Shown: positions 1-64,000 of the stretch, piece after piece
Layout of the letters: every line of letters begins with the position of its first letter
Position numbering within the stretch: position 1 is the first letter of the stretch
Source of the DNA: Eubacteriales bacterium
Lineage (GTDB): Bacteria; Bacillota; Clostridia; Oscillospirales; CAG-382
Direction of reading: 5' to 3'
DNA length: 64,000 bases
Assembly: GCA_045533335.1 (NCBI GenBank)
Contig: JAZSHQ010000021.1
Coordinates: 2,648-66,647 of the forward strand
The notes under the pieces: generated by a model
Databases searched by the model: none
What the model was told of the DNA's origin: nothing
The model's input: the letters and a program-made list of their open reading frames with translations, nothing else
Program-made: the position numbers and the translations under genes

Positions 1-846
1 CGAAGGGATTTGACGGTAGGAAATATAAAGAGAATTCACATAGAAATTTTCTACGATTGCTTATCTGACGATGGATTATCTCCAAATTCAATTATAAGAT
101 ATCACGCGATAATGCGCAAAGCATTTAACCAAGCATTTAAAGATGAAGTTATCCTAAGCAATCCTTTTGATAAAGTGGACAGACCTCGCAAAAAGAGGTT
201 TATTGCCGATAACTATACCGAAAAGGAATGGAAACAAATATTAGAGATTACAAAAAACGATCCTATCTATCCCGCGATAGTATTAGCCGCATGTATGGGA
301 TTAAGAAGAAGCGAGGTATTGGGTGTGAGATGGTCGAGAATCAATTGGGATGATAACTCAATTCTCTTGGACACTAAAATTGCCGAATTTGATGAGCAAG
401 GTAAAAGAGTTATATCTGCTGTTGAAGAAATGAAAACCGAATCAAGTAGAAGAAAGCTCTATATGCCGCCTATGGTAGTCGATATGTTGAAGAATGAAAA
501 AGAAAAGCAAGAATTATATCGTGCTATGTTCAAAAGCGGATATTCGAAAGACTTTGAGGATTACGTATGTGTAAATCAATTGGGTGAGCTCTTAAAACCA
601 TCCTATGTAACAGGGCATTTTGCTACGTTATTGAAAAAGCACGGAATGCGACATATTCGTTTTCACGACTTACGCCATACCTTTGCGAGCATACTTATAA
701 ATAATCAAGTGCCTTTAATAAACGTATCTAATTTTCTTGGGCATTCTGATATATCAACCACGGCGAATATTTACTCGCATCTTGATATGAAAAGTATAAA
801 AAATGTTAGTGATGTAATTACTGCTGTTTTCGAGGGAGAGCTATGA
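1..846 (+). CDS. Tyrosine recombinase / phage-type integrase, 5'-truncated by the window edge
   Basis: The frame is open back to base 1 (the ORF track starts at TTG 10). Catalytic residues are readable: GLRRSEVLG (Arg), HDLRHTFAS (H-x-x-R), GHSDISTTANIYSH (His..Tyr nucleophile). Confidence 0.85.
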   Translation, partial: RRDLTVGNIKRIHIEIFYDCLSDDGLSPNSIIRYHAIMRKAFNQAFKDEVILSNPFDKVDRPRKKRFIADNYTEKEWKQILEITKNDPIYPAIVLAACMGLRRSEVLGVRWSRINWDDNSILLDTKIAEFDEQGKRVISAVEEMKTESSRRKLYMPPMVVDMLKNEKEKQELYRAMFKSGYSKDFEDYVCVNQLGELLKPSYVTGHFATLLKKHGMRHIRFHDLRHTFASILINNQVPLINVSNFLGHSDISTTANIYSHLDMKSIKNVSDVITAVFEGEL

Positions 847-1406
847 AAGTGAAACAAAAAAGTAATAAAGCATATTTAAGCGGTGAAGAACTGGCGAAAT
901 ATCTGCATATTTCAAAGAAAAAGATGAGATATCTATTAGAAAACAGATATATACCTGCGATAGATACGGGAAAGAAAACACATAGATATCAAATCGAAAA
1001 GAAGCATGCGCAAAAACTAAAGAAGCTTTTAGAACAAACCTATGTAACGCTTGCGTTAAAGGGAAAATTCGGCAGAATACCGCCTAAGGTGTCGATAGAG
1101 CCAACAGACGCTAACAGTATAAAATTCGGAGAATTTCTAACAAATAGGTGGAAAAACGAACCAGATGCCTTATATATACGAAGGGCATCGGAATTGACCG
1201 GTTTTGCTCGTCAGCGATTGGGTGAACTCTGTAATAAAGAAAAAATTCAATACGTAAAAGTGGGGCGACGGTTTGTATTGGTTAAGATAAGCTTTATCGA
1301 GTTTTGTTCTTCAAAAGAAATGTTATCTAAGATTCAAATCACTCCTGCGTTTCGAAAGCTTGCGAGTGATTTTTTGAAGACCACAAATGAAGAAAAATCA
1401 GATTAG
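843..1406 (+). CDS. Excisionase/MerR-like helix-turn-helix DNA-binding protein (putative Xis)
   Basis: ATGA overlap with the integrase stop. Two HTH-like stretches (LSGEELAKYLHISKKKMRYLLENRYIP; RRASELTGFARQRLGELCNKEKIQYVKVGRRFVL) resemble excisionase-family DNA binders. The gene sits beside the integrase. Confidence 0.55.
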   Translation: MKVKQKSNKAYLSGEELAKYLHISKKKMRYLLENRYIPAIDTGKKTHRYQIEKKHAQKLKKLLEQTYVTLALKGKFGRIPPKVSIEPTDANSIKFGEFLTNRWKNEPDALYIRRASELTGFARQRLGELCNKEKIQYVKVGRRFVLVKISFIEFCSSKEMLSKIQITPAFRKLASDFLKTTNEEKSD

Positions 1407-1413
1407 AGCTGTT

Positions 1414-1651
1414 GTTAGAATTGCTGTTTTTATTAGAACTCAAATTCCAAAAAAGTCAGAGATTTCAAGGGTTTTCGCTGTTAGAACTTCCAAAGTAACG
1501 ATATGTTTTTTGGTGATTGATCTATGACCGAATAACATGATTTTTTGAATCAGGTAAAATTCTAATAGATTTGATAGTATTACTTAATATAAATACCCCA
1601 AATCGATTGTGCCGCAAGGAGTTTCAAATGTGCGGTTCTAATTTTAGAATT
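1414..1651. repeat. Dispersed (G/A/T)TTAGAA(T/C)T repeats, candidate integrase arm-type sites
   Basis: GTTAGAATT 1414-1422, ATTAGAACT 1432-1440, GTTAGAACT 1480-1488 (the first and third are preceded by GCTGTT), TTTAGAATT 1643-1651. They lie between int/xis and the tRNA. The function is inferred only. Confidence 0.35.
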
Positions 1652-1699
1652 GATTTTTTATGTGTCGAAAAACTATCGTTCATGACCGAAACAAAAGAG

Positions 1700-1734
1700 A
1701 AAACCCTTGAAAACGTAGTGTTTTCAAGGGTTTT
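1700..1734 (-). terminator. Hairpin terminator directly 3' of tRNA-Ser
   Basis: Perfect 15-bp inverted repeat AAAACCCTTGAAAAC (1700-1714) / GTTTTCAAGGGTTTT (1720-1734) with a 5-nt loop. On the minus strand it is followed by CTCTTTTGTTT. Confidence 0.7.
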
Positions 1735-1823
1735 TGGCGCAGAGGGAGGGATTCGAACCCTCGTGTGGTTTCCCACAAACTGATTTCGAGTCAGCCCCGT
1801 TATGACCGCTTCGATACCTCTGC
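1735..1823 (-). tRNA. tRNA-Ser (anticodon CGA), class II, CCA encoded
   Basis: Read on the minus strand: acceptor GCAGAGG/CCTCTGC, anticodon loop CU-CGA-AA, long variable arm TTGTGGGAAACCACAC, T arm GAGGG-TTCGAAT-CCCTC, discriminator G plus CCA. Confidence 0.9.
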
Positions 1824-1878
1824 ATAGTTTATAGAATATTGAGTTGTAATTAAAATTTGGTAAACAATGCGGGTCTAC

Positions 1879-2022
1879 GCCCCGTTATGTCCGGTTTGCG
1901 GTGCCCGAAATTTTCTGTTCGCAAATCGCTCACAAAATTTCGACCGCTGCACGACGTCATCCTCGCTGTATCTGCCACAGGCAGCGCTCGGCTTCCGTCC
2001 CGCTTCGATACCTCTGCATAGT
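1879..2022 (-). pseudogene. Partial tRNA-Ser 5' copy (leader + nt 1-18 and nt ~19-33) split at the D-loop GG by a 106-nt insert
   Basis: 2000-2022 is 23/23 identical to 1806-1828 (tRNA 5' end plus leader ACTAT). 1879-1893 is 14/15 identical to 1794-1808. The two pieces are separated by 1894-1999 and each side carries CCG. No anticodon, T arm or 3' acceptor is present. Confidence 0.8.
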
Positions 2023-2235
2023 ATATAAGATATAGAGATGTTTTTTATAACGCACGGCGAATCACGCCGCGAGCACTATTGTATCACGGAAAAAGGTTTT
2101 TTGCAACAGTTTTTTGAAAAAATGTTTTAAAAATAGCGCGGTTGGGTGTCGATAATGCTTGATTTTGATTTTTTTGTATGTTAAACTTTAATTGTAAAGA
2201 GGCGATTACGTGTTTTTTTCGAAAGGTGATGCGGA

Positions 2236-2544
2236 ATGTGGCTTAAAATTCAAAAAATCTTGCGTTTTATCCCCGGAGTCAACCTTATAACTATGGTTGC
2301 GTGGTTTGTCGCGGGCGGAAAAAAGAAGCTTGGGTCGTATTATTTTGTGAAGAATATTGTAATAATGTTTGCCCTTGCGGCAATCGTTGTTATGATTGGG
2401 CGCGGAATTGCCACCTTTACCTCGAACATAGTGTATTCCAACGTAATGTTTTACCTTTCGTTGGTCGTATATTCCTATATTGTCGCCTTTATTTCGGTGA
2501 ACGAGCAGGAAAACATTATAAACGGAAAATACGACGCCGCTTAA
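2236..2544 (+). CDS. Small hypothetical membrane protein
   Basis: AAAGGTGA RBS about 8 nt upstream of the ATG. Two or three hydrophobic spans (ITMVAWFVAG, IVIMFALAAIVVMIG, VMFYLSLVVYSYIVAFISV). Followed by the 2625-2652 terminator. No recognisable family. Confidence 0.45.
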   Translation: MWLKIQKILRFIPGVNLITMVAWFVAGGKKKLGSYYFVKNIVIMFALAAIVVMIGRGIATFTSNIVYSNVMFYLSLVVYSYIVAFISVNEQENIINGKYDAA

Positions 2545-2624
2545 CACGCAGGAGGAACAAAAATAAAAACGCTATGAGCTGACGGCAGTATGGGCTGGCA
2601 AGATTGACTATAACATGGTAAAAA

Positions 2625-2652
2625 AGCTGTGTGGGTTAAAACTCACACAGCT
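2625..2652. terminator. Bidirectional hairpin terminator between convergent genes
   Basis: AGCTGTGTG (2625-2633) pairs with CACACAGCT (2644-2652). A-run upstream and T-run downstream. Confidence 0.65.
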
Positions 2653-2653
2653 T

Positions 2654-3058
2654 TTAATATTCCTCGCAATAGATCGAAACCGCAATAGCAAGCATACCGC
2701 CGTTGAATTCCTTTGCCTCCATATAGCAAAATACATCCAGCCCGCGCGAGATAAGCATATTCGGCAGGATCGAACACGAAAAAGGAAGCGAGCCTATTGC
2801 GGTACCGTCGGAACGCGTGGCTTCGAGCGTGGGGTTGAGCGACTTTTCGTTTCCGCGCACGAGCGAAAGCCTTTCGCCGAAGGTAAGGCTTTCGAAAAGC
2901 TCGCCCACCGAATCGCAAAGAAAAGAGCCTTGCAATTCACAAACGCCGATAAACGCACCCTTGTGCGGTGCAAGCTTTTTGAACAAATCGTGCACAAGCT
3001 CGCGATGGTCGGCAAGCAATTTTACAGTTATGGGATACAGCGACTTATCGATCTTCAT
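2654..3058 (-). CDS. Hypothetical protein, possibly HIRAN-like
   Basis: The track ORF (2654..3250) overlaps the 3' end of the giant gene. The internal ATG at 3058 (MKIDKSLYPI...) removes the overlap. The segment ERLSLVRGNEKSLNPTLEATRSDGTAIGSLP loosely resembles HIRAN domains, which is weak evidence. Confidence 0.4.
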   Translation of the reverse strand: MKIDKSLYPITVKLLADHRELVHDLFKKLAPHKGAFIGVCELQGSFLCDSVGELFESLTFGERLSLVRGNEKSLNPTLEATRSDGTAIGSLPFSCSILPNMLISRGLDVFCYMEAKEFNGGMLAIAVSIYCEEY

Positions 3059-3101
3059 TACGCACCTCGTAATGAGATTATAGCATCGATTTTGCGCTGT
3101 G

Positions 3102-6100
3102 TCAATCGTTAAGCGGGAGCATAAGCTTATGATTTCCGTCTGAAAGCGAAAGCGGGAAGGTTGCTTTGTTGCCGTCCAACTCCGCATATTCGGTTTCGCG
3201 CGCGGCCACAACGTGGATATGGGCGTTGCCGAGAGTGATATCGCACTCAAAGGCGATTACGGGCGAAGCGTCGAGCAGGGTTTGGTTTGCACCGAGCTTT
3301 AAGCCGAGGACCTGCTCGAGCATAATGCGGTAATACCACGAAGCCGCACCCGTATACCAGCTCCAACCGCCGCGTCCCGCAAAATCGCCGCCGTATATAT
3401 CCGCCGCAACGGCGTACGGCTCGGTTTTATAGCGCGAAGCCAGCTCCTTGTCGGCAGAGCGCGAAGCGGGGTTGGCGCAATCAAGAATAAGCAAGGCCTC
3501 CTCGGTCATTCCGCATTTCAAAAACCCAAGCGCGCCCCACAGCGCACCGTGGGTATATTGCCCGCCGTTTTCACGGATGCCCGCAACGTAGCCGCGTATA
3601 TAGCCAACGCGCGCATTGCCGTTGGTAAAGGGCGGCGAAAACAGCGAAAATATTCTGTTTTTGCGGTCATACAGCTTGGAAAATGCCGTATTTAGCGCGG
3701 TTTTTGTGCGTTCGGGGTCAAGCCCCGCGAGCGCGGCAAAGGCTTGCGACAGTATATCGATTTCGCATTCGCCGCAACCGTCGATACCCAATATTTTGCC
3801 GTCATCGCAGAATGCGCGCGCGTATCGGTCGCCGAAAAAGGCTTTTTCCTCGAGGTTTTTCTTAAAGCGTTCGATGCTTTCGCGGTAGTGTCGCGCCGTG
3901 TCCTTGTCCCCGCGGGAATCTATAAACGGCAAAAAGGCTGTTGCCGCGATAATAAACAGCATTGTCGAAAATACGCTTTCGCCGACCCCTTTCGCGCCGA
4001 CGAGTGAAAATGCATCGTTCCAATCGCAGGAGCCCATAAGAATAAGACCGTTTTTGCCGACACGCTCGGCGCAGGCGAGCGCGCGCAAACAATGGTGGTA
4101 AATGCTTTCTTTAATTTCGCTTCTTTCAGGGAGCTCGTAACGCTCGTTTTGCTTTCCGAGCGGGGGCGAGGTGAGATAATGCACCTCGATATCCAAAAGC
4201 GAGAAGTCGCCCGTTTTTTCGATATAATCGGCAATAACTATCGGCAGATAAAGCAGGTCGTCGGAGCATTTGCTTTTTATTCCGCTGTTAACGCGGTTTT
4301 GAACACGCGTGTGCCACCAATGCATAACGCTTCCGTCGAGATACTGATGAGCGCAACAACGGATAAGGTGTGTTCGCACGGTGCGGGGCGACGAATATAT
4401 AAGCGTAAGGCAATCCTGAAGCTGGTCGCGAAAGCCATAGGCACCGCCGCTTTGGTAAAACGAGCCGCGCGCATAAAAACGGCAGGCGGCAACCTGATAG
4501 GGAAGAAAGAAATTGAACATAAGGTTTTGCGCTTTGCTTTTTGTGGTCAGCTTTATTTTTGGAATAAAGGAATCGGCAAACGCCGCCGCTTCGGCAAGCG
4601 TCGAATCGAAAAAGGCGGTGTTAACGCGTGCGCAAATATTTTTTGCACCGCCTTCGGTCGTGCAGGCACCGATAAAAAAGAGCGTGCTGTTGCCGATATG
4701 AGAAAGACATTTTCTTTCTGCGTCGGCGGCACCGTTGCAAACACCCACAAAGCCGCGCCCCTCGGGGAAGGTAATACCGAAGCTGTTTTTGAACATAAGA
4801 CAGCTGTTTCCCGAAACGGCGGTTTGCATAATTTCGATACCGCTTTGCGGTGCAACGCCGTTGCCCATAACCAGCTCGATACAAAACCGCGTTTCGATAT
4901 CGCCTGCGGCGTATTCCACACGCATAAGCTTTATCGGGAATTTAGGATGGACGGTAACGGTAAGCGTGTAATCTGTTCCGTTTACGCTTCCGCAATAGAC
5001 CGCTTTGCCCGCTTCAAACCGCACGCTTTGCGAAATTGCGCAAAGGTCGTAGCGTTTGCCGTTGATAATCGCAAATATGCGTTCTCCGTTATCGAGCGAG
5101 CGCGCGTCGCCGTAAAACGAGCAAAGCCTGCGTTCGCGCGCGTTGTCGTAAAAGGTATAGCCGAGGCTCGATTGCGTAACGATGGTCGAAAACCTTTTTC
5201 CGGTAAGAACGAAGGAATAGGGCGCGTCGGGGAGCGTGCTTTTATCGACGGTAAAGCTTTTTTCGGTAAAAAAGCCGTAATTCGTTTTTAAAGCGCCGTT
5301 TGGCATAGTGAGCGCGCGGGTGACCGTCGGGCACGCGATTATCTCCTCGCCAAACGCGGTCAGCGGTTTATTGCTTTTGCGGTTTGATGAAAAATCGTAA
5401 TAAAAATCCGCTTTGCCTTTAAGCGCGGCAATAAATTCCTTGTCGGTTTCGCTTTCGCGCAGAATAAATATTCCGCCGTTCGCGCCTAAATACTGCGTTA
5501 GTCTGTTTGCGGCGCAACGCTCGCGCAGGGCCTTTTCGACAGGTCGGTTGTAGCCGTCGCTGTCCGAAACGATAAATATAAGCTCACAGCGTATGCAGGC
5601 GCGCACAAGTGCAACGTAGGCGTTCAATATCGCGTCGGTGCGGCTTATTGCCGTTTCGGAAATATGCACCAGCACTATCGGGTGGTCACCCGATATACCG
5701 CGCGCCCAAAGGTCGTTTATGCTGTATTTTGAAAGGGTATCGACCTTTTTGCCGCCCGAACGGTAAAGAATAGCGGGAAGCATTTTATCGAGCATTTCGC
5801 TTTGCAGTGAAAATCCGTATTCGCTTTTATCGGCGCGTGCAAGGCGAATGTTTTTTTCGCATTCGCTTTTGGTTTCGCCGCAGGCGATAAGAAAAACGGC
5901 ACGGCCGCCTTCTGCATTTTGGGCGCGAATAAGGCAAAGCGGGTCTATGCAAGCTCCCGTTTTGTTATCTGTTTCGAGCATTGCGTAATCGAAAACGTTT
6001 GTGACCGAGCTTGCCTTTAACGATTCGCGGCTCGTGATAAAGGAAATATCGGTATCTTTTTCGCGCGGGGCAACAGCGAGGGTAAAAATATGCCTGCCGT

Positions 6101-9100
6101 CAAGCCCGCTTCTTCGGTGGAAATAAAGTATACGCTTTTGCTTATCGTATTCGCTTTCGATAAAAAGGCGCGAAAAGGAGATATGCGAAAGATATTTTTT
6201 CGCACTTTCGAGCACCGGCTCAAAAGCAAGCGTTACCGAATATTTTTTGTTTGCCTCGGCGCGGGTGCTTATTATAAAGCAGGAGCAGTTTTTTGCCAAG
6301 GAATAGCGCACTCGCCCCGAAAACTCCTTGTTCGAAACGATATGCGACGCCCGCCCGTCGCCGCGTTCGAAGCCGTAGCTCCCTTCGCCGTATAGCGGAG
6401 CACATCCGAAATGGCGGTTTCCTCTTGTAAACACGACCGACGGCGAAAAGCGCATGGAAAATTGCGAAAATTCGGTATGGGCAAGCATTCTTTCGCCGCA
6501 GGTAAAACCGATATGACCGCTGCTCGTTATTACCGCGCTTAAGTCGCCGCGGGTGAGCAACGCCGCCAACGGGTCGAGCACCGACGAATTTTCGGTACGC
6601 ACACCGCGCGCGGCGGGGATATGGCTTTCGCGAGCCTCTCTGCCGAAAATTTTTTCGAAAATATGCGCGCCCGTGGGGATTTTTTCCTGCAAAAGCTCGC
6701 TGGCGGCAGACATACTTCTGTCGGACATAAATCGCTTTACAAAAACATTATCGTTTGTTGCGTTCATAACCGCAATAATGCTCATTCCGATATGGTGCGC
6801 CATATAGCTTTTAACGCATATCCCGCCGGAATCTCGATTTAAATCAAGCGCTTCGTAAAGACCGTATCTGCCGTACATCCCGCGGTTTTCAAAGGCTTTA
6901 AGGTTTTTTATTGCCGAATTGCCGAGCAGGCACAGCGAAAGATAGGTCGAATAGGGCGAAATCGTTTTTTCGTCCTGCGCTATGCGTCGCAAGGCAAGCG
7001 TCTGTATGCCGTTTGCCTTATATTGATAATGCATTTCGCTGTCGAACGAATAAAAGCCGCTTTCGCTAATGCCCCAAGGCTCGCATTCCGCGCGCTGAAG
7101 CATAAGCGAAAAGGCAATGCTTTCGTACATAAACGAATCGCGGTACAGCGGCAGAAACAGCTGGGGCATAAGGTATTCGAAAGCCGTGCCCGACCAGCTC
7201 ATCATACCGATATAGCCCTTGCTGTGGGTGAGCGTGCGGTTAAGCGAGCTCCAATGCTTTTTCGGCACCGCGTGCTTTGCGACCGCGTAATAGGCGGTCA
7301 TTCGCGCCTCGCTCATAAGCATATCGTAACAGCTTTTATCGCGTTCTCCGCTTTCGCCGTTTACGCCTATGCGGAACAGATTTTTGCGTTCGTCGTAAAA
7401 TACAGTGAGGTCGGTTTCGGTAATAATCGCTTCGATGCTTTTTATAAGCGGCTCGGTTTGCTCATCCTCGTCCGCATATTCGCGCAGACCCTCCTTAAGT
7501 GCGATGAGCATAACAAGAAAATTACCGCTGTCCACCGCCGAAACGTAGCCGTCGCCAATAACCGAAAGGCTTTTTATATCGTACCAATTATATAAATTGC
7601 CGTTGTATTTTTTAAGCTTTTCTATAACCCGAATACTTTCTGTAAGGCGCGTTCGAAGCGTTTGAGTGTCTATATCGCCGTTATCGCGTGCGGCAAGCAG
7701 GGAAATAAGGTAAAACCCGATATTCGTCGGGGAGGTGCGGTAGGCGGTATCGTACACCGGCGACATTTGAATATTGTCGGGCGGCAGGTGGTTGGTGGTG
7801 GAGTTGACGTTTTCAAGATAGAACTTTACCATATCCGAAGCCTGCGCCGAAAGCAGCTTTTTTTGTTTTTCGCTAAGATTGGGCTTTGCCTCTATTCCGC
7901 CGCCGAGCGGGCGCGAAAGCGAAAGTGCAACAAGCGGATAAACGAAATAAAGCAGCCCTGCAAGCCGAATAAACGGTGGGTATGCGAAGGCGAGCAAAGC
8001 AAGCCCGACCGCCGCCGAGGGCGCGCCGTCGAGCACGTATTTGCCAAGCGAGGAGGAAAGCTTTTCGGTTTGTGCGGCGGTGGTCCATTCGAGCGTCTTT
8101 TTACGGGTGTATAGCCTTATGCAGGCAAGCGCAAGCGCGTGCAAGGCAAGCAAGGCGCGACGTGCACTCGAGGATATTTCGAAGGACAGACGCATAAGCG
8201 TTTGTGCGAGCATCGAATATGCTTTCGAAAAGAAGCGAAGAGATGCAAACGGCGTACCGCTCAAGAAAAAGCATATAATCGCAAGCGCAGAAGGAAGCAG
8301 AGATTCGGAATATGCGAGCAGAAACAGCGCAAGTCCAAACCCCTTTGAAAACGCCGAAAACAGCACCGCGAGCAGAGAACACAGCGGCGATAAATGTCGA
8401 AGCGCGACAAGAAGCAACCGCCATTTTGAAAAAGCGTCCAATCTGTTTCCGAAAAGGAAATAAAGGTTTTGAAAATCGCCGCGCATCCAACGGTGCTGGC
8501 GTCGGAAAAACGAAACCGTGTTTGCGGGGGTGGAATCGGTAAATGTTATATCGGTTGCGGCAAGCGTTCGCATAATGCTTCCCTCGATAATATCGTGGCT
8601 CAAAACGAGGCCTTCGGGCAGCTTGCCGTTAACTGTTTTATCGAACAGCTCAACGTTTATAAGCCCTTTCCCGCAAAAGCTTCCGGTCCCGAAAAGCGTT
8701 TGCCTGCGCGAAAATTCGGCGTTTGAGTATGCGTCGGCTCCGCCCGTGCCCGAAATAAGACGCGAAAACGAGGTTTTGTACGCACTTTTAAGCGAGGTAT
8801 GCACCGACGGTTGAATGATTCCATAGCCGCGTACCGCTTTGCCGTTTTCGGTTTGCGGAGCATTTACGGGGTGAAGCGCGATAGATAAAAGCTCGTTCAC
8901 GCCCGAAAGCGAAAGGTTTGTATCGGAATCGAGGGTTAAAAGATATTTTATATCTCTTATAAAATCGCCTCCGTAATATTCGCTTTTTCCGCCGTGCACG
9001 ATATGGGTAACCAGCTCGCACACCGCCCCGCGCTTTCTTTCCCAACCGCCGTATCTGCCCTCGCTTTCATTCATCACGCGTTCGCGCAGAAAAAGGCAAA

Positions 9101-10148
9101 AATGGTTGCCGTGTAATCGGTTAAGCTCGTCAATGCACTTGCGCGCGTTCGAAATCAGCGAATTATCGTCGACGCGGTAGGGGCTGTCGCAATCGGGCAG
9201 GTCGGCAAGCAGGCAGAAATAAATATTATCGTCGGGATTCATATAGCGAAACCGCGCAAGCGATTCGAAAATTTCATCGTCCTTGCCGTTAAGGAGTGCC
9301 GCCACGGCAACGAGTGTTTTTGCGTTGCCGGGTATTTGCGCCAAATCAAGTCTCGGCGCACGGAACGCAGGCGCGAAGCGTGATATTATTTGGTCTGCCG
9401 CCGCGCTCGAAGCGATGGAGTAGGGAATGATCAAAAGCAAGGTTACCCACCCGACCGCATAAAAGGAAAAGGCGGTCAACAGCATTAAAATCGCCGCAAA
9501 AGCGGTTATCCACGCGAAGGTGTAGCTTTTTTGCGGAACGAAAAGATAGCTTCCGAGCGGAAGACTTTCGAGCCTTGCACGCTCGGTTAGTGCGCGCGCC
9601 GCCTCGGTTTCCGCCATACCGTTCCGCTTTGCGTAGTCGGCAAGCAATTTGCGGTACTGCTCTTTCGTTTCGCGGTCGAAAAGCGCATAGTCCTCCTCGA
9701 AGTGTGAAATTACCGATTCGGGCTCCCAAAGCTCGGGAAGAATATCGCCGTATTCGGGGTCGTCGAGCGATTGAAGCAGCTTTACCGCATTCGGTAGCAG
9801 ATATCCGCTTTTTTCGTCGCGCAGGGCTTCGCTTATGCAAACAATAGCGCAGACCGAAAGCAGGGTGGGCAGAGCGCAAAGCGTATAATAATCGAAGCTT
9901 TTTTCGCAGGACGCAAGAAAGGCTTTAAGCGTTTTCGGGGTGGCAAGGCAATCGCGCTCGGCGCAATAGCGTTTAAGCAAATAATAAAGCTCGCTTTGCG
10001 AAAGCGCATTACTGTCCGAAAGCGCCGTGCGGTAAAATTTGTCGATAATATAGAAATTATCGGTAAGCCACGCCGATACCTCGCGCGCGGAAAGGCTTTT
10101 TTGTATTACAGAATAGGAACGTTTAAGTCGTTTGCGAAGATCTTGCAT
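3102..10148 (-). CDS. Giant membrane glycosyltransferase / glycan phosphorylase fusion, cyclic beta-1,2-glucan synthase-like (GT84 + GH94-type)
   Basis: 2348-aa ORF. GT-type LTLDSDTNL and RRQHRWMRGD motifs are flanked by hydrophobic spans. The C-terminal region has GH94-style YGFRDQLQD and SCDWNDAF motifs. The architecture resembles Cgs/NdvB/ChvB. Confidence 0.75.
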   Translation of the reverse strand: MQDLRKRLKRSYSVIQKSLSAREVSAWLTDNFYIIDKFYRTALSDSNALSQSELYYLLKRYCAERDCLATPKTLKAFLASCEKSFDYYTLCALPTLLSVCAIVCISEALRDEKSGYLLPNAVKLLQSLDDPEYGDILPELWEPESVISHFEEDYALFDRETKEQYRKLLADYAKRNGMAETEAARALTERARLESLPLGSYLFVPQKSYTFAWITAFAAILMLLTAFSFYAVGWVTLLLIIPYSIASSAAADQIISRFAPAFRAPRLDLAQIPGNAKTLVAVAALLNGKDDEIFESLARFRYMNPDDNIYFCLLADLPDCDSPYRVDDNSLISNARKCIDELNRLHGNHFCLFLRERVMNESEGRYGGWERKRGAVCELVTHIVHGGKSEYYGGDFIRDIKYLLTLDSDTNLSLSGVNELLSIALHPVNAPQTENGKAVRGYGIIQPSVHTSLKSAYKTSFSRLISGTGGADAYSNAEFSRRQTLFGTGSFCGKGLINVELFDKTVNGKLPEGLVLSHDIIEGSIMRTLAATDITFTDSTPANTVSFFRRQHRWMRGDFQNLYFLFGNRLDAFSKWRLLLVALRHLSPLCSLLAVLFSAFSKGFGLALFLLAYSESLLPSALAIICFFLSGTPFASLRFFSKAYSMLAQTLMRLSFEISSSARRALLALHALALACIRLYTRKKTLEWTTAAQTEKLSSSLGKYVLDGAPSAAVGLALLAFAYPPFIRLAGLLYFVYPLVALSLSRPLGGGIEAKPNLSEKQKKLLSAQASDMVKFYLENVNSTTNHLPPDNIQMSPVYDTAYRTSPTNIGFYLISLLAARDNGDIDTQTLRTRLTESIRVIEKLKKYNGNLYNWYDIKSLSVIGDGYVSAVDSGNFLVMLIALKEGLREYADEDEQTEPLIKSIEAIITETDLTVFYDERKNLFRIGVNGESGERDKSCYDMLMSEARMTAYYAVAKHAVPKKHWSSLNRTLTHSKGYIGMMSWSGTAFEYLMPQLFLPLYRDSFMYESIAFSLMLQRAECEPWGISESGFYSFDSEMHYQYKANGIQTLALRRIAQDEKTISPYSTYLSLCLLGNSAIKNLKAFENRGMYGRYGLYEALDLNRDSGGICVKSYMAHHIGMSIIAVMNATNDNVFVKRFMSDRSMSAASELLQEKIPTGAHIFEKIFGREARESHIPAARGVRTENSSVLDPLAALLTRGDLSAVITSSGHIGFTCGERMLAHTEFSQFSMRFSPSVVFTRGNRHFGCAPLYGEGSYGFERGDGRASHIVSNKEFSGRVRYSLAKNCSCFIISTRAEANKKYSVTLAFEPVLESAKKYLSHISFSRLFIESEYDKQKRILYFHRRSGLDGRHIFTLAVAPREKDTDISFITSRESLKASSVTNVFDYAMLETDNKTGACIDPLCLIRAQNAEGGRAVFLIACGETKSECEKNIRLARADKSEYGFSLQSEMLDKMLPAILYRSGGKKVDTLSKYSINDLWARGISGDHPIVLVHISETAISRTDAILNAYVALVRACIRCELIFIVSDSDGYNRPVEKALRERCAANRLTQYLGANGGIFILRESETDKEFIAALKGKADFYYDFSSNRKSNKPLTAFGEEIIACPTVTRALTMPNGALKTNYGFFTEKSFTVDKSTLPDAPYSFVLTGKRFSTIVTQSSLGYTFYDNARERRLCSFYGDARSLDNGERIFAIINGKRYDLCAISQSVRFEAGKAVYCGSVNGTDYTLTVTVHPKFPIKLMRVEYAAGDIETRFCIELVMGNGVAPQSGIEIMQTAVSGNSCLMFKNSFGITFPEGRGFVGVCNGAADAERKCLSHIGNSTLFFIGACTTEGGAKNICARVNTAFFDSTLAEAAAFADSFIPKIKLTTKSKAQNLMFNFFLPYQVAACRFYARGSFYQSGGAYGFRDQLQDCLTLIYSSPRTVRTHLIRCCAHQYLDGSVMHWWHTRVQNRVNSGIKSKCSDDLLYLPIVIADYIEKTGDFSLLDIEVHYLTSPPLGKQNERYELPERSEIKESIYHHCLRALACAERVGKNGLILMGSCDWNDAFSLVGAKGVGESVFSTMLFIIAATAFLPFIDSRGDKDTARHYRESIERFKKNLEEKAFFGDRYARAFCDDGKILGIDGCGECEIDILSQAFAALAGLDPERTKTALNTAFSKLYDRKNRIFSLFSPPFTNGNARVGYIRGYVAGIRENGGQYTHGALWGALGFLKCGMTEEALLILDCANPASRSADKELASRYKTEPYAVAADIYGGDFAGRGGWSWYTGAASWYYRIMLEQVLGLKLGANQTLLDASPVIAFECDITLGNAHIHVVAARETEYAELDGNKATFPLSLSDGNHKLMLPLND

Positions 10149-10259
10149 AATTACTCCGAAATTACCAATTTTGAATTATTATCGGCAAATCAAGGTTTTT
10201 TATGCGAATATTCAAGCCAAAAGCCTGAAATAATAAGCAAAAAAGGATCGGATATAAAA

Positions 10260-10958
10260 ATGCAGGGCAGTTATAACTCCGAGCAGGAGAATTTTACGGA
10301 AGAAAACGAATATTGCGCCGCCTGCGCGAACGGAAACATTACCACCGTCGGCAACGGCGTTTGCATACATTCAATGGTGATAGCGGGGCAGGTCGAGGGA
10401 CATTTTGCCGCCGCACCTCAATGCAAATCGACAAAGTACGAACAATGCATTCCCACCTTGGTTGCCGTTGAGGAAAACGAAAGTATCGACGGGCTTTTAC
10501 TTCTTCTAAACACCGTCGGCGGAGATATCGAGGCGGGCCTTGCCATAGCCGAGCTGGTTTCGGGTATGACAAAGCCAACCGTTTCGATAGTTCTCGGCGG
10601 CGGACATTCGATTGGCGTGCCTTTGGCGGTGTCGGCAAAGCGTTCCTTTATCGTTCCGAGCGCTACGATGACTCTGCACCCCGTTCGGCTGAACGGTTTG
10701 GTTATCGGTGTGCCGCAGACCTTTGAAAACCTGCTTAAAATGCAGGAACGAATTATCGATTTTATCGTACGGAATTCGCGCGCCGACAGCGAAACGGTAA
10801 AACAGCTTATGACGGCGACTGACAGTATGACAACCGATATAGGCACGGTTATCGGCGGGCGCGAAGCGGTGGATTACGGCATAATCGACGCCGTGGGCGG
10901 CTTGGGCGACGCGGTAAGCGAGCTCAAAAGAATGATAAACGAGCGAAAAGGGCAATAA
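10260..10958 (+). CDS. ClpP/TepA-family (S14-like) protease homologue
   Basis: Start moved to the ATG at 10260 (MQGSYNSEQ...). The core LLLLNTVGGDIEAGLAIAELVSGMTKPTVSIVLGGGHSIGVPLAV...TMTLHPV matches the ClpP/TepA fold pattern. Confidence 0.65.
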   Translation: MQGSYNSEQENFTEENEYCAACANGNITTVGNGVCIHSMVIAGQVEGHFAAAPQCKSTKYEQCIPTLVAVEENESIDGLLLLLNTVGGDIEAGLAIAELVSGMTKPTVSIVLGGGHSIGVPLAVSAKRSFIVPSATMTLHPVRLNGLVIGVPQTFENLLKMQERIIDFIVRNSRADSETVKQLMTATDSMTTDIGTVIGGREAVDYGIIDAVGGLGDAVSELKRMINERKGQ

Positions 10959-10961
10959 AAA

Positions 10962-10983
10962 AGAGAGGTCGACAGACCTCTCT
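10962..10983. terminator. Bidirectional hairpin terminator
   Basis: AGAGAGGTC-GACA-GACCTCTCT, flanked by an A-run upstream and TTTT downstream, between convergent genes. Confidence 0.65.
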
Positions 10984-10993
10984 TTTAAGTTGG

Positions 10994-11305
10994 TTATTCA
11001 GCTTTTTTAAAAACGGTTGCTCCGCCGAAGCCCAAGGTGTCGTCATCGGCATTGTAGGTAAGAGTATCATAGGTGAAGGTCGAGCCCTCGTTCATCGTTA
11101 TTTTAATAACGTCCTCCTCTACCGTAAAGGTGCCGTAGGATTCAAAACCGCCCGTGGAGATTATAACGTCATCACCTTCGAAGGTGATTGTGATCAGTCC
11201 CGTGGCAACGTCCTCGTAAGTGCCGTCGGGTATGTTGCTTCTGCCGCAGGCGCAAAGCGAAACACACAAAACTACTGCCATAAGTGCAAACAGGATCCTT
11301 TTCAT
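10994..11305 (-). CDS. Small lipoprotein, hypothetical
   Basis: Signal peptide with a lipobox-like LCVSLCAC-G. No other motif. Confidence 0.55.
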   Translation of the reverse strand: MKRILFALMAVVLCVSLCACGRSNIPDGTYEDVATGLITITFEGDDVIISTGGFESYGTFTVEEDVIKITMNEGSTFTYDTLTYNADDDTLGFGGATVFKKAE

Positions 11306-11449
11306 AACTTACCTCCGATTATTTTATTGTCGAGATATGTAAATTTTTAACATCTCTTGTCTAAAGTATATATGAAAACTTTAACCTTGTCAAGTGTTTT
11401 TGCAACAAAAGACAAAAAGAGCGTGCGTTTGTGGTTGCACGCTCTTTGA

Positions 11450-12745
11450 TTATTGGAATCTTACAAGGAAAAAGGTGTCGCGGCCGTTGCTGTATGCCCA
11501 TATCGTATATTTGAATCTAACGCCGTTTGTATTAACGTTATTCAGCGCGTCACCGAGCGCCGACCAATCGAGATTTGCGCCAAGAACAACGGTTTGGTAT
11601 TCGTCGTTTCCGCCGTTTAAATACTCGTTTACTATCGATTCGGCAAGCATTTCTACGTTTTCAAATGCCTTTTCGTAGTAAAATTCGGTATTCTCGGCAT
11701 CGTTAAAGTAAAAATAGTTTTCGTCGGTTTTGTCGGCGATAGGGTAGTATTCCATTTCCTCGCCCCATTCGTATTCAAGGCACATATCGCGCCCTGCGTT
11801 GAAAAGGCGGTAAGAGGGTTGAACACCGACGGTATATACCACCGAATCGTCGAAGGTGACGTCGACGATATACCATTCGCCGTCGAGAAACACCGTGTTT
11901 GCAATATGCCAGCCGTCGGAATTGTAAACGTTCATACGCCCGACTTTAAATCCCGCCATCGTGGCGAGCAGATAAAATGCGTCGGTATAGCCTTGGCAGT
12001 TGGCTTTTTTATCGAGTAAAGCACCCACGGCGGTTAAATGCCGTGGCGGATTTTTCGCGTCGGGCACTTCGGTCGAGCCGTAAAAATAGGTAACGCGCTC
12101 GGCAATGGCATCGTGCAGTAAAAGTTCCAACTCAAATTCGCTGTCGGCTTCGGCTCTTGCGGCTTCAACGATCTTTTCGGCTTCCGCGAGCGTTCGTTTT
12201 TCGTCGTAGCTTAAGTCCGAGCTGTCGCCCGAAAAATAAGCGTCTGCGATTCTGTCGCCGGGGTATTCGTAAATAATTATTCTGTATTCGTTGCCGTTAT
12301 TAAGCCACCAAGTAATACAGCAAGCCGAGGTTATACGCGCGATCGTTTCGCCGTTTACCTCCTCGGGCGCGCCCGTGTATCTGAATTCAAGCTCGAACTC
12401 GCCGCTCGCCTTTTTGCCGTTCAAATAATCGCGAAGCTCTGTAAGGCTTGCAATATCGGGCATTTCGTTAGATTCCGATTCGAAACTTATATCCCCAAGG
12501 CTTTCCTCGGGAAGAGATATATCAAAGCTTTCCTCAACGCTTTCTGAAAAAATGCTTTGTTCGGAATTTTCGGTGCCGAATGCATCGGATAATTCCTGCT
12601 CACTGCTTTCGCCAAAGCCTTCGAACTCTTGCTCCAAAAAGCTTTCTATATCGTCGGGCAGGCCGAACGGGAAAAAGCAACCGCAAAAGGTGATCGAAAG
12701 GGCAAGCAGTAGCGCTAAAAAGGTTATTTTTTTCAATGCAAACAT
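11450..12745 (-). CDS. Secreted/lipoprotein transglutaminase-like (Cys-His-Asp core) protein
   Basis: N-terminal signal with Cys (SITFCGC), an acidic linker, then NCQGYTDAFYLLATMAGF...GWHIANTVFLDGEWYIVDVTFDD, which is a transglutaminase-core C/H/D pattern. Confidence 0.65.
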   Translation of the reverse strand: MFALKKITFLALLLALSITFCGCFFPFGLPDDIESFLEQEFEGFGESSEQELSDAFGTENSEQSIFSESVEESFDISLPEESLGDISFESESNEMPDIASLTELRDYLNGKKASGEFELEFRYTGAPEEVNGETIARITSACCITWWLNNGNEYRIIIYEYPGDRIADAYFSGDSSDLSYDEKRTLAEAEKIVEAARAEADSEFELELLLHDAIAERVTYFYGSTEVPDAKNPPRHLTAVGALLDKKANCQGYTDAFYLLATMAGFKVGRMNVYNSDGWHIANTVFLDGEWYIVDVTFDDSVVYTVGVQPSYRLFNAGRDMCLEYEWGEEMEYYPIADKTDENYFYFNDAENTEFYYEKAFENVEMLAESIVNEYLNGGNDEYQTVVLGANLDWSALGDALNNVNTNGVRFKYTIWAYSNGRDTFFLVRFQ

Positions 12746-12746
12746 C

Positions 12747-14342
12747 CTATAATTCTGTACGTTTTATTTCGTGCTCGTCGCCGACAAGACCGATCAACAG
12801 CCTGCGTATCTCGCCTTCATCAAAAAACCTTGCTCGCAGCACGACGGTATCGCCGACATAAAGCTTCTTTTCGCCGTCGTTGTCCATATCCTTGCGTTTT
12901 TCGTCGGCGCGGGTAATGCTTATAACCACCGAAGCCGAGGGCCACATAATATCGCGTACCGCCTTGCCGACAACAAAGGAATTGTGTGCCACCTTCATTT
13001 CGAAGCAGGCGATAACGGGTGTTTTGCCCGCATTTTGCGCGTGTTCCATATTTTCGAGCGCGTGGTCGTAAAAGGGCGTCTGGTTAAGCATTTCGGTTAT
13101 AAACGTAACCGCGAATATTACCAGCGCGACGAACAAAAGGTTTGAATATTGCCCCGTAAGCTCTATAAACAGCACAGACGAGGTAAGCGGAGCGCGCAGA
13201 GTGCCGCCGATAAAGGCGCACATACCCAAAAATACCGCTGTCGGGAAAAGTGATTCGTCCATTCCCATCGTCAAAAGCAATTTAGCAACGACCGCCGCAA
13301 ACGCCGCGCCTATTGCAAGCGTGGGTATAAATATACCGCCGGTAACGCCGCTGTCGGTAACAAAAAGCATCATAATAAGCCTTATCGCAAACAGCAACAG
13401 TAAAAACAGCACGGTTTTGTTGTTTATCATTACCTCTTCGATCGTGTGGTGACCGCTGTAAAGAGCATCGCCGAAGCTAAACGCCAATATACCGGTAATA
13501 ACGAAAATAAGCAAGAGTTTTATCGGTGCGGTGAGATATTTTTGTACTTTTTTAGTCAGCTTGCCGAAATAGGCGATAGACGAATCGAATATGCCCACGC
13601 CGATTGCGATAAGCGCGCCGAGCAAAAACAGATAGCCGATATGGGAAAGCTCGAATCCTTTAAGCGCGTCTATATGGAAAAGAGTTGCGCTTATGCCGAA
13701 CGCCGAGCAAAGAAGCTGGTTAACGTAGGTTGCCGAAACGACCGACATGGAAACCGTGAGCACGAGCATCGGAGTGAAACGCTTGTGTATCTCCTCAAGC
13801 GCGAAAAGTATGCCCGAAAGCGGTGCGCCCGTGGCAACGGCAAAGCCTGCACCCGCGCCGCCTGTCATAACGTATCTGTTCCAAGTAGATTTGTTTTTCG
13901 AAACTCTGCCGCACATCGCGCCGACAGACGTACCCATAAGCACGGCAGGACCTTCGCTGCCCAAGGGCAAACCGCAAAGAAAGCTTATCATACTTCCGAA
14001 GAAGGTAGAGAAAAGCGTTCTTAACCAGCGGAAATTAAGTACACCGCGCAGAACGCCTTCGCTTCGCGGGATACCGCCGCCCTTGCATTCGGGCGTTTTT
14101 TTGTGAAGCAGATACATAAGCATCGCCGCCACACAGAGCACCAAAAATGCAAGCGCGATATATAAAGGATTGCCTTTTGCCTGAGCGTACAAAAATCGGG
14201 ATATTTCTTCCGCCTTTTTCGCGGCTATTTTGAACAAAAATATAAGTGCGCCCGTGACCGCGCCGCAAAGCACGCCGTAGTACATACACGGAAAAACGTT
14301 TTGTATGTATTCTTTGTATTTGTAGTGTTTCATAAAAAACAC
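12747..14342 (-). CDS. ClC-family voltage-gated chloride channel / H+-Cl- antiporter with C-terminal TrkA-C-like domain
   Basis: Selectivity motifs GSEGP (LPLGSEGPAVLMG), GAGFAVATGAPLSG and GGIFIPTL. About 10 hydrophobic spans. The start could be the ATG at 14333 instead. Confidence 0.85.
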   Translation of the reverse strand: MFFMKHYKYKEYIQNVFPCMYYGVLCGAVTGALIFLFKIAAKKAEEISRFLYAQAKGNPLYIALAFLVLCVAAMLMYLLHKKTPECKGGGIPRSEGVLRGVLNFRWLRTLFSTFFGSMISFLCGLPLGSEGPAVLMGTSVGAMCGRVSKNKSTWNRYVMTGGAGAGFAVATGAPLSGILFALEEIHKRFTPMLVLTVSMSVVSATYVNQLLCSAFGISATLFHIDALKGFELSHIGYLFLLGALIAIGVGIFDSSIAYFGKLTKKVQKYLTAPIKLLLIFVITGILAFSFGDALYSGHHTIEEVMINNKTVLFLLLLFAIRLIMMLFVTDSGVTGGIFIPTLAIGAAFAAVVAKLLLTMGMDESLFPTAVFLGMCAFIGGTLRAPLTSSVLFIELTGQYSNLLFVALVIFAVTFITEMLNQTPFYDHALENMEHAQNAGKTPVIACFEMKVAHNSFVVGKAVRDIMWPSASVVISITRADEKRKDMDNDGEKKLYVGDTVVLRARFFDEGEIRRLLIGLVGDEHEIKRTEL

Positions 14343-14469
14343 CTTCTTCTTTGTTTTTTAATATCTGCATTATAAACCAAGTTTCGCGATTTGTCGATAT
14401 TTTTTGAATATTTTGTTTGAATTTGTTTGGGGGAAGAAAAAAAGACGGTGCAGACCGTCTTTTGATTTA

Positions 14470-15273
14470 TCACCCCAGCATAACGTCCAACAGCATCATA
14501 ACCGCAAATCCGCTAACTATTCCCATTGTTGCAAAATAGGGGTGCGCTTCTTGGTTTTTCTGACATTCGGGAATAAGTTCGTGCACAGCGACCAATATCA
14601 TCGCACCTGCGGCAAATGCGAGCGCGTAGGGCAACACCGTTTCGACGTAAACAACAAGCCACGCGCCGATAACGCCCGCTATCGGTTCAACCATACCCGA
14701 GGCCTGACCGTATAAAAAGCTCTTTTTCCGCGAAAACCCCTCACGCCGTAAGGGAACGGATACTGCAGCGCCCTCGGGGAAGTTTTGCAAGCCGATTCCC
14801 ATTGCAATGGTGATCGCGCCCATAAGATTTTCGGTGGAATATGCTCCGTTTTGGAGCGCGCCGAAAGCCACCCCGACTGCCAACCCTTCGGGAATATTGT
14901 GAAGCGTGATAGATAATATCAGCATTATAATTCTGCCGAAACGGGTATTTTCGTTTTGCGGCGTGTTGCTCACTCTGCGCTGTGTAAAGGTTACTATTTT
15001 GTCGCTCCCCCACATAAATAACGCCCCGAACAGAAACCCCGACGTCGCAACAAAATAAGCAGGCAGATTCGACGCAGATTCTGCGCGTTCTATGGCGGGC
15101 TGCAGCAGCGACCAAAAGCTTGCCGCAATCATTACGCCCGACGCGAATCCGAGCATAAGATTTAACGCTTTTGGGTTGGGGGATTTAAAAAAGACGACGG
15201 TCGCCGCACCCAATGCGGTCACAAACCACGTGCCGAGTGTCGCAATCAACGCCATTAATACAATATCGTCCAT
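14470..15273 (-). CDS. ZIP-family divalent metal (zinc) transporter, ZupT-like
   Basis: HNIPEGLAVGVAFG and LQNFPEGAAVSVPL motifs. Polytopic. A hairpin terminator (GACGGT..ACCGTC, about 14444-14459) follows. Confidence 0.8.
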   Translation of the reverse strand: MDDIVLMALIATLGTWFVTALGAATVVFFKSPNPKALNLMLGFASGVMIAASFWSLLQPAIERAESASNLPAYFVATSGFLFGALFMWGSDKIVTFTQRRVSNTPQNENTRFGRIIMLILSITLHNIPEGLAVGVAFGALQNGAYSTENLMGAITIAMGIGLQNFPEGAAVSVPLRREGFSRKKSFLYGQASGMVEPIAGVIGAWLVVYVETVLPYALAFAAGAMILVAVHELIPECQKNQEAHPYFATMGIVSGFAVMMLLDVMLG

Positions 15274-15374
15274 ATTGCACCTCCTATACCCATTATATTT
15301 TTTGTCGATATAAGTTGTGCAGTTTTTAATTTTGTCGGTAAAACAAAAAACGGCTCACGCCGTTTTAGTGTTTG

Positions 15375-15791
15375 CTATTTTTGCACGCGCAAATTCGGAG
15401 GAAGGATAACGTTTTGCTTTTCATCGTAAATAAACGCGCCGCATTCCGTGACATTTTCGAGAGTATCCAAAGAGTTTAAAAGCGATTCAAGCGTACCCTT
15501 GATAACCATAAAGCCTTGTCTGCCGGCGTTCATAAAATGTGCTTGGCAAAGCTTTGCGGAGGTGAATGCGGGATAAAAGGCATTGTCTATTTTTGGGTGA
15601 GTGATCAACCATAACCTCACCTTGCCCGAAGCGTCTTCGCCCGCAGGGGTGGAATAATACAACGGAAAGTCTGCATTGATATTCACAAAGTCCTGCTCGG
15701 TTATTTCCCCGTTCTTCGCCTGCTCCAACGTTTTATACCAAACTTCTTTGTTTTCGTCTTTTTTCTTCTTAAATATATCAAAAAGTCCCAT
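15375..15791 (-). CDS. Hypothetical protein (weak SseB-like resemblance)
   Basis: 138-aa ORF with a terminator hairpin (AACGGC-TCAC-GCCGTT) right after the stop. The AFTSAKLCQ region is only loosely SseB-like. Confidence 0.4.
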   Translation of the reverse strand: MGLFDIFKKKKDENKEVWYKTLEQAKNGEITEQDFVNINADFPLYYSTPAGEDASGKVRLWLITHPKIDNAFYPAFTSAKLCQAHFMNAGRQGFMVIKGTLESLLNSLDTLENVTECGAFIYDEKQNVILPPNLRVQK

Positions 15792-15871
15792 ATCTGTTCT
15801 CCGAAAATATTTTATGATTCATTGTACCATACAACGAAAAACTTGTCAATGTTTCCCTTGCATTCGAAGGA

Positions 15872-15925
15872 AAACAAAAAACGGCTCGCGCCGCTATAGT
15901 GTTTGTTATTTTTGAACGCGCAAAT
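15872..15925 (-). repeat. Orphan copy of the 3' end plus terminator of the 15375-15791 gene
   Basis: 15872-15925 aligns with 15341-15394 (terminator hairpin, stop codon and the last ~7 codons) with 7 mismatches by eye. No ORF is attached to the second copy. Confidence 0.6.
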
Positions 15926-15983
15926 CCCGTGTTCGTGCCCAATCGACCGCAGATTCAATCTTACGTAAAACGCAAAACAAAAA

Positions 15984-16000
15984 GACGGGCAACACCCGTC
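15984..16000 (-). terminator. Hairpin terminator 3' of tRNA-Pro
   Basis: GACGGG-CAACA-CCCGTC, followed on the minus strand by TTTTTGTTTT. Confidence 0.65.
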
Positions 16001-16009
16001 TTTTTGTTT

Positions 16010-16086
16010 TGGTCTGAGTGAGAGGATTTGAACCTCCGGCCTCTTGGTCCCGAACCAAGCGCTCTACCAAGCTGAGCCACACCCAG
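16010..16086 (-). tRNA. tRNA-Pro (anticodon CGG), CCA encoded
   Basis: Minus strand: acceptor CTGGGTG/CACTCAG, D arm GCTCAGCTTGGTAGAGC, anticodon arm CTTGG-TT-CGG-GA-CCAAG (G37), T arm GGAGG-TTCAAAT-CCTCT, A-CCA. Confidence 0.9.
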
Positions 16087-16120
16087 ATATTAAATTGTTA
16101 TTATTGATTGTCGCAAAACG

Positions 16121-16310
16121 CCAAGCGCTCTTCCTGTTGCGACTAAGGCTCTGTCTGCGTTCGCTTTTCCCTAAAAATGCACGCATTTTCAGGGGATCTA
16201 TATTCGTTGCTCACTTGCCAATCGCCAAGTCGCTGCCACTCGTTTTTGCTCGCTGTATCTGTCCCTGACAGCGCTCACAAAAACTCCCCAAGCTGAGCCA
16301 CACCCAGATA
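16121..16310 (-). pseudogene. Partial tRNA-Pro 5' copy (leader + nt 1-20 and nt ~22-32) split at the D-loop GG by a ~153-nt insert homologous to the tRNA-Ser insert
   Basis: 16288-16310 is 23/23 identical to 16067-16089. 16121-16134 is 13/14 identical to 16055-16068. The insert 16135-16287 is flanked by CC on both sides. The anticodon loop, T arm and 3' acceptor are missing. Confidence 0.8.
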
Positions 16311-16317
16311 CTCGGCT

Positions 16318-16346
16318 ATTATAACAAAACCGAGGTGCTTTGTCAA
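16318..16346 (-). promoter_or_regulatory. Consensus sigma-A-type promoter driving the split tRNA-Pro fragment and, by read-through, tRNA-Pro
   Basis: Minus strand reads TTGACA (16346-16341), a 17-nt spacer, TATAAT (16323-16318), then 7 nt, then the TAT leader and tRNA nt 1 at 16307. Confidence 0.7.
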
Positions 16347-16378
16347 TGCTTTTGTTTGAGAAAACACAAACCAAAATA

Positions 16379-16792
16379 TTATTTCCTATTTGAATCGAGG
16401 TAGGATTGCAAAATTATCTGCGCCGATAGGGCGTCGACGACATTTTTGCGCTTTTTGCCGTTAAAATCGGCGATATTCATATAGGTGTATGCCTCGACGG
16501 TAGATAACCGTTCGTCGACAAAAATCACCTCGAGCCCCGTTTCGGTGCCGATCATTTCGGCAAAGGCGCGCGATTTTTCGGCGCGGAAGGATTCGCTTCC
16601 GTCCATATTCTTCGGAAGCCCCAAAACTATCTTTGCGCCGTTAAGCTCTTTTATTTTCGCGGCGCATTTTTTGCAGGCATCGCGCATACCCGAAACGTTT
16701 ACCGTGCAAACCGTGCTTGCCAAAAATTCGGTTTCGTCGCTTACCGCGATACCGCAACGCGCGTCGCCGTAATCTATTCCTATAATTCTCAT
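16379..16792 (-). CDS. ruvX: Holliday-junction-resolvase-like YqgF/RuvX pre-16S rRNA nuclease
   Basis: MRIIGIDYGDARCGIAVSD N-terminus, ...GLPKNMDGSES..., ...VDERLST.... 137 aa, typical of YqgF. Confidence 0.85.
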   Translation of the reverse strand: MRIIGIDYGDARCGIAVSDETEFLASTVCTVNVSGMRDACKKCAAKIKELNGAKIVLGLPKNMDGSESFRAEKSRAFAEMIGTETGLEVIFVDERLSTVEAYTYMNIADFNGKKRKNVVDALSAQIILQSYLDSNRK

Positions 16793-16929
16793 AATCCCAT
16801 TCCTTTAAATCAGTTATTTTATTTTAAGATATTTTACAAAATTTGTCAACCGATATTACGTATTAAAAGCTTTGGCGCGGCAATAATAACATCGAACGAA
16901 AGAGATTCGTTCAGACAGGAGCATCAATT

Positions 16930-17154
16930 ATGGGAAAACGAAGAAAATACAGGTTTCCCAAAGGTATTAACGATGTAGATCGATATTATTATCCTCACCC
17001 TCTTGCGCCAAACTCAAATTATCCGACTAATCTCGTTACGGACCTATTCGGATTAAACAATATGGTACCCGAAATGAATACGGATGTTTTAGGCAGCTAT
17101 ACGGGAAGACCGTTCAATGATATTCGACCTATTCAGGATGCCGATGACCTGTAA
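16930..17154 (+). CDS. Small hypothetical protein
   Basis: 74-aa ORF with a GGAG-like RBS (caggagcatcaattATG). No motif recognised. Confidence 0.35.
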   Translation: MGKRRKYRFPKGINDVDRYYYPHPLAPNSNYPTNLVTDLFGLNNMVPEMNTDVLGSYTGRPFNDIRPIQDADDL

Positions 17155-17368
17155 TTAACGGAATCGCGAGATTCCAATAAGCGTTTCTGTATATAGGATT
17201 AAATAATTTTTTAACCTAAAACAGATTGCGACAGAATGTATAAAAGAACGACCGAAAGCGTTATATATTTAACGTTGCGGCAGTTTCCTTTAACCTCCTT
17301 CTGCCGCAAGGTCAAAAAGACATTCGCTTAACAAAAAAGTACCGTCGTATTAATTTACGACGGTATTT

Positions 17369-17728
17369 TTATTGGTTTATTTCGGGCATAAGCTTTAGTG
17401 CCTGCAGTGCAAGCCGCCTCATATTTTCCCAAAAAGGATGAGTTTTCATCGCTTCGTGCGTCCATATAGGATTGTCGGGAATATCGAAAGCCTTGTCGAA
17501 AATGTCGATGATTTCATAAAGCAGTGCTATGAGGTTTTCGGGGAAAAGATTGCTTTTCTTTAATATATCCACCGCTCCGAGCGCGTCTATCCATTCAAGC
17601 GCGGTTTCCTCGGGTAAATTCCAACGTACAAAGTCCTCCATATCTTCGTATTGAGTTTCGTAATCATTTTTTAAATTGTTTAACAAAAACTTAATCAACG
17701 AATATGAACCTTGTTCTTCGTATGTCAT
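17369..17728 (-). CDS. Hypothetical cytosolic protein
   Basis: 119-aa acidic ORF in an AT-rich patch, with its start 14 nt downstream of the stop of the next gene. No motif recognised. Confidence 0.45.
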   Translation of the reverse strand: MTYEEQGSYSLIKFLLNNLKNDYETQYEDMEDFVRWNLPEETALEWIDALGAVDILKKSNLFPENLIALLYEIIDIFDKAFDIPDNPIWTHEAMKTHPFWENMRRLALQALKLMPEINQ

Positions 17729-17742
17729 AATTTCACCTTCCG

Positions 17743-18186
17743 TTACGATAACAGAACTAATATGTTGAACATAATCATAGCGCCGATTACCGCACTCGTA
17801 ACTATTCGGCTGTATGTGTTGGATTTGCAGTCGGGGCTTGATAAATCGAGCTGTTGTTTATCAACTTTTGAATAACAATGAACGCAGGAAAACAGAATCA
17901 GCATTTTCAAAAGCAGATAGCCGATAACAAACGCAATCGCGGCAAATGCCAAAGCGAGAACTATTTTAACATAGGGTGTACCATCTATGAGCGAACGAAG
18001 AATGAACACAGAAAGACATATACTCAGTACGCCGCATAAAGCCGAAAGAGAATATAGCGTCGTTGTGTTCAGTGAGCCTATAAAGGTGCCATCGTATTTC
18101 GAAAAGATTTCTAATCTTGATTTCTGTGAATACATTTTGCAACCGTAAAAAAAGATACGCAAAAATTTGTTTTTGGGCGCTGTCAT
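17743..18186 (-). CDS. Hypothetical membrane protein
   Basis: Three or four hydrophobic spans (LSALCGVLSICLSVFIL, ALAFAAIAFVIGYLLLKMLILF, AVIGAMIMFNILVLL). No family recognised. Confidence 0.45.
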   Translation of the reverse strand: MTAPKNKFLRIFFYGCKMYSQKSRLEIFSKYDGTFIGSLNTTTLYSLSALCGVLSICLSVFILRSLIDGTPYVKIVLALAFAAIAFVIGYLLLKMLILFSCVHCYSKVDKQQLDLSSPDCKSNTYSRIVTSAVIGAMIMFNILVLLS

Positions 18187-18443
18187 ATTTTTCCCCTTTC
18201 CGAAGTGTCTTTGTCGATGCTTTGTGCTTATAGATTACAAAAATATGTTACCATATCGTTCCTTTCGTGTCAAGTGCGTCGACTCTGATAAAATAGTCGA
18301 AAATCCGAAAAAATGTTCGAAAATCGCACGCATTGTCCCGAATATGGGACAGACGGCGGGTTATAATACACTCGTAAGATAAAGAACGGAACGAAAAATA
18401 AGCGATTTCGGAAAGTTCAAAAAGCAGAACGGAGGATATTAAA

Positions 18444-18581
18444 ATGAAAGATTTCGTTACCTTGGCAAAGAAGACCGTAAGCGACCGCGACGGCTTTGTG
18501 AACGGATTTATTAAGGGCGTGATGGGATCGGCTTTGTTTATATCGATGCTAACGCTTTTTACCGCCTGCTTCGGCGGATGA
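18444..18581 (+). CDS. Unlisted 45-aa small membrane protein candidate
   Basis: ACGGAGGATATTAAA-ATG, a strong SD at about 8 nt. Translation by hand: MKDFVTLAKKTVSDRDGFVNGFIKGVMGSALFISMLTLFTACFGG*. It is below the ORF-track size cut-off and competes with the antisense 18248..18604 ORF. Confidence 0.4.
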   Translation: MKDFVTLAKKTVSDRDGFVNGFIKGVMGSALFISMLTLFTACFGG

Positions 18582-18708
18582 TTTTTAAAAATTTCCTGCT
18601 TCATAATATTTTCTTTTCCCGCAAAAAGCTCCGTTTTGGGGCTTTTTGTGTTGAATTTATATTAATTGTGTGGTATTATAAAGGCGTAAAAAAGCTTTAA
18701 GAAAGGCT

Positions 18709-20244
18709 ATGGATATGAATACTTTTAAAATATCTCACTACAACGGCGCACGCGACACGGATGAATTGGTTATATATAACGGCGGCGGTAAAACCGAAAC
18801 GAACGCATACGGTTACGAGGTTTGCGTGCTCGACGGACGCGTTGTTCGTTGCGGCAAGAACAATAACGATATTCCCGCAGGCGGCTACGTTGCATCGGGC
18901 CACGGTGCGGCGATGGAATTTTTGAGCAATAACGCAATAGTTGGCGCAAAGGCTGTTATCGATGAGGAAAACGGCACTTTCGGCATCGAAACCGACGAAA
19001 AGGCTTTGGAAATAAACGCCGAAGGCAAGATAGCGCTTATTCAAAGCCGCATTGACGAAAGAATTGCCGAAGGAAGCGATTTCGATAAAGAAAGCGCGCA
19101 AGCCCTTCTTGCCCAAGCGAAAAGCGCAAAGGAAAACGGCGAATTTGCACGCGTGGACGAGATTTGCGAGGAAGCGTATTACATAACGGCAAAATCGGTA
19201 AAGGGCGAGGTACGCGCGGTATGGCACCGCCCGCACGAAAAGAGCGACGAGGCGGTTTTGAAGACGGTTACGCGCCTAAAGGACGCGGGATTTAATTCTA
19301 TTCTTATCGAAACCAACTACGAAGGCTATGCAAACGCGCAGAAATGCGTGCACGATTTTCTTCCCATTCGCAAGGGGTACGAAAACGGATTCGACGTTAT
19401 CGATTCCTTTATTCGCATCTGCAAGCAGGAGGGTGTGAAGATACATTGTTGGTTTGAGGATTTCTTCTTCGGTGTAGAAGGTCACGGCTGTCCTATGGCA
19501 GAGGTACACCCCGAATATATGGCAAGACGCAAGGACGGAGGAATACTTCACGACGCGTTCGATAATTTCTATTTCCTCAACCCCGCGCTTCCCGAGGTCA
19601 GAACGCTTTTGCTTTCGTTGGTTAAGGAAATACTCGATAATTACGATTTCGACGGATTCCAGCTCGATTATATTCGCTATCCCGTTATTCACGGTGTCGA
19701 TTTTTCGGCGGGCTTTGATGAATACACGAAAAAGGAATTCCTTGCCGATACGGGCATAGATATCGATACCATTCCCGATACGAAATGCGATGATTGGAAA
19801 AAATTCCTCGATTGGCGCGCAGAAAAGGTAACCGAATATGTTCAAGCTGTGCGCGAGCTTATACTTGAATACCGCGCAAACGGCAGAAATATCGAGCTTT
19901 CGACGGCTGTTTTCGGCGACCCTGTCGAGGCAATAAACCTTAAATGCCAGAATTGGCAGTATTGGGTAAAGCAGGGCTGGCTGGACGCGATTTATCCGAT
20001 GGCGTACCTTAACGATGCCGAGGACGTTGGTAACGAGGTGCGTTATATGGTCGAAAAATACGGCGAAGCGCCCAACATTTCGGGTATTTCTCCGATGTAT
20101 AACAAGCTTCCGATTATCGAATCGACCAAGCAGGTCGAGGAATGCCGCAAGGCGGGCGCTATCGGCGTTGCGTTCTTCTGCGCGGGCAACTGCACCGATA
20201 TCCAGCTTGAAAAATTGAAGCTTGGTGTATTCAGAAATAAATAA
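18709..20244 (+). CDS. Glycoside-hydrolase-like family 10 (GHL10 / DUF187, YngK-type) protein
   Basis: VRAVWHRPHEKS...LKDAGFNSILIETNYEGYA...GFQLDYIRYP pattern, typical of proteins annotated as 'family 10 glycosylhydrolase'. The call is from memory of that family. Confidence 0.55.
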   Translation: MDMNTFKISHYNGARDTDELVIYNGGGKTETNAYGYEVCVLDGRVVRCGKNNNDIPAGGYVASGHGAAMEFLSNNAIVGAKAVIDEENGTFGIETDEKALEINAEGKIALIQSRIDERIAEGSDFDKESAQALLAQAKSAKENGEFARVDEICEEAYYITAKSVKGEVRAVWHRPHEKSDEAVLKTVTRLKDAGFNSILIETNYEGYANAQKCVHDFLPIRKGYENGFDVIDSFIRICKQEGVKIHCWFEDFFFGVEGHGCPMAEVHPEYMARRKDGGILHDAFDNFYFLNPALPEVRTLLLSLVKEILDNYDFDGFQLDYIRYPVIHGVDFSAGFDEYTKKEFLADTGIDIDTIPDTKCDDWKKFLDWRAEKVTEYVQAVRELILEYRANGRNIELSTAVFGDPVEAINLKCQNWQYWVKQGWLDAIYPMAYLNDAEDVGNEVRYMVEKYGEAPNISGISPMYNKLPIIESTKQVEECRKAGAIGVAFFCAGNCTDIQLEKLKLGVFRNK

Positions 20245-20259
20245 TATAACAAAAAACGC

Positions 20260-20288
20260 GAGAGAGGTTTTTACATCAAACCTCTCTC
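20260..20288. terminator. Bidirectional hairpin terminator
   Basis: GAGAGAGGTTT-TTACATC-AAACCTCTCTC between convergent genes, with an A-run before and TTTCGTTT after. Confidence 0.65.
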
Positions 20289-20300
20289 TTTCGTTTGGAA

Positions 20301-20735
20301 TTATATTTGGTTTTTTTCGTTTTCCTCTAACTTTTTATTTATCTTCTCTATATTTTTCTTTCTTCTGCGGTCGAGGATTATGAATAGGGGAACGCTGACT
20401 GCCAAATTTCCAGTTAGTCCGAGCACAAACGCAAATGCGATTTGTTCGGCGGTGTCGAAAACGCCGAAAGCAAAAAAAGACACCGTAATGCAGGTTATAT
20501 CAAACAGCGCGTTGATTATCCGCCTTGCCCACAGCTCAAAGGTATCCAAACCCTCGCGCAGTAACAATACCGTAACTGCGGCAACGGGAATAAACGATAC
20601 CGTTACCGAGGCAAGTGAAGTAACGAGCTCGTCATAACCTGTTAACGCATTTATTATGGTTATTAAAACTGAATAACCGCCCACGCCGCAGAAATACGAA
20701 ACGAGAAAGCCTATAAATCTGTTGTTGAACTTCAT
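20301..20735 (-). CDS. Small polytopic membrane protein (DUF3021-like partner of a LytTR regulator)
   Basis: Four hydrophobic spans. The start is 2 nt after the stop of the LytTR gene. This gene pairing is common in Firmicutes. Confidence 0.5.
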   Translation of the reverse strand: MKFNNRFIGFLVSYFCGVGGYSVLITIINALTGYDELVTSLASVTVSFIPVAAVTVLLLREGLDTFELWARRIINALFDITCITVSFFAFGVFDTAEQIAFAFVLGLTGNLAVSVPLFIILDRRRKKNIEKINKKLEENEKNQI

Positions 20736-20737
20736 CG

Positions 20738-21175
20738 CTATACCCCCAATTTTTCCTTGATGCAGTTAAGATACTGCCGCGAAACAATAACCTTTTCGCC
20801 GTTTAATAGCGTGGCACAAAGGCGGCTGTGTTTTTCGGTGTTGATAGAACGCACTTTTTTGAGGTTTACAAGCGCGGATTTCGATATGCGTGAAAACGGT
20901 GTGTTTATAAGCTTTTCTTCGATTTCGCTCAGCTTCATTTTCGTTTCGTAGGAAGCGCTTGCGGTATAGAAAAAGCATTTGCGGTCGACTGTTTCGAAAT
21001 ATAAAATATCCGAAAGCTTAATAAAATGTGTTTCGTTATTAAGATTACCTGCCATACGGTTGTCCGCAAGGCTTAAATAAGCCAAAACGTCCTCGAGCTC
21101 GCTGTCGAGAAAACCGTAGCTTACAACTATTTCGGGCTCTTTAATGTTTGGGTCGTGCTTGATGATAAGCTTCAT
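20738..21175 (-). CDS. LytTR-family DNA-binding protein
   Basis: FIKLSDILYFETVDRKCFFYTASASYETKMKLSEIEEKL..PFSRISKSALVNLKKVRSI matches the LytTR domain pattern. Confidence 0.75.
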   Translation of the reverse strand: MKLIIKHDPNIKEPEIVVSYGFLDSELEDVLAYLSLADNRMAGNLNNETHFIKLSDILYFETVDRKCFFYTASASYETKMKLSEIEEKLINTPFSRISKSALVNLKKVRSINTEKHSRLCATLLNGEKVIVSRQYLNCIKEKLGV

Positions 21176-21326
21176 ACCGTGCCCTCCTTTTGTATGTATG
21201 ATACATTATTTGTTTCGCGCTTTCAAGCGCTTTTGCTTGTCTTGCAGGTTTGGAGTATCGAAATGCAAAAAAGCCTCCGCTCAGGCGTTTCTTTAAATAG
21301 TATCGCGCCTAAGCGGAAGCCTTGAT

Positions 21327-22214
21327 TTAATGGTGATGATGGTGATGATGTCCCGAATGGGAACCGTGCTCGATACGGCAGGATTTTTCGCCGCAATTTT
21401 CGTCCTCGCTTTCCAATTCGAGCGTTGCGTGGACAATGCCGTGCTCGGAAAGCTCTTGTCTTACCTTTTGCTTGATTTCGGCGTGGCTGCCGTTTGCAAC
21501 GATATGCATTGTGGCATAGACGTTTTGCCCGTCGATACTGCGGATATGTATGTGGTGAACGTCGAGCACGCCTTCGATTTTTAAAAGATGCTCTTTTAAT
21601 TCGTTTATATCGACCGTGGCTTTTTCGAGAAAAATATCGATAATTTCTTTGAAATTCTTAATTGCGTTTACAAGGATGAACAGCGATACGCATATCGACA
21701 TAATCGGGTCGATAATCGCAATATCGGTAAAGCGCATAACTATCGCGCCGACAAGCACCACCGCCCAGCCGAGAACGTCCTCGAGCATATGCAGGTTGAC
21801 CGCTTTTTGGTTGAGCGAGCCTTCGCCGCGGGTGAAGAACGCCGCGCCGAAATTAACGCATACCCCCGCAACGGCGAAAATTATCATTCCGTTATAGTTT
21901 ATTTCGGCAGGGGTGATAATGCGGTTGATTGCGTTGTATATTACCGCAATCGAGCCGAGAAGCAGTATAAACGTTGTAATAACGCTTCCGATAACCGAAT
22001 AGCGGGCATAGCCGTAGGTGTATTTTTTGGCGGGCTGTTTTTTGCTTTTCTTTTCTAAAAAATAGGATATTCCGATACTTGCCGCATCGCCGATATCGTG
22101 CACCGCGTCCGAAACGATGGCGACGCTCCCTGTGAATATCCCGCCTATGAATTCGAATACCGAAAACGCTAAATTCAGCAAAAAGGCGATAAGAATGTTT
22201 CTTTCGGTCTTCAT
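21327..22214 (-). CDS. Cation diffusion facilitator (CzcD/ZitB-type) metal efflux transporter with C-terminal His tail
   Basis: AIVSDAVHDIGDA and HMLEDVLGWAVVLVG motifs, a C-terminal cytoplasmic domain, and an ending of HGSHSGHHHHHHH. Confidence 0.85.
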   Translation of the reverse strand: MKTERNILIAFLLNLAFSVFEFIGGIFTGSVAIVSDAVHDIGDAASIGISYFLEKKSKKQPAKKYTYGYARYSVIGSVITTFILLLGSIAVIYNAINRIITPAEINYNGMIIFAVAGVCVNFGAAFFTRGEGSLNQKAVNLHMLEDVLGWAVVLVGAIVMRFTDIAIIDPIMSICVSLFILVNAIKNFKEIIDIFLEKATVDINELKEHLLKIEGVLDVHHIHIRSIDGQNVYATMHIVANGSHAEIKQKVRQELSEHGIVHATLELESEDENCGEKSCRIEHGSHSGHHHHHHH

Positions 22215-22258
22215 AGCCCCCTCCGTTTTGCGATAGGTATTTTACAGTATATGCAGGA

Positions 22259-22792
22259 TTATTCCTGATATTCTGCAATATACGGCAGATTCCTGAATTG
22301 CTCGTTGCAATCGAGCCCATAGCCGACAGCGAAATAGTCGGGAATGGTGAACATCGAAATATCCGCCTTAAAATCGACAAGCCTGCGCGACGGTTTGTCG
22401 AGCAGGGTAATTACCTTTAACGAAAGCGGGTTGCGCGCTTTTAAATTTTCGACAACAAGGCTTAATGTTCTGCCCGTGTCGATAATATCCTCGACAAGAA
22501 TTACGTGGTAATTTTTTACGTCCTGCGCGAGGTCGAGGGTGATATTCACCTCGCCCGAGGAAACGGTACTGCTGTAATAGCTGCTTGCGCACATAAAGCC
22601 TATTTCGCAGGGAAGGGTTATTGCACGGCAAAGGTCCGCCAAAAAAATGAAGGCGCCCTTTAAAATGCTAACGAGTAATATCGGCTTGCCGTCGTAGGAC
22701 TCGCTTATTTCCTTGCCGACTCTTGCTATTTCTTTCTTTATTTCCTCTTCCGAAACCAGAATTCGTTTTATTTTGCCTTTTTTGTTTTCCAT
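22259..22792 (-). CDS. hpt: Hypoxanthine(-guanine) phosphoribosyltransferase
   Basis: PRPP-binding motif VILVEDIIDTGRTL. About 177 aa. The start abuts the pbuX stop. Confidence 0.9.
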   Translation of the reverse strand: MENKKGKIKRILVSEEEIKKEIARVGKEISESYDGKPILLVSILKGAFIFLADLCRAITLPCEIGFMCASSYYSSTVSSGEVNITLDLAQDVKNYHVILVEDIIDTGRTLSLVVENLKARNPLSLKVITLLDKPSRRLVDFKADISMFTIPDYFAVGYGLDCNEQFRNLPYIAEYQE

Positions 22793-24127
22793 TTATTCCG
22801 CAACCTCTTTTTTGTCTTTAGGCATTATAAGGTTAAGAATAATCGCTACAAGGAATACCACCGCTACACAGTTTTCGGCGAAGACGGTGTAAACGATATC
22901 GGGGAAAATGTTGAATATTGCGGGTACTTGGGTGAATCCGAGACCGATACCTAACGAAAGCGCGGTAATAGTGATATTGCGTTGTGTGAAACCACAGTTG
23001 CCAATCATCTGAAGACCTGATACGACTATGTTGCCGAACATCATAATGGTACATCCGCCGAGCACCGCTTCGGGCAGAGTTGCAAGCACAGCACCGAAGG
23101 CAGGGAAGATGCCTGCCAAAAGCATAATGCCGGCTCCGGTAGCGATGGTAAAGCGGTTGACAACCTTTGTCATTGCAAGCAAACCCACATTCTGCGAAAA
23201 CGAGGTTATAGGCATACAGCCGAAAACTGCGGAAAGTGAGCTTACAAAGCCGTCGCAGGCGAGCGAGCCCGAAATTTCGGCGTTGGTAACGTCTCTGCCG
23301 AGTGCAGAACTAGTCATAGCCGAGGTGTCGCCAATCGTTTCGGTTGCCGAAACGAGGAATATCATCGTAATGGATATTATTGCGTTAACATTGAACGTGG
23401 GAGCATAGGGCATTATCTTCGGGAGCGAAACGATTTTCACGCCCTTGAGTGCCGAAAAATCCACCACACCCATACAAAGCGCCACGATATATCCGACAAC
23501 AAGCCCGAACAGGACCGACAATTGCTTTATCGGACCTTTGGCAAAAATGTTGAAAAGAATACAGCAAACGAGAGTTATTCCGCCGAGCGTCCAATTTTGC
23601 CACGAGCCAAAATCTGCCGCGCTGTTTCCGCCTGCAAAGGAATTTGCACCGACAGAAAGGAGCGAAAAGCCGATAGCCGTTACGACACACGCCGCAACGA
23701 TTGGCGAAATTATTTTGCGCCAGTATTTTGCAAAAAAGCCGAGCAGACCTTCGATAATACCGCCGACTAAAATACCGCCGATAATCGCACCGTAGCCCCA
23801 ATTAAGGCCTACGTAACAGAAAACCGATACAAATGTGAAGCTTATACCCATAACTATCGGGAGTCGAGCGCCGATTTTCCATACCGCGAAAAGCTGTATC
23901 ATAGTACCGATGCCCGCCATTATCATCGCCGTTTGAATAAGCGACGCGGTATCCTGCGGCGAAAGTCCGCAGGTGCCCGCAACGATCATTATCGGTGCGA
24001 TATTTGCGACGAACATCGCCAATACGTGCTGAAGTCCGAAGGGAATTGATTTTAAAAACGGAACCTTGCCGTTCAGAGTATAGATATTGTTGATATCCGC
24101 TTTTGTGTTACTTTTTGTGACTTTCAT
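22793..24127 (-). CDS. pbuX: NCS2-family xanthine/uracil permease
   Basis: Start moved to the ATG at 24127 (MKVTKSNT...), giving a TAATG overlap with the xpt stop. NCS2 motifs (ATETIGD, SFSQNVGL). Classic xpt-pbuX pairing. Confidence 0.8.
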   Translation of the reverse strand: MKVTKSNTKADINNIYTLNGKVPFLKSIPFGLQHVLAMFVANIAPIMIVAGTCGLSPQDTASLIQTAMIMAGIGTMIQLFAVWKIGARLPIVMGISFTFVSVFCYVGLNWGYGAIIGGILVGGIIEGLLGFFAKYWRKIISPIVAACVVTAIGFSLLSVGANSFAGGNSAADFGSWQNWTLGGITLVCCILFNIFAKGPIKQLSVLFGLVVGYIVALCMGVVDFSALKGVKIVSLPKIMPYAPTFNVNAIISITMIFLVSATETIGDTSAMTSSALGRDVTNAEISGSLACDGFVSSLSAVFGCMPITSFSQNVGLLAMTKVVNRFTIATGAGIMLLAGIFPAFGAVLATLPEAVLGGCTIMMFGNIVVSGLQMIGNCGFTQRNITITALSLGIGLGFTQVPAIFNIFPDIVYTVFAENCVAVVFLVAIILNLIMPKDKKEVAE

Positions 24128-24717
24128 TATACCGCCGCCGTTTCTCTGAATTGAACAGTACCCTTTTCGCAATCCATTGAATCGACTATTGCCAGCGATT
24201 CCAAACGGTAACCGAGGTTGCGGAGCACCTTTCCGCCTATTTGGAAGCCTTTTTCGATAGCGATGCCCAAGCCGACCACCGTCGCGCCTGCGCTTTCTGT
24301 TATCGATATAAGTCCCTGCATAGCGCAACCGTTAGCGAGAAAATCATCGACAATAAGCACTCTGTCGTTTTCGTTCAAGAATTTTTTTGATACTATTACG
24401 TTGTTTATGTTTTTGTGGGTAAAGGATTCGACCTCGGCGATATACATTTCGCCGTCGATATTAATGCTTTTCGATTTTTTGGCAAAAACCACGGGCGCCT
24501 TGAAGTACCGTGCGACCGAGCAGGCTATTGCAATACCCGAAGCTTCGATAGTGAGCACCTTTGTTACGCCGCAATCCTTAAATCGATTGTAAAATTCTTC
24601 GCCGATACGGTCCATAAGCTCAATATCCATTTGGTGGTTTAAAAAGCTGTCGACCTTCAAAACGTTATCCGGCTTGATCACGCCGTCTTTTATAATTCTT
24701 TCCTCGAGAAAATTCAT
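24127..24717 (-). CDS. xpt: Xanthine phosphoribosyltransferase
   Basis: MNFLEERIIKDGVIKPDNVLKVDSFLNHQMD... and VLIVDDFLANGCA (PRPP motif), typical of Xpt. Confidence 0.9.
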   Translation of the reverse strand: MNFLEERIIKDGVIKPDNVLKVDSFLNHQMDIELMDRIGEEFYNRFKDCGVTKVLTIEASGIAIACSVARYFKAPVVFAKKSKSINIDGEMYIAEVESFTHKNINNVIVSKKFLNENDRVLIVDDFLANGCAMQGLISITESAGATVVGLGIAIEKGFQIGGKVLRNLGYRLESLAIVDSMDCEKGTVQFRETAAV

Positions 24718-24739
24718 ATCTAAATCCTCCGTTTGCGTT

Positions 24740-24768
24740 ATTATAGCATATAAAAATCGATTTGTCAG
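24740..24768 (-). promoter_or_regulatory. Candidate sigma-A promoter of xpt-pbuX-hpt
   Basis: Minus strand: CTGACA (24768-24763), 17 nt, TATAAT (24745-24740). GGAGG RBS follows. The leader is too short for a riboswitch. Confidence 0.5.
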
Positions 24769-24863
24769 CGTTTTTGCAAAATAATCTCGAAAAAGTATCG
24801 GCTTCGTCTATTGATTTTTGCGTCGTCGGGTGATATAATCGGCAAAAAGGGAGGCGCGGAATT

Positions 24864-25628
24864 ATGATACTTGCAATCGATGTCGGCAATACCAATATAT
24901 CCGTCGGCGGTTTTTGCGGCGAAAAGCCTTCGTTTGTTGCGCGGATATCCTCAGATGCGCACAAAACGAGCGACGAATATGCAAGCATTTTATTGAACAC
25001 CCTTTTGCTGTATAATGTAAAGTGCGAAGATATCAAGGGCGCAATAATCTCCTCGGTCGTTCCGCCGCTTACAAACGTTATAAAAAACGCCGTTCGTTTT
25101 ATTTGCGGAGCGGAGGCTTTGGTGGTCGGTCCGGGAATAAAAACGGGAATGAACATTCATTGCGACGACCCTTCTTCTGTCGGAGCAGACCTTATATGCG
25201 CCTGCGTTGCGGCGAATAAGATATACGGAAGCCCCGCTTTGATAATCGATATGGGCACGGCAACAAAAATGACGGTTACCGACAAAAACGGTGCGTTTAT
25301 CGGTGTTTCTATAATTCCCGGTGTTAATATGGGATTAAAGGCACTTTCGGAAGGAACGGCACAGCTTCCGCAGGTGAGCCTTGAAGAGCCGCGCTCGGTT
25401 TTGGGCAAAAATACGGTTGAATGTATGCGCTCGGGCATTCTTTTCGGTAACGCAAGTATGCTCGACGGCATGGTAGAACGCTTTAACGCGTGCGTCGGAT
25501 ACGATTTGCCGGTTTATGCCACGGGCGGCTTGGCAAGCACCGTGATAAAGCATTGTAAACATAAAATCACGCTCGATGAAGAGCTTGTATTGAAGGGTTT
25601 GTATATCCTTTATAATAAAAACAATTAA
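24864..25628 (+). CDS. coaX: Type III pantothenate kinase
   Basis: MILAIDVGNTNI N-terminus, ...IIDMGTATK..., ...ATGG.... About 254 aa. Confidence 0.9.
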   Translation: MILAIDVGNTNISVGGFCGEKPSFVARISSDAHKTSDEYASILLNTLLLYNVKCEDIKGAIISSVVPPLTNVIKNAVRFICGAEALVVGPGIKTGMNIHCDDPSSVGADLICACVAANKIYGSPALIIDMGTATKMTVTDKNGAFIGVSIIPGVNMGLKALSEGTAQLPQVSLEEPRSVLGKNTVECMRSGILFGNASMLDGMVERFNACVGYDLPVYATGGLASTVIKHCKHKITLDEELVLKGLYILYNKNN

Positions 25629-25707
25629 ATATGCTCCCGAAAGGGTCATATAAATTCAATGCGTTGCATCGCCGTGGAGGCGAGCGACAGCAAGGAGGAA
25701 ATTTTTT

Positions 25708-26292
25708 ATGAACTTAAAAAAAGGGATGTCGACAAAGACTATTGCCATAGGCGCAATAATGACAGCGATAGTAATCGTTGTTCAATGTCTTGCGACATAC
25801 ACGACGTTCTTCGGTCCGTTTTCAACGGCGATCGCGTTGATACCTATCGTTATCGGTGCGGCTATGTGCGGTCCGTTGGTTGGCGCTTGGCTCGGGTTTG
25901 TGTTTGGCATTGTCGTGATTGCCACGGGCGGCGCCGCTTTGTTCTTTGAATTCAGCATTCCGGGAACTATCGTAACCGTAATTTTCAAAGGCACTCTGTG
26001 CGGCTTCTTTGCGGGACTTGTGTATAAGCTGATCGAAAAGCACAATCTAACGGTTGCGGCAATCGCGTCGGCGCTTATCGCTCCGCTCGTTAATACGGGA
26101 GTTTTCCTATTGGGAAGCGCGATCTTCTTTCTTCCCAAAGCAGATATGATTGCAGAGAAATTAAGTCTTGGTGTTTCGGGAATGGATGTGTTTATCGCAT
26201 TGGCGGGAGCAAATTTCCTTTTTGAATTGGGAATGTGTATCGTTTTGAGCCCCGTTATCGTAAGATTACTTAATATTAAAAAGAAAGCCTAA
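25708..26292 (+). CDS. ECF-transporter S (substrate-capture) component, possibly pantothenate-related
   Basis: About 194 aa with six hydrophobic spans and an AGGAGG RBS. It lies downstream of coaX. The substrate assignment is inference only. Confidence 0.55.
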   Translation: MNLKKGMSTKTIAIGAIMTAIVIVVQCLATYTTFFGPFSTAIALIPIVIGAAMCGPLVGAWLGFVFGIVVIATGGAALFFEFSIPGTIVTVIFKGTLCGFFAGLVYKLIEKHNLTVAAIASALIAPLVNTGVFLLGSAIFFLPKADMIAEKLSLGVSGMDVFIALAGANFLFELGMCIVLSPVIVRLLNIKKKA

Positions 26293-26346
26293 AAACAAAA
26301 AAACGCTGTCGTAATTTTGCTCGCGACAGCGTTTTTTGTTGCTTAT

Positions 26347-27648
26347 TTATTTAACCTCTTCGAAAAATTCTTTACCCTTTTTGCAAAGCGGGCAGGTGAA
26401 ATCATCTGGCATTTCGCCTTCGTGGATATATCCGCATATCTTGCAAACGTACTTTTTGCCGCCTGCGGCTTCCTGCTCGGGCAGAGTAACCGCAACGCCG
26501 CCGCAAAGCTCGTCGGCAAGCGCGTTTAACTGTTTTTCACTTTCTGCGTTAAGTGAAGACATAATTTTAACGTCGTTTTGTGCAAGGGTAAGGTTTTTGC
26601 TCTTTGCAAGCATTTCCTTCATCACCTTTGCGGCGAGCGGTGCCCAGCTTCCGTTTTCGATAAAGCCGACAAAGCGGTTTTGGAAGTTGCGCTCGGTAAG
26701 GTGGTTGATAAATTCCTTCATAAACGGGAAGACGTCTGCGTTGTAGGTCGTGGTTGCAAGCACGAGTTTGCTGTAACGGAACGCGTCTTCGACCGCCTCT
26801 GCCATATCACAGCGCGCAAGATCGTTTACCGCAACCTTCATACCCTTGCTTTCAAGAATTTCGGCAAGCTTCATTACCGCCTTTTTGGTGTTGCCGTAAA
26901 CAGAGGTGTAGGCGATAACCACGCCCTCTTCCTCGGGGCGGTAGCTCGACCAGATGTCGTAAAGATTGATGTAATAACCGAGATTTTCGTTAAGAATCGG
27001 GCCGTGAAGCGGGCAGATGATTGCGATGTCGAGCGTTGTTGCCTTTTTAAGCAGAGCCTGCACCTGCATTCCGTATTTGCCGACAATGCCGATATAATAG
27101 CGTCTTGCCTCGCACGCCCATTCCTCCTCGGCATCGAGCGCGCCGAATTTGCCGAATCCGTCGGCAGAAAAGAGTATTTTATCAAAGCTGTCGTAGGTAA
27201 CGATAACCTCCGGCCAATGCACCATAGGCGCGGTGACAAAGGTAAGCTCGTGTCTGCCGAGCGAAAGGGTACTGCCCTCGCCGACTACTATCTGCTTTTC
27301 GGCAAAATCGGTGCCGAAAAAGTTTTTCATCATCGCAAACGCCTTTGCAGACGAAACTATCTTCGCTTCGGGGTAGGCTTCTGCAAACACCGCGATATTC
27401 GCCGAATGGTCGGGCTCCATATGCTGTACCACAAGATAATCGGGCATTCTGCCGTCGAGCGCGTTTTTTATGTTTTCGAGCCATTCGCCGCCAAAACGCG
27501 CGTCTACCGTGTCCATAATTGCGATTTTTTCGTCGATTATCGCATAAGAATTGTAAGCCATTCCGTTGGGGACGATATACTGCCCCTCGAAAAGGTCGAT
27601 GCTTTTATCGTTTACTCCTATGTATTTAACGTCATTTGTGATATTCAT
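26347..27648 (-). CDS. Flavodiiron protein (FprA-type) with C-terminal rubredoxin domain
   Basis: Di-iron motif HMEPDHSAN, a flavodoxin-like VIAYTSVYGNTKKA, and a C-terminal KYVCKICGY...CPLCKKGK rubredoxin CxxC pair. Confidence 0.85.
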   Translation of the reverse strand: MNITNDVKYIGVNDKSIDLFEGQYIVPNGMAYNSYAIIDEKIAIMDTVDARFGGEWLENIKNALDGRMPDYLVVQHMEPDHSANIAVFAEAYPEAKIVSSAKAFAMMKNFFGTDFAEKQIVVGEGSTLSLGRHELTFVTAPMVHWPEVIVTYDSFDKILFSADGFGKFGALDAEEEWACEARRYYIGIVGKYGMQVQALLKKATTLDIAIICPLHGPILNENLGYYINLYDIWSSYRPEEEGVVIAYTSVYGNTKKAVMKLAEILESKGMKVAVNDLARCDMAEAVEDAFRYSKLVLATTTYNADVFPFMKEFINHLTERNFQNRFVGFIENGSWAPLAAKVMKEMLAKSKNLTLAQNDVKIMSSLNAESEKQLNALADELCGGVAVTLPEQEAAGGKKYVCKICGYIHEGEMPDDFTCPLCKKGKEFFEEVK

Positions 27649-27663
27649 AAGTTTTTACCTTTC

Positions 27664-28299
27664 TTACTGTTTTTTGCTGTGCTTGATAAAAGGGAAAATT
27701 TTTATTTTAAGCTTTTGCGGCTTTCCTTCGCAGATAAACAGCTTTGCCGTTACAATGCAGGCGATAAGGAGATAGCCGATATATATCGCCGCGTCGTGCT
27801 GGAATATCGGCATTATCAACGCCGCGAGAATAAAGCTTATCAGCGTTCGTGCGGAATTCGGGCTTATTTTTGCCATTATCGAAAACACGATAAAAATAAT
27901 ACCCAAAACCCTAACGCTTGTCAAGTCGGGGGTGAGCCCCAAAAGACTGCCGAAGGATACCGAAATGCCTTTTCCGCCCTTAAATTTGTGAAAAATAGGG
28001 AAACAATGTCCCAAAGCGGGTGCGGCAAGCACCGTAACGATGCCCCAAGGGGAGGTTGCGAAAAAGTGGCGGTATATAAATATCGGCAAAAAGCCTTTAA
28101 GAATATCGCAAGTAGCCGTGGCACAACCGCAGGCGATTCCGCCGTGCAGGAATGCGTTGTAGGCACCGGGGTTTTTATCGTCGCTTTGGCTTATTATGTC
28201 TTTTTTTGCAAAAAGCGAGCCGAAGTATTTCGCGAAAAGCAGGCTGCCGCAAAAATATCCGATTGTCGTAAAAATCAATGCCGAAATCAATCGACGCAC
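27664..28299 (-). CDS. plsY: Glycerol-3-phosphate acyltransferase PlsY
   Basis: GAYNAFLHGG and LGHCFPIFHKFKGGKGISVSFG motifs. The track ORF start (28410) overlaps the upstream gene, so a GTG at 28299 or TTG at 28290 (RBS GAAGGTG) is more plausible. Confidence 0.8.
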   Translation of the reverse strand: MRRLISALIFTTIGYFCGSLLFAKYFGSLFAKKDIISQSDDKNPGAYNAFLHGGIACGCATATCDILKGFLPIFIYRHFFATSPWGIVTVLAAPALGHCFPIFHKFKGGKGISVSFGSLLGLTPDLTSVRVLGIIFIVFSIMAKISPNSARTLISFILAALIMPIFQHDAAIYIGYLLIACIVTAKLFICEGKPQKLKIKIFPFIKHSKKQ

Positions 28300-28346
28300 C
28301 TTCTTTTCAAAACTTACGGGGCCGCCTTGCGGCAACCCCTTTAAGC

Positions 28347-29150
28347 TTAAATATTGTTTCTCCAGCTTTCGTCGCGTTCTATGCGCGATTGACGCGAGCG
28401 CATTTCGCATTCTATGCGGTGCTTGCTTCCGCGCGCAAAAAGGTTGACCTTGGTGTCTTCGCCAAAGGATTGCTGAAGAATATTTTCGACAGTTCCGTTC
28501 GAAAGGAAGCTGCAGGAAAAGATATCGATGTTTGCTATACGCTCCGCAATCGAATAGTGGAAGGCGATATGGCTTTGCGCCACCACTAACAGACCCGAAA
28601 TGTGTTCGGGGTTTTGGAGCTTGTCGTAGATTACGTAAGGGCGCGAGATCGCCTGCATATTGATGCGCGGTGCAACGTTATCGAGCCATTTGAAAATGCT
28701 TTCGAAATTCGCATCGATATTTTCTGCCGTTATCATATAGTGCGGGCCGAAATCGTTGCCGGTGTCGATATTACCGCTTATTCCTTCGAACACGCGGCGG
28801 TCGACGACGTTCGTGCTAATCGTGCTTGCGTAGATCTGGTTGCGGATAAGTGTCGTTACCTCGTCTTCGCTGAAGAATTGGTCGGTAAGTATATCGACAA
28901 AATAGCAGGAACGGTAGGGGAAGGTATGTATGGTAATGTGCGAGCCGTTGGCACAGATACAAAACGCGCTCACACCCACGTCCTCGGATTCCTTGCAGTA
29001 ATAGTAGGGAACGAGGAACGGAGGCATAACCGGTTTCATATTAAGGCTGTTCGACAGCTGTACCAACAGATCGTTTACGACCATAATGCTGTTGGATTGC
29101 TCTACAAAGCAACCGTAGGCATCCAACATATAGTGTCTGTTTGCAAGCAT
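28347..29150 (-). CDS. Tandem-duplicated S-adenosylmethionine-decarboxylase-like (pyruvoyl-enzyme fold) protein; last gene of the TIR operon
   Basis: Two modules follow the bacterial AdoMetDC pattern: NRHYMLDAYGC...GVSAFCICANGSHITIHTFPYRSCYFVDILTD and PHYMITAENID...ISGLLVVAQSHIAFHYSIAERIANIDIFSCS. Compare SpeD: GRHVISELWGC...[27 protein letters not shown]. Confidence 0.6.
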   Translation of the reverse strand: MLANRHYMLDAYGCFVEQSNSIMVVNDLLVQLSNSLNMKPVMPPFLVPYYYCKESEDVGVSAFCICANGSHITIHTFPYRSCYFVDILTDQFFSEDEVTTLIRNQIYASTISTNVVDRRVFEGISGNIDTGNDFGPHYMITAENIDANFESIFKWLDNVAPRINMQAISRPYVIYDKLQNPEHISGLLVVAQSHIAFHYSIAERIANIDIFSCSFLSNGTVENILQQSFGEDTKVNLFARGSKHRIECEMRSRQSRIERDESWRNNI

Positions 29151-29159
29151 TTTGCTCTC

Positions 29160-31415
29160 CTAATCTACGAATATCTCGTTGAAATCCTTGAAGTTGATAA
29201 GCACGGGATCTATCCACCATGTGTTGCTTGTGCGAAGCACGTTCGGCAGACAGTAGAAAACGTTGCTCAGGTTATATGAAAATTCCGAAAGCACCTTTAT
29301 TTCTTTCGCTTCGGGGTTGGCGTCGCCGTCTAAATCGTAGTTTAGCGAGAAGGTTACCGTTTTATAGCCGTCGTAGTTTTCGTTGCCGCTGTTGCAGGTC
29401 GCGGTGTAGGGATATATCGCACGCGAGGGGTTGTCGTTGCTCAATTCAAATGTACCGTTTCTTAAATATTCAAGAATATGGAACGCGAAGCTTATCCATT
29501 CGTTGACGTTGCTTTCGTTAAGCGCTTTTAAGCTCTTGGCATATCCGAGAGTGTATTTCTTGAATTCTGCGGTGTTTAAAAGCTCGTATTTTCCGATGGC
29601 AGAATAGAGCGCACGGCGTGCGCTTTCCGATGAATTCGAGCCCGAACCGCACATTTCGCAAAGCTCGATAAAACGGTGCATAAGCGAAATCATATCTTCG
29701 AAATTGCTTGCGTTGAATTCTTTAAGCGTATCCGCTTCTTCCTTTGCGGCAGAAAGGAAACGCTCGTGCAGAGCCTTTTGGTCCTTTGCAATATCTGCTT
29801 CCGAAAGGCAGGAAAGACTCGATTTTACGTCAAATTCCGACTTTCTTTCACCGTACGCAAGAAGCCCCTTGTAGAAGCATATTATATGGCGGAAGGTTTC
29901 GCTTAAGATTATGCAGACATATTTTGCACGTTGCTCGGGTGTCATAGAGGTCTTCATTTTTTCGAGCAGCGCCATATTGTCGTAGATATTACCCGCACAA
30001 ATCGATTTTTCAACGGTTTCCTCTTCGTGCACCGCCGAAAGCGACGAAATTATCAGCATTGCCATCGCTCTTGCGCGCAAACGCTTGTTGTTTGCGTTCG
30101 GCACCTTGCCGAAACCGCTCGCTTCGCCGAATATCAGCTTTTCCTTTATTATTCGGTCGATTTCCTGCATAAGCTCGCGCTTGTTGCGTCCGCGGATATA
30201 CATTTTGGGGTTATCTATGCGCTTGCAAAGGTTGCGCGCGATGTCGACAAAGTTCTTTTCGTTCAAGAACAAAACCTCAAGCACGCTCGAGGGGCTGTAC
30301 TCGATAAGAAGCATAACGATTATGCTGTCCCAGTCAAGCTTTTGCGATTCTATATTTTCGCTTGGATTCGATTCGCCGAAGATGTCGTCGCCTTCGCGTT
30401 TGTAAAAAGCATCGTAAAGCGCCGCCTTCGAGCCGATGTTTATGTCGATGGTATCGGATATCGCCAAAGCGAGATTTTTAATGTATTTGTAGTTAATCGT
30501 GTGGACCTGATGTATCAGGTTGTTTTTTTTTGATTCCGGTTCATTTTCCTCGGACCACGGAACGAGTGCGATTTCCGAATACACTTCTTCGGGAACGCGG
30601 TTTATGGTGTTTTCGTCTTCGGAATCGGATTCGAATACCGTGAAGCTGACGGTTTGCGAGTTCTTTTCGCAGATATACTTCAGTTCGAGCTTATGACCGT
30701 TTTCGCTTTCGCTTTTTTCTATACTGAAGAGCGAGAACATATCGAGATAACGGTCCTCGTTGAAATAAAGAAGATACATTGCGGGGATATAGCGGTAATC
30801 CTCGGATTCGCGCGGGTTTTTGGAAACGAACACGAAATTGCCGTCTTCGTCCTGGACCAGATCGTAATCCTGCAGAAATGCTATGTTTTCGAGCAGATCG
30901 AGGAACATCGCCGAAAGTTCGAGCGTATCCATATTAAAGCGCGCGGGCGCGACACGCCATTCTGCGATGAGCTTGAAATACTTGATCAGCGTGAAATCAC
31001 GGGAGCCGAAGGAGGAGAGCCTTTTGAAAATATCGTAAAGTTCGCTGTCCTCGTCCTGAAGCATTTCGAACTGAATATCGGTAAGCACGAACTGCACTAG
31101 CTCGGGAGTTACCGGATATTGCGAATAGGCCTTTTTTAAGCTGTTTATAATGCGAAGCGAGCTTTGCGACGAAACGTTTTCGCTTATCGATTCGCCGCTG
31201 TTTATATCGCATTTAAGACTTCCGTATGCAAAAATGAACGAAAGCGTGAGAATGTTATTTATAAAAACTACGTAAGAGGAGGATTTGCAGTATTTTTTAA
31301 CGTTCGTTCCGCCCAATATAAAGTTTTTCATATTGTCGCAGACCTTGTCGTTGAAAAATTCCAAAATACTGTTTCGGGTGGCTTCCTCCAAAGATTTTTT
31401 GGAACGCTCGTCCAT
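29160..31415 (-). CDS. 751-aa orphan protein (no recognisable motif); fourth gene of the TIR operon
   Basis: Long uninterrupted ORF. AGGAGG RBS 7 nt upstream. 18-nt gap from the ATPase gene and 9-nt gap to the next gene. No P-loop, nuclease or HEPN motif found by eye. Confidence 0.75.
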   Translation of the reverse strand: MDERSKKSLEEATRNSILEFFNDKVCDNMKNFILGGTNVKKYCKSSSYVVFINNILTLSFIFAYGSLKCDINSGESISENVSSQSSLRIINSLKKAYSQYPVTPELVQFVLTDIQFEMLQDEDSELYDIFKRLSSFGSRDFTLIKYFKLIAEWRVAPARFNMDTLELSAMFLDLLENIAFLQDYDLVQDEDGNFVFVSKNPRESEDYRYIPAMYLLYFNEDRYLDMFSLFSIEKSESENGHKLELKYICEKNSQTVSFTVFESDSEDENTINRVPEEVYSEIALVPWSEENEPESKKNNLIHQVHTINYKYIKNLALAISDTIDINIGSKAALYDAFYKREGDDIFGESNPSENIESQKLDWDSIIVMLLIEYSPSSVLEVLFLNEKNFVDIARNLCKRIDNPKMYIRGRNKRELMQEIDRIIKEKLIFGEASGFGKVPNANNKRLRARAMAMLIISSLSAVHEEETVEKSICAGNIYDNMALLEKMKTSMTPEQRAKYVCIILSETFRHIICFYKGLLAYGERKSEFDVKSSLSCLSEADIAKDQKALHERFLSAAKEEADTLKEFNASNFEDMISLMHRFIELCEMCGSGSNSSESARRALYSAIGKYELLNTAEFKKYTLGYAKSLKALNESNVNEWISFAFHILEYLRNGTFELSNDNPSRAIYPYTATCNSGNENYDGYKTVTFSLNYDLDGDANPEAKEIKVLSEFSYNLSNVFYCLPNVLRTSNTWWIDPVLINFKDFNEIFVD

Positions 31416-31433
31416 AATGACGCCTCCTGATAA

Positions 31434-32366
31434 CTAATCGATTTCTACCTCGTCGATGATTCTTGCCAGCTTTTTGTATCTTTCAAGAGCTACCTTTTCG
31501 TCATCCATAAGCTTGTCTTTGTCGATAGCGAAGAGCTGGTCCTCCTGCCACATAAAGCGGTCTACTGCTGGAATGCCGAATTCTTCACGGTCAAGCATAT
31601 CAAGAATATAGTTGTGACGGAGATCGTCACCGCCGAAAGAAGATTCAAAGTTATTGTTGATCTTATCTACCGCAAATCCGGGGTACTGAACTCCGTTTAT
31701 TGTGGTGCTGTACTTCGGGATAACGTTAGGTACGAAGATAACGGTCTTTTCTTCGCCGATGCTCTTATCGCCGTCTTCGACAGCGGTAAAGAAACGGCGG
31801 GTACCGTTAACGAACTGAATGGTGGGACGCATACAGCATACCACGACGTTTGCCGCGTAGTTGGAAATATTCGCGGTCGCGGTGTTACCCACGGAGGAGT
31901 CGAGAACTATTGCCGGAACGTCGAAACGGCGTTCGCAAACGTTAATAAAGCTGTTCAGCTTTTCGAAGAAGGAATTGTTTGTATCGGAATAGTTGGATTT
32001 TGCATCCTTATCGATATTCTTGTTATCCTTTGCAGGAAGCAGAAGAATAGCTTCGTTTATACCGTAGCCGAACGCATTGCCCACGGGGATAAGCTGACCG
32101 AGGAAGGGGTGGTCGGAAATCGAATCGTAGTTTTTGGTATCGATTCCGTTGTGAAGAAGATACTGAAGGCAGTTTGTGTCGGTAACCTTGTCCTCTGCGC
32201 GGAGAAGATAAGACATACCGCAGCTGTCTACGTCGGTATCGACGACGATCATAGGACTTTCGGCAGTCGGTTTGATATGGTTGGCTGCCAAAAGGGGAAT
32301 AACGTTATATGCGAGCGTGCTTCTGCCCGCGCCGCCTTTATACGAAAAGAAGGATATTACTTTCAT
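31434..32366 (-). CDS. ParA/MinD-superfamily ATPase with variant Walker A (KGGAGR)
   Basis: MKVISFFSYKGGAGRSTLAYNV (deviant Walker A, with Arg where the P-loop Lys normally sits), MIVVDTDVDSCGMSYLL, and a Walker-B-like PAIVLDSSVGNT. AGGAGAAA RBS. Confidence 0.7.
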   Translation of the reverse strand: MKVISFFSYKGGAGRSTLAYNVIPLLAANHIKPTAESPMIVVDTDVDSCGMSYLLRAEDKVTDTNCLQYLLHNGIDTKNYDSISDHPFLGQLIPVGNAFGYGINEAILLLPAKDNKNIDKDAKSNYSDTNNSFFEKLNSFINVCERRFDVPAIVLDSSVGNTATANISNYAANVVVCCMRPTIQFVNGTRRFFTAVEDGDKSIGEEKTVIFVPNVIPKYSTTINGVQYPGFAVDKINNNFESSFGGDDLRHNYILDMLDREEFGIPAVDRFMWQEDQLFAIDKDKLMDDEKVALERYKKLARIIDEVEID

Positions 32367-32392
32367 TTCTTGCGTTTCTCCTGACTGTAATA

Positions 32393-34597
32393 TTATTCAA
32401 ACAGCGAGCTTTCGTGATCGCCGGAGTTCTTGATGCGTGCGATATAGTTGCCGACAAGAAGCCGTACGTCTTTTCTGATATAGCCTTGGAAGCGTTCGAG
32501 CTCTTTTTTGTTTTCCTCGAAGGATGCCTTTGAGGATTTCGATGCGGAATACACCCTATCGCTGAGAAGCGACATAACGAATGCACCCATCGCGGTTTCG
32601 AAAGCCTTGCTCGATTCGTTAAGCTCTTCTGCGCCCATAACCGATGCTGTGATGTTTTCGGCAACCGATGCGATAAAGCCGCTGATAAGCTCGGGGAACA
32701 TATACTTAATTTCGCGCTTCAGAATGTCTACAACAGCATCCTCGACAGGTCTTTCAACGTGATCAAGCTGGTTTTGCAACTCGATATTTTTGTTTTGAAG
32801 CTTTTCGATTTCTTTTTCCTTGTCATCGATAACCTGATTAAGCTTGCCGATAGCGCCGTCGGGAAGTTCGTCCTGACGTTTTTGCTCGGCAAGGATCGCT
32901 TCACGCTGGGATTTGTTTTTGTTGTAGTTTTCTATATATTCGCTTTCGTATCTTTCGTAATAGAAATAGAATTCTCCCAAAGCGGAAATATAGTAATAGT
33001 TACTGCAACTGAAGAAGCCGTCCTTTTCCCATATCCACTTGACCGAAGTGCCTTTTTCGTAACGGTTTTCAAGGATATAGCCAAGGTATTTACGCATATT
33101 GTGCTGGGGATATTTAATAAGATATTCGCTTATCGCGTTGTTGGTACGTATAAGCAGCGGCATAAGCGAGAACACACGCATACGGCGCTTTCTGAGCTCT
33201 TTTATAATAACCTTGTGGCGGGTGAATCTTTCGTTGAAACCGATAAGGAACTGATCAACGATATAGTCCTTGCCGTCGTTTTTAAGCTTTTCATAGGTAC
33301 GGAACGCCTTTTGTACCGCGAGCTGGCAGGAGTCGAGCATATCGTTATACTCGCGCAGTGCCTTTTCAAGCTGTTCCTCGTCGGTTGCAAATGCGCGCTG
33401 AACATCGAGATCTTCGTCCACACCGGCATCGAGCATAATGTTTATCATATACACCGTGTTGAACAGTGCGTCGGACGTGGTCGCCATCGAGATATCATCT
33501 TCGGTGAGGGTGGTATGAAGGTCGTTGTAATAAAATGCATCTGCGAGCTTATCCTTGGAAAGACGCCATATTTCGTGCGCAACCGCTTTGCAGTTTTCTT
33601 CCAAAAGACCGTATTCGCCGCTTATTTTGTCGATTCCGCCGTTTATTTCGATAAAGCGGAGCCTTAATTCGTTGTAGGGGTCGTATTTAGATGTTTGGCG
33701 AGATTCGCTATCGACAACAGCTTCGCTTTCGCCGCTTGTCGCCGCGTTTATTTCCTCGTATTCCTCGAGATGCTTTTGATATTCTTCTTGGAGTGTCTTA
33801 AAGGTATCGGTGGTGGTGTTATAGCGCTCGCAATTACGTTCTTCCTTGAGATAGTTCAAATATTCTTCGAAGGTTTTGAACATTTCCACAAGACATTCGC
33901 AAACCGTAAAGGTGTAGTAAAGAGAGGGCTCTTCACAGCCCTTGGTGAAGTTCCAGCCGATTTCAAGCTTTTTAGATTCACCGCGCTCGCTTTCACCTTC
34001 GATAAAGCTGTCGTTAATATAACGCATACCGTAGGATATTGCGGCAACCAGCCTTTCCTGGCGTCTGCATTTTTCACGTATGCTTGCGTGGTATTTAAGT
34101 ATCTGCAAAAAGCAGGATACAACCCAGGTAATAGCTTCTATGTTGGAGATTTCAACGTTGAAATGAGCGGTTTCGTAAGGCGAAGCGTCGAAAACGTATT
34201 CGTCGGGATTTTCCGTTTCGATTCTTGCAAGGACGTCGTCCATAACGATGTCCATTATTTCACGAATGGTGAGGTTTTTCTTGTCCTTTAATATTTCGTC
34301 ATCGTCGAAATCGAGTTTGAAGGACGAAGCTAAAAGCATAAGTGCCTGAAGCGAGTGGCACTGCGAAAGCAGACCTACCGCGCGGGTATCGTCCATAAAA
34401 AAGCCGATATCGCCTTTTTTGGGATCGCTGTTAAAGCGCGAATAAAGCTCTTCAAATATTTTTTTGCCGATCTTGATCTTTGATCTGTACTGATAGAAAA
34501 CCTGCGAATCGTCGTTTTTCGAGGCGAAGTCGACGATATCTGCAAGGTTACCGTATCGTGCGCGTCTGTCGATTGTAGAAGTAGTGTGATCTGCCAT
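32393..34597 (-). CDS. 734-aa orphan protein, predicted mostly helical with C-terminal coiled coil; second gene of the TIR operon
   Basis: Long ORF 12 nt downstream of the TIR gene stop. Heptad-like KEKEIEKLQNKNIELQNQLD and an acidic linker EEINAATSGESEAVVDSESRQ. No catalytic motif recognised. Confidence 0.75.
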   Translation of the reverse strand: MADHTTSTIDRRARYGNLADIVDFASKNDDSQVFYQYRSKIKIGKKIFEELYSRFNSDPKKGDIGFFMDDTRAVGLLSQCHSLQALMLLASSFKLDFDDDEILKDKKNLTIREIMDIVMDDVLARIETENPDEYVFDASPYETAHFNVEISNIEAITWVVSCFLQILKYHASIREKCRRQERLVAAISYGMRYINDSFIEGESERGESKKLEIGWNFTKGCEEPSLYYTFTVCECLVEMFKTFEEYLNYLKEERNCERYNTTTDTFKTLQEEYQKHLEEYEEINAATSGESEAVVDSESRQTSKYDPYNELRLRFIEINGGIDKISGEYGLLEENCKAVAHEIWRLSKDKLADAFYYNDLHTTLTEDDISMATTSDALFNTVYMINIMLDAGVDEDLDVQRAFATDEEQLEKALREYNDMLDSCQLAVQKAFRTYEKLKNDGKDYIVDQFLIGFNERFTRHKVIIKELRKRRMRVFSLMPLLIRTNNAISEYLIKYPQHNMRKYLGYILENRYEKGTSVKWIWEKDGFFSCSNYYYISALGEFYFYYERYESEYIENYNKNKSQREAILAEQKRQDELPDGAIGKLNQVIDDKEKEIEKLQNKNIELQNQLDHVERPVEDAVVDILKREIKYMFPELISGFIASVAENITASVMGAEELNESSKAFETAMGAFVMSLLSDRVYSASKSSKASFEENKKELERFQGYIRKDVRLLVGNYIARIKNSGDHESSLFE

Positions 34598-34609
34598 TTC
34601 GTTCTCCGA

Positions 34610-35764
34610 TTAATTATTTTTTATTTTTAAAAAATCTTCTTTGTGTATTTCTATTACGGGGCGTACGCCCGATTTTGCGGCTCGGGAATTGTAGCCGCTT
34701 TTATAAACCGTGCCGTTTTTTCTTATTACCTTTTGCAGTGCGCCCATAGCCATATCGGCAATCCACCAATGCGATTCGGTATCGTCAGGGAAGGCGAATG
34801 CTTCTTCGGACGTGTTGCTGCATTTTTGCATATCCTCGCAGGAAAGCAATCTTATTTTACGTATGCAGGCGCGTTCGTTTTCGGTAAAAGCAAGCTCGGA
34901 AAATCCGGTTTCCAGCCATTTGTTAAGCTCTTTTCCGCCGCAACGCGTGTCCACCGCGCATTCCGAAAGAAGAACGTAAACGTCGTTTTCCAAATAAAGG
35001 AAACGCCATTCGATGCTTTTTGTCGAATACCCCTTGCCGTCCTGAACGATAAACCTTTCGCCGTGTTCGGTAAAGGTCTGGTCTGCTTGCAGGCGGTAAG
35101 AAGGAATTGAAGTTTCGGGCCTGTCTTTGCATATACCGAGCGAAAGTATCGTGCCTTCTTCCTCGCTGACCCGCGCTTCTATCTTTTTCATTTGCAGATA
35201 ATCGGTGTCGATCGCTTCGGGTATTTTGCTTTTAACGGCAAGTGCAAGATTTTCTATACATTCTTCGGTGTTTCTGTAATCGGCGAATATCACGTTGTCG
35301 CTGAAAAGCGAGGTGATGACCGCGAGATTTTCAAGCGGGAAGTTTTTGGCAAGCGTTCTTTCATCCGCTTCGAGAGAATCGAACGCTTTTTTTATAATCA
35401 TAAGATTAGATTCTCCGTCGGCGTGGGCGGGGAAGATGTAAAACGGTCTGCCGCGCTCTTTTTCGGCTTGGAACTTTTCTAGCGTCCAACGGCGTTCCTT
35501 GTGTACGGCGTCCGCCAAAAACGCCTGAACGTTATTGAAGAAAATTACGCCTCGGCAGTTTTCGTGCTTGATAAGCGATTCGGCTTCTTCGGTCCATCTG
35601 TCGCCGTTTACAAAATCCACGTCGTACCATACGCGCACACCCTTTTCGAGAAGTCCCGTAAAGACGGTTTGCAGTATTTCCGCTTCTTTGTCGCGTGCGT
35701 GCTTATAGCTTATGAACAGAAAATCCTTATCTGTTATTTCTTGCTTCGTATAGTGCTCGCCCAT
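34610..35764 (-). CDS. TIR-domain protein fused to a C-terminal W-R-x-L / WW / GVRP module (DUF6273-like); first gene of the operon
   Basis: N-terminus: DFLFISYKHARDKE..LLEKGVRVWYD..NGDRW..RGVIFFNN..AVHKE (TIR beta-A/alpha-A, W-x-D and Glu pattern). C-terminus: IEWRFLYLENDVYVLLSE...HWWIADM...SGVRPVIEI. Confidence 0.7.
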   Translation of the reverse strand: MGEHYTKQEITDKDFLFISYKHARDKEAEILQTVFTGLLEKGVRVWYDVDFVNGDRWTEEAESLIKHENCRGVIFFNNVQAFLADAVHKERRWTLEKFQAEKERGRPFYIFPAHADGESNLMIIKKAFDSLEADERTLAKNFPLENLAVITSLFSDNVIFADYRNTEECIENLALAVKSKIPEAIDTDYLQMKKIEARVSEEEGTILSLGICKDRPETSIPSYRLQADQTFTEHGERFIVQDGKGYSTKSIEWRFLYLENDVYVLLSECAVDTRCGGKELNKWLETGFSELAFTENERACIRKIRLLSCEDMQKCSNTSEEAFAFPDDTESHWWIADMAMGALQKVIRKNGTVYKSGYNSRAAKSGVRPVIEIHKEDFLKIKNN

Positions 35765-35844
35765 AGCTGCATCCTTCCGAAAAATGAATGGAATTTTGTG
35801 ATATCCGTGAAATAATTCGCCAAAAATATTTACAATTATTTAAT

Positions 35845-35873
35845 ATTATACAATATATGCGCTTTTTAGTCAA
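35845..35873 (-). promoter_or_regulatory. Near-consensus sigma-A promoter of the TIR operon
   Basis: Minus strand: TTGACT (35873-35868), 17-nt spacer, TATAAT (35850-35845). About 80 nt upstream of the ATG at 35764, and directly after the galT terminator. Confidence 0.65.
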
Positions 35874-35894
35874 TAGTATTTTCATAATAAAAAA

Positions 35895-35919
35895 GGAACG
35901 CATTAAATCAATGCGTTCC
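35895..35919 (-). terminator. galT rho-independent terminator
   Basis: GGAACGCATT (35895-35904) / AATGCGTTCC (35910-35919), a 10-bp stem with a 5-nt loop. On the minus strand it is followed by TTTTTTATTATG. Confidence 0.8.
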
Positions 35920-35935
35920 TTTTCGGGATGTGATT

Positions 35936-37426
35936 TTAAAGATCCGAAACGAAGCGCAGGAAGGCTTGTTTTCCTTCATTTGTGCGCTTGAAAACGCCCG
36001 CGTCCTCAAGCACGTTAAGGAACACCTTGCCGATTTCGGCTTCGAGTATTTTTCGTATATTCGTTTCGTTCATTTCGGGATGCGCCGTTTTTATTTTCCG
36101 CGCCCATTCGGCGTGGGGAGCAAGCTGCTCGGACGCATAAAGGTCGCTTCCGTTCAGCAATGCGTTTTCGAGCAGTACGATTTCGTTTGCAAGCCTTGCG
36201 GGGAGCACAGCGAGCCCCATTACCTCGATAAGTCCGATATTTTCCTTTTTTATGTGGTGTAGGCTCGGGTTGGGGTGGTAAACACCGAGCGGGCGTTCGT
36301 CGGTTGTTATGTTATTGCGGAGAACCAGGTCTATTTCGAACTCGTTGCCGTTTTTCCGTGCTATGGGGGTTATCGTGTTGTGCGGAATACCTTCGGTGTC
36401 GGCAAACACAAAAGCTTCTTTATCGGTGTAGTTGCGCCATTTTTTAAGTATATGGGCACAGCATTCGGCAAGATTTATGCGGTTTTCCGAAGAAACGCGT
36501 ATTACCGACATAGGCCATTTGATTATACCGGCTTTTACATTGGGGAATTCGGGCAGAGAAAATTCGGTTTCTATACCCGCTTTTGCCATCGCAAAGGTGT
36601 AGTTGCCGCCCTGAAAATGCTCGTGCGAGAGTATCGAGCCGCCGACTATCGGCAAATCTGCGTTCGAGCCGATAAAATAATGGGGGAGATAATCGATAAT
36701 ATCAAGCATTTTGTTGAATACCGCCGAATCTATCTTCATCGGGATATGCTTGGTATTAAAGGCGATGCAATGCTCGTGATAATAGCCGTAGGGCGAATAT
36801 TGAAGCTGCCATTCTTCACCGTTGACCGTCATCGATATCGGGCGCAGATTCTGGCGTGCGGGGTGGGTGGCGTGCCCTGCAAAGCCTGCATTTTCGGCGC
36901 AAAGCTGACATTTGGGATAGCTTGCCGATTTTGCGTTTCTCGCCGCGGCGATGTCACGCGGGTCCTTTTCGGGCTTGGAACGGTTTATGGTTATATCCAA
37001 AATGCCGTAATCGCAAGGGTATTCCCACTTTAAATCCTTGGCGATTCTGCCCGCGCGGACGTAATTTAGCTTTTTGCTGAAATCGAAATACCAATCGGTT
37101 GCTTGCTTGGGGTTTTGCGCGTATCTTGCTGCAAATTCGCGGTTGACCTCACGCGGCATAGGGGTAAATATGCCCATTATTTTCGTATCGAAAAGATCGC
37201 GCGTGTTTGCTGTATCGGCAATAATGCCTTTTTCAACGGCGTATTCGATTATCGGCGCTAAAAGCGTGTCGATGTCCTCACCGTTCCAAATAGTTTGGGT
37301 TTCCTGCCAATCCGAAAGGTCGAGCGATTGCATAAGCATATTGCGTATAACGTAAACATCCGCCTTTTCGCTAAGACCGCATTTTTCGGCATAGTCGGTA
37401 AGTTTATTAAGTGCTTCGAATATCAT
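35936..37426 (-). CDS. galT: Galactose-1-phosphate uridylyltransferase, type 2 (Firmicutes-type GalT)
   Basis: About 496 aa. ...LPIVGGSILSHEHFQGG... matches the type-2 GalT signature, and the N-terminus is typical of the family. Confidence 0.85.
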   Translation of the reverse strand: MIFEALNKLTDYAEKCGLSEKADVYVIRNMLMQSLDLSDWQETQTIWNGEDIDTLLAPIIEYAVEKGIIADTANTRDLFDTKIMGIFTPMPREVNREFAARYAQNPKQATDWYFDFSKKLNYVRAGRIAKDLKWEYPCDYGILDITINRSKPEKDPRDIAAARNAKSASYPKCQLCAENAGFAGHATHPARQNLRPISMTVNGEEWQLQYSPYGYYHEHCIAFNTKHIPMKIDSAVFNKMLDIIDYLPHYFIGSNADLPIVGGSILSHEHFQGGNYTFAMAKAGIETEFSLPEFPNVKAGIIKWPMSVIRVSSENRINLAECCAHILKKWRNYTDKEAFVFADTEGIPHNTITPIARKNGNEFEIDLVLRNNITTDERPLGVYHPNPSLHHIKKENIGLIEVMGLAVLPARLANEIVLLENALLNGSDLYASEQLAPHAEWARKIKTAHPEMNETNIRKILEAEIGKVFLNVLEDAGVFKRTNEGKQAFLRFVSDL

Positions 37427-37438
37427 TTTAAATCTCCG

Positions 37439-38023
37439 TTATATAAGACTGCTTACGAATATTTCAATGCCTATAAAAATAAGTATCGCACCGCCCAGAA
37501 TTCCCGCCTTGCCCGCAAGACGCGTGCCTGCCTTTTTGCCGATAAATATACCGCCAAGGCAGATACCGAAGGTGGTAAGCGCGATTATCGATGCCGAAAT
37601 CAATGCTTCGTAAATCCCGTATTCCGAAATGGTAAAGCCTACCGAAAGCGCATCGATAGAGGTGGCAACGCCCTGTACGAGCAAAGCACCGAGAGTTAAA
37701 CGCTTGCAATCGCATTCATCGCAATCACAATGTATTCCCTCGTAAAGCATTTTTCCGCCGATTATCACAAGCAAAACAAGTGCTACTATCGGAATATATC
37801 TTTCGAGCGCGCTGAAATATTCAACGACCGTGTGTACGCACACCCAGCCGAGAAGCGGCATAAGTGCCTGAAAAAAGGCGAAAATGCCTGCAACAAGCAG
37901 CATTTTACTTCGCTTCATTCGTGGCTCGTTCAAGCCGTTCGCGAGCGATACCGAAAATGCGTCCATAGCAAGTCCGATGCCCAAAAGTATGCTGTTGAAG
38001 AAAAAAGTAAAACCGAGCGACAT
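37439..38023 (-). CDS. mntP: Manganese efflux pump MntP family
   Basis: GLAMDAFSVSLANG and ATSIDALSVGFT duplicated motifs. About 194 aa with six spans. Confidence 0.8.
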   Translation of the reverse strand: MSLGFTFFFNSILLGIGLAMDAFSVSLANGLNEPRMKRSKMLLVAGIFAFFQALMPLLGWVCVHTVVEYFSALERYIPIVALVLLVIIGGKMLYEGIHCDCDECDCKRLTLGALLVQGVATSIDALSVGFTISEYGIYEALISASIIALTTFGICLGGIFIGKKAGTRLAGKAGILGGAILIFIGIEIFVSSLI

Positions 38024-38144
38024 ACACCGTTTCCTTTGAAATAATATCGAAATGTGAAAAAATTATATATCAAATCCTATGCAAAGTCAAGGACAAAGAA
38101 TGCTCAATCAGCGCCGAAATTAAAGAATAAAGTAACAAATATAA

Positions 38145-38164
38145 GAGCCGCGCGAACACGGCTC
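38145..38164 (-). terminator. glgB terminator hairpin
   Basis: Minus strand GAGCCG-TGTTCGCG-CGGCTC, followed by TTATATTTGTT. Confidence 0.55.
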
Positions 38165-38172
38165 CTTGCTGT

Positions 38173-40161
38173 TTATTGCTTTTTAAAGACTATCGCGCTT
38201 CTGTTCGGGAGATAGCAGAAAAATCCAAGCCTGCCGTCGAGCGTTCTTTCGGCTTTGTATTTATAAGCCTTGTCCACTCTGTCAAAGCCGCCGAAGGTGC
38301 TGTCGTCGGTCGAGAGGACAACGCTGTAAACGCCTTCCTCCTCAACGGGCACGAAGTAGTTCGTAAACGAGCGTTCGGGGTGGAAGTTAAAGGCAAAGGC
38401 AACGCTTTTTTTGGTGTAAATAAGTACCTTGTCGCCTTGGTCTATCCATTGGCTCTGCGGTTTTTTCGGCATAAGGCGTTCGCTTTTTAAAAGCTTAAGC
38501 ATGGCCATATCGAAATCGCGCAGATATTCGTATTTTAATTGCTTGTTGTCCGCGAGACTCCATTGTCTGCGGCAGTAATGATAGCTCCAGCCGTTACCCT
38601 CACGCGGGAAGTCTATCCATTCGGGATGCCCGAATTCGTTGCCCATAAAGTTTAAATACCCTTCGCCTACGGTAGTTGCGGTAATAAGGCGTATCATCTT
38701 GTGCAGGGCAATACCTCTGTCGATAATCGCGCTTTCGCCGTCCTTGTTCATCTTCCAATACATTTCGGAATCGCAAAGGCGGAAGATTATCGTTTTGTCG
38801 CCGACAAGTGCTTGGTCGTGCGATTCGCAATATCCGATAGCCTTTTCGTTCACACGGCGAGAGGTAAGCTCGTGCCAGAGCTTGAACATATCCCAATCGT
38901 TATCGCGATATTCCTTTATCATCTTTATCCAAAGGTCGGGAATACCCATCGAAAGACGGAAATCAAACCCTATACCGCCGTCCTTTATCGGAACGCACAT
39001 ACCAGGCATGCCCGACATATCCTCGGCAATTGTTATGGCCTTCGGGTTGATCTCGTGTATAAGCTCGTTTGCGAGCATAAGGTAGGTCACCGCTTCGGTG
39101 TCGGTGTTCATCGAGAAATACATAGAGTAATCGGTAAACGCGCTGCCCAATCCGTGGTCGTGATAAAGCATCGAGGTTACGCCGTCGAAGCGGAAGCCGT
39201 CGAAGTGGAATATCTTCATCCAATATTTAAGGTTGGAAAGCAGGAAATGAATAACCTCGTTTTTATCGTAATTAAAGAGCATCGTGTCCCACGCGGGGTG
39301 ATAGCCGCGTGCGCCCTCGTGGAAATACTGATAATGAGTGCCGTCGAAATAATTGAGTCCGTCGCCGCCGTTTTTCACCGCGTGGGAATGCACCACGTCG
39401 AGCAGAACGGTTATGCCCATTTTGTGCGCGGTGTTTATAAGGCGTTTAAGCTCTTTTGCCTTGCCGTAGCGCGAGCTTACCCCGAAAAAGTTCGAAACCT
39501 GATAACCGAACGAGCCGTAATAGGGATGCTCCATTATCGCCATTATCTGAACGGTGTTGTAGCCGAGCTTTTTAATGCGGGGAAGTATGTTTTCGGTAAA
39601 CTCGTTAAAAGTGCCGATTCTGCCCTCCTCCTGCGCCATACCGATATGGCATTCGTAAATATAGGGCGTTTTTTGGGGCTTAAAATCCCCATCCGTCCAT
39701 TCGAAATTATCGAAAAGAATATCGTCGACCTCGGCGCAGAAATTATAGGTTACGGGGTCCTGCACAACGCGCGTCGCATAAGCGGGTACGCGGCGCATAA
39801 ATTCGCGGTTGCGAATAACTATGGCTTGCACCTTCTGGCCGACGCGTAAAGCGTCCTTGCCATCGAGATATATCTCGAAAACGCCGTTTTCGATTTTCTT
39901 CATCGGGTAGGCTCTGCAATTCCAATTCGCAAAATCGCCGGTAAAATACATTTCGTCCGCACCGGGCGCCCATTCGCGGTAAACCCAGCCGTTTTCGGTT
40001 TTGTGAATGCCGAAATATTCGTAACCGTTTGCAAAATCGGTTAATTTTTCGTTTTCCCTTATAAGCTCGTTCCGCTTTGCTTTGTATGAATCAACGCGTA
40101 AATTAAGGTCCTTTTCAAACGGCGCAAGATACGGGTCGGCTTTTATAATTCCGAGTGCCAT
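38173..40161 (-). CDS. glgB: 1,4-alpha-glucan branching enzyme (GH13)
   Basis: GH13 regions DVVHSH, GFRFDGVTSM, IAEDMSG and CESHDQ. Start moved to the ATG at 40161 (MALGIIKADPYL...) with a GGAGG RBS. Confidence 0.85.
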   Translation of the reverse strand: MALGIIKADPYLAPFEKDLNLRVDSYKAKRNELIRENEKLTDFANGYEYFGIHKTENGWVYREWAPGADEMYFTGDFANWNCRAYPMKKIENGVFEIYLDGKDALRVGQKVQAIVIRNREFMRRVPAYATRVVQDPVTYNFCAEVDDILFDNFEWTDGDFKPQKTPYIYECHIGMAQEEGRIGTFNEFTENILPRIKKLGYNTVQIMAIMEHPYYGSFGYQVSNFFGVSSRYGKAKELKRLINTAHKMGITVLLDVVHSHAVKNGGDGLNYFDGTHYQYFHEGARGYHPAWDTMLFNYDKNEVIHFLLSNLKYWMKIFHFDGFRFDGVTSMLYHDHGLGSAFTDYSMYFSMNTDTEAVTYLMLANELIHEINPKAITIAEDMSGMPGMCVPIKDGGIGFDFRLSMGIPDLWIKMIKEYRDNDWDMFKLWHELTSRRVNEKAIGYCESHDQALVGDKTIIFRLCDSEMYWKMNKDGESAIIDRGIALHKMIRLITATTVGEGYLNFMGNEFGHPEWIDFPREGNGWSYHYCRRQWSLADNKQLKYEYLRDFDMAMLKLLKSERLMPKKPQSQWIDQGDKVLIYTKKSVAFAFNFHPERSFTNYFVPVEEEGVYSVVLSTDDSTFGGFDRVDKAYKYKAERTLDGRLGFFCYLPNRSAIVFKKQ

Positions 40162-40279
40162 AATTAAACCTCCGAAATGTTCTGCTCTTATTATATTACA
40201 AAACTTTTCATTAATCAAGGGTTGAAAAATCGTTTTATCGGTGGTACAATCCGAATATAATATTTTTTTGGTGATAATT

Positions 40280-40777
40280 ATGCTTCATATTGTACTTTAC
40301 GAGCCCGAAATACCGCAAAACACGGGGAATATATCGCGCACCTGCGCTGTTACGGGGGCGCACCTTCATCTTATCGAGCCGCTCGGATTCGAGCTTTCCG
40401 ACCGTACCATTCGCCGCGCGGGGCTTGATTATTGGCAGTATTTAACCGTTTCGCGCTATGTTAATTGGGATGAATTCAAATCGAAAAACCCCAACGGCGA
40501 ATTCTATTTTTGCTCGACCAAGGGGCAAAAATGCCATTCCGAGGTCGAATATCCCGAGGATAAGGATATTTATCTCGTTTTCGGTAAAGAATCGCACGGC
40601 TTGCCCGAGCCCTTGCTCGAAGCGAATTACGACCGCTGTATCCGCATTCCGATGCTCGGCTTTGTGCGTTCGTTAAACCTTTCGAATGCCGTCGCAGTGT
40701 GCGCTTACGAGGTCCTTCGCCAGCTTGGTTACCCCAACCTTTCGGATGAAGGGCATTTGACCGGCAGACCCGATTAA
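40280..40777 (+). CDS. trmL: SpoU-family tRNA (cytidine/uridine-2'-O)-methyltransferase TrmL
   Basis: MLHIVLYEPEIPQNTGNISRTCA..., ...FGKESHGLP..., ...RSLNLSNAVAVCAYE.... Start moved to the ATG at 40280. Confidence 0.8.
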   Translation: MLHIVLYEPEIPQNTGNISRTCAVTGAHLHLIEPLGFELSDRTIRRAGLDYWQYLTVSRYVNWDEFKSKNPNGEFYFCSTKGQKCHSEVEYPEDKDIYLVFGKESHGLPEPLLEANYDRCIRIPMLGFVRSLNLSNAVAVCAYEVLRQLGYPNLSDEGHLTGRPD

Positions 40778-40788
40778 GGAGCGTTAAA

Positions 40789-41322
40789 ATGTTTAAACTT
40801 TTTAAGTCGAAAAAATTCGATCCCCAAAAGATAATAAAAGCAAAAGACGCAAAAGCGCTTTGCAAGCTTAACAGCGAGGATTTTAAAGAACTTGCAATCG
40901 CCTTGGTGTATGACTATTACCTCGATATGCCGTTTGAATCGCTTAACGCGGATCAGAAAACGCTCTTTTTGTGTATGTCGGTCGAGGATTCTTGCCAAGC
41001 AGACGGCATTTTGTCGTTGCTTGAAAATGAAAATGTTTTTTTCGCTCTGCCCGAAGCAGTAGACGAGTTGTTTAAAATTTCTTCCCCGATAACCGCAAAG
41101 GCACTTGATAAATTTATTGATCTTATGCCCAAGGGCACCTTTGAAAACCGCGTTATGCCCGAGTATGAATGGTTTTCCGAAAACGCCGAGAGGGAAGAAG
41201 CGGCAGAAAATATCGAAGCCGAAATTACCGAATACCCCGACGGCTACACGGGCGAATTGCTTTGGAAATATTTCGCATCAAGCATCGACCGTGCAAAATC
41301 GCTTTTGGAAGTAATGAAATAG
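40789..41322 (+). CDS. Hypothetical protein
   Basis: 177-aa ORF 12 nt after trmL. The resemblance to DUF4375-type proteins is vague and I do not assert it. Confidence 0.45.
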   Translation: MFKLFKSKKFDPQKIIKAKDAKALCKLNSEDFKELAIALVYDYYLDMPFESLNADQKTLFLCMSVEDSCQADGILSLLENENVFFALPEAVDELFKISSPITAKALDKFIDLMPKGTFENRVMPEYEWFSENAEREEAAENIEAEITEYPDGYTGELLWKYFASSIDRAKSLLEVMK

Positions 41323-41443
41323 AAAACAAAAAGCAAGGATTAAATCCCTTGCCTCGGACCGAAGACAAATGGGTAAGATACCCCAAAAATGTAAGCGTTT
41401 TCGCGGAACCTGACTTATGCCCTTGAAACACTCATATACTACA

Positions 41444-41478
41444 AAAGTGTACTTTCGACAAAATTGAAAGTACACTTT
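41444..41478 (-). terminator. 13-bp perfect inverted repeat 3' of the DeoR-family gene (terminator or operator)
   Basis: AAAGTGTACTTTC (41444-41456) / GAAAGTACACTTT (41466-41478). On the minus strand it is followed by TGTAGT, so the U-tract is poor. Confidence 0.45.
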
Positions 41479-41490
41479 ACGTTTTTTGCT

Positions 41491-42267
41491 TTATTCTTTT
41501 TCGACAATATCGATATTTATTCCGAGCTCGTCGAATTCCGCGAGGTCTTCTTCGAGCGCGTCCCAGTCGGTGATCAATGTGTTCAGCCTGCTCGCAGGGC
41601 AAATGCTTACAATAGAATCAACACCTATTTTTTCGGTGGGGTAAAGCCCTATTGCCTGCTTCGAACTGTCGATAACCGCGTTCCAAAAACTTATCGCTTG
41701 GGATTTTTGTATCGAAAGTCCGAATTTTGCCGAAATTGCGGCAGAGGTAAGAAAGCATTTGTCGAAGCGTAGTTTTTTAATGGTTTCGATAGCAAACGCA
41801 TCGTAGCAATTGCCCTTTGCGTCCATTTCGCCGCCAAGCATAATTACCGAAATATTCGGCTTCTTACGAAGTTCATCGGCAATAATTATCGAATTTGTTA
41901 CCGCGCGTATTTTTAAATCGTCGGGCAGGTTTTGCGCCATTAAATAGCCCACGGATGCCGACGTAATAAATACGGCGTCGTTATTATTTATCATCGAAAC
42001 CGCGCGTTTCGCGATGGCAAGGTAATTTTCATTGACCTCGTCAAAATCCTTGCAGGTAACGTCCGAGGGCTTGCCCGCGCCTATCTGGCGAATAGCTATC
42101 GCGCCGCCGTGGGTGCGTTTAAGAAGCCCTTTTTCTTCCAAAATTCTTAAATCGCGCTTTGCCGAATCGTACCCAACGCTGAATTTGCGCTGTATTTCAG
42201 CAGTGCTTATACTGCCCTTTGTTTCCAAAATTTCAAGTATTTTCTGATGCCGTTCTTCAATAAACAT
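41491..42267 (-). CDS. DeoR/GlpR-family transcriptional regulator
   Basis: N-terminal HTH (RHQKILEILETKGSISTAEIQRKFSVGYDSAKRDLRILEEKGLLKRTHGGA) plus a sugar-phosphate-binding C-terminal domain. Confidence 0.85.
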   Translation of the reverse strand: MFIEERHQKILEILETKGSISTAEIQRKFSVGYDSAKRDLRILEEKGLLKRTHGGAIAIRQIGAGKPSDVTCKDFDEVNENYLAIAKRAVSMINNNDAVFITSASVGYLMAQNLPDDLKIRAVTNSIIIADELRKKPNISVIMLGGEMDAKGNCYDAFAIETIKKLRFDKCFLTSAAISAKFGLSIQKSQAISFWNAVIDSSKQAIGLYPTEKIGVDSIVSICPASRLNTLITDWDALEEDLAEFDELGINIDIVEKE

Positions 42268-42331
42268 TGTTTATGTCCTTTCGTGTCAGTCAAATCGGTT
42301 TCGTGTCGCCCCGTTCCCGCTTTGCATTAAC

Positions 42332-42382
42332 ACTATACCACATTTGTTCCTGTTTGTCAATAGAAAAACGGGAACAAATGTG
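42332..42382 (-). promoter_or_regulatory. DeoR-gene promoter with -35 box in the loop and right arm in the spacer of a 12-bp perfect inverted repeat (candidate operator)
   Basis: Minus strand: TTGACA (42360-42355), 17 nt, TATAGT (42337-42332). Arms CACATTTGTTCC (42339-42350) / GGAACAAATGTG (42371-42382) bracket the -35 box. Confidence 0.55.
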
Positions 42383-42418
42383 AATTTTCTTCGATAAACA
42401 TTCACGGTTTTGCGTTTT

Positions 42419-42835
42419 TTATTCCTCAACTATAATCGGTTGCCAAGCGAAAGGAAGCAAGTCGCGTGCACTAACTTTTATCAGTTTTCCGTTTTCGTCG
42501 TTAACGATAACCTTTATATCGGGGCAGTATTCGAACATCATCTGTCTGCAGTTTCCGCAAGGGGGAATGACGAAATTAATGTGCTTGTCGTGTACCGCGA
42601 CGATTGTATCGAATTCGCGCTCGCCTGCGGATATGGCGATTCCCATTGTAATGTATTCCGCGCAAGAGCCGTGAATGCCGTCGCAATTCACGCCCTTATA
42701 GATATTGCCGTTCTTGCAAAGCAACGCACAGCCTACGGTGTGGTTGTAAACACCGTCATCAAAATTTTGTTTTAAAACCTCTAACCCGATTTCGATTAAC
42801 TTTTTATCGGTTTCGGTAATTTCATATCTTGTCAT
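42419..42835 (-). CDS. Cytidine-deaminase-fold zinc enzyme (Cdd / blasticidin-S-deaminase-like)
   Basis: Zinc ligand motifs SCAEY and PCGNCRQ. About 138 aa, homotetramer-type size. Confidence 0.75.
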   Translation of the reverse strand: MTRYEITETDKKLIEIGLEVLKQNFDDGVYNHTVGCALLCKNGNIYKGVNCDGIHGSCAEYITMGIAISAGEREFDTIVAVHDKHINFVIPPCGNCRQMMFEYCPDIKVIVNDENGKLIKVSARDLLPFAWQPIIVEE

Positions 42836-43263
42836 ATTTTTCTTTCCGTATTCTTTCTTGCATATTCATATAAAACAGGCTGGATCATCGGATAAGTTAA
42901 ATTATCGGGGATCGAATCGAACATAGCGATTTCGCCTATTTCGCTGTCGGCAGACAGGTCGCCAAGTTCAGTTACTTCTGCAAAGAAAAGCACACCATAA
43001 GTTTTTTCTCCGTCTTTTTCAACGCAATAAACAGTAAGCGGAGTAATATTAAACTCTTTCGCACCTGTTTCTTCAATCAATTCACGTCTTGCAGTTTCTT
43101 CGATAGCTTCGTCTATTTCGCGATGTCCGCCGGGAATTTCCCAGGTTGTTCGTTGCTTGTGTCTGCAAAAAATCCACTTTTCTTTATGTTTAGCGCAAAT
43201 AACAGCGTATTTGAACTCTTTGTCGGGGATTTCGGTTTGCTTGTTAAAGGTTACTTTTATCAA
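42832..43263 (-). CDS. NUDIX hydrolase
   Basis: Nudix box GGHREIDEAIEETARRELIEETG. 4-nt overlap with the deaminase gene. Confidence 0.85.
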   Translation of the reverse strand: MIKVTFNKQTEIPDKEFKYAVICAKHKEKWIFCRHKQRTTWEIPGGHREIDEAIEETARRELIEETGAKEFNITPLTVYCVEKDGEKTYGVLFFAEVTELGDLSADSEIGEIAMFDSIPDNLTYPMIQPVLYEYARKNTERKI

Positions 43264-43266
43264 AAT

Positions 43267-44367
43267 TTATTCCTCGAATTCGATCTTTTTCAAATTACAC
43301 CAAAGCCGTTCCGCTTCGGCGGTGATCGCTTTTTTATTCCTTGCGCCGACACGCTCGAAGAGGGTAAGAGTTAGCTTTGAATTCTTCTTTTTCCATTTGC
43401 CGATTACCCGTCCGTCCAGCAAGATCGGCGGCATAACGATACCCGCAAGGTTGAAAATGCCCCTCAAATGCTCCTGCGGTAGGAAAATACTTTCCTTCTT
43501 TTGGTAGCCGAGCATAAGCTGGTCAAACCCCGCAAGGAAGATGCATTTAGGAATATCTTCACCGTAACTTTTACTGTTTTCTATGTAAAAATAGGTGTTG
43601 CCTTCAACAACTGCATTTTCAACGGGAAGTTGTGATATCCATTCCTTTACCTCGGTTTGTGTTGCCCCGAGAAAATATGCGGCATCGCGGACTGTTGCGG
43701 GGGCAAAATTTGTAAAATAGCGACGCGCGATTTCCGTTTTTGCTTCTTTATCGGGAATGGGGGTGAATTCGGGTGATAAGCAATATGCCTTCTTTTCCTG
43801 CACTACATAGTTCATAAACCCGCGTTTACAAAGCTCGGCTATTCCGCCGCCCCAAGGCTCGAACATACAGCTTTCCTCGGCGTGCTCCATACCTTTTTCG
43901 CGGCATATTGCCTTTAATTCGTCGCGCGTTTTTGCACCGCTTTCGAGAGATGAAAGTATAACCTCCGAAAGATACTTTTGCCGTTCGGGCGATAGTGCCC
44001 ATTTGTCGCGCTGATTCCAAAAAGTATATCCGTTCCATTCGTTTTTGCGGTAATCGTTCCCGTTGTTACAGCGTATGAACAGCGGCAGGTCCCGTTCCGA
44101 AAACACGTGAACGGTACTGCGAACAGTCCAATTTTTCACCAAGCCGTCCTTGACGGTTGCTTCGTTAAAATCCGAGCAACGGATTTTAAGCGAGTGAATC
44201 GCGTTCGCCAAAAACTGCGATTGCACACCGCAAAGGTCGCGCACAACCTGTTCTTTTTTACCTTTATTTATAAGATATTGGTTTGTAAGTCTGCGTATTT
44301 TTATTTCTTCGAGTGTCATAGGCAACTCCTTTTTGCCATTATAACACTTCGAACAAATGTTTGTCAA
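43267..44367 (-). CDS. Winged-helix YcaQ/AlkZ-family protein (DNA interstrand-crosslink glycosylase family)
   Basis: IRRLTNQYL....VVRDLCGVQSQ N-terminal pattern and the size fit the YcaQ/AlkZ (DUF1006) family. The true start may be the ATG at 44319 (MTLEEIK...). Confidence 0.6.
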   Translation of the reverse strand: MTNICSKCYNGKKELPMTLEEIKIRRLTNQYLINKGKKEQVVRDLCGVQSQFLANAIHSLKIRCSDFNEATVKDGLVKNWTVRSTVHVFSERDLPLFIRCNNGNDYRKNEWNGYTFWNQRDKWALSPERQKYLSEVILSSLESGAKTRDELKAICREKGMEHAEESCMFEPWGGGIAELCKRGFMNYVVQEKKAYCLSPEFTPIPDKEAKTEIARRYFTNFAPATVRDAAYFLGATQTEVKEWISQLPVENAVVEGNTYFYIENSKSYGEDIPKCIFLAGFDQLMLGYQKKESIFLPQEHLRGIFNLAGIVMPPILLDGRVIGKWKKKNSKLTLTLFERVGARNKKAITAEAERLWCNLKKIEFEE

Positions 44368-44444
44368 GAGATGGGCAGAAATACTTGAAAAATGTCGTGA
44401 ATTGTAGTATAATCCTTTTCATACGTTAAAAAGGAAGTAACACT

Positions 44445-45302
44445 ATGCTTAAATCGTTAAAAGAAAGCCGCGGGGCAAGCTTTGTTGCCGTTGCGGTTGT
44501 TTACATACTTGCTGCGGCTTGCGGTGTGGCCGTTTATAAAATGCTTGATTACGAATGGTGGCTGAATTTGCTTATCGCCGATATTGCGGCCACGGTGCTC
44601 ACGTTTGCATTCAGCGTTATATTCAAAAACGCGTCGGTATACGACCCTTATTGGAGCGTTCAGCCGATAGTTATACTTTTTGCGTTCGCTTTCGGGCGCA
44701 CACTTACTTTAACGCGTCTTTTGTTTCTTGCCGTTGTTTGCTTTTGGGGCGTTCGCTTAACCTTGAATTGGGCATACACCTTTAAAAATCTTTATCATCA
44801 GGATTGGCGTTACACGATGCTTAAGGAGCAGACGGGTTTCTTTTATCCTCTTGTGAACTTTACGGGAATTCATTTAGTGCCCACGCTTATAGTTTACTGC
44901 TGTACGCTGCCCGCGGTTTACGTGTTTATCAACGACGGAATCGCAAGCGCGATTACACTTGCCTTTTTGCTCATCTCGGTCGCCGCGGTGCTGCTTCAGG
45001 GCACGGCAGACTACCAAATGCACCGATTCCGCAAGAACAAAAACGGAAACTTCATAAGAAACGGGCTTTGGCGTTATTCGCGCCACCCGAATTATTTCGG
45101 CGAGATATTAATGTGGTGGGGTATCGCGCTTGCCGCGGTGTCGGTTTTCCCGAACGCGCGTTATTTGTGCGCAGGCGCTTTGGCGAATACGCTGTTGTTC
45201 CTTTTTGTAAGTATTCCGATGGCAGATAAACGCCAATCGCGCAAGGAGGGATTTGAGGAATACAAATCCGAAACGCGTATGCTTTTTCCGATAAAAAAAT
45301 AA
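44445..45302 (+). CDS. DUF1295 / steroid-5-alpha-reductase-like membrane protein
   Basis: Polytopic. LWRYSRHPNYFGEILMWWG motif. Confidence 0.7.
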   Translation: MLKSLKESRGASFVAVAVVYILAAACGVAVYKMLDYEWWLNLLIADIAATVLTFAFSVIFKNASVYDPYWSVQPIVILFAFAFGRTLTLTRLLFLAVVCFWGVRLTLNWAYTFKNLYHQDWRYTMLKEQTGFFYPLVNFTGIHLVPTLIVYCCTLPAVYVFINDGIASAITLAFLLISVAAVLLQGTADYQMHRFRKNKNGNFIRNGLWRYSRHPNYFGEILMWWGIALAAVSVFPNARYLCAGALANTLLFLFVSIPMADKRQSRKEGFEEYKSETRMLFPIKK

Positions 45303-45307
45303 ACCTA

Positions 45308-45342
45308 AAGCAGAGTTTTGAAATTTTCAAAAAACTCTGCTT
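45308..45342 (+). terminator. Rho-independent terminator
   Basis: AAGCAGAGTTTT (45308-45319) / AAAACTCTGCTT (45331-45342), followed by a T-run. Confidence 0.8.
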
Positions 45343-45348
45343 TTTTTG

Positions 45349-45408
45349 TTGACAAACGCATATTCTGTTGTTATAATACAGTTGACACAGATAATACAGA
45401 TAATACAG
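45349..45408 (+). promoter_or_regulatory. Consensus promoter plus phased TAATACAG repeats (candidate YtrA-type operator)
   Basis: TTGACA (45349-45354), 17 nt, TATAAT (45372-45377). TAATACAG occurs at 45374, 45392 and 45401, so the spacings are 18 and 9 nt. A GGAGG RBS follows. Confidence 0.6.
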
Positions 45409-45425
45409 ATTAAGGAGGCGGGATA

Positions 45426-45788
45426 ATGCCAAAGGGCTTCACAGGGAAGCGCGACGTTTATATCGAGGTCGCCGAACGTTATGAAAAATACATCCGCTTG
45501 GGCGTTCTGCGCGATGGCGACAAGCTGCCGAGCGTGCGTGTTGCGGCGAACGATTTGGGCGTTAACCCCAACACGGTGCAAAGGGCTTACGTTTTGCTCG
45601 AGGAAAAGGGGCTTATCTGCTCTTTGCCGAAAAAGGGCGCGTTCGTTACCTTTTCGCAAGGCGAAAGTAAAGGCGGCGGCAATCACCGCGCGGAAATAAT
45701 AAAGCTGCTCACCGAGCTTAAGGAAAAGGGAATCACCCGCGACGAGATAGCGGAGCTTTTAACGGAGGTATATGATGATAGAGATTAA
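45426..45788 (+). CDS. GntR-family (YtrA-subfamily) transcriptional regulator
   Basis: 120 aa. DGDKLPSVRVAANDLGVNPNTVQRAYVLLEEKGLI winged-HTH with a short C-terminal tail. Confidence 0.85.
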   Translation: MPKGFTGKRDVYIEVAERYEKYIRLGVLRDGDKLPSVRVAANDLGVNPNTVQRAYVLLEEKGLICSLPKKGAFVTFSQGESKGGGNHRAEIIKLLTELKEKGITRDEIAELLTEVYDDRD

Positions 45789-46650
45789 GGGACTTACACA
45801 TTCATTCGGCACAAAGCTTGTGCTTAACAATATCGAGCTTACGATACCCGACGGCACGGTGCTCGGAATTGTCGGTATAAACGGCGCGGGTAAATCGACG
45901 CTTTTGCGTCTGCTTTCGGGGGTTTACGATTCGAAAAATTGCGTGCTTTACGACGGCAAAAGTCCTACCCTTGCCGAAACAAGGCGCGATATTTTCTTCC
46001 TGCCCGACGACCCATACTATACCGCAACGAGCACGCCGAACAAGATGTTCGAATTTTACAAGACGTTTTACGGCAATATCGACAGAGAGGTATTCGATAA
46101 GCTTCTTTCGAAATATGAGCTCGACCCAAAGCAGAATCTGCGTAATTTTTCGAAAGGTATGCGGCGGCAGGTATTTATCGCGCTGGCGCTTGCCGTAAAG
46201 CCGAAATATATGCTTCTCGACGAGGCATTCGACGGGCTGGACCCGTTGTCGCGTAAAATTTTCAAGGATGCAATAATAAAGCTTGTCGAGGAAGAAAACA
46301 TAACGGTGCTTATTTCCAGCCATTCTTTGCGCGAGCTCGAGGATTTCTGCGATAAATTCGTGCTTATCGACGACAATATTATTAAAACTCACGGCGATAT
46401 TGCCGAGCACGTCGGCAGTATGTGCAAGTTCGAGCTTGCCTTTATGAACGAAATAAACAAAAGCATCTTCGAAGGACTTCCCATAGTTTCGCTCGAAATA
46501 AAGGGCCGCTTCGCCACGGTTGTGCTAAAAGGCGAAAGCGGAGATATGTACGCCTGCTTGGAGCAGTTAAAGCCTGCGGTTATGGATGAACTGCCGCTCG
46601 ATTTCGAGGAGGCATTTATCCACGACGTCGAATCGGGAAGGGGAGAATGA
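45772..46650 (+). CDS. ABC transporter ATP-binding protein
   Basis: Walker A GINGAGKSTLLRLL, signature FSKGMRRQ, Walker B MLLDEAFDGLD. 17-nt overlap with the regulator gene. Confidence 0.9.
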   Translation: MMIEIKGLTHSFGTKLVLNNIELTIPDGTVLGIVGINGAGKSTLLRLLSGVYDSKNCVLYDGKSPTLAETRRDIFFLPDDPYYTATSTPNKMFEFYKTFYGNIDREVFDKLLSKYELDPKQNLRNFSKGMRRQVFIALALAVKPKYMLLDEAFDGLDPLSRKIFKDAIIKLVEEENITVLISSHSLRELEDFCDKFVLIDDNIIKTHGDIAEHVGSMCKFELAFMNEINKSIFEGLPIVSLEIKGRFATVVLKGESGDMYACLEQLKPAVMDELPLDFEEAFIHDVESGRGE

Positions 46651-46651
46651 G

Positions 46652-47938
46652 ATGAAGGCTTATTTCAAACATCAGCTCAAAACCAACGCAAGGGCGATTA
46701 TAATACTAACCGTGCTTTCGATGCTTATATGCTTTTTCGTCGCGATAGATTCGATGGAACGCGTGCGAAGCGTTTCCTATGTTGTAAAGGACGGAGAATA
46801 TTATCTTGTTACAGGTTACAATAACGGGAATCCGGAATCCTATTACGGCGACACGCTCGCTCAGGAGATATTCATTACCGACGAAGAAATAGTTAAGGTG
46901 GAATACCGCGACCTTTCGCTTGCATACTCTATGGCTGTTCTTATGGGGCTTGCTGTCGGCGTGCCGGTGTGGATGTTTGCGTTTTTAAAGAAAAAGAGAA
47001 ATTTAGATTGCTGTTATGCTTTGCCGATAACGAGAAGAGGAATAGGGATAACGCAGTATTTGGTAGGGCTTATCGCGGTATATACGCCGTTTATATGCTC
47101 GTATATACTCACGCTTATAACAAACGCCTCGTTCGGCTTGTTCGGAGCGCTTGGGCATAGTTATCTTATATCGCATTTCGGCGTTTGTCTGCTTGCGGGG
47201 TTTGTTATCTATTCGCTTTCGGTATTCGTTTTCGAAAAGGCTAATTCGGTTATCGACGGTGTCGTTTTCGTTGCGGCGTATATGATCGTGCTGTATATAC
47301 TCGTTTACGATACTCAGAATATTATTAACGAAATAGGTCTGCTTCGTGCAAAATACGTTTACAACGAAAGCATAAAAAACGTCGCGCCGGGCGATCTGGT
47401 TTATTTCGATCCGTTTTATTTTAACATAAGCGAGGACAGCGGTATCCCCTTCGTGTTCTTTATCTCTTTGCTTGAGGATCTGGAATATTCCGCCGAAACG
47501 GTTTACGGTGCTCGTATGGAACGATTCTTTAGCGATACCGAAAATATCGTGTGGCTTGTGTTCTGGACGGTTGTCGGTATTATGTCGGCAGTCGGCGCGG
47601 TTTGGGGATTTGATAAAAAAAGTGCACAGGCGGCAGAGGAAATATCGAACAGCATTTTCGGATATAAGCTGCTTATCCCGCTTGTCGGATTCAGCTATAT
47701 CGTACCGTACGGTGTTTTCAATTCCGATACAACTTCTTGCCTTGCAATGACGGTTGCCTGCGCGGTCGGCTATACCGTTTACCGCCGCGGCGTGAAGTAT
47801 AAAAAGAGCGATTATATTATAATCGGCATAATGCTCGCGCTTACCGTCTGCTCGCTGTTTGCCTATGACGCGATAGAAGGAATCTTCGATATTCGTCCTT
47901 CCGATTACTATTACAACAGCGTGCTATATGCGCCTTAG
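46652..47938 (+). CDS. Polytopic membrane protein, putative ABC-2-type permease partner
   Basis: Start moved to the ATG at 46652, 1 nt after the ABC stop. Shares RNLDxxxAxPIxR and SNSIFGY(K/N)(L/I)LIP blocks with the 48394-49449 product. Confidence 0.6.
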   Translation: MKAYFKHQLKTNARAIIILTVLSMLICFFVAIDSMERVRSVSYVVKDGEYYLVTGYNNGNPESYYGDTLAQEIFITDEEIVKVEYRDLSLAYSMAVLMGLAVGVPVWMFAFLKKKRNLDCCYALPITRRGIGITQYLVGLIAVYTPFICSYILTLITNASFGLFGALGHSYLISHFGVCLLAGFVIYSLSVFVFEKANSVIDGVVFVAAYMIVLYILVYDTQNIINEIGLLRAKYVYNESIKNVAPGDLVYFDPFYFNISEDSGIPFVFFISLLEDLEYSAETVYGARMERFFSDTENIVWLVFWTVVGIMSAVGAVWGFDKKSAQAAEEISNSIFGYKLLIPLVGFSYIVPYGVFNSDTTSCLAMTVACAVGYTVYRRGVKYKKSDYIIIGIMLALTVCSLFAYDAIEGIFDIRPSDYYYNSVLYAP

Positions 47939-47948
47939 GAGGGCAGAA

Positions 47949-48410
47949 ATGAAAAGATTAATATTATTCCTTCTTTTGGGTTGTTTGCTTTTTTGCGCCT
48001 GCGCGCAGGGTGAACCGATTACTTCGCAAGAGTTCTCGGCAGTAATGGCGGAAAAAGGCTTTACCGTCGAAGACCACACCGAATATCTCGATCCGCCGAG
48101 GACCGAAAACGCTGATACAGAGCAGCTTCTGGCACGCGGAAAATTTTTCGTCAGCTTCGATAAATTCGCAGACAGCAAAGAAGCAGAGAATGTTTTCAAA
48201 GCGTTTGTGAACTATTACAGTTCGGGCGAAGATTGCGAAGTCAAATACAAAAGCGGCAGATATTTGCAGGTGCAATACCTCGATTACAACGGTGAAGAGA
48301 AGGTGTTTATCGTTTCACGCGCGGAAAACACTCTTATCGATGTGTCCGCGAATATCGAATTTGCCGAAGAAGCGAAGCAGCTTTTAGAGGAGCTTGGCTA
48401 TGGCAGGTAA
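47949..48410 (+). CDS. Lipoprotein, hypothetical
   Basis: MKRLILFLLLGCLLFCAC-AQ signal with lipobox. Start moved to the ATG at 47949. Confidence 0.55.
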   Translation: MKRLILFLLLGCLLFCACAQGEPITSQEFSAVMAEKGFTVEDHTEYLDPPRTENADTEQLLARGKFFVSFDKFADSKEAENVFKAFVNYYSSGEDCEVKYKSGRYLQVQYLDYNGEEKVFIVSRAENTLIDVSANIEFAEEAKQLLEELGYGR

Positions 48411-49449
48411 AAACGCGTCTTTAAGCTATTTTGCAAAGCTGATAAGAGATAACCGATTCGCTATTCTGCTTTTGTGTCTGCTTGCCGCAATTATTGCGGG
48501 TATCTCCTCGGTAAACATAAGCACCTATGAAATGACGTTGGGACAAACGGGAGAATTTGTGCAAAACGCAAGCCGTTTGAGCCTTGACGTGCCCGCGTAT
48601 ATCGGCTTATATGCGGCGATGCTTTCGGCAATATTTTCGTTCGTTCGGTTTAAGCAAAGGCGCAATCTGGATATGCTTCTTGCGATGCCGATAAGCCGAA
48701 AATCTGTCGGCAGGGTGCATTATCTCTTCGGGCTTTTAACCACGCTCGCACCGTTGCTAACAGCGTATGCCTGCAATATTGCGGCGGTTTTAATCAAAAC
48801 CGATATCGAAACAGTCGATTTCGGCTGGTACGCACTTCATTTCGGCGTCACCGTCCTTTATTCTTTATTGTTCTACACGATGTACGTTTTCGTATTTAAC
48901 GAGGCGAACACGGTTTTCGACGGCTGTGCATTTGTTCTTCTGTGGCACAATGCGTTTTATTGGGTTATGTATGCACGCGCAAAGGATTCGACAAACGCGC
49001 GCCTGCTTTCGCCCGAAAGATTTTTGGAAAGAATTACAAGGGCGATCGAAATGCCCGCAGGCGGCAGAAACGATGATGAATTTTATTGGCTGTTCAGGGA
49101 TCCCGAGGTAGTCGCCGCTATATTCGGCTGGGTGTTTTTGGGAATATTGGCGGGCGTGCTTTTTGCGGCACGCTTCGGCAAACGGCAATACGAGCGCGCA
49201 GGCGAGGTTTCGAACAGTATCTTCGGATATAATATTCTTATACCTATCTATACGGTTTTGGGCTCGCTGTTCGGGTATAGCAGTACGCCCGCCGACGAAT
49301 TGGGTTATCCGTTGGAAATTTTATCCTTATTTGTCGGCGCGTTTGCGCTTTATGCGCTCTTCCGCCGCGGTATAAAGTTTAAAATCACCGATTACGTCAC
49401 GCTCGGCGTTTTGGCTCTGCTCGCCGTGACGAGTATGTTGATTCGGTAG
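48394..49449 (+). CDS. Polytopic membrane protein, paralogue of 46652-47938
   Basis: KQRRNLDMLLAMPISRKSVG and EVSNSIFGYNILIPI blocks shared with the upstream paralogue. Six or more hydrophobic spans. Confidence 0.6.
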   Translation: MAMAGKNASLSYFAKLIRDNRFAILLLCLLAAIIAGISSVNISTYEMTLGQTGEFVQNASRLSLDVPAYIGLYAAMLSAIFSFVRFKQRRNLDMLLAMPISRKSVGRVHYLFGLLTTLAPLLTAYACNIAAVLIKTDIETVDFGWYALHFGVTVLYSLLFYTMYVFVFNEANTVFDGCAFVLLWHNAFYWVMYARAKDSTNARLLSPERFLERITRAIEMPAGGRNDDEFYWLFRDPEVVAAIFGWVFLGILAGVLFAARFGKRQYERAGEVSNSIFGYNILIPIYTVLGSLFGYSSTPADELGYPLEILSLFVGAFALYALFRRGIKFKITDYVTLGVLALLAVTSMLIR

Positions 49450-49497
49450 AGTTTAACGTTTGAAAAACTCGAATTTAAAAAAATTTAAATAGAACAA

Positions 49498-49529
49498 GAG
49501 AGAGGAACTTTAAAAAAAGTTCCTCTCTC
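49498..49529. terminator. Bidirectional hairpin terminator
   Basis: GAGAGAGGAAC (49498-49508) / GTTCCTCTCTC (49519-49529), an 11-bp stem between convergent genes. Confidence 0.7.
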
Positions 49530-49537
49530 GTAATTTT

Positions 49538-50635
49538 TTAACCGTTCCCTCGGAGAATTCCTGCAAGCTGGGTGATAACGTCACCGTTGCCGCTTAAGTT
49601 GATATTGCCGACGTTTTCGCAGATACGCTCGATATATTCAAGCTCCTTGAGCTTGTAAAGCGTCGCGTTTTCCTCCATCAGCTTGGCGGTGTTAAGCAAC
49701 GACCTTGTCGATGCAACCTCCTCGCGGCGGGTGATAACGTTCGCCTGCGCACGCTTTTCGGCAACAAGCACGGTGTTCATAATGTCGCGAATCTCGCCGG
49801 GGAGGATAATATCCTTCACGTCGGCGTCGGTTACCTCGACAAAGATGCCGCTTTGCTTTTCTTTAAGCCTTGCGAAAACGTACTCGGACATTTCCTTTTT
49901 GCTTTCGAGTATTTCGTCGAGCCTGTGAGTACCGACGTATTCGCGAAGCGCAAGCTGTGCCGCAACGTAAAGCTGGTAGGAGTAGTTGCCTATCTCGGTA
50001 ATCGCTTTTATGTAATCGGTTACACGGTAGTTGCAAACAAAGTTCACACGGAGCGTCACCTTATCACGCGTGAGCATTTCCTGTCCCGAAATGTCAAGGG
50101 GTTGAAGTCTTGTGTCGACATATTCGGTTGTGATTTTGACATTGTTCTTCCAGAAATAGTAGCTGCCCGCATCGAGCAGGCGTTCAAATCTGCCGTCAAA
50201 GAAGAGCAGAGCCTTTTGGAAGTGCGAAACCTCGATTTTCGAAATGGTGCTCGTCGGCATTTTCGCAAGCACCGCTTCGGGCACGCCTTCGATATAAGGG
50301 GTGCTGATATCTATGATATCCACTCTGCGCTCGTCGGGAGAGTTAAAGTAGGCGTAACTGCCGCGGGGAAGCACGGAGGCAAACCTGCCGTTTACGTACT
50401 GCAAGCCGAGCTCACCGTCGCCGATTTCGTAAAGCGTGACTCTGCTTTTAAAATCCTCGCTTTCCAAAAGTCGGTTAAGCGTGCTGTATTTGCTTTGAAC
50501 GGGTATTTCGGTGCGGATAACCTCAACGGTCGTGCCGAATCCGATTCTGTGCTTGCCCGCCTCAAGCACGCGCAGGAATTTGCCGTGCTTAAAGAGGAGC
50601 GCTCTTTCGTTTTCGTTGATTACTAACTTTTTCAT
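49538..50635 (-). CDS. SPFH / band-7 (slipin-like) domain protein, no obvious TM anchor
   Basis: SPFH core (...TRDKVTLRVNFVCNYRV.D...VAAQLALREYVG...ILPGEIRDIMN..LVAEKRAQANVI..REE). The N-terminal beta-rich segment is duplicated (ERALLFKHGKFLRVLEAG / QKALLFFDGRFERLLDAG). Confidence 0.7.
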   Translation of the reverse strand: MKKLVINENERALLFKHGKFLRVLEAGKHRIGFGTTVEVIRTEIPVQSKYSTLNRLLESEDFKSRVTLYEIGDGELGLQYVNGRFASVLPRGSYAYFNSPDERRVDIIDISTPYIEGVPEAVLAKMPTSTISKIEVSHFQKALLFFDGRFERLLDAGSYYFWKNNVKITTEYVDTRLQPLDISGQEMLTRDKVTLRVNFVCNYRVTDYIKAITEIGNYSYQLYVAAQLALREYVGTHRLDEILESKKEMSEYVFARLKEKQSGIFVEVTDADVKDIILPGEIRDIMNTVLVAEKRAQANVITRREEVASTRSLLNTAKLMEENATLYKLKELEYIERICENVGNINLSGNGDVITQLAGILRGNG

Positions 50636-50905
50636 ATATGTTACCTCCTATAAAGAGAAAATAATGGCGTCCCAAGACCGTCACGCAAAGAAAGCGGCTG
50701 TGAGTTGATAAATTTGGCGGCGTGCGCGGTGAACGTCTTCGCAAAAACGCTTATGGCGCAGGCTTTTAAATCTATTACCCGTCACAGACAAGGCTTTTTT
50801 CGCGCTTGCTTTGCCCTTGCGCGCGTGGCGCAACGGAAAAGCCGACGGTCGAGCGGATTTGTTAAGATCGAATAATGTAAAAAAATTCTAACCAAATCCA
50901 CCTGG

Positions 50906-51052
50906 CGTACCCCGCGGGGGATACGGCGGGATTCGAACCCGCGAAATAGAGAGCTGTGCGCTCGTTGGGGAGTTGAACCCCATCGATCCTTTACGCCTTA
51001 GAAATCGGCGCAATTTTCGATTGCCGTTGCAGAGTCGTTTTTTACGCTCTGC
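50906..51052 (-). other. Cluster of tRNA-like T-arm hairpins and GC hairpins; unassigned structured element or fossil tRNA/tmRNA 3' fragments
   Basis: Minus strand: GGGG-TTCAACT-CCCC (50981-50967). 24 nt later, GCGGG-TTCGAAT-CCCGC (50942-50926). That abuts an 8-bp hairpin CGTATCCC-CCGC-GGGGTACG (50925-50906). There is also GCAGAGCG-TAAAAAA-CGACTCTGC (51052-51029). No full cloverleaf can be drawn. Confidence 0.35.
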
Positions 51053-51295
51053 ATAACAAAGTCTTTTCTCGAATACGCTTCGGGATACCCTTGCGTACGG
51101 CGGTGAAAGAAAACACCTGCGTGAATCGACCCTGCGAGCAGATTCTACCAAATTCTGCATAAATAATCACGGAAAAAAAGCTGCGAAAACAAAAATAGAA
51201 CAAAAAACACGTTGCGTATATCCTTCGACTCGCTTTGCACGCTTAAGGCTGACAGTGCCCACAAAAAAAGAGTCGCCCGAAAGCAACTCTTTTTG

Positions 51296-52207
51296 TTAAA
51301 TTTCAAACCGTGCTTGACGTGTAAGCCGTTCTTTTATAAGCCCAACAAACCTTGCGGGTGATTCGACCTTAACCATCGGCCCGAACGAGAGAATGCGGAT
51401 AATAAGCTCGGTTTCGTCGTCGATGTCGTATTTAAGCGTAAGGCGATAGCGGTTTTCGTCGATACGCTCTGCCTGCTTTTCGAAATGCGCGAAATGAAGC
51501 ATAACGCGCTCAAGTGCGTTGCGCTCGTCTGTAAGGGTCAAAGTTACCTCTCGCATTGTATCGCGCGGCTTGGGGCGCGAAAAACCGTTTGCGTCGTTTT
51601 CGCAAAACTCGCATTCGGTCACCCTGCCGAGATTTATAACGCTTACCTGTCGAAAGCCTTCGGCAATAAGACGGAATTTATCGTCCTTTTCCGAAAATTC
51701 AAGCTTTTTCGGCATAACGGTAAGCCGCATTTTTACACCGCGGCGGTTTACCATAGTTATCGCAATACGGCGTTGCCCGCGCAAAGCGGCAAGCACGGTT
51801 TTAAAACGTGCGATATATCCCTCGTCGCAATAATCGTCGCCGTCTGCATATTTGTCGTAAACGCAGTAATCTTCCTCGGTAAAAAGCGGGGTAACGTCCT
51901 CCAACCCCTTGTCCTCTATGCCGAACAAACGTATACGCTTGTCGCAAAGCAAAGCCTTTAACCAACGCTTTTGAAGCAGAGTAAGCGGCATTGTCGGGCG
52001 GTGCTTTATCGGGGTGGAAAGGTCGGCGTGAAGCAACTGCCATTTTTGCTTTTTTAAAGCGGGCAGAATGGTAAGCGCGCTTTCGGTGAAGGCGTTTTCG
52101 CGTACTGTTGCGGCAAGCTCCTTTTCGGTAAGCGCGTTATCGGCAGCCTTGCAAAGTATTTTTGCCACCGTATTATAGTATGCGGAATAAAGCTCGCTGA
52201 AAATCAT
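51296..52207 (-). CDS. WYL-like-domain putative transcriptional regulator (partner B)
   Basis: 303 aa. The segment KFRLIAEGFRQVSVINLGRVTECEF fits the WYL-domain core pattern (x-Y/R-L-x-A...R-hydrophobic). 4-nt overlap with the upstream gene. Confidence 0.5.
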   Translation of the reverse strand: MIFSELYSAYYNTVAKILCKAADNALTEKELAATVRENAFTESALTILPALKKQKWQLLHADLSTPIKHRPTMPLTLLQKRWLKALLCDKRIRLFGIEDKGLEDVTPLFTEEDYCVYDKYADGDDYCDEGYIARFKTVLAALRGQRRIAITMVNRRGVKMRLTVMPKKLEFSEKDDKFRLIAEGFRQVSVINLGRVTECEFCENDANGFSRPKPRDTMREVTLTLTDERNALERVMLHFAHFEKQAERIDENRYRLTLKYDIDDETELIIRILSFGPMVKVESPARFVGLIKERLTRQARFEI

Positions 52208-53448
52208 CGTTCATCACCGCCTATTCCGTAAAGATCATACATTTTTTTGATATCGAGTTTGAAACAGTTTTCCACCGCGCGGTTAGAGCATTTGAACTCG
52301 GTTATGCGGCAGATAAACGTTCTTATCCACGGTATAAGCTCGCTTGAATCGAAAACCGATACCGAAAAGCGGTAATGCGTTTCATCGACCTGTGTCACCT
52401 CACCAACGCGTTTTTCGCGGTAAAGGCGCTGAACTATATGGTCCTCGGCGGGGCGGGCTTCTATTGTAAATTCGATTGTTTCAAGCCCCTTTGCGCTCGG
52501 TCGGCAGGAAACGCCCCACATATTTTTGCGGGTCTGTTCAAGGCGTGCGCGGTATTCGTCGAAAAATTCGCATTCCTCGCAAATTTCGACATCAGAGATA
52601 TAATCAATGCGCATTGAGGTAAAGTTGCGGAACTTCGGGTGGTATGCCAAAAGATGCTGTCTGCCGCTTTGCGCACTGATAAAAATGCGAAGCGGGAGTA
52701 GCTTGTGGGTGTGCGCTTCGCTCGAGTTTCGGCTTAAATTTTTAAGCTTAACAAAGCATTTTTGGCTCATCGCATCGAACAGTGTTGCAAGCACGCCGCT
52801 GTCGAGCGTGCCGGTTATATAGTGGTGCTTAAAGCCGAAAAGACTTTCGCTTTCGGTGTATTTATCGAGCAGGAACGAGCCGATAACACCGCAGGGGAGT
52901 ATTTCCGAAAAGTAATCGAGCGCCTCCTTGGAAATAAGCGCATTTTTGTCGTCGGCACGGCGATAGATAACCTTTTTGCCCTGCTTTTCGGATATAATAA
53001 TCCCTTCGTCGGTATATTCCTTAAGCTTTTTGCGCACGGTCGATTCGTCGAAGGTAAGCGGAGCATCGAAGCCGACAAGATACTCGTCGGCAAGCTTGGT
53101 GATTTCGGGGAGCGAAAGCGCGGTTTCGGTGCTGTGAAAAATATCGAAAAGTATAAAATGCAGAGTTATGTCCTTGTCGGTAAAACTTTTCGCCTTCCAA
53201 GCCTTGTAAAGCGGGTTGTGGGGGTTTTTGCGGCTGTCGATGGATATAAAGGTGATTTTACCCTCGGCGTTGCGTATAAAACGCATATTGTCGGGCATCC
53301 AGCTTTCAAATCGGCGGCGCTCGTTATCATAAGAGCGCGCGCTTTTGCGGTCGTATTCCTCGCGGCTTTTAAAGCCGTAAATATAAAAATCGCGCATATA
53401 GGCACGCACGCGTTCGAAATTTTTTATAAGCTCGCTGTACGAGGACAT
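52204..53448 (-). CDS. HTH + WYL-like-domain putative transcriptional regulator (partner A)
   Basis: Start moved to the ATG at 53448 (MSSYSELIKNF..., RBS GGGGGTGA). RAYMRDFYIYGFKSREEY..KSARSYDNERRR N-terminus and GRQHLLAYHPKFRNFTSMRIDYISDVEI WYL-type core. Confidence 0.5.
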   Translation of the reverse strand: MSSYSELIKNFERVRAYMRDFYIYGFKSREEYDRKSARSYDNERRRFESWMPDNMRFIRNAEGKITFISIDSRKNPHNPLYKAWKAKSFTDKDITLHFILFDIFHSTETALSLPEITKLADEYLVGFDAPLTFDESTVRKKLKEYTDEGIIISEKQGKKVIYRRADDKNALISKEALDYFSEILPCGVIGSFLLDKYTESESLFGFKHHYITGTLDSGVLATLFDAMSQKCFVKLKNLSRNSSEAHTHKLLPLRIFISAQSGRQHLLAYHPKFRNFTSMRIDYISDVEICEECEFFDEYRARLEQTRKNMWGVSCRPSAKGLETIEFTIEARPAEDHIVQRLYREKRVGEVTQVDETHYRFSVSVFDSSELIPWIRTFICRITEFKCSNRAVENCFKLDIKKMYDLYGIGGDER

Positions 53449-53516
53449 CGCTTCACCCCCTTTTTTCTTAATTATAACAGAAATTCCAATATTTGCAACC
53501 AATATACAAAAAACAG

Positions 53517-53545
53517 TTTACTTTTTTGCGTTAGCGTGTTATAAT
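53517..53545 (+). promoter_or_regulatory. Candidate extended -10 promoter of the dockerin protein gene
   Basis: TTTACT (53517-53522), 17 nt, TGtTATAAT (53537-53545). Confidence 0.45.
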
Positions 53546-53575
53546 GGAGTGGCATACAAACAAGGAGGTTTACAA

Positions 53576-55987
53576 GTGAAGCGATTTTATTCATTTATTC
53601 TTGCAATTATATTCGTTTTTTGTGTCTGTGTTCAAACACTCACGGTTTTCGCGACGGATACGCCTACTACTGTAACCGTAACCTTTGTGGGCGATGAAGC
53701 CGAAAAAGCGGGCTTTATGCAAAGCACAATAAGCATCGTCCCCGGCGACGGTGCCGCGCTTGACGGATATTATCTTATATACTACACCGACGGCAGTAAG
53801 ACCCTTTCGAATTACGATGAACTTGCGAGCGTTGCTGTTGCCGACGGCAGTACGGTAAGCGTTAATATAAAGGACGGCATTATGATACCGCCCGAAGCAA
53901 AGGGTATTGCGGTTTTCGAAAGCAGCACCCGCTTTGTCGACAACGCGCCCGATATTAAAAACGCGGTTGCAAAGGCCACTATCCCTGCAAGCAAGCGATT
54001 AACACTCGGCACGCCCGAAGCGAGCTTCGGTGCGGCTTCCGACGTTCATATGAATTATGAGCAATACGACCGCGGGGCATATCAAAAATGGGCAAACGCG
54101 CTTGAATTTTTTGCCGAAGAGGGAATGGAGCAGGTCATTGTCGCGGGCGATATGACGGGTGACCGCGGCGAAACCCCCGATTTGGAGGAGCAGTACGCAA
54201 AATACGTTGAAATAGTAAATAAATCGGATATTCCCCTTTCGAGTATTTACGAATGTATCGGCAACCATGGCAACACCTCTGCCGACAGACCGATTTTTAA
54301 CGAATATCTTACGGGAAGCGACGAGGTGCACCCCTATAACGGCTCGCCCTATTACCACGTGCTGAAAAAGGGAAAAACGCGCGACAATCTTTTTATCTTT
54401 ATGTGTCAGGAGATCGAGGCAACGGGCGAAAGCTCCACAAAAGATAATTTTTCGAAGGCGCAGATAGATTGGCTTGCGGGTCTGCTTACGCAATACGGCA
54501 ACACAAAAACCAATATTTTCCTTGTGATTCACTCGCCGTTTCTTAATTACGGCGCGGGCGACCGTAAAAACGGCGGATATACCGCGCTTATCACATTTAA
54601 AGAGGAATATACTCAAACAATGCGCCTTAAGGGCCTTTTGGAAACCCATAAGGACATTATCGTTATGTCGGGACACACCCACGTTTCGCTTTACGACAAT
54701 GTGAACTATTCCGACGAATACAATTCCTTCGCACGTACCGTGCATATCGGCTCGACCTCGCAGCCCTGCGCTTACGGCGGAGGCGCGGACTATACCCGTA
54801 ATACCGACGGCAGATACGAGGTCAGCACCACTTACGGAAGCGAAGCCTATACCGTAAAGATTTATTCCGATTATATCGTTTATACCGGCTATAACCTCGC
54901 AACCGGCAAAATAATTCCTGCGGCGTGCCTGCTTATTCCCGTAAAGGCTTACGGCGGCGCGGGCAACCCCAACCTGCCCAAGGACCCGAGCGAGGTGTTC
55001 GAAGGCTCGGGCACGGTCGGCGACCCCTATCTTATAGCCTCTCCCGACGATTTTATGGCACTTACCGCGGGCTTTAACGCTTGCAATACCACTGTCGAAA
55101 GCGAAATGTACGGTTACGGCAAATACTTTCTGCAGACCGCGGATATCGATATGACCGATTATTACGGATATTGCGGTACCGAGGCAAACGGAAACGCAAA
55201 AGCCTTTTTCGCGGGGGTATATAACGGCGACGGACGCACGCTTACCGTTAATATCAACGGCACAAACCAGCGTTCGGTATTCCCCTACGTTTACGGCGTT
55301 ATTGCCAATCTGCACGTAAAGGGAAGCATTACCACCGAGGTAAGCGCACAGCCCGTGCGTACCCTTTACGGCAGTATAATAAACTGCATTTTCGATATAG
55401 ACCTTTATTCGAACGACCGTGCAAACGGTTTGCTTTATTCGAATTACGGTTACGTTTACAACGTTTACACGCTAGGCGTGTTAAAGGGCACGAACTATAA
55501 CGATCCTGTTTCCGCGAACGACACCTCGACGACCTATCACAACGTTTATCACTACCGTAAAAACACAAGCGGAAGCCTTATTGCCGATGCATACGGCACG
55601 CAGTCTTCGAATATAGCGGGCATAGTAAGCGCATTTAACAATACTTCGGCGGCACAGTATGCAACCGCACTTGCAAAATTGGGCGGATTGCCGATTGTTT
55701 CGGTGCGTGAAAACAATTCGATGCTTGCCTTCGAAAGCAAGGCATCGCCCGACCCCGACCCTGATCCCGACCCCGATCCCGACCCCGAAACAAAGCTCGG
55801 CGACGTAAATAACGACGGCAGTATAAATCAGTACGATTACATTCTTATAAAGCGTCATTACTTCGAAACGCGTATTCTTACATCGAGCGAAATGACTCGC
55901 GCTGACGTTAACCGCGATAACAACGTCGATCAGTTCGACTATATCCTCGTTGCGCGCCATTATTTCGGAACTTATATAATAAAATAA
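53576..55987 (+). CDS. Secreted calcineurin-like metallophosphoesterase with (PD)n linker and C-terminal type-I dockerin
   Basis: GTG start at 53576 (AAGGAGG + 7 nt) and a signal peptide. MPE motifs GDMTGD, CIGNHGN and SGHTHV. SPDPDPDPDPDPDPE linker. Duplicated dockerin segments GDVNNDGSINQYDYILIKRHYF / ADVNRDNNVDQFDYILVARHYF. Confidence 0.8.
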   Translation: MKRFYSFILAIIFVFCVCVQTLTVFATDTPTTVTVTFVGDEAEKAGFMQSTISIVPGDGAALDGYYLIYYTDGSKTLSNYDELASVAVADGSTVSVNIKDGIMIPPEAKGIAVFESSTRFVDNAPDIKNAVAKATIPASKRLTLGTPEASFGAASDVHMNYEQYDRGAYQKWANALEFFAEEGMEQVIVAGDMTGDRGETPDLEEQYAKYVEIVNKSDIPLSSIYECIGNHGNTSADRPIFNEYLTGSDEVHPYNGSPYYHVLKKGKTRDNLFIFMCQEIEATGESSTKDNFSKAQIDWLAGLLTQYGNTKTNIFLVIHSPFLNYGAGDRKNGGYTALITFKEEYTQTMRLKGLLETHKDIIVMSGHTHVSLYDNVNYSDEYNSFARTVHIGSTSQPCAYGGGADYTRNTDGRYEVSTTYGSEAYTVKIYSDYIVYTGYNLATGKIIPAACLLIPVKAYGGAGNPNLPKDPSEVFEGSGTVGDPYLIASPDDFMALTAGFNACNTTVESEMYGYGKYFLQTADIDMTDYYGYCGTEANGNAKAFFAGVYNGDGRTLTVNINGTNQRSVFPYVYGVIANLHVKGSITTEVSAQPVRTLYGSIINCIFDIDLYSNDRANGLLYSNYGYVYNVYTLGVLKGTNYNDPVSANDTSTTYHNVYHYRKNTSGSLIADAYGTQSSNIAGIVSAFNNTSAAQYATALAKLGGLPIVSVRENNSMLAFESKASPDPDPDPDPDPDPETKLGDVNNDGSINQYDYILIKRHYFETRILTSSEMTRADVNRDNNVDQFDYILVARHYFGTYIIK

Positions 55988-56009
55988 AAACAAATAAAGG
56001 AGAAGCAAA

Positions 56010-56552
56010 ATGGAAAACGAATTCATCTACTGCAAAAATTGCGGAGCACAGCTCGATAAAGAAGCGTTCTTCTGCAATTCCTGCGGCACATTCACGCAAA
56101 ACGCCGCAAATCTCGAAAACCCCGTTCAGCCCGAACAGCCCCAACAGCCGAGTGTTGACCCCAACATCACCAAGAAGGAGTATTACAACAAATATGCTCC
56201 CGCTTCGATAAAAAAGGCGATACGTAACGCGGCTATATGGTGCTACGTATGCGGCGGTCTTACCGTTCTTTCGGCTATACTTATGAATCCGCTCGGAATT
56301 ATCGACGGCTTGGTATTCATCGGTCTCGGCTTGGGCGTTCATCTCGGCCAAAGCAAGGCTTGCGCTATAATCGCACTCGTTCTTGCCTGCCTCGAGGTTG
56401 TGCTTGCACTTGCACTTACGGGTATGCTTTCCGGCTGGCTCTGGATAGTTGCGGGTATTTGCTGTGTTATCGCCGTTAATAAGCTCGATAAGAGCTATAA
56501 GCAGTTCAAGCAGGGTCTTGTTTCCAACACCCAATATCAGAATTTCAACTGA
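56010..56552 (+). CDS. Zinc-ribbon membrane protein
   Basis: N-terminal YCKNCGAQL..FCNSCG zinc ribbon, a Pro/Gln linker, and four hydrophobic spans. Confidence 0.65.
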   Translation: MENEFIYCKNCGAQLDKEAFFCNSCGTFTQNAANLENPVQPEQPQQPSVDPNITKKEYYNKYAPASIKKAIRNAAIWCYVCGGLTVLSAILMNPLGIIDGLVFIGLGLGVHLGQSKACAIIALVLACLEVVLALALTGMLSGWLWIVAGICCVIAVNKLDKSYKQFKQGLVSNTQYQNFN

Positions 56553-56610
56553 TAAATGGCAGTATGTAAAAAATAACCGACCGAGGTTTTCGCGCCTCGG
56601 TCGGTGTTTT

Positions 56611-57663
56611 TTATTCTTCGTTTTCTTCCTCGGTAATTTCCGCTTTTTTACGCCAGCCGGTTACCGAGCGTATTTTTTTGTAAAGCTGGTTGCTTGCGCG
56701 AATGCCTGCGCGGACGTTCGGGTGTCCGTTCGCGCCGGTTTCGGCGGGGTTGCCGAACACGGTGTCGACAAAAAGGAAGTGCACCTTTTTATCGGTTTTG
56801 TTTACCTCGCGTATGGTATCGCGCAGAACGTCGCGGTAAAGCTGGCTCATCATACCGTACATCCATACGATTTGTGCTTCGGGATAGCGCGCGCGCACCT
56901 TGGCAATAAGGTCCTTTGCCGCTTCGGAAAATTCATCGTCGGGCGCGGGACCGCCGCAATCGTTCGTGCCGATGTTTATTACCACCACGTCGGCTATCCA
57001 GCCGTCATCGCAGATACCGCCCGTGCGGGATTGCATTTCGTAGTATTCGCCCGCCTTTATATCGCTTCTGTCGCCGTTGCAGTTGCAAACTATGCCCTTG
57101 CCCGAAATCGCGATAAAGCGCGCATCCGCACCGAAACGTTCGGCGGTAAGATATGCGTAGCCTCTTGTGCCGTCCTGCTGATAGGTAAGATAGCTCGGGT
57201 CGGTATGCAAGCCGAGCACGCCGTAGCCGCAGGTTATGGAATCGCCGATAAATTCGATCCTGCGTGAGCTGTTGAAGGGGGGATTGCGCAGAGCAGCGCC
57301 GTTACCGAGCAGGGTAAGGGTATCGAATTTAAGCTTCGGCTCGCCTTCGGTAATCTTCAAAACCTCTATGCGGTGGCGTTTGTCCGCAAGACCTTCGACA
57401 ATAAGCTTTTCGCTTCCGTTCACGACGGCGTAGCGGCGTTTATCCTTGCCGTCGATGCATATTCTTACGTAAGCGGGAGCGTCGGCAATATACGGACCGA
57501 GCGAAATAATAAAGCCGGTGCCGACAAAGTTAAAGGCAAAGCCGCTGTTCGTCCAGTCAAACGCGAGATAATCGTTCGAAATCGAGTATCTGCCGCGTAT
57601 GCGTATTGCATCACAGTCGGAAAGTCTTATCGGTTCATTTAAATATATAAGATTTTTATCCAT
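56611..57663 (-). CDS. SGNH/GDSL hydrolase with N-terminal beta-sandwich, CE2-type acetyl esterase-like
   Basis: Block I FIGDSITCGYG, block III INIGTNDCG, and a C-terminal GHPN. The N-terminal ~120 aa precede the SGNH domain as in CE2. No signal peptide. Confidence 0.7.
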   Translation of the reverse strand: MDKNLIYLNEPIRLSDCDAIRIRGRYSISNDYLAFDWTNSGFAFNFVGTGFIISLGPYIADAPAYVRICIDGKDKRRYAVVNGSEKLIVEGLADKRHRIEVLKITEGEPKLKFDTLTLLGNGAALRNPPFNSSRRIEFIGDSITCGYGVLGLHTDPSYLTYQQDGTRGYAYLTAERFGADARFIAISGKGIVCNCNGDRSDIKAGEYYEMQSRTGGICDDGWIADVVVINIGTNDCGGPAPDDEFSEAAKDLIAKVRARYPEAQIVWMYGMMSQLYRDVLRDTIREVNKTDKKVHFLFVDTVFGNPAETGANGHPNVRAGIRASNQLYKKIRSVTGWRKKAEITEEENEE

Positions 57664-57724
57664 TTTTTATTTCCTCCGATTTTTTGTAATTCTAAAATAC
57701 TTTATATTTGTTAATGATTATCGA

Positions 57725-60202
57725 TTAATGTGTTAAGCGTTTGTAAACTTCGCAAATAAGCAGAGGGCAAACGGCAAGCAAAAGCGATATTGCCCATTCG
57801 CCCGCGGTAAGCGCGGTTAATCCGAAAAGCGTTGCGGCGGCAGGGATAAGTATTACCGATGACTGAAGCGCAAGGCAAAAGACGAAGGAAATCCAAACGA
57901 ATGGGTTTTTCTTTACCTTATGCGAAAAAACGCTTTTTTCGCTGCGCAAATTAAAGGAATGAAAAAGCTGTGAAGTTCCGAGCACGAGAAAGCACATCGT
58001 TCTGCCCGCGCCGACAGCGCGCGTGTTCACACCGATAACGAATGCGGTTATGGCAAGCGTGCCGATAAGTATGCCCTCGAACAGCATTCTTGCAATACGT
58101 TTGCCTCCGAAAAGGGGCGAATTCGGTTTTATCGGCGGACGCTCCATTACCTCGTCGGACGCGCGTTCCAGCCCGAGCGCGATAGCGGGTAGCGAATCGG
58201 TGGTAAGGTTTACCCATAAAAGCTGTATTGCTGAAAGCGGAGAGGGAAGCGAAAGTATTATCGCGGCAAATACCGTGAACAGTTCGCCTATATTGCAGGA
58301 AAGGAGAAAATGAACGGCGCGCCGTATGTTTTCGTAAATTCCTCTGCCCTCTTTTACCGCGGCAACGACGGTCGAAAAATTATCGTCGGTGAGTATCATA
58401 TCGGCGGATTCCTTCGCCACCTCCGTGCCGCTAATGCCCATAGCACAGCCAATGTCTGCCTTTTTAAGAGCGGGGGCGTCGTTCACGCCGTCGCCCGTCA
58501 TCGCAACCACGTAACCCTTCGAGCGCAAAGCCGAAACGATTCTTAGTTTAAAGCTCGGCGTTACCCGCGCAAACACGTTACAGCCTTCTGCCGCGCGGGT
58601 AAATTCGCGGTCGTTAAGGCTTGCAAGCTCGCGCTCGGTATAAACCTTGCCGTTTTGCGGAATTATGCCCAGCCTTGCGGCTATCGCTTTTGCGGTATCG
58701 GGGTGGTCGCCGGTTATCATCACCGTGCGAATTCCCGCCTTTTTGCAAAGCGTTACCGCCTCCTTCGCCTCGGGGCGGGGCGGGTCGCTTATTCCGCAAA
58801 GCCCCAAAAATTCAAACCTGCCCGATAAAAGCGAATCGGGAAGTATTTCGGCTTCGTATTTTGCAAATCCGATTACGCGTAACGCCTTTTCGGTCATTTT
58901 CGCAGTTTGCGCGGCGATGTTTTCCTGCTGTGACGGGCAGTATTTTGCAATAATATCGGGTGCGCCCTTTATATACACGCAATATCGGTTGCCGAATCGG
59001 TTTGCTGTCAGCATATACTTTTTTGCCGAATCAAAGGGTATTTCGGCAACGCGCGGATGGTTTTTGCGTATTTCCTCGCGGTTTTCGCAGTAAGCGGTTA
59101 GGGCAAGCTCTGTCGGAGAAGAATCGTTGTTGCAGAGTGCGAAGGCATTCATAAGCTCGCGATGTTCGCCGTGAATTTCCTCGACAGTCATTCTGTTGCA
59201 GGTAAGCGTGCCGGTTTTATCCGAGCATATTACCTGCGCACAACCGAGCGTTTCGACAGCGGGCAACCGCTTAACCACAGCCTTGCGCCGCGCCATAGTT
59301 TGCACCCCCGCCGAAAGCACCACCGTTACTATCGCGGGGAGTCCTTCGGGTATCGCGGCGACCGAAAGCGATACCGAGGTCATAAACATTTCGCCGACGT
59401 CCATGCCTTTTATAAGCGAAAAAACGAATATAATTACGCAGATGCCGATAGTCACGTTGCCGAGAAGCGAGCTTAGTTTCGCAAGCCGTTTTTGAAGCGG
59501 CGTTTTTTCGTTTTCGCCGCTTATCATACCCGCAATCTCGCCCACGCAGGTCGACATTCCGGTTTTTACCGCGATTGCGCGTGCTCTGCCCGAAATTACG
59601 TGCGACGAGGTGAATACCGAATTTGCCGCTTCGGAAATTGGCGAGCCCGCTTTCGGGAGCGCGCGGCTGTCCTTTTGCACGCCCGCTGATTCGCCCGTTA
59701 ACGCCGATTCGTCGATAACAAGCTCGTTTGCTTCTATAAGCCTCGCGTCGCAGGGGACGATGTCGCCCTTTTCGAGCAGAAACACGTCACCGGGAACGAT
59801 AGCCGAGCTCGGCAGACGCACGGCAACCCCATCGCGCAGGACGGTGCTTTCGGGCGAGGTCATTTTTTTCAGCGCGGCGAGTGCTTTTTCCGCCTTGCTT
59901 TCCTGAAAGGCGGCGATAAGTCCGTTTATGAGCACGATAAGCAATATAATTATCGGGTCGGCGTATCCCTCGCCCGAAATGTAAGAGGTTGCAAAGGATA
60001 TTGCCGAGGCAACAAGCAATACTACCGTCATTCTGTCGCAAAGCGAATTAAAAAAACGCCTGAAAAAGCTAATGCGTTTAGGCTCGGCGAGCAGGTTTGC
60101 GCCGTAACTGTCGAGCCGCTTTAACGCGTCTGCCGAGTCGAGCCCGTTTGCGTTGCTTTTCAGCTCGGAATAAATGCTTTTCAGTTCTTTAACGTACCAC
60201 AT
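57725..60202 (-). CDS. P-type cation-transporting ATPase (P2-type, Ca2+/Mg2+-like)
   Basis: PEGLPAIVT, ICSDKTGTLT and MTGDGVNDAPALKKADIG motifs. 825 aa. Confidence 0.9.
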   Translation of the reverse strand: MWYVKELKSIYSELKSNANGLDSADALKRLDSYGANLLAEPKRISFFRRFFNSLCDRMTVVLLVASAISFATSYISGEGYADPIIILLIVLINGLIAAFQESKAEKALAALKKMTSPESTVLRDGVAVRLPSSAIVPGDVFLLEKGDIVPCDARLIEANELVIDESALTGESAGVQKDSRALPKAGSPISEAANSVFTSSHVISGRARAIAVKTGMSTCVGEIAGMISGENEKTPLQKRLAKLSSLLGNVTIGICVIIFVFSLIKGMDVGEMFMTSVSLSVAAIPEGLPAIVTVVLSAGVQTMARRKAVVKRLPAVETLGCAQVICSDKTGTLTCNRMTVEEIHGEHRELMNAFALCNNDSSPTELALTAYCENREEIRKNHPRVAEIPFDSAKKYMLTANRFGNRYCVYIKGAPDIIAKYCPSQQENIAAQTAKMTEKALRVIGFAKYEAEILPDSLLSGRFEFLGLCGISDPPRPEAKEAVTLCKKAGIRTVMITGDHPDTAKAIAARLGIIPQNGKVYTERELASLNDREFTRAAEGCNVFARVTPSFKLRIVSALRSKGYVVAMTGDGVNDAPALKKADIGCAMGISGTEVAKESADMILTDDNFSTVVAAVKEGRGIYENIRRAVHFLLSCNIGELFTVFAAIILSLPSPLSAIQLLWVNLTTDSLPAIALGLERASDEVMERPPIKPNSPLFGGKRIARMLFEGILIGTLAITAFVIGVNTRAVGAGRTMCFLVLGTSQLFHSFNLRSEKSVFSHKVKKNPFVWISFVFCLALQSSVILIPAAATLFGLTALTAGEWAISLLLAVCPLLICEVYKRLTH

Positions 60203-60205
60203 TCG

Positions 60206-61477
60206 TCATTCCATCCTTTCGATCTCGCTTCTGCATAAAAACAGCAGGAACAGATTGGGAAACATCATTAATGCGTTAAAAATATCCGCCGCGGCAAACG
60301 CCGCCTCGCCCGATATAAAAACACCTAAAAACGAACAAAGGGCAAAGCAGGTGCGGTATAGAAAAAACACGAATTTACCGTTCGGGAAGGCATAGGCTAT
60401 ACAGCATTCGGCGTAATAGCACCAGCTTATCACCGAGGCAAAGGCGAACACTGCGGTAAGAAGCGCAAAGCCGTAAATGCCGATACTTCCGAAGGCTCTT
60501 CCGAACATATCCGAAACACTTACGTCCCCGCACGAAAGCAGGCAGAGCGCGGTAATCGTCGAAACAACAAAGCTGTCGAAGAATACCTCGAATATGCCCC
60601 ACCTTGCCTGAATTTCGTTTTCCTCGGTTTCAGCGGTGGCGTGGGCAAGCGGGGAAGAGCCCATACCCGCCTCGTTCGAAAAAAGGCTTCGCGCAAAGCC
60701 CTCGCGCAGAGTGTGCGCCAGCAACGCGCCCGAAAATCCGCCGTAAAGCGAATCAAATCCGAACGCCTCGCGGAATATACTGCCAAAGGAAGAAATTATC
60801 CCGCGGTGGTTGATAATAAGAATAAATATGCAGGCAAGCAGATATACAAGCGACGCCGCAGGAACAAGAAGAGAATTAACAGCCGCTATGCGTTTTCTTC
60901 CGCCGAACACGGCGAGAGCGACCGCGCAAAAGCAGATTATCCCGCTTGTTGCACCGCTCGCTCCGATACCGCGCAGCGATAAAGCCACCGCCCCCGTTTG
61001 GGTAATATTTCCCGTGCAGAACGAGGCGAGTAGGCAGGCAATACAGAAAAAACAGGCGATTTTCGGGTAACCGAGTGTGCCCAAACGGAACGGTGCGCCG
61101 CCGCTGGTTATTCCGCCCGCGCTTTTTCTGCCGTTCAAAGCGATCTTCACCTCGGCGTATTTAAGTCCCGTGCCCAAGAAGGAGCAGACCCACATCCAAA
61201 ATATGCTCCCCGCACCGCCGACCGAAAGTGCGTAGCCGACTCCGATTATACTTCCGACCCCGACTGTTCCCCCGAGCGCCGTCGCGACTGCCGCTATCGG
61301 CGAAACGCCGTTGCCTTTTTCTTTATTAAGCGAGCCGAGCAGGCCTTTTGCGGTCGAAAGCAACGCGCGCGGGCGGTAAAAACCGCTTTTGAGCGAAAAA
61401 TATACCCCGAAAACAAGCAACAAAGCGAGCGTGGGCACTCCCCATAGGGCGTTTCTTATGCTTTCTATTCTCTTCAC
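60206..61477 (-). CDS. Alanine/glycine:cation symporter (AGCS) family transporter
   Basis: Polytopic 423-aa protein. The N-terminus LWGVPTLALLLVFGVYFSLKSGF and FSNEAGMGSSP resemble AGCS. 3-nt gap to the ATPase gene. Confidence 0.65.
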   Translation of the reverse strand: MKRIESIRNALWGVPTLALLLVFGVYFSLKSGFYRPRALLSTAKGLLGSLNKEKGNGVSPIAAVATALGGTVGVGSIIGVGYALSVGGAGSIFWMWVCSFLGTGLKYAEVKIALNGRKSAGGITSGGAPFRLGTLGYPKIACFFCIACLLASFCTGNITQTGAVALSLRGIGASGATSGIICFCAVALAVFGGRKRIAAVNSLLVPAASLVYLLACIFILIINHRGIISSFGSIFREAFGFDSLYGGFSGALLAHTLREGFARSLFSNEAGMGSSPLAHATAETEENEIQARWGIFEVFFDSFVVSTITALCLLSCGDVSVSDMFGRAFGSIGIYGFALLTAVFAFASVISWCYYAECCIAYAFPNGKFVFFLYRTCFALCSFLGVFISGEAAFAAADIFNALMMFPNLFLLFLCRSEIERME

Positions 61478-61534
61478 TCTCCTTCAAATGTTGACATTTT
61501 CTTTGCGCTGTGATATATTATAAGTAACTGTAAT

Positions 61535-62122
61535 TTGCGAAAGGCCGAGGTGGATATTTTGACAGAAACAGTTTTCAAACGAACATTCAAGGGCTACGAT
61601 CCCCAGCAGGTCGATGAATTTATTATCAGCCTGAGCGATACCTATTCTCAAAACGAAGCAGAGCTTACCGATAAGCTTCGTGCCGCCGAGGCAGAAAACG
61701 AAAGACTTAAGCAAGAAATTGCAAAGCTTAAAGCCGAAGCCGAAGCACGCGAGTTTGAACACGCCGCTTCTCTTGCCGAAACCAAGCGCGAAACCGACGC
61801 TATGTGTGCCGAGATAGGCGAAAAAATGGTGGTTGCAGATAAGCGCGCCGCCGAAATAATAAGAAACGCCGAAAAGGAAGCAGCAATAATTCTTACCGAC
61901 GCACGCCGCGGAAGCGAAAACGAGGCAAAGGCGATACGTGCCCGCGCCGAGGAGGAAGCTACCAAGCTGGTTGACGAGACCAAACGTAAATGCGAAAGCA
62001 TTACCGCCGCGGCAGAGGAATTCCGCGCGCGCCAGAACGAAATGAACAAATCGCTTATCGAATCCGAAAACCGTTTCAACACGGCGCTCAATAAGCTTCG
62101 CGAGGATATAGGAGAAAACTGA
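61535..62122 (+). CDS. DivIVA-domain protein
   Basis: FKRTFKGYDPQQVDEFI N-terminal DivIVA motif followed by a coiled coil. The true start is probably the TTG at 61559 or GTG at 61550 (RBS GAGGTG). Confidence 0.75.
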   Translation: MRKAEVDILTETVFKRTFKGYDPQQVDEFIISLSDTYSQNEAELTDKLRAAEAENERLKQEIAKLKAEAEAREFEHAASLAETKRETDAMCAEIGEKMVVADKRAAEIIRNAEKEAAIILTDARRGSENEAKAIRARAEEEATKLVDETKRKCESITAAAEEFRARQNEMNKSLIESENRFNTALNKLREDIGEN

Positions 62123-62125
62123 AAT

Positions 62126-63502
62126 ATGAATATATACGAGCAGGCAAGGGAGTATTTTGCAAACCCCGAAATAAGAGCTCAGGCGGTAAGCGATCTTGCC
62201 GAAATAATTAAGATTCCCTCTGTCGCAGGCGAAAGAGAGGGAATATACCCCTACGGTAAGGTCTGCGCAGAAGCACTCGATTGCGCCGCTCGCCTTGCCC
62301 AAAAATACGGCTTTACCGTTGAAAATCACGAATATCACTGTATGAGCATATTATACGGCGAAGGCGAAAACGAGGTAGGCATTGTTTGCCATCTCGACGT
62401 TGTCCCTGCGGGCGACGGCTGGAGCGTTCCCCCTTACGAGCTTACCGTGAACGAAAATCTGCTTATGGGCAGAGGTACTCACGACGATAAGGGTCCCTTT
62501 ATTCAAAGCCTTTATACCCTTCGCTTTTTCAAGGAAAACGGTATTAAGCTCCCCTTTGCGGTGCGTCTTATTTTGGGCAGCGACGAAGAGGTGGGCAGTA
62601 CCGACCTTGAATATTTCGTAACCGTGCGCAAGCCCCCGATGTTTTCCTTCACTCCCGATTCGGAATTTCCCGTTTGTATCGGTGAAAAAGGTATTCTTAC
62701 GGTGGAATGCGATTTTTCGGGACTTTGCGGCGATATTACCGAGCTTTGCGGCGGTACAGTTTCGAACGCAGTCCCCGGCGCGGCTTACGCGATAGTTGCA
62801 AAAACAGGTCTTCCCGAAGCAGAGGGCATTACCCTTACCGAATGCGAAAACGGCACAAGGGTCGAAGCCGTGGGCAAATCGGCGCACGCCGCTATGCCGG
62901 AATCGGGCGTCAACGCGATAAACCGACTTATCGCTTATCTTATCGAAAATAACCTTGCCGAACGCGAAGGCGCGCTTGCGCTTATTTGCGATTCAACAGC
63001 CGAATATCTCGGCAAAACGCTCGGTATCAACGCCGAAAATGAAGATTTCGGTTATCTTACCTGCGTCGGCGGTGTTATAAAAGCCGATAAAAACGCAATC
63101 ATTCAATCCTATAACATACGCTATCTGCCCGAAACGCCTTATGCCGAAATAGTTGCGGCTATCGAGCGTGCGGTATCGCCGTTCGGCGGAGCTGTGCGCG
63201 TTTGCGGTCAGTCCGACGGATATTTCGTTTCTGCCGACGATAAAAAGATAAAGGCATTAACGACCGCCTGCGAAAGCGTGCTCGGTATGGAATGCAAGCC
63301 CTACACAATGGGCGGCGGCACTTATGCGCGTTGGCTTCCCAATACGGTGGCGTTCGGCTCGGCGATAGAAAGCGAACGCAGATATTTGGGCGACGAGCGC
63401 GGCGGGCCTCACCAGCGCGACGAATATATTTCGGAACGCGAATTCTTCGACGGTATGCTTATCTATTCGCTTTCTATTAAGAATCTGTCGGATATTTTAT
63501 AA
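62126..63502 (+). CDS. pepV: M20-family dipeptidase (PepV/Sapep-like)
   Basis: GIVCHLDVVPAGDGW, GRGTHDDKGP and GSDEE metal-ligand motifs. 458 aa. Confidence 0.8.
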   Translation: MNIYEQAREYFANPEIRAQAVSDLAEIIKIPSVAGEREGIYPYGKVCAEALDCAARLAQKYGFTVENHEYHCMSILYGEGENEVGIVCHLDVVPAGDGWSVPPYELTVNENLLMGRGTHDDKGPFIQSLYTLRFFKENGIKLPFAVRLILGSDEEVGSTDLEYFVTVRKPPMFSFTPDSEFPVCIGEKGILTVECDFSGLCGDITELCGGTVSNAVPGAAYAIVAKTGLPEAEGITLTECENGTRVEAVGKSAHAAMPESGVNAINRLIAYLIENNLAEREGALALICDSTAEYLGKTLGINAENEDFGYLTCVGGVIKADKNAIIQSYNIRYLPETPYAEIVAAIERAVSPFGGAVRVCGQSDGYFVSADDKKIKALTTACESVLGMECKPYTMGGGTYARWLPNTVAFGSAIESERRYLGDERGGPHQRDEYISEREFFDGMLIYSLSIKNLSDIL

Positions 63503-64000
63503 TTTCAAAGGGTATCTCCCTTGCAATATTGCGCTTTACCAAGGCGTCTGCTTTAAGAAGGCAGACGCCCTTTTTATCGTCGAAATAAATTTCGCTTTTG
63601 CATTCAAGTATCTCGCAATCAAGCTCGGCAAGTCGGTCGTCGAGTGCGTCGCGGGCAAAAAGCGTTGCTTCTTCTTTATCTATATCGCTGTAAAGCGGGG
63701 TATATTCATCATAAGTCACGCGGTAAATACGAATGGGCAGTTCGATAAACCCGAAAAGCTTTATATCGCGCTCGGTGGCAACGGCATCGAAATATTCGTA
63801 ATCACATTCAAGCCCGCGAAACGAAGGAAGCTCTTTACCGAGCACGCGGCAGACCTGCCTTACCGTGCGGTTACCGGTATAGACCTTGGTAAGCCTTTTC
63901 ATCGGTATTTCGATCGCGATTTTTTCCTCGACAGCGGCGTAAACGATACCGCGGGCGTGGGTGGGAGTAAAGGAGCCGTTTCTGCCCTCGATAAAGGAAT
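63477..64000 (-). CDS. yqfD: Sporulation protein YqfD-like, C-terminal part (5' end beyond the window)
   Basis: The frame stays open upstream of the listed ATG to base 64000 (...SFIEGRNGSFTPTHARGIVYAAVEEKIAIEIPMKRLTKVYTG...), which is a YqfD-like pattern. Converges on and overlaps the pepV end by 26 nt. Confidence 0.5.
   Translation of the reverse strand, partial: SFIEGRNGSFTPTHARGIVYAAVEEKIAIEIPMKRLTKVYTGNRTVRQVCRVLGKELPSFRGLECDYEYFDAVATERDIKLFGFIELPIRIYRVTYDEYTPLYSDIDKEEATLFARDALDDRLAELDCEILECKSEIYFDDKKGVCLLKADALVKRNIAREIPFEIIKYPTDS

Follow-up and report, generated by a model that had tools for sequence, protein, structure and literature searches.

Element E, a structured non-coding repeat of gut Clostridia found in the D-loop of truncated tRNA gene copies

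The insert that splits a truncated tRNA-Ser gene copy upstream of the intact gene in the window, the complete 64,000-nt stretch of clostridial DNA that we analysed, belongs to a dispersed family, not described before, which we denote E. Members of the family are structured, non-coding elements of about 105–120 nt and they are spread across Oscillospirales-type gut Clostridia genomes. The reading that we favour, and which we consider fairly probable as a whole, is that E is a non-autonomous mobile element borne in tRNA leaders, which inserts at GG in loops and is mobilised in trans.

The tRNA-Ser and tRNA-Pro loci

The tRNA-Ser locus lies on the minus strand and is described here in the tRNA sense. 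A promoter-like site, TTGCAA-17-TG-TACAAT (2078..2106), precedes the first, interrupted tRNA-Ser copy; it is the sole consensus promoter on the tRNA strand within 1650-2250 and is kept in syntenic relatives. Downstream lies copy A (2000..2022), consisting of 5 nt of leader and tRNA-Ser nt 1-18, and encompassing the acceptor 5' strand, the D-stem 5' strand and the D-loop as far as GG. The initial annotation, made from the sequence alone, had described this segment as identical to 1806-1828 at 23 of 23 positions, which proved correct, and the repeat (family D1) extends over 42 nt at 88% identity. The window contains two occurrences of its 23-mer, where 100 shuffles give an expectation of 0, and chance was accordingly rejected.

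The Ser copy of E follows at 1892..2001, and comprises 110 nt counting the GG at each junction. It matches the full covariance model R1 with a score of 102.4 bits (E = 2.4e-22), and the model places the bounds of the element slightly outside the 106-nt separation (1894-1999) that had been noted before and which itself holds. Within it the core motif GAGCGCUGCC-UGU-GGCAGAUACAGCGAG (1962..1989), flanked by the covarying stem P2, is made up of a 5-bp hairpin, a bulge of 6 nt and two C-G/G-C closing pairs. Beyond E lies copy B' (1879..1893), corresponding to tRNA-Ser nt ~19-33, which carries the remaining D-loop, the D-stem 3' strand and the start of the anticodon stem. As annotated, it matches at 14 of 15 positions, its first base being A where the tRNA has T, and it forms part of a repeat (family D2, 1794-1811 vs 1879-1896) with 89% identity over 18 nt. 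Identity to the tRNA ends at about nt 30-33, after which the T arm and 3' acceptor strand are absent, again in agreement with the earlier description, as is the AT-rich spacer (1824..1878) that leads from B' to the intact tRNA. The spacer opens with a short hairpin, the 5' strand of which is B', and no consensus promoter was found within it. The intact tRNA-Ser(CGA) occupies 1735..1823 (Rfam tRNA match) and is followed by an intrinsic terminator (1700..1734, inverted repeat I2). In the window, tRNA-Ser is adjoined by a gene for a tyrosine integrase and by another for an HTH protein that resembles excisionases.

The same layout had been reported for tRNA-Pro, and it was found there with a 23/23 copy, a 156-nt insert and an 11/12 remainder. 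A perfect promoter on the minus strand, TTGACA-17-TG-TATAAT (16318..16346; 12/12 match to the consensus), ends 10 nt before the first nucleotide of the interrupted copy of tRNA-Pro and is the sole promoter-like site on the tRNA-Pro strand of the locus. On the same strand it is succeeded by 3 nt of leader and tRNA-Pro nt 1-20 (16288..16310), a 23-nt exact repeat with a spacing of 221, by the Pro copy of E (16133..16288, 156 nt; R1 score 59.4 bits, E = 2.4e-12), by AAGAGCGCTTGG (16121..16132), a copy of tRNA-Pro nt 21-32 with A in place of T as its first base, and by the intact tRNA-Pro(CGG) (16010..16086; Rfam tRNA match); the terminator of tRNA-Pro is at 15973-16011. The two copies of E are alike in the 5' domain, closing helix and tail, and the central domain is larger in the Pro copy, which has a near-identical counterpart in another locus (L119). 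A 28-nt motif is common to both inserts and its hairpin shows a compensatory change (CUGCC/GGCAG vs CUGUC/GACAG). According to the covariance model, the window holds exactly two E copies.

A dispersed family with a conserved fold

An exact scan of genome contigs with the core motif yielded at least 119 loci, and those listed derive mostly from Oscillospiraceae, Acutalibacteraceae, Faecousia, Congzhengia, Christensenellaceae and unclassified Eubacteriales. The hairpin is present at 73 core matches among those listed. With model R1, 83 copies were identified in 73 loci of Oscillospirales-type genomes among the matches listed, so that the insert does have other copies, the lack of which the initial annotation had named as part of a refutation. 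That the 28-nt core did not vary in the first matches is a consequence of the exact pattern used to find them; the model recovers variant cores, and at locus L332 the variant CCGUC/GACGG retains the hairpin. GAGCGAG-like repeats, which might be compared with the short subterminal direct repeats bound by TnpA in IS607 elements, are confined to a type-A subfamily of E and are absent from the tRNA-leader subtypes.

The fold of E is well supported by covariation. Altogether 95.2% of cells are paired, compared with 29-53% when the partners are slid, and 125 cells show double changes against 15-38 in the slid controls; none of 500 shuffles reached the observed value. Columns 53-54 pair with columns 115-116 in a helix of 2 bp, which itself covaries with 17 and 11 double changes; this helix anchors the tail at the base of the 3' hairpin and stops short of the terminal GG. 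G-U and A-C exceptions are about equally frequent in the helices, so that they decide neither which strand folds nor whether it does so as RNA or as ssDNA. Single-sequence folding of the Ser and Pro leaders gave z-scores of -1.8 and -1.4, which are uninformative when taken alone.

No family in Rfam 15 overlaps E in the window, in scans of both leaders (at gathering thresholds and at E<=10) or at 15 further loci, the matches obtained being to tRNA and unrelated families. The initial annotation had also raised the possibility of a known IS or MITE, but nothing annotated as an IS, a MITE or an Rfam family gave a match. BLAST searches with the E consensus gave no match to phage records and, among plasmids (PLSDB), matched only the Vescimonas fastidiosa chromid, where the copies are unannotated. 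No description of E was found in the literature searched. When examined by eye, features of self-cleaving ribozymes, K-turns, attC sites, HDV-like ribozymes and group I/II introns did not fit. Two contigs (L330 and L331) terminate inside E, and a scan of viral contigs with the E 3' end returned complete E copies only.

Junctions and target sites

GG is present at the start of 60 of 67 E copies and at the end of 61 of 67, for 7 of which the model match is one base short. The termini, GGGGAGCG... and ...CACCGCAACAGG, do not form inverted repeats. The trinucleotide CCG that had been reported on both sides of the Ser insert is indeed present (plus strand 1891-1893 and 2000-2002; CGG in the tRNA sense). 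The flanks share no repeat beyond the ambiguous GG, and a clear target duplication is not seen. A DDE-type MITE was rejected because E lacks terminal inverted repeats and a fixed-length target duplication.

The 3' end of E reads NCGG or NAGG, and T-GG often precedes the element. Many of the other copies lie in the loops of REP-like hairpins, where the loop GTGGTCAT is identical to the D-loop of tRNA-Ser. In locus L139 two E units are arranged head-to-tail with one GG common to both, and this tandem sits inside a tRNA leader. In three tRNA contexts (Ser, Pro and Trp) the base after E is a purine in place of tRNA U20, a replacement that would not be predicted by clean GG insertion and which counts against the explanation that we prefer.

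Dispersal and empty sites

Near-identical E copies have unrelated flanks, both within and between genomes. In the Vescimonas fastidiosa chromid, 250 kb were sampled and contain 8 E copies, none of them at the 15 tRNAs of the sample; four are sense and four antisense with respect to neighbouring genes. Dispersed copies are intergenic, often between convergent genes, and some are antisense to both neighbours. Local duplications, both tandem and inverted, occur around E.

An empty orthologous site was found for tRNA-Pro. In relatives (L251 and L254/L250) ruvX is followed by a promoter and directly by intact tRNA-Pro(CGG), with neither E nor a partial tRNA copy, and in one relative the tRNA is missing altogether; the RuvX identity of the empty-site relatives is only 64-70%. 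A filled and empty pair was not found between close strains, and five of five syntenic Ser contigs are filled. These syntenic Ser leaders bear different E subtypes.

A candidate partner enzyme was sought in the vicinity of E. No transposase, TnpB or RAYT gene was seen beside any E copy, in the window or in the 250 kb of Vescimonas, and annotation of five 50-kb chunks of this chromid included no transposase, Y1 or RAYT. A crude motif screen for the TnpB RuvC and zinc-ribbon signatures was negative for the fetched loci, the window and the 250 kb, and no autonomous relative combining E-like ends with a serine TnpA was present beside any copy examined. ORFs adjoining the core-only copies proved to be ordinary genes, mostly on the opposite strand, and those just upstream of E were housekeeping genes; neither group was retained as a partner. 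One large serine recombinase, in L175, is probably there by coincidence.

Association with tRNA genes and transcription

About 30 E copies occupy the D-loop of a truncated copy of a tRNA 5' end that precedes an intact tRNA, and all of these are co-oriented with the tRNA. Nine tRNA types are affected: Ser-CGA/GCT/TGA, Leu-CAG/TAG/TAA, Pro-CGG/TGG and Trp. The recurrence of a dispersed family at the same D-loop GG in nine isoacceptor types, together with the non-tRNA sites and the empty tRNA-Pro site, supports the first alternative of the initial annotation, that a small site-specific non-coding element had entered a duplicated tRNA 5' segment. For tRNAs in loci among the matches listed, E is present in a partial copy in all 22 cases where such copies precede the tRNA, whereas partial copies are absent from all 23 bystander tRNAs.

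The duplicated segment takes in 19-85 nt of the upstream leader, which marks it as a tandem duplication. After E, 12-16 nt of tRNA sequence are kept in most Ser and Pro copies (overall range 6-27 nt), and the truncated copies end 12-27 nt past the GG; those in L110, L146, L171 and L176 end in or near the anticodon loop. In L222 and L105 the acceptor part of the copy has decayed. At the Pro locus, the flanks of E are still identical to the cognate tRNA where the upstream sequence has diverged. The distance from E to the tRNA is concentrated at 63-73 nt for four tRNA types.

At both window loci the block lies between the sole consensus promoter and the tRNA, and the sole terminator is 3' of the tRNA. 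With a promoter upstream of the E copy and a terminator after the tRNA, E is most likely included in the tRNA transcript, and judging from these sequence signals it is probably carried in the tRNA 5' leader. In this respect the processed RNA or leader proposed earlier is conceivable; a dedicated leader function for the E family has against it that dispersed copies occur in either orientation relative to neighbouring genes.

A tRNA intron, whether group I or bulge-helix-bulge, was rejected because the interrupted copy lacks everything from the anticodon loop onward, including the T arm and 3' acceptor strand; the leader scans gave no match to Rfam intron families. A cis-regulatory leader, such as a riboswitch or T-box-like element, was likewise discarded for the family as a whole because a constant position before a gene, in its orientation, is confined to the tRNA-linked copies, and dispersed copies are convergent-intergenic or antisense.

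Proposed mechanism and alternatives

We propose that E inserts strand-specifically beside GG in a hairpin loop, the targets seen being the D-loop of tRNAs, loops in palindromes that resemble REPs, and the 3'-terminal GG of a second E unit. With GG at both junctions, no terminal inverted repeats and no clear target duplication, its junctions have the anatomy known from the IS200/IS605-IS607 superfamily. The chemistry might be a GG-for-GG exchange by a serine TnpA, or a single-strand HUH insertion 3' of a short motif, and an enzyme of such a type would presumably mobilise E in trans. Insertion into a working tRNA gene would entail its loss, and the survivors are tandem partial duplications in which the promoter-proximal copy (leader and nt 1 to ~33) has E in its D-loop. 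This interrupted copy retains little beyond the D-stem closing E, and the distal copy is the intact gene. E would then be transcribed within a 5' leader of about 200 nt and freed on maturation of the tRNA by RNase P. Passive survival does not obviously account for the association of duplications with E, for the identity of the flanks or for the 63-73 nt spacing; these three features could reflect a functional block, or one generated by the machinery of E.

The first of these possibilities leads to the view that the truncated tRNA 5' half and E form a host-selected leader RNA, cis-acting or processed, through which the tRNA that follows would be controlled in its transcription, its folding or its maturation by RNase P, perhaps by competition for the tRNA 3' strand or by protein binding at the conserved core. 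We consider this unlikely. It would agree with the position of the block between promoter and tRNA at both window loci, with the retention of the tRNA-Ser(CGA) arrangement in relatives down to 76% neighbour-protein identity and in several genera, and with flanks that match the cognate tRNA of each genome despite differences among these tRNAs; moreover, compensatory changes preserve the helices in syntenic copies, a hairpin is formed on B' in every case, and the E-to-tRNA distance is clustered across four tRNA types. However, E is common at tRNA-free sites, many of which lie between convergent genes and where it may point either way, and relatives have the promoter directly before tRNA-Pro, or no tRNA at all. 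The decay of the acceptor part in L222 and L105, the different subtypes in syntenic leaders, which resemble turnover, and E-E tandems inside leaders (L139) also fit poorly with a selected leader. More remote is an origin as the scar of integrase-mediated integration and excision at a tRNA gene, either an att remnant or a degenerate miniature island, which we judge to be very improbable. Truncated copies ending in or near the anticodon loop, and the integrase and excisionase-like genes beside tRNA-Ser, would be in keeping with it. Yet the integrase is on the tRNA 3' side whereas it is the 5' end that has been duplicated, the unit of about 194 nt carries no ORF, recombinase included, and homology breaks in the D-loop rather than at the anticodon-loop, T-loop or 3'-end sublocations; furthermore, the same 110-nt sequence is found at dozens of non-tRNA sites, and E-free tRNAs of the same loci have no partial copies. 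The att-type scar entertained in the initial annotation is therefore not supported.

The tRNA sequence that follows E could also be read as a guide. E would then be an orphan omega/reRNA-type guide-RNA module of TnpB nucleases, with the scaffold extending to the GG and the next 12-16 tRNA nt serving as guide; a trans-encoded nuclease would cut about 15-20 nt into the tRNA gene, generating the truncated duplications, and the purine in place of U20 would shield the intact tRNA from self-targeting. The NCGG/NAGG ends of E and the frequent T-GG before it recall the omegaRNA end and TAM of IS607, the last helix abuts the junction, the length of tRNA kept after E and the truncation 12-27 nt past the GG are of a suitable order, the first base after E mismatches the tRNA in Ser, Pro and Trp, and the tandem and inverted duplications resemble products of break repair. 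Against this, the crude motif screen revealed no TnpB-like ORF in the fetched loci, the window or the 250 kb of Vescimonas, no autonomous element with E-like ends was found, about 110 nt is at the small end of known scaffolds, half of the dispersed Vescimonas copies are antisense to local transcription, and the kept segment, of 6-27 nt, also simply closes the D-stem. We regard such a module as doubtful. The same low probability is attached to its more specific form, in which E would be a free-standing TnpB-omegaRNA-type guide gene hitch-hiking on strong tRNA promoters, with tRNA nt 20-35 as guide, and aberrant repair of the cuts would yield the 3'-truncated tandem and inverted tRNA duplications.

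Implications

E is a structured repeat that is plentiful in uncultured gut Clostridia and yet missing from Rfam, and assemblies break at it. If E is a mobile element as we propose, a spare truncated 5' copy would provide a route by which such an element can occupy tRNA genes without killing them, and carriage in the tRNA primary transcript would give it very high expression. The tRNA D-loop would constitute a fourth insertion sublocation, besides the anticodon loop, T-loop and 3' end. Were the guide-RNA interpretation to be true, E copies would be natural orphan, multi-copy guide RNAs shaping tRNA loci, and tRNA genes would be both hot spot and expression platform of an RNA-guided selfish system. 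For annotation of these genomes, pseudo-tRNA 5' fragments and tRNA leaders of about 200 nt are to be expected.

Comparison with known systems

IS607 elements insert at GG sites and have GG at both ends with no target duplication (PMC6188088; 10.1101/2023.11.20.567912; PMC10711439), and their omegaRNA has a scaffold ending in ...UCGG, a TGGG TAM and a guide provided by the 3' flank (10.1101/2023.11.20.567912; PMC10711439). E resembles this family in having GG at its termini and target, in lacking terminal inverted repeats and target duplication, in favouring T/G before the GG, in the structured right end that abuts the flank and in its occurrence in Clostridia; IS607 derivatives include the clostridial IStrons. 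It differs in its size of about 110 nt, in encoding nothing, with no tnpA or tnpB nearby and no autonomous relative found, in its hairpin-loop targets and in the purine after the 3' GG. Moreover, the whole length of E is a covarying fold, whereas the ends of IS607 consist of direct repeats.

The IS200/IS605 PATEs and the REP/REPIN elements (RAYT/HUH) are similarly small and structured, with subterminal hairpins and neither inverted ends nor duplication, and they further resemble E in that insertion is strand-specific and occurs 3' of a short motif similar to their own 3' end, which leads to tandems. E is physically nested within GTAG...CTAC REP-like hairpins. Pairing between a guide and the cleavage site has reportedly been seen for IS608, and the short pairing of the E tail with bases 5' of the right hairpin may be reminiscent of it, although in E the helix stops before the terminal GG. 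Unlike PATEs and REPs, E has left and right hairpins that are mutually unrelated and it has no GTAG head of its own; its target is a G-rich dinucleotide, in contrast to the AT-rich tetra- or pentanucleotide of IS200/IS605, and no Y1 or RAYT gene was identified in the 8-kb loci and the 250 kb of one replicon examined.

Structured repeats dispersed in Firmicutes and other bacteria, such as RUP, BOX, Correia/NEMIS, ERIC and bcr1, share with E a length of about 100-150 nt, multiple intergenic copies, frequent co-transcription and stable folds. Their ends are inverted repeats and they duplicate the target (TA or similar), and we know of no targeting of tRNA D-loops, or accompanying partial tRNA duplications, for any of them. 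Finally, as for integrative elements that target tRNA genes, a partial tRNA repeat flanks the insert and the intact tRNA is preserved. Tyrosine-integrase elements, which encode the integrase themselves, duplicate the 3' part of the tRNA and have their crossover in the anticodon loop, the T-loop or the 3' end, whereas in the E block it is the 5' part of the tRNA that appears twice, homology breaks off in the D-loop and the inserted DNA measures 110 nt.

Partial tRNA copies and their inserts

The window's tRNA-Ser(CGA) and tRNA-Pro(CGG) genes (1735-1823 and 16010-16086, both minus strand; ARAGORN and Rfam) are each preceded by a partial copy of their own 5' end that is split by an insert. At tRNA-Ser, the 23 nt ACTAT+GCAGAGGTATCGAAGCGG of 1806-1828 recur exactly at 2000-2022 (tRNA sense), giving two matches in the window against none expected (100 shuffles). 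A second piece, 1879-1896, is 89% identical to 1794-1811, the gap between the pieces (1894-1999) has CGG on either side in tRNA sense, and the match to the tRNA stops at about nt 30-33. The initial annotation had described this block accurately on all points, and the recurrence of the layout that it reported at tRNA-Pro was borne out: a 23/23 copy at 16288-16310 is followed by a 156-nt insert and then by AAGAGCGCTTGG, which is identical to tRNA-Pro nt 21-32 at 11 of 12 positions. Common to both inserts is the motif GAGCGCUG-YCNNNGR-CAGAUACAGCGAG, the hairpin of which shows a compensatory change from C-G to U-A.

On the tRNA strand, each of the two loci has a single consensus promoter, located upstream of the insert-bearing copy, and a single terminator, located after the tRNA. 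Consensus scans placed the Ser promoter (TTGCAA-17-TG-TACAAT) at 2106-2078 and a perfect Pro promoter (TTGACA-17-TG-TATAAT) at 16346-16318, both on the minus strand, the latter ending 10 nt upstream of nt 1 of the partial copy. Judging from these scans, the insert would be transcribed inside a 5' leader of about 200 nt of the pre-tRNA.

Just past the 3' end of tRNA-Ser lie genes for a tyrosine integrase (Phage_integrase and SAM-like domains; truncated at the start of the window) and an HTH_17 excisionase-like protein (10-1406, plus strand), which suggests that an integrative element uses the 3' side of the same tRNA-Ser. Upstream of the Ser leader is a 2348-aa ORF (3102-10148, minus strand), with synteny kept in relatives; its homologue in L329, one of the loci from other genomes and metagenomes (L-numbers), has GH94/glycoamylase domains of the cyclic beta-1,2-glucan synthase or cellobionic-acid phosphorylase type.

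An element family with a conserved fold

No Rfam 15 family matches the insert, denoted element E, even at an E-value <=10, a comparison that the initial annotation had proposed. Public collections were scanned with the exact 28-nt core motif, which yielded at least 119 loci in 185,579 species genomes and one true match among viral contigs. The hairpin is present in 73 of the core matches listed, and most true matches listed belong to Oscillospiraceae, Acutalibacteraceae, Faecousia, Congzhengia, Christensenellaceae, Ruminococcus and unclassified Eubacteriales MAGs. That the core is absolutely invariant in these first matches reflects the exact search pattern; a covariance model, R1, built from an alignment (A2) of 33 copies, also recovers variant cores in which the hairpin is kept. 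R1 detects 83 copies across 73 loci and exactly two in the window, at 1892-2001 (minus strand, 102 bits) and 16133-16288 (minus strand, 59 bits). Further copies outside the window, which the initial annotation had proposed to look for, were found by both the core scan and R1.

Element E starts with GG, then GGAC/GGAG..., and continues with a strongly covarying stem, P2 (4-10 bp), enclosing the core, which consists of a 5-bp hairpin, a 6-nt bulge and two closing pairs. After the core come ...GAGUGGCAGCGGUC and a long AU-rich hairpin, and the 3' end is formed by GGGCACCGCAA, two variable bases and GG. The fold is well supported: paired cells amount to 95.2%, a share that falls to 29-53% on sliding the 3' partners, double-change cells number 125 against 15-38 in these slid controls, and none of 500 shuffles reached the observed values. 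The two variable tail bases form pairs with two bases immediately 5' of the 3' hairpin, and these pairs show 17 and 11 double changes.

Other element families have only the core-plus-P2 module in common with E and differ in their 3' domains (L116, L123, L133, L143, L189, L203, L156, L168; L335 23869-23975 and 46491-46597; L336 1117-1223). Among them are a 'type C' of approximately 107 nt in Vescimonas and a form located after tRNA-Ser(GCT) in L156 and L168. The core-plus-P2 module appears to be a reusable unit for protein or ligand binding. A Rfam match to Gut-1 RNA at L160 3217-3288 (53.8 bits; gathering score 50) bears no relation to E.

Association with tRNA genes

About 30 of the 73 core matches listed are followed at a distance of 150-500 nt by a tRNA on the same strand, most frequently Ser-CGA but also Ser-GCT, Ser-TGA, Leu-CAG, Leu-TAG, Leu-TAA, Pro-CGG, Pro-TGG and Trp. 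In nearly every case, Leu-TAA in L188 being the exception, the left flank is a copy of the genome's own tRNA from nt 1 to the D-loop GG, often including 3-85 nt of upstream leader, and the right flank restarts in the D-loop and continues for 6-27 nt. The flanks therefore represent a tandem duplication of the upstream leader and nt 1 to about 33, in which E occupies the promoter-proximal copy. An upstream partial copy is present for 22 tRNAs, and in every case E occupies at least one copy; four of the 22 have, in addition, a truncated copy that lacks E and stops at nt 27-42. None of the 23 other tRNAs of the same loci has a partial copy. All tRNA-linked E are co-oriented with the tRNA, which strand-specific use of the sense-strand GG would explain. 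Both the family and its link with tRNA genes are well founded.

Several loci show other arrangements. L127 (557-996) carries a tandem array of three units of 5' copy plus E, with an N-gap, and arrays also occur in L153; contigs L330 and L331 end inside E, and the repeat evidently breaks short-read assemblies. In L178 (7536-7880), the order is an intact tRNA-Trp, then E, then a second copy of the tRNA-Trp 3' end and terminator; in L151 (minus strand, downstream of tRNA-Met) and L236 (7690-7960) an inverted copy of the tRNA-Met anticodon arm precedes E. A conserved sequence of about 130 nt (TTCYTCGCCAAACGGA...CTTTAACCGTGCGG...) separates the intact tRNA from a truncated tRNA-Ser copy (nt 1-42) in L171 and L213; it follows this copy, which ends in the anticodon loop, and may be a second kind of insert.

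Filled and empty sites

RuvX, encoded upstream of the Pro leader, was used to fetch 80 related metagenome loci, none of which carries E. Synteny is kept in two lineages (RuvX identity 64% and 70%), where ruvX is followed by a TTGACA/TATAAT promoter, a leader of 30-50 nt and an intact tRNA-Pro(CGG), and there is no partial copy; this is the empty state, relative to which the window and L119 have 221 nt extra between promoter and tRNA-Pro. The closest RuvX relative, L249 (79% identity), has no promoter, E block or tRNA-Pro(CGG): at 864-960, compared with 15960-16400 of the window, ruvX leads directly to the terminator that follows tRNA-Pro in the window. At the Ser locus, all five contigs with the neighbouring 102-aa gene (76-90% identity) have the promoter, the first copy and E. 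The closest relative (L330/L331) has a different E subtype, and the other syntenic contigs show compensatory changes in P2 and the core hairpin relative to the window, a pattern compatible either with constraint acting in place or with hot-spot turnover.

Copies away from tRNA genes

The remaining copies are intergenic, often between convergent genes or downstream of a co-oriented gene. Many copies of type A lie in the loop of a REP-like palindrome, GTAGG..CGGnnATG-T[E]R-TCATnnCCG..CCTACGR, and hairpins of the same type without E have the loops TGGG, TAGG or TGGT. One unoccupied loop, GTGGTCAT, is identical to the tRNA-Ser D-loop. Head-to-tail copies with a single common GG occur in L139, and in L118 and L121 E adjoins remnants of older 3' ends. 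On the one complete replicon examined, the Vescimonas fastidiosa MM35 chromid, BLAST located E at 24 places. The first 250 kb hold eight copies, four sense and four antisense to neighbouring genes, and none at or near any of the 15 tRNAs in that region; no RAYT gene was seen there. REP-like palindromes with a GTAG head and CTAC tail (e.g., GTAGGGGCGGAC...GTCCGCCCCTAC) are abundant in several stem variants, in L334-L338 (from this chromid), L142, L046, L181 and L124, and together with E they form composite repeats.

Origin of the duplication

In a minimal reading, tRNA D-loops would be hot spots for E; insertions into a sole functional tRNA copy would be lost, and only those in a partial tandem duplicate would survive, the duplicate later being trimmed to the D-stem closing E. 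This reading leaves partly unexplained why duplication and E are so strictly coupled and why L178, L151 and L236 have mirror and inverted arrangements. Nor does it fully account for the replacement of U20 by a purine after E in Ser, Pro and Trp, the 63-73-nt spacing common to unrelated tRNAs, or the perfect flank identity at the Pro locus although the upstream sequence has diverged. These features leave some room for two other explanations: that E is a leader RNA selected by the host, which we consider unlikely, or that it is an orphan guide RNA whose nuclease makes the truncated tRNA copies, which seems equally improbable.

Junctions and relationship to known mobile elements

The junctions are stereotyped. 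E starts with GG in 60 of 67 copies and ends with GG in 61, including seven in which the model match is one base short, and the commonest preceding base is T (30/67). E has neither inverted ends nor any duplication apart from the ambiguous GG. For IS607-family elements, crossover occurs between GG dinucleotides at both ends and the target, without target duplication; clostridial members prefer (T)GGG, and the omegaRNA scaffold ends in ...UCGG with the flank as guide (PMC6188088; 10.1101/2023.11.20.567912; PMC10711439). The GG at both ends of E and the absence of duplication are as in this literature. Alternatively, mobilisation by HUH single-strand transposition (IS200/IS605, RAYT), of the same superfamily as IS607, would also fit, given insertion 3' of a short motif resembling the 3' end of E, the hairpin-loop targets, the nesting in REPs and the pairing of tail with foot. 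No mobilising enzyme was found among the genes beside E copies, the fetched loci, the window or the 250 kb of the chromid, where no transposase is annotated.

E is a structured, loop-GG-seeking miniature element, and its link to tRNA D-loops, partial tRNA duplications and tRNA leaders is unusual and recurrent. It fits in no family, because the defining transposase was not found, its ends are unlike those described, and it has neither an Rfam entry nor any annotation in the one plasmid record containing it; a literature search found no published description. In its behaviour E matches a non-autonomous element of the IS200/IS605-IS607 world, with similarities to REP/REPIN and PATE elements.

Follow-up and report, generated by a model that had tools for sequence, protein, structure and literature searches.

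A structured, apparently undescribed repeat family of gut Clostridia with copies inside partial tRNA duplicates

The window (the whole 64-kb stretch of DNA analyzed) contains a tRNA-Pro locus on its minus strand that comprises, in tRNA sense, a promoter, a 5′ fragment of tRNA-Pro, an insert (designated E), a second tRNA fragment, a spacer, the intact tRNA-Pro(CGG) gene and a terminator. The original prediction had described this succession of split fragment, insert and intact gene, and every element of it was recovered in place. The features of the locus, all on the minus strand, are as follows:

16318-16346, minus strand: sigma-70 consensus promoter, TTGACA-17-TATAAT with a TG extension (12/12 consensus matches)
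16288-16310, minus strand: upstream copy of repeat H, formed by the leader TAT and tRNA-Pro nt 1-20 and ending in the D-loop GG
16132-16287, minus strand: element E, Pro-type copy, ca. 155-156 nt, from GGAG... to ...CAACAGGA
16277-16286, minus strand: 5′ strand of helix P2 (GAGUUUUUGU), partner of 16239-16248, placed by covariation in alignment A2 and by sequence
16249-16276, minus strand: conserved core of E (GAGCG, hairpin CUGUC-AGG-GACAG, AUACAGCGAG)
16239-16248, minus strand: 3′ strand of P2 (CAAAAACGAG)
16228-16238, minus strand: 5′ strand of helix P3 (UG..GCGACU), placed by P3 covariation across the family
16145-16227, minus strand: variable distal domain within P3; it contains a lineage-specific hairpin (inverted repeat I1, 16169-16194)
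16135-16144, minus strand: 3′ strand of P3 (AGUCGC-AA-CA)
16121-16131, minus strand: remnant of tRNA-Pro nt 21-31 (AGAGCGCUUGG), giving the D-stem 3′ strand that closes E
16087-16120, minus strand: AT-rich spacer of 34 nt; the native tRNA-Pro leader in relative L123 is its homolog
16010-16086, minus strand: intact tRNA-Pro(CGG)
15973-16011, minus strand: intrinsic terminator of the tRNA-Pro unit

A repeat finder identified H as a 23-nt direct repeat with 100 % identity between 16288-16310 and 16067-16089, its upstream copy starting seven bases beyond the promoter. A second repeat, D2 (GGAAGAGCGCTTGG, 16134-16121), corresponds to tRNA nt 18-31 and is identical to 16055-16068 at 13 of 14 positions (93 %). 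The repeats are separated by 198 nt, with neither an ORF nor an integrase in between. The boundaries of the Pro copy were set by the end consensus of the family and by comparison with the intact tRNA, whereas the match to the covariance model R1 spans 16201-16293 (45.7 bits). The GG noticed earlier on both sides of the insert is indeed present, but it is not a target-site duplication; it represents the conserved ends of E itself, GG(G)... and ...NGG-R. Within 15850-16450, the promoter at 16346-16318 is the sole promoter-like site, and terminators occur only downstream of tRNA-Pro, with none between promoter and gene. This agrees with the earlier proposal that the promoter fires through fragment and insert, and E is thus most naturally taken to be co-transcribed with tRNA-Pro.

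The tRNA-Ser(CGA) locus of the window follows the same plan, with a homologous insert:

2000-2041, minus strand: upstream tRNA-Ser copy, formed by the leader and nt 1-18/19; a 42-nt repeat, 88 % identical to 1806-1847
1890-2005, minus strand: second copy of E, of the canonical type, in the D-loop of the partial tRNA-Ser 5′ copy (R1, 108.4 bits, E=3.9e-23)
1735-1823, minus strand: intact tRNA-Ser(CGA)

A second repeat at this locus has 18 nt and 89 % identity (1879-1896 versus 1794-1811). Both inserts carry the motif GCGCTGYC-NNN-GRCAGATACAGCGAG, for which 0.00 matches are expected in shuffles of the window, and a covariance model from other genomes scored 108 bits for the Ser insert (E=4e-23) and 46 bits for the Pro insert (E=7e-9). 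The proposed homology of the two inserts is therefore far above chance, the Pro copy being a subtype with a distinct distal domain. Model R1 found no third copy within the 64-kb window.

The distribution of E was examined in GTDB, with one genome for each species, by an exact-match scan for the 28-nt core, GAGCGCTG-N8-12-AGATACAGCGAG, which identified at least 119 loci; E is thus not limited to the two copies of the window, and the existence of just these two, named in the original prediction as a refuting outcome, does not apply. Among the matches listed, 115 are in Clostridia MAGs, from Oscillospiraceae, Acutalibacteraceae, Faecousia, Ruminococcaceae, Faecalibacterium, Congzhengia, Christensenellaceae and a few Lachnospiraceae, and 4 fall in unrelated phyla without the remainder of the element, in agreement with our rough estimate of ca. 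5 chance matches for the core pattern. Model R1 added 17 copies whose core is not an exact match; they lie in the same 8-kb blocks, with up to three copies per block. A single match was found in viral contigs, and the idea that E is a phage RNA was consequently dropped. A search of Rfam 15 (4227 families) with the window copies and the top-scoring member, L039, returned nothing on E even at E<=10, the only matches at gathering score being those to tRNA, and a literature search by topic and by core sequence string identified no relevant paper on E. In keeping with the earlier expectation that the insert is not a repeat already described, E is apparently a large, undescribed family of folded repeats of ca. 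110-150 bases, present in many gut Clostridia.

The structure of E was derived from an alignment of 51 non-redundant copies (A2), and mutual information, RNAalifold and explicit pair counts agreed on the fold. From 5′ to 3′, E consists of GG(G), the first strand of P2, GAGCG, the hairpin CUGCC·NGU·GGCAG, AUACAGCGAG, the second strand of P2, a G, the first strand of P3, a long variable hairpin (P4), the second strand of P3 and NGG-R. There are therefore two helical domains, with P2 around the nearly invariant 28-nt core and P3 around the variable hairpin; core invariance is imposed by the scan pattern, and core variation shows in the 17 copies added by R1. In alignment A2, 92.2 % of the cells are paired, versus 73.5 % in shuffles, and 273 cells are changed on both sides, versus 93 in shuffles. 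The covariation score was 0.435, compared with 0.126 for shuffled alignments, a value reached by none of 500 shuffles, and it dropped to ca. 0.09 when the partners were slid by 1-3 columns. Helix P3 covaries as GCGGU/ACCGC, GUGGU/ACCAC, GCGACU/AGUCGC and GCAACU/AGUUGC, and P2 contains tandem G·A/A·G pairs that are replaced by Watson-Crick pairs in other copies. With the R1 copies included, compensatory variants appear also in the core hairpin (CUGCC/GGCAG, CCGCC/GGCGG and CGUCC/GGACG) and in the core pair G3-C (GAGCG..CAGCGAG, GACCG..CAGGGAG and GAACG..CAGUGAG). The single-sequence folds of the two window leaders had unremarkable z-scores (-1.45 and -1.58), and the support for the structure thus comes from covariation and not from folding energy. 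G·U pairs (23) and A·C mismatches (17) are equally rare among 1398 cells, with no strand asymmetry; the near absence of G·U is unusual for an RNA family and fits selection acting on DNA hairpins better than selection acting on RNA.

The ends of the element show GG in 85-93 % of the copies (5′ end) and 79-83 % (3′ end), with no flank consensus found beyond these GG ends. A helix closing E from the flanks (P1) was not significant as a general feature (p=0.32), but covaries in some copies, such as GGGGUG/CACCCC versus GCGAUG/CAUCGC.

Genomic contexts were analyzed for 125 core matches, corresponding to 124 in the fetched loci and the two of the window, minus one at a contig end. A same-strand tRNA gene lies 100-480 nt downstream of 37 of the 125 matches listed (ca. 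30 %), coding for Ser-CGA, Ser-GCU, Ser-UGA, Leu-CAG, Leu-UAA, Leu-UAG, Leu-CAA, Pro-CGG, Pro-UGG or Trp-CCA. All 37 copies are in tRNA sense, although this is no independent test of orientation, the search having covered same-strand downstream tRNAs only. On the 5′ side, these copies are flanked by a duplicate of the tRNA leader and nt 1-19, which matches exactly over 16-49 nt at most loci and ends in the D-loop GG (GGCAG for Leu); on the 3′ side of E the tRNA sequence continues from nt 21 up to nt 25-46. At these D-loop junctions U20, the nucleotide after G19, is always replaced by the terminal purine of E, and the junction after G19 recurs at Ser, Pro and Trp loci of many genomes. Partial tRNA copies truncated at nt 38-41 exist also without E (L003, L037, L075 and L102).

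The D-loop is one of several sites occupied by E. Partial tRNA-Pro copies contain insertions in the anticodon loop, after TTGGG (L102, L074, L036 and L058), and partial 3′ tRNA copies located downstream of the intact gene contain E in the variable loop (L084) or in the T-stem (L007). A partial copy of 5S rRNA contains two insertions (L096 and L112), oriented antisense to 5S as well as to the neighboring rrn operon, and these copies retain full model scores. Loops of REP-like palindromes hold E as GGCGGGGTG, E, CACCCCGCC (L024, L071, L117 and L056). All listed insertion points follow GG. About two thirds of the listed copies have no same-strand tRNA downstream, and E is commonly found 15-60 nt past the stop codon of a gene in its own orientation; upstream genes share the strand of E in 51 cases, compared with 30 on the other strand. 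Flanking repeats are absent from about half of the copies and measure 16 to 79 nt in the rest. The genes immediately upstream and downstream of E are unrelated to one another. All-against-all clustering of the ORFs within 3 kb of every copy revealed no recurring protein family, be it a transposase, a reverse transcriptase or a nuclease, and no transposase recurred near E in the 8-kb blocks of the MAG contigs. We found no E with its 5′ and 3′ domains set apart by cargo, as would an autonomous version; locus L094, considered as a candidate, is merely a truncated copy before a small membrane-protein ORF. These contexts narrow the original prediction, which had proposed either a miniature element targeting tRNA D-loops or a new ncRNA of tRNA leaders. 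The first guess was roughly right in kind, as far as a miniature element is concerned, but strict D-loop targeting does not stand in view of the anticodon-loop, variable-loop, T-stem, REP-like and antisense 5S insertions. A tRNA-leader-specific ncRNA is not compatible with the majority of copies that lack a downstream tRNA nor with the fate of E at the tRNA-Pro locus of related genomes, and a dedicated tRNA-leader function is unlikely.

The original prediction had also suggested comparing orthologous tRNA-Pro loci, and these were fetched through RuvX homologs; among relatives, E was found intact, truncated or absent. It is intact in the window, in L009 and in L120-122, where RuvX is 93 % identical and where an integrase island with its own tRNA-Pro cuts the tRNA-Pro gene at the anticodon loop. 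The core of L120 reads GAACG-CCGCC-GGG-GGCGG-UUGCAGUGAG, and relative to the window L120 shows four compensated double changes (three within the core, one within P3) and no stem change that lacks compensation. In L045, L092 and L120, P3 encloses a shorter distal domain. In L125 (RuvX 85 %) the 5′ half of E is left, with a deletion that reaches into the spacer, and in L126 (81 %) a 3′-truncated remnant of ca. 35 nt persists. In L124, the sister of L125, TATAAT is followed by acgttggTAT and then by the tRNA; E and the duplicate are cleanly absent and the homologous promoter directly abuts tRNA-Pro, which is exactly what recombination between two H repeats would give. Locus L123 (85 %) contains the promoter, a 48-nt leader with a homolog of the window spacer, and the tRNA, without E or any fragment, and it looks like the unoccupied state. 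Both L124 and L125 have a 3′ remnant of tRNA-Pro downstream of the gene. Hence E is dispensable at the tRNA-Pro locus, yet its fold is kept wherever E persists, and its truncation or absence in close relatives argues against an indispensable leader function.

Copies of E have also multiplied within a genome. The MAG CAYVLD01 contains at least six copies on six contigs, of which the three that can be compared are 96 % identical to one another and no more than 84 % identical to those of any other genome. A longer repeat, with AAATTCCGATTTATC / GATTAATCGGAATTT as its terminal inverted repeats, encloses these copies, and in five of the six cases the contig breaks off within ca. 130 nt of the copy. 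At least one subfamily of E has thus multiplied recently within a genome. In most other genomes, the paralogs of E are nearer to copies from elsewhere than to one another. Nested or tandem copies occur in L022, L041, L015, L084 and L105, and decayed ones in L096 and L050. In sum, E is a real and strongly structured family, widespread among Oscillospirales and related Clostridia, absent from Rfam and not tRNA-specific, that is gained, lost and eroded among relatives.

We give about even chances to E being a mobile repeat that is non-autonomous and defined by its structure, inserts after GG in hairpin loops and is co-transcribed with, and removed together with, the leader in which it resides. 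Such a repeat would multiply within genomes and land directly after GG, often in the loop of a hairpin (tRNA D-loop, anticodon loop, REP-like hairpin), whose host stem would then close E. In RNA genes, only insertions into redundant partial duplicates would survive, and this would produce the picture of a split 5′ fragment, an insert and an intact tRNA. Being located between the sole promoter and tRNA-Pro, E would be transcribed in a leader of ca. 230 nt, presumably discarded at the RNase P cut of the tRNA 5′ end; since RNase P would remove the whole leader, the tRNA should stay functional. The fold itself may be what is recognized, perhaps formed on single-stranded DNA, a possibility suggested by helices confined to Watson-Crick pairs, by structured ends, by the hairpin-loop targets and by the GG that occurs both at the left flank and at the 3′ end of E. 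The size and spread of the family, its proliferation in CAYVLD01, the presence, decay and absence of E at the RuvX-tRNA-Pro locus, and the nested, tandem and decayed copies all favor a mobile repeat, as do the conserved GG ends, insertion after GG, the lack of a recurring protein, the rarity of G·U and the preference for gene 3′ ends. At tRNA-Pro, E looks like a dispensable passenger and not like a dedicated tRNA leader RNA, because close relatives have lost it. Nevertheless, conservation of the core and of its unpaired purine-rich loops extends over several Clostridia families and the helices covary, a signature of functional RNA, and a selfish repeat with such conservation would need continuous selection for a trans-acting partner. 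Other observations counting against a mobile repeat are that E itself has no transposase, terminal inverted repeat or target-site duplication, that the paralogs resemble copies of other genomes, which fits old vertical inheritance, that P1 is not general, and that the partial tRNA duplication has no demonstrated mechanism. The partial duplicate (leader plus tRNA nt 1-31) may have originated by Campbell-type integration of a small circle, by tandem duplication with a later insertion, or by a duplication that the insertion itself provoked. Both tRNA loci are, we infer, hot spots of integration at which partial tRNA copies originate.

As an entity dispersed in several copies per genome and polymorphic for presence and absence, E behaves as an interspersed repeat, and we file it as a structured one, its closest relatives being REP/BIME and IS200/IS605-PATE elements. 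Like E, REP/BIME and REPIN sequences (mobilized by RAYT, IS200/IS605-like Y1 transposases) are high-copy, extragenic and structure-defined and lie mostly after gene 3′ ends; they also share the compensatory upkeep of helices, the lack of an internal transposase and the occurrence in mosaic clusters with other palindromes. However, REPs are simple, species-specific palindromes of 20-40 nt, whereas E has 110-150 nt, two domains and an asymmetric conserved internal-loop core common to several bacterial families. PATEs, derived from IS200/IS605 and transposing as folded single-stranded DNA, resemble E in lacking terminal inverted repeats, in their structured subterminal domains, strand-specific fold and Watson-Crick-only helices, and in having a short conserved sequence at the left flank and at their own 3′ end (GG in E). 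Known PATE targets are specific tetra- or pentanucleotides, e.g., TTAC or TTGAT; with GG before E and GG-R at its end, only two bases are specified here. Moreover, no cognate TnpA or TnpB was found in the 8-kb blocks around E, and flanking partial gene duplications are not known as a feature of PATEs. MITEs (Correia/NEMIS, ERIC, RUP and BOX) are, like E, small, non-autonomous, co-transcribed with their neighbors and foldable as RNA, but the ends of E, GG(G)GA... and ...CAACAGGA, are not inverted, its inverted repeats being internal hairpins only, and there is no fixed-length target-site duplication, since U20 is lost and not duplicated at the tRNA sites; in CAYVLD01, E is instead cargo within a true repeat bounded by terminal inverted repeats. 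The intervening sequences of 23S rRNA helices and the R2-type elements of rRNA genes are also structured extra sequences in a hairpin loop of a stable-RNA gene, transcribed from the host promoter, but in their case the functional copy is interrupted, and RNase III or a ribozyme removes them, whereas E interrupts only truncated, redundant copies.

A bolder version would be a new structure-guided mobile element homing to GG hairpin loops of stable-RNA genes and REP-like palindromes, which would insert with, or provoke, a gene-sparing partial duplication, and whose core would be the recognition site or catalytic center for a single-strand transposase or for an RNA-level pathway (ribozyme plus reverse transcription); we regard this as rather unlikely. 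If mobile, E would add a large and elaborate cross-family repeat to the small repertoire known from gut Firmicutes, would explain MAG contig breaks and pseudo-tRNA fragments, and would offer a handle on a mobilizing enzyme with an unusual preference for hairpin loops. There is a meaningful chance that E hides a new RNA function or a new mobilization mechanism.

The main alternative, possible if doubtful, is that E is a new functional RNA module, such as a protein scaffold, a self-cleaving ribozyme or a ligand aptamer, acting in cis in tRNA leaders and in 3′ or 5′ mRNA UTRs, its multiple copies being distributed like those of T-boxes and riboswitches or being carried passively by repeats. The strong covariation of all helices (0.435 versus 0.126; 0/500 shuffles), with compensatory changes within the core and in situ between orthologs, is what such a module would show, together with the conserved asymmetric internal loops, the tandem G·A pairs, the unpaired core nucleotides and a core common to Oscillospiraceae, Acutalibacteraceae, Ruminococcaceae, Christensenellaceae and some Lachnospiraceae. 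The location of E on the transcribed strand behind the sole tRNA-Pro promoter, the sense orientation at tRNAs (among the same-strand tRNAs searched) and the covarying closing helix of some copies point in the same direction. However, E has no consistent gene association, is dispensable at orthologous tRNA-Pro loci, where it can be truncated or absent, and retains full model scores in rrn-antisense copies; G·U pairs are almost absent, decayed and tandem copies exist, one subfamily went through a burst of proliferation, and none of the 4227 Rfam families matched at E<=10. A riboswitch or other cis-regulatory leader was rejected, despite the conservation of structure, because the downstream genes are unrelated, most copies lie after genes and no terminator separates E from tRNA-Pro. 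A tRNA intron (group I or archaeal-type) was likewise rejected, as the interrupted copies end at nt 25-46 without a 3′ half and the intact tRNA is a separate gene downstream. K-turn, sarcin-ricin, hammerhead/twister and group II domain V motifs, as well as retron msr/msd, omega-RNA, bridge RNA and single-strand origins, were weighed by eye and dropped, with no support seen from sequence or Rfam. A mobile repeat and a functional RNA are compatible readings, since a mobile module could bear an RNA-level activity. If functional, E would count as a new and widespread motif, represented hundreds of times in the tRNA leaders and mRNA 3′ ends of bacteria that dominate human and animal guts; motifs of this kind are typical starting points in the search for ribozymes, riboswitches or RNA-protein systems that are new. 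With the covariance model, and with alleles that are empty, filled or decayed, the choice between mobile repeat and RNA is directly testable.

Scars of tyrosine-integrase islands that repeatedly enter these tRNA genes could also account for the split fragment and the spacer, with E as an island terminus that a deletion left over, but this is improbable. The two tRNA loci are hot spots of integration, an integrase/HTH_17 module adjoins tRNA-Ser in the window, and the island cutting the anticodon loop in L120-122, the tRNA-Pro 3′ remnants of L124 and L125 and the E-free partial tRNA copies mentioned above are all consistent with past integrations. As in E loci, the att sites of tRNA-targeting integrative islands show a partial tRNA beside an intact one, at the same hot-spot loci. 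Known integrase crossovers take place in the anticodon loop, the T-loop or the 3′ end, with duplication of the 3′ part of the tRNA, whereas the break lies here in the D-loop, at nt 19/20, with duplication of the 5′ part and ca. 200 nt between the repeats. An att-site duplication was rejected for the window, where the 198 nt between the repeats contain no ORF and no integrase, a true island of this type being found downstream in L120-122. Furthermore, E occupies many non-tRNA sites without flanking repeats and is rare in viral contigs (1 match). Finally, a tandem tRNA duplication decaying at random, with a coincidental likeness of the inserts, is hardly credible and, although partial tRNA duplicates do occur in these genomes, is refuted by the family-wide homology of the insert (E-values of 1e-9 to 1e-23, with zero core matches expected from shuffles) and by the recurrence of the after-G19 junction at Ser, Pro and Trp loci. 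The gene adjoining tRNA-Ser in the window, an accessory HTH_17 gene, belongs to an integrative element and has few homologs.

Across the 51 non-redundant copies of the element in alignment A2, the helices are nearly devoid of G·U pairs (1.6% of cells, about the level of A·C mismatches), and tandem G·A pairs are common. In two other subfamilies (loci L012, L019, L025, L083, L088, L006 and L051; also L040 and L100), the module formed by helix P2 and the core is joined to 3′ domains of a quite different kind, suggesting that the core hairpin may be the true conserved unit. One of these subfamilies is found immediately past a stop codon, enclosed by GCCGCUUUU/AAAAGCGGC, and the second is confined to Christensenellaceae.

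At the orthologous RuvX-tRNA-Pro loci, the gene for tRNA-Pro(CGG) behind the element is cut short at the anticodon loop in the closest relatives (L120–L122, about 2160–3414), because of an island that carries a PF00589 integrase and its own, different tRNA-Pro(CGG). Two further relatives (L124 and L125, about 1950–2200) carry the T-arm and acceptor of tRNA-Pro as a partial 3′ copy ca. 230 nt 3′ of the intact gene, together with an anticodon-arm remnant, also ca. 230 nt past it; these remnants look like old att-site scars. A homologous remnant, cggtcgattgggcacgaacacggga, occurs in the window at 15900–15960.

The 3′ side of tRNA-Ser(CGA) in the window is probably adjoined by an integrative element, as judged from two ORFs:

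843–1406, + strand: HTH_17 (excisionase-like) protein, neighbour of tRNA-Ser (1735–1823)
10–846, + strand: probable integrase C-terminus

The second assignment derives from L128, where a homolog of the adjoining HTH_17 ORF (89% identical) lies immediately downstream of a tyrosine integrase.

At loci L003, L027, L037, L075 and L102, the stretch that separates the element-bearing fragment from the intact tRNA holds extra, element-free partial copies of the tRNA 5′ part, spanning nt 1 to about 38–41.

In the metagenome-assembled genome CAYVLD01, the element is cargo of a ca. 300-nt repeat (L002, L014, L061, L086, L109 and L111) whose ends are the terminal inverted repeats AAATTCCGATTTATC / GATTAATCGGAATTT. 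All but one of the six contigs terminate within this repeat or just past it. In high-GC Oscillospiraceae MAGs (L013, L024, L087, L104, L116 and L117), the element is surrounded by densely clustered REP-like palindromes (…GTAGGGCGGCATG…CATGCCGCCCTAC…), whose loops include TAGG.

Follow-up and report, generated by a model that had tools for sequence, protein, structure and literature searches.

A five-gene clostridial operon with TIR, altered ParA-like and tandem SpeD-fold proteins: a candidate undescribed modular conflict system

Thoeris consists of a ThsB TIR protein and a ThsA-type effector, and TIR-SAVED proteins occur in CBASS. Kaur, Burroughs, Iyer & Aravind (2020, PMC7159879) reported NTP-dependent conflict systems of multicellular bacteria that contain MinD/ParA-like domains predicted to be inactive, and hypermutated putative antigen sensors of conflict systems have been described (PMC10907252). 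DUF6273 is a C-type-lectin-like binding domain that is hypermutated in phage receptor-binding proteins, and the DUF6273 'tentaclins' are targeted by diversity-generating retroelements (PMC10743442). In published SpeD fusions, the N-terminal AdoMetDC module is active and speE adjoins the gene (Li, Liang, Phillips & Michael 2023, PMC10407285). Here we compare with these systems a five-gene cassette from a Eubacteriales bacterium, an uncultured gut member of the Clostridia, located in a window of 64,000 nucleotides (the whole stretch of DNA that was analysed), with the following features:

35845 to 35873, minus strand: sigma-70-type promoter, TTGACT-17 nt-TATAAT, matching 11 of 12 consensus positions
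34610 to 35764, minus strand: g1, 384 aa, TIR plus DUF6273-like protein (open reading frame and domain searches)
32393 to 34597, minus strand: g2, core protein G2, 734 aa (open reading frame and AF2/Foldseek)
31434 to 32366, minus strand: g3, core protein G3, 310 aa, ParA/MinD fold (open reading frame and profile searches)
29160 to 31415, minus strand: g4, core protein G4, 751 aa (open reading frame and AF2/Foldseek)
28347 to 29150, minus strand: g5, 267 aa, tandem SpeD/AdoMetDC-fold pseudo-dimer (open reading frame and AdoMet_dc match)
28318 to 28339, minus strand: weak terminator-like GC hairpin with a 9-bp stem, 7 GC pairs and a poor T-run (hairpin scan)

The five open reading frames are separated, from g1 to g5, by exactly 12, 26, 18 and 9 nt, and their set, lengths and gaps are precisely those of a preliminary description of this DNA. 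All five start with ATG, each preceded by a GGAG-type ribosome-binding site (GGAAGGA, CGGAGAA, AGGAGAA, AGGAGG and AGGAGAG). The promoter ranks first among 15 promoter-like sites in the region and lies, as previously noted, just past the galT terminator hairpin and some 80 nt ahead of the g1 ATG; gaps, ribosome-binding sites and this single near-consensus promoter together uphold the earlier view of one transcription unit. The weak GC hairpin, the only one that had been seen after the last stop, is indeed the sole terminator-like site following g5 and separates the g5 stop from the start of plsY, and transcriptional read-through into plsY is possible. In related loci, start and stop codons of the cassette genes often overlap, which suggests that their translation is coupled.

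A search of representative genomes of 185,579 species recovered only 42 genome loci, which belong to at least five Clostridia families and share the five-gene order; it was also present in other contigs fetched for g4 homologues. Gene order was the same in all 47 related loci fetched wherever the contig reaches, two of them being cut at the contig end and without g1. The flanks were unrelated across 43 loci, except in two close relatives, and dN/dS values of 0.014-0.24 over all five genes indicate purifying selection. The five genes are strictly inherited together and travel through unrelated genomic contexts, as had been anticipated. The cassette had also been called horizontally acquired, for which support is only indirect, the flanks that differ between lineages being the sole sign of mobility; neither integrases or mobility genes nor a compositional anomaly were found at the cassette region, and plasmids, phages and viral contigs yielded no copy. 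The inspected neighbours are housekeeping genes. The cassette is not located in defence islands: no PADLOC family occurred more than twice among the 146 nearest neighbour genes, where the matches were to generic HTH, CorA and GHKL domains and gave no defence-island signal.

The expectation that no named system would fit was confirmed by the PADLOC-DB v2 HMMs, which gave no match for g2, g4 and g5 and weak partial matches only for g1 and g3, and by the literature, from which the cassette is absent as far as searched. The TIR assignment of g1 held, with a TIR_2 match at residues 17-113 (32.1 bits against a cut-off of 28; domain at nt 35426-35716) that recurs in 38 of 38 orthologues, in whose alignment S19, Y20, W46, D48, W57, C70, G72 and E90, the putative catalytic Glu, are invariant. 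A variable middle region leads to a C-terminal module (about residues 246-384, nt 34613-35029) that is DUF6273-like and C-type-lectin-like, with invariant W334, R368 and P369. Pfam gives no match for this module, noted earlier as W..L/WW/GVRP, in the g1 of the window itself, but 14 of the 38 orthologues do match DUF6273 (best E=2.1e-5).

In common with Thoeris, CBASS TIR-SAVED and SPARTA, the cassette is a small operon of patchy distribution with a TIR_2-type domain that conserves its catalytic Glu and has bacterial TIR NADases (AbTir and related, E 1.7e-4 to 1e-3) as its closest solved relatives. Unlike them, it has no ThsA (SIR2, SLOG, Macro), CD-NTase, SAVED receptor or Argonaute, its TIR is joined in one chain to a lectin-like domain of the DUF6273 type, and g1 is linked to three proteins without relatives in those systems. 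The sole PADLOC match of g1 was a weak, N-terminal one to SAVED_TIR (1.4e-4, residues 8-74). The attachment of a DUF6273-type module to an immune-type effector domain recalls the C-type-lectin-fold domains targeted by diversity-generating retroelements, but the window contains neither a reverse transcriptase nor a template/variable repeat pair, and the variation between orthologues of g1, the fastest-evolving of the five genes (about 5 times faster than g3 and g5), is ordinary divergence (dN/dS 0.08-0.24).

The g3 protein has a deviant Walker A motif, S-Y-K10-G-G-A-G-R15-S-T (nt 32316-32345), with Arg in place of the canonical P-loop Lys, as well as a D43xDxDS switch, D155 (Walker B) and a C-terminal F-x-W-x-E motif. 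The ParA/MinD-type assignment originally read from YKGGAGRST is well founded: KGGxGR[ST] is invariant in 42 g3 orthologues, and KGG[AST]GR[ST] is kept in 13 of 13 sampled wider relatives of G3, of which only 239 were found among 1.84 billion cluster representatives. The match to NCBIfam AAA_KGGVGR (NF047398, 'KGGVGR-motif variant AAA ATPase'; 3e-17, 63.6 bits) falls below the cut-off of 90. It is extremely improbable that the operon is a ParA-type module for segregating or positioning a plasmid, chromosome or cellular cargo with the help of accessory proteins; the ParA/MinD fold with its signature Lys, the match to phrog_164 ('ParA-like partition protein', 2.9e-6) and the presence of a coiled-coil partner would suit such a role, whereas Arg takes the place of the P-loop Lys in all members, g3 scores very poorly against the ParA and MinD equivalogs, no ParB, centromere-like repeat or plasmid context was found, and the module is accompanied by TIR or metabolic enzymes in every case. 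With the NTP-dependent conflict systems (PMC7159879), the cassette shares an altered P-loop in a ParA/MinD fold alongside TIR or other effector-type enzymes, but the domain stands there in effector position while g3 is a stand-alone, universal core subunit, and vWA, MoxR, VMAP and STAND are absent from the cassette. Protein B of the PADLOC candidate system PDC-M28 was the top PADLOC match of g3 (4.4e-9) and of 9 out of 9 distant G3 relatives tested, but the match is partial, mostly to the P-loop region, and scores low (17-36 bits), and PDC-M28A had no match; membership was rejected in favour of a remote P-loop resemblance.

Both large proteins are orphans at the sequence level, as stated in the preliminary description, profile searches having assigned no sequence family to g2 or g4. 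For g2, formerly a helical orphan with a coiled coil, the long coiled coil (about residues 532-724) was retained, but rather than being merely helical the region of about 40-530 is predicted to form an (alpha/alpha)6-toroid-like domain. This fold is predicted from an AF2 model (pLDDT 83.9, pTM 0.73) that in Foldseek searches of the PDB retrieved GH76, AGE-type epimerases, YihS and the GH8, GH88 and GH125 barrels with modest scores (E about 2e-3; best match E=2.2e-3, probability 1.0, TM(target) 0.56). A G-W-x-F...P-S-L-Y hairpin motif is conserved at 214-227. The g4 protein is predicted to be helical in its N-terminal and central parts, with beta-sheet inserted at about 184-260, and to end in a conserved beta domain (about 663-751, nt 29163-29429) that carries the motifs I-Y-P, Y-Y-C-L-P and W-W-I-D-P; its model (pLDDT 80.9, pTM 0.76) retrieved nothing at E<0.2 from the PDB or BFVD with Foldseek.

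The best-conserved gene of the cassette is g5, and its reading as a tandem AdoMetDC-fold protein was substantiated by AdoMet_dc, which matches two stretches (E=2.7e-22). Like the SpeD1-SpeD2 fusions (PMC10407285), it comprises two class-1b AdoMetDC-fold modules in a chain of about 270 aa. The C-terminal half (133-267, nt 28350-28754) contains invariant A-Q-S193-H, H198 and C213, and the spacing of Ser, His at +5 and Cys at +20 is identical to that of S63/H68/C83 in T. maritima (residue roles after Li et al. 2023, PMC10407285). The N-terminal half (1-125, nt 28776-29150) is degenerate, retaining the H-T-F-P motif but no Cys at +20; of 44 sequences, 27 have Ser at position 70, 15 have Gly and 2 have Ala. 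Serines had been highlighted in both 'SH' motifs, and this stands for the invariant S193 but not for S70; a single pyruvoyl site is predicted, at codon 28572-28574. In published fusions it is the N-terminal module that is active, whereas in g5 it is the C-terminal one that is conserved, the putative cleavage serine is preceded by Gln instead of the usual Glu, and the gene is always beside G4 and never beside speE.

We consider it highly improbable that g5 is an ordinary polyamine SAM decarboxylase, SpeD, next to unrelated genes by chance. The Pfam match, the NCBI annotation of its orthologues (S-adenosylmethionine decarboxylase) and the occurrence of tandem SpeD fusions in polyamine operons (PMC10407285) speak for it; yet g5 accompanies the other four genes at all loci, scores 58.5 against a TIGR03330 cut-off of 75.65, and has no adjacent speE in the window or the annotated loci. 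In addition, the half with the AdoMetDC-type Pro has lost Ser and Cys, and the half with Ser, His and Cys is without the Pro diagnostic of true AdoMetDC, a property shared with SpeD-derived arginine decarboxylases (PMC10407285). Because the conserved site lacks this Pro and the corresponding enzyme in sister systems is a PLP Orn/Lys/Arg decarboxylase or neighbours an agmatine-deiminase-like enzyme, SAM, which had been suggested as a possible substrate, is probably not the substrate of g5.

These sister systems show that the natural unit is wider than the five genes first noted, namely a G2-G3-G4 core with swappable partners, which recurs well beyond Clostridia in loci of 29% to 63% G+C and whose end genes vary between loci:

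type I (the cassette in the window): TIR, G2, G3, G4, tandem SpeD
radical-SAM/SPASM, G2, G3, G4, TIR
PRMT-like (PRMT_C/PrmA-like), G2, G3, G4, CxxCxxCC
agmatine-deiminase-like (292 bits to aguA), G2, G3, G4, tandem SpeD
type V: G2, G3, TIR fusion sharing the G4 C-terminal domain (hhalign probability 89%, E=2e-6), CxxCxxCC, PLP Orn/Lys/Arg decarboxylase

The PRMT-like variant has no recognised toxic effector, and locus L063 encodes a TIR-LRR and a TPR protein. Exchange of end genes around a constant core is a typical feature of immune systems. Housekeeping neighbours, the missing defence-island signal, the lack of integrases and of plasmid, phage or viral copies, and variants without a recognised toxic effector weigh against a conflict role, as do the modest Foldseek scores of g2 and the Gln before S193; arginine decarboxylase and an agmatine-deiminase-like enzyme also resemble two consecutive biosynthetic steps, and radical-SAM/SPASM proteins and methylases would fit a protein- or peptide-modification pathway as well.

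Indeed, the operon might instead be a non-immune pathway on a ParA-like/coiled-coil scaffold, in which an arginine-derived amine is made or attached, or a protein is modified post-translationally; biosynthesis or maturation would then be the role of the decarboxylase, deiminase, methyltransferase-like and radical-SAM/SPASM enzymes, the (alpha/alpha)6 protein would be a further enzyme, and NAD+ would be a co-substrate of the TIR rather than its target. We regard this as rather unlikely. The variable partners, including the CxxCxxCC protein and the peptide-maturase-type radical-SAM/SPASM protein, are all enzymes for the chemistry of basic amino acids or protein residues, decarboxylase and agmatine-deiminase-like enzyme are consecutive in the known agmatine route, the neighbourhoods are without defence enrichment, and G2 shows the many invariant polar and aromatic positions expected of an enzyme. 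Against this, TIR occurs in 3 of the 5 architectures, with recognition-type domains in the same protein or alongside it (DUF6273; TIR-LRR and TPR in L063), the loci are very sparsely and patchily distributed, the fixed core exchanges partners at both ends, the TIR protein evolves fastest, and no precursor peptide, transporter or further pathway gene is conserved beside the cassette.

A signalling variant of the conflict model, which seems to us quite improbable, would have the TIR use base exchange to link ADP-ribose with an amine from the decarboxylase (agmatine or related). The resulting ADPR-amine messenger, analogous to His-ADPR, the second messenger of type II Thoeris, would switch on a G2-G3-G4 effector. 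The pairing of TIR with a decarboxylase in two independent, non-homologous forms (pyruvoyl, as tandem SpeD, in type I; PLP, with the TIR fusion, in type V), the invariant TIR catalytic Glu and the strong conservation of g5, expected of an enzyme with a fixed small-molecule substrate, agree with this proposal, but type II loci have TIR without decarboxylase, type IV loci have decarboxylase without linked TIR, and profile searches of G2, G3 and G4 detected none of the known signal-receptor domains SLOG, Macro, SAVED and CARF.

Our best explanation, to which we give about an even chance, is that the operon is an undescribed modular conflict system, probably directed against phages or mobile elements and probably of the abortive-infection type, and it is from the features above that we infer a defence role. 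The G2-G3-G4 core would be a nucleotide-bound sensor or scaffold, in which the ParA-like G3 binds ATP and dimerises; since Arg in place of the P-loop Lys would allow little or no hydrolysis, G3 is proposed to be a switch rather than a motor. The lectin-like domain of g1 might bind the trigger or dock on the core, and activated g1 would cleave NAD+ through Glu90. In addition, g5 would cleave itself between Q192 and S193 to form its single pyruvoyl cofactor and serve as another metabolic effector, a decarboxylase whose substrate would be a basic amino acid of the arginine or ornithine type rather than SAM. Together, g1 and g5 would collapse or rewire the NAD+ and arginine/polyamine pools that the invader needs, in one variant of a wider, undescribed core family.

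An ORF call returned the five minus-strand genes of the cassette, here termed g1 to g5 in operon order, with exactly the coordinates and lengths that the preliminary description had read from the sequence:

34610-35764, minus strand, ORF call: g1, TIR protein, 384 aa
32393-34597, minus strand, ORF call: g2, 734 aa
31434-32366, minus strand, ORF call: g3, ParA-like protein, 310 aa
29160-31415, minus strand, ORF call: g4, 751 aa
28347-29150, minus strand, ORF call: g5, tandem SpeD-fold protein, 267 aa

The genes are separated by gaps of 12, 26, 18 and 9 nt, and all five have an ATG start preceded by a GGAG-type ribosome-binding site. The near-consensus promoter proposed for the operon (TTGACT-17-TATAAT, 35873-35845) was found directly after the galT terminator hairpin, with 11 of 12 consensus positions, and the sole signal after the g5 stop is, as had also been described, a GC hairpin (28339-28318), the poor T-run of which makes read-through into plsY possible. 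The G+C content of the cassette is 0.44-0.49, and its composition is not set apart from its surroundings. The longest plsY ORF (27664-28410, minus strand), with a start at 28410, would reach 64 nt into the 3' end of g5; since its homology to the related loci L006 and L007 runs only from about 28290 downwards, the true plsY start probably lies downstream of the hairpin. A 588-aa plus-strand ORF (26578-28344), antisense to fprA and plsY, is almost certainly spurious.

Elsewhere in the window, a minus-strand ORF of 2348 aa (3102-10148), with a G+C content of 0.50-0.54 against about 0.46 nearby, carries GH94 catalytic (3.3e-82), GH94 supersandwich and 'glycoamylase' domains, and looks like a giant protein of the cyclic beta-1,2-glucan synthase/phosphorylase type. 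A 42-nt direct repeat (1806-1847 and 2000-2041, 88% identical), one copy of which overlaps the 5' end of tRNA-Ser, could be an integration scar or a duplicated promoter region, and a terminator-like element (AAAACAAAAAACGGCTCACGCCGTTTTAG...) occurs in two 55-nt copies (15340-15394 and 15871-15925, 91% identical) 531 nt apart. The two tRNA genes concerned are:

1735-1823, minus strand: tRNA-Ser (CGA)
16010-16086, minus strand: tRNA-Pro, adjoining the 55-nt terminator-like copies

When one genome of each of 185,579 species was scanned, 42 cassette loci were found, which come from human and animal guts and are assigned to Eubacteriales, Oscillospiraceae, Acutalibacteraceae, Christensenellaceae, Faecousia and one Lachnospiraceae MAG. 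The closest fetched locus, from an 'Eubacteriales bacterium' MAG, has 95-99% protein identity to the window, and the lowest identities to the window proteins among the fetched loci are 23-25% for g1 and 42% for g5. Gene order was identical for all five genes in 47 fetched loci, the sole exceptions being two contigs that end inside the cassette, and the homologue and neighbourhood survey suggested with the original reading thus finds the five genes syntenic elsewhere. All five are under purifying selection, and the dN/dS values against L007, a close relative of the window locus, identify the TIR protein as the fastest-evolving component (g1, 0.235) and the ATPase and the decarboxylase as the slowest (g3, 0.052; g5, 0.045), with g2 at 0.118 and g4 at 0.093. 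Among 5.8 billion sequence clusters, g4 has 114 homologues, all of them unnamed or 'hypothetical', and the few that carry a label come from Clostridia MAGs.

The cassette belongs to a wider family, which was surveyed by scanning distant relatives of G3 against metagenome contigs and searching the 80 returned loci with HMMs of the five proteins (capitals denote the family-wide proteins corresponding to g2, g3 and g4). G2-G3-G4 forms a conserved core in loci with a G+C content ranging from 0.29 to 0.63, and five recurrent architectures emerged from gene maps, from clustering and from scanning the neighbours with Pfam/NCBIfam (CxxCxxCC denotes a partner protein):

Type I, the type of the window: [CxxCxxCC] / TIR-DUF6273 / G2 / G3 / G4 / tandem SpeD
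Type II, about 17 loci: radical-SAM/SPASM enzyme / G2 / G3 / G4 / TIR
Type III: PRMT-like methyltransferase (PRMT_C 1e-19, PrmA-like) / G2 / G3 / G4 / CxxCxxCC protein
Type IV: agmatine-deiminase-like enzyme / G2 / G3 / G4 / tandem SpeD
Type IV, second form: G2 / G3 / G4 / CxxCxxCC / tandem SpeD
Type V: G2 / long G3 / protein of about 900 aa with an internal TIR / CxxCxxCC / PLP-dependent Orn/Lys/Arg decarboxylase

Type I comprises all Clostridia genome loci and three metagenome loci. The best matches of the type II radical-SAM enzyme are peptide maturases (PapB, SCIFF maturases) and anaerobic sulfatase maturase; the type IV enzyme matches PAD_porph at 5e-87 and reaches 292 bits with aguA, below the cut-off of 382; and the type V decarboxylase matches OKR_DC_1 at 6e-72. 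The C-terminus of the type V protein of about 900 aa corresponds to the C-terminal domain of G4 (hhalign probability 89%, E 2e-6). Because G2-G3-G4 recurs with varied partners, the five genes first described are to be read as a core plus two end modules.

Of the 23 representative metagenome loci that were mapped in detail, 13 have a member of the CxxCxxCC family after G4 or the TIR fusion, and members of the family in the Clostridia cassettes were recognized with our own HMM, built from metagenome CxxCxxCC proteins of which two match PF03692. A gene of this type, of about 174 aa, lies about 20 nt upstream of the TIR gene in L019 (5216-5740), with equivalents in L024, L026, L027 and L028, and none is present in the window. 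Several single loci show further peculiarities. In L005, a divergent type I locus, two large unannotated ORFs of 825 and 716 aa without a Pfam match lie directly upstream of the TIR gene (512-5485), and a 959-aa MACPF-domain protein is encoded directly downstream of the decarboxylase (13105-15984). In the type IV locus L063, the agmatine-deiminase-like gene is preceded by a gene for a separate TIR protein (5771-6898), G4 has only 256 aa and is truncated or split, and an 820-aa TPR protein (13189-15651) and a 530-aa TIR-BspA-type LRR protein (15664-17256) are encoded downstream.

Within the core, g3 has a ParA/MinD fold (AAA_31, MipZ and phrog_164 matches) and the Walker A motif S-Y-K-G-G-A-G-R-S-T, in which the signature lysine of the deviant Walker A (KGGxxK[ST]) is kept as an invariant K10 and the canonical P-loop lysine (GK[ST]) is missing, with Arg15 in its place in 42 of 42 orthologues and 13 of 13 distant relatives. 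The fold match and the presence of the motif in every orthologue uphold the earlier call of a KGGxGR ParA-like ATPase. A profile of this kind, NF047398 (KGGVGR-motif variant AAA ATPase), is matched at E=3e-17 over 188 of 190 profile positions with 63.6 bits, below its cut-off of 90, with the motif present, and the equivalog cut-offs of ParA_partition (19.7 vs 180 bits) and minD_bact (14.1 vs 212.9 bits) are not reached. The possibility that g3 marks a ParA partition module, which its fold might call to mind, is contradicted by the motif and context data and is next to negligible. G3 is rare: HMMER, run exhaustively over 1.84 billion cluster representatives, found only 239 relatives, and KGG[AST]GR[ST] together with a C-terminal F-K-W-x-E motif is kept in all 13 sampled relatives. 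Predicted-inactive MinD/ParA-like domains have been noted in bacterial conflict systems by Kaur et al. 2020 (PMC7159879). The G3 gene is split into two ORFs in L102 (6788-7458) and L066 (626-1549), which could reflect a frameshift, a pseudogene or a sequencing error.

The two large proteins were called orphans, and so they proved, g2 and g4 being without a sequence family and g4 without a recognisable fold. The AlphaFold model of g2 is confident (pLDDT 83.9) and shows a helical toroid at about residues 40-530 followed by a coiled coil of about 190 residues, and Foldseek returned (alpha/alpha)6 barrels from many unrelated families, including GH76, cellobiose-2-epimerase/YihS, GH8, GH88/105 and GH125, with modest scores (E 2e-3 to 0.2, TM(target) 0.3-0.57; best E 2.2e-3, probability 1.0, TM(target) 0.56) and no sequence-profile support for the toroid fold. 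A hairpin motif of g2, G-W-x-F ... S-L-Y, is conserved in the wider family. The model of g4 is confident (pLDDT 80.9, pTM 0.76); a profile search against PDB sequences was empty, and Foldseek against PDB and BFVD gave no structural neighbour (best E above 0.2). The most conserved motifs of g4, namely I-Y-P, Y-Y-C-L-P and W-W-I-D-P, are in its C-terminal beta domain. Paralogy of G2 and G4 was rejected (hhalign probability 0.1%), as was the idea that the invariant Y-C-L-P-N..R motif of g4 is a formylglycine target, whether of an anSME-like radical-SAM enzyme or of an FGE-like lectin domain, because the cysteine is replaced by Ala, Val, Tyr or Gly in radical-SAM-linked and other types.

Of the end modules, g1 carries at its N-terminus the TIR domain that had been recognized by eye: TIR_2 (PF13676) matches residues 17-113 with 32.1 bits, above the Pfam cut-off of 28, and all 38 orthologues, at best at 7.2e-16. 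Invariant residues are S19, Y20, W46, D48, W57, C70, G72 and the putative catalytic glutamate E90, which follows the beta-D/alpha-C region and is the same in all 38 sequences. The nearest solved relatives are bacterial AbTir-type NAD+ hydrolases, and by its conserved catalytic glutamate the domain is putatively of the enzymatic NADase type. The C-terminal 140 or so residues show a pattern I-x-W..L ... WW ... G-V-R-P that aligns among orthologues; DUF6273 (PF19789) matches 14 of 38 orthologues at E<=0.1 (best 2.1e-5), the window protein itself being without a match at E<=1. DUF6273 has been modelled as C-type-lectin-like and is a hypermutated ligand-binding module in some phage receptor-binding proteins (PMC10743442). 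Hypermutation of this module driven by a DGR was rejected, as the window has no template/variable repeat pair and dN/dS is below 0.25. In the single Lachnospiraceae locus (L039:3699-4883) the TIR gene has an in-frame stop and may be a pseudogene or have a mischosen start.

The other end module, g5, consists of two tandem AdoMetDC-fold modules, as proposed, with AdoMet_dc (PF02675) matching two stretches at 79.6 bits against a cut-off of 25 and phrog_3125 at 1.3e-21. In the C-terminal module, A-Q-S193-H, H198 (+5) and C213 (+20) are invariant in 44 sequences, with the same spacing as S63, H68 and C83 of the Thermotoga maritima enzyme (T. maritima), which are essential for self-processing and catalysis (Li et al. 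2023, PMC10407285). In the N-terminal module, the equivalent serine (S70) is kept in 27 of the 44 and replaced by Gly in 15 and by Ala in 2, with Asp at +20. By its Ser/His/Cys triad, g5 would thus be a decarboxylase of the pyruvoyl-dependent type that is predicted to cleave itself, and, since the triad is invariant in the C-terminal module only, a pseudo-dimer with one predicted pyruvoyl site. One proline (H-T-W-P-E) is fully conserved in true AdoMetDCs and not in the arginine decarboxylases derived from them (PMC10407285); in g5, the conserved site of the C-terminal module is A-Q-S-H-I-A-F-H-Y-S-I, where Gln precedes Ser and the proline is missing, and the dead N-terminal module retains the diagnostic residue (H-T-F-P). 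Together with a score below the TIGR03330/SpeD equivalog cut-off (58.5 vs 75.65 bits) and the absence of an adjoining speE from the window and the annotated loci, this led us to reject a bona fide S-adenosylmethionine decarboxylase. The ornithine-decarboxylase (SpeDC) subtype was also rejected, its motif I-E-T-S-L-x-S-G-H-F (OCR copy, Fig. S5) being unlike A-Q-S-H-I-A-F-H-Y, and, judged by its sequence, 'not a bona fide AdoMetDC' is all that can be stated of the subtype of g5. An ordinary SpeD gene for polyamine synthesis, which the AdoMetDC fold would suggest at first sight, is contradicted by the motif and context data and is very improbable. Published SpeD1-SpeD2 fusions lie beside speE and have an active N-terminal AdoMetDC (Li et al. 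2023), whereas g5 has the reverse layout, with a single conserved serine, that of the C-terminal module, and is never beside speE.

Three independent lines of evidence favour a basic amino acid of the Arg or Orn type over SAM as substrate of g5, namely the conserved site without the AdoMetDC-diagnostic proline, the non-homologous PLP-dependent Orn/Lys/Arg decarboxylase that type V has in the equivalent position, and the pairing of the tandem SpeD with an agmatine-deiminase-like enzyme in type IV, agmatine deimination being the step after arginine decarboxylation. The same evidence makes SAM, which the preliminary description had considered as a possible substrate, improbable.

As to known systems, PADLOC HMMs gave weak P-loop or TIR matches only, both on the five proteins, where no named system had been expected, and on nine distant G3 relatives; with nothing relevant in the searched literature, membership of a named defence system was rejected. 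Thoeris has a ThsA-type effector (SIR2, Macro/SLOG or TM) beside its TIR, and none was found in g2-g5 with Pfam, NCBIfam and PADLOC; the CD-NTase of CBASS, the pyrimidine cyclase of Pycsar and the short Argonaute of SPARTA are likewise missing from the five proteins (PADLOC, Pfam). Of PDC-M28, g3 matches B alone and partially (positions 130-318 of 438, 33.9 bits), with no A, and this likeness is, at the level of the profile, a remote P-loop match only. The vWA-MoxR-type conflict systems are without the G2-G3-G4 core, and two large Aravind-lab surveys make no mention of partners like those of the cassette. Taken singly, g1, g3 and g5 fall into known superfamilies (TIR, ParA/MinD-like and SpeD-fold), but no known system fits the whole, and neither the cassette nor its core is described in the searched literature or represented in the defence profiles compared (PADLOC-DB v2, 2023); its function is one that we infer. 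All known hosts of the system are uncultured, from gut, rumen and other metagenomes, and this, together with the lack of copies in the searched collections of plasmids, phages and viruses, may explain why the searched catalogues and literature do not contain it.

Established for the cassette are the operon, co-inheritance, conserved catalytic motifs and the exchange of partners around a fixed core. We put the chance that it is a conflict system at about even, because its pattern resembles that of prokaryotic immune systems in four respects: a fixed core has exchangeable enzymatic end modules, TIR has been recruited repeatedly, the fastest-evolving protein carries a fused recognition-type domain and the distribution is very sparse. 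We propose that G2-G3-G4 would act as a nucleotide-dependent sensor or scaffold, in which the Arg-P-loop ParA-like G3 might be a slow or non-hydrolysing switch, that TIR-DUF6273 would be an NAD+-cleaving effector triggered or recruited via its lectin-like domain, and that g5 would be a second metabolic effector. Against a conflict system stands the genomic context. Among the 146 nearest neighbour genes of all types no PADLOC family occurs more than twice, and no flanking gene is conserved across 43 non-redundant loci, and a defence-island association was accordingly rejected; the inspected neighbours are housekeeping genes (dnaK-dnaJ-htpG / FGGY kinase; aminotransferase / transketolase; PHP / MFS; HAD / sigma factor), and the glgB-mntP-galT upstream and plsY-fprA-ecfS-coaX downstream of the window cassette are common only to L006 and L007. 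In addition, no integrases were found, and carriage by phages, plasmids or viruses was rejected, as g4, g3 and distant G3 relatives had no match in IMG/VR, INPHARED and PLSDB. The housekeeping neighbourhoods, and a partner set of decarboxylases, a deiminase, methyltransferase-like proteins and a radical-SAM enzyme of the peptide-maturase type, would suit a non-immune pathway of arginine-derived amine synthesis or protein modification on a ParA-like scaffold, which we regard as unlikely. The convergent pairing of TIR with decarboxylases could also mean that TIR joins ADP-ribose to the amine produced by the decarboxylase to make a signal; type II, with a TIR and no decarboxylase, and type IV, with a decarboxylase and no linked TIR, speak against such signalling, and we consider it improbable.

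If the cassette is indeed a conflict system, it may, more tentatively, be the gut-Clostridia branch of a large unrecognised immune superfamily, a doubtful but possible extension in which a three-protein core would combine an (alpha/alpha)6-coiled-coil protein with an Arg-P-loop ParA-like switch and a new-fold orphan. Its interchangeable effectors (pyruvoyl or PLP decarboxylase, agmatine-deiminase-like, PRMT-like, CxxCxxCC and radical-SAM/SPASM proteins) would attack or rewire basic-amino-acid/polyamine chemistry and NAD+, and the system might possibly work through a TIR-made ADP-ribosyl-amine signal.

Should the cassette instead serve a metabolic or modification pathway, it would still be an uncharacterised, widely spread cluster with unusual enzymology. 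Its study offers a testable function for the puzzling KGGxGR 'dead' ParA-like proteins and a function for a tandem SpeD enzyme whose active module is reversed with respect to published fusions, and it connects a TIR effector with a DUF6273 domain of the lectin-like kind. If immune, the family would represent new core machinery, with two of its three proteins outside any family and one of the two also lacking a recognisable fold, and new effector chemistry beside NAD+ cleavage, namely decarboxylation, deimination or methylation of basic amino acids. Were the superfamily proposal true, bacteria would manipulate arginine and polyamines as an antiviral strategy, much as animal innate immunity depletes polyamines.
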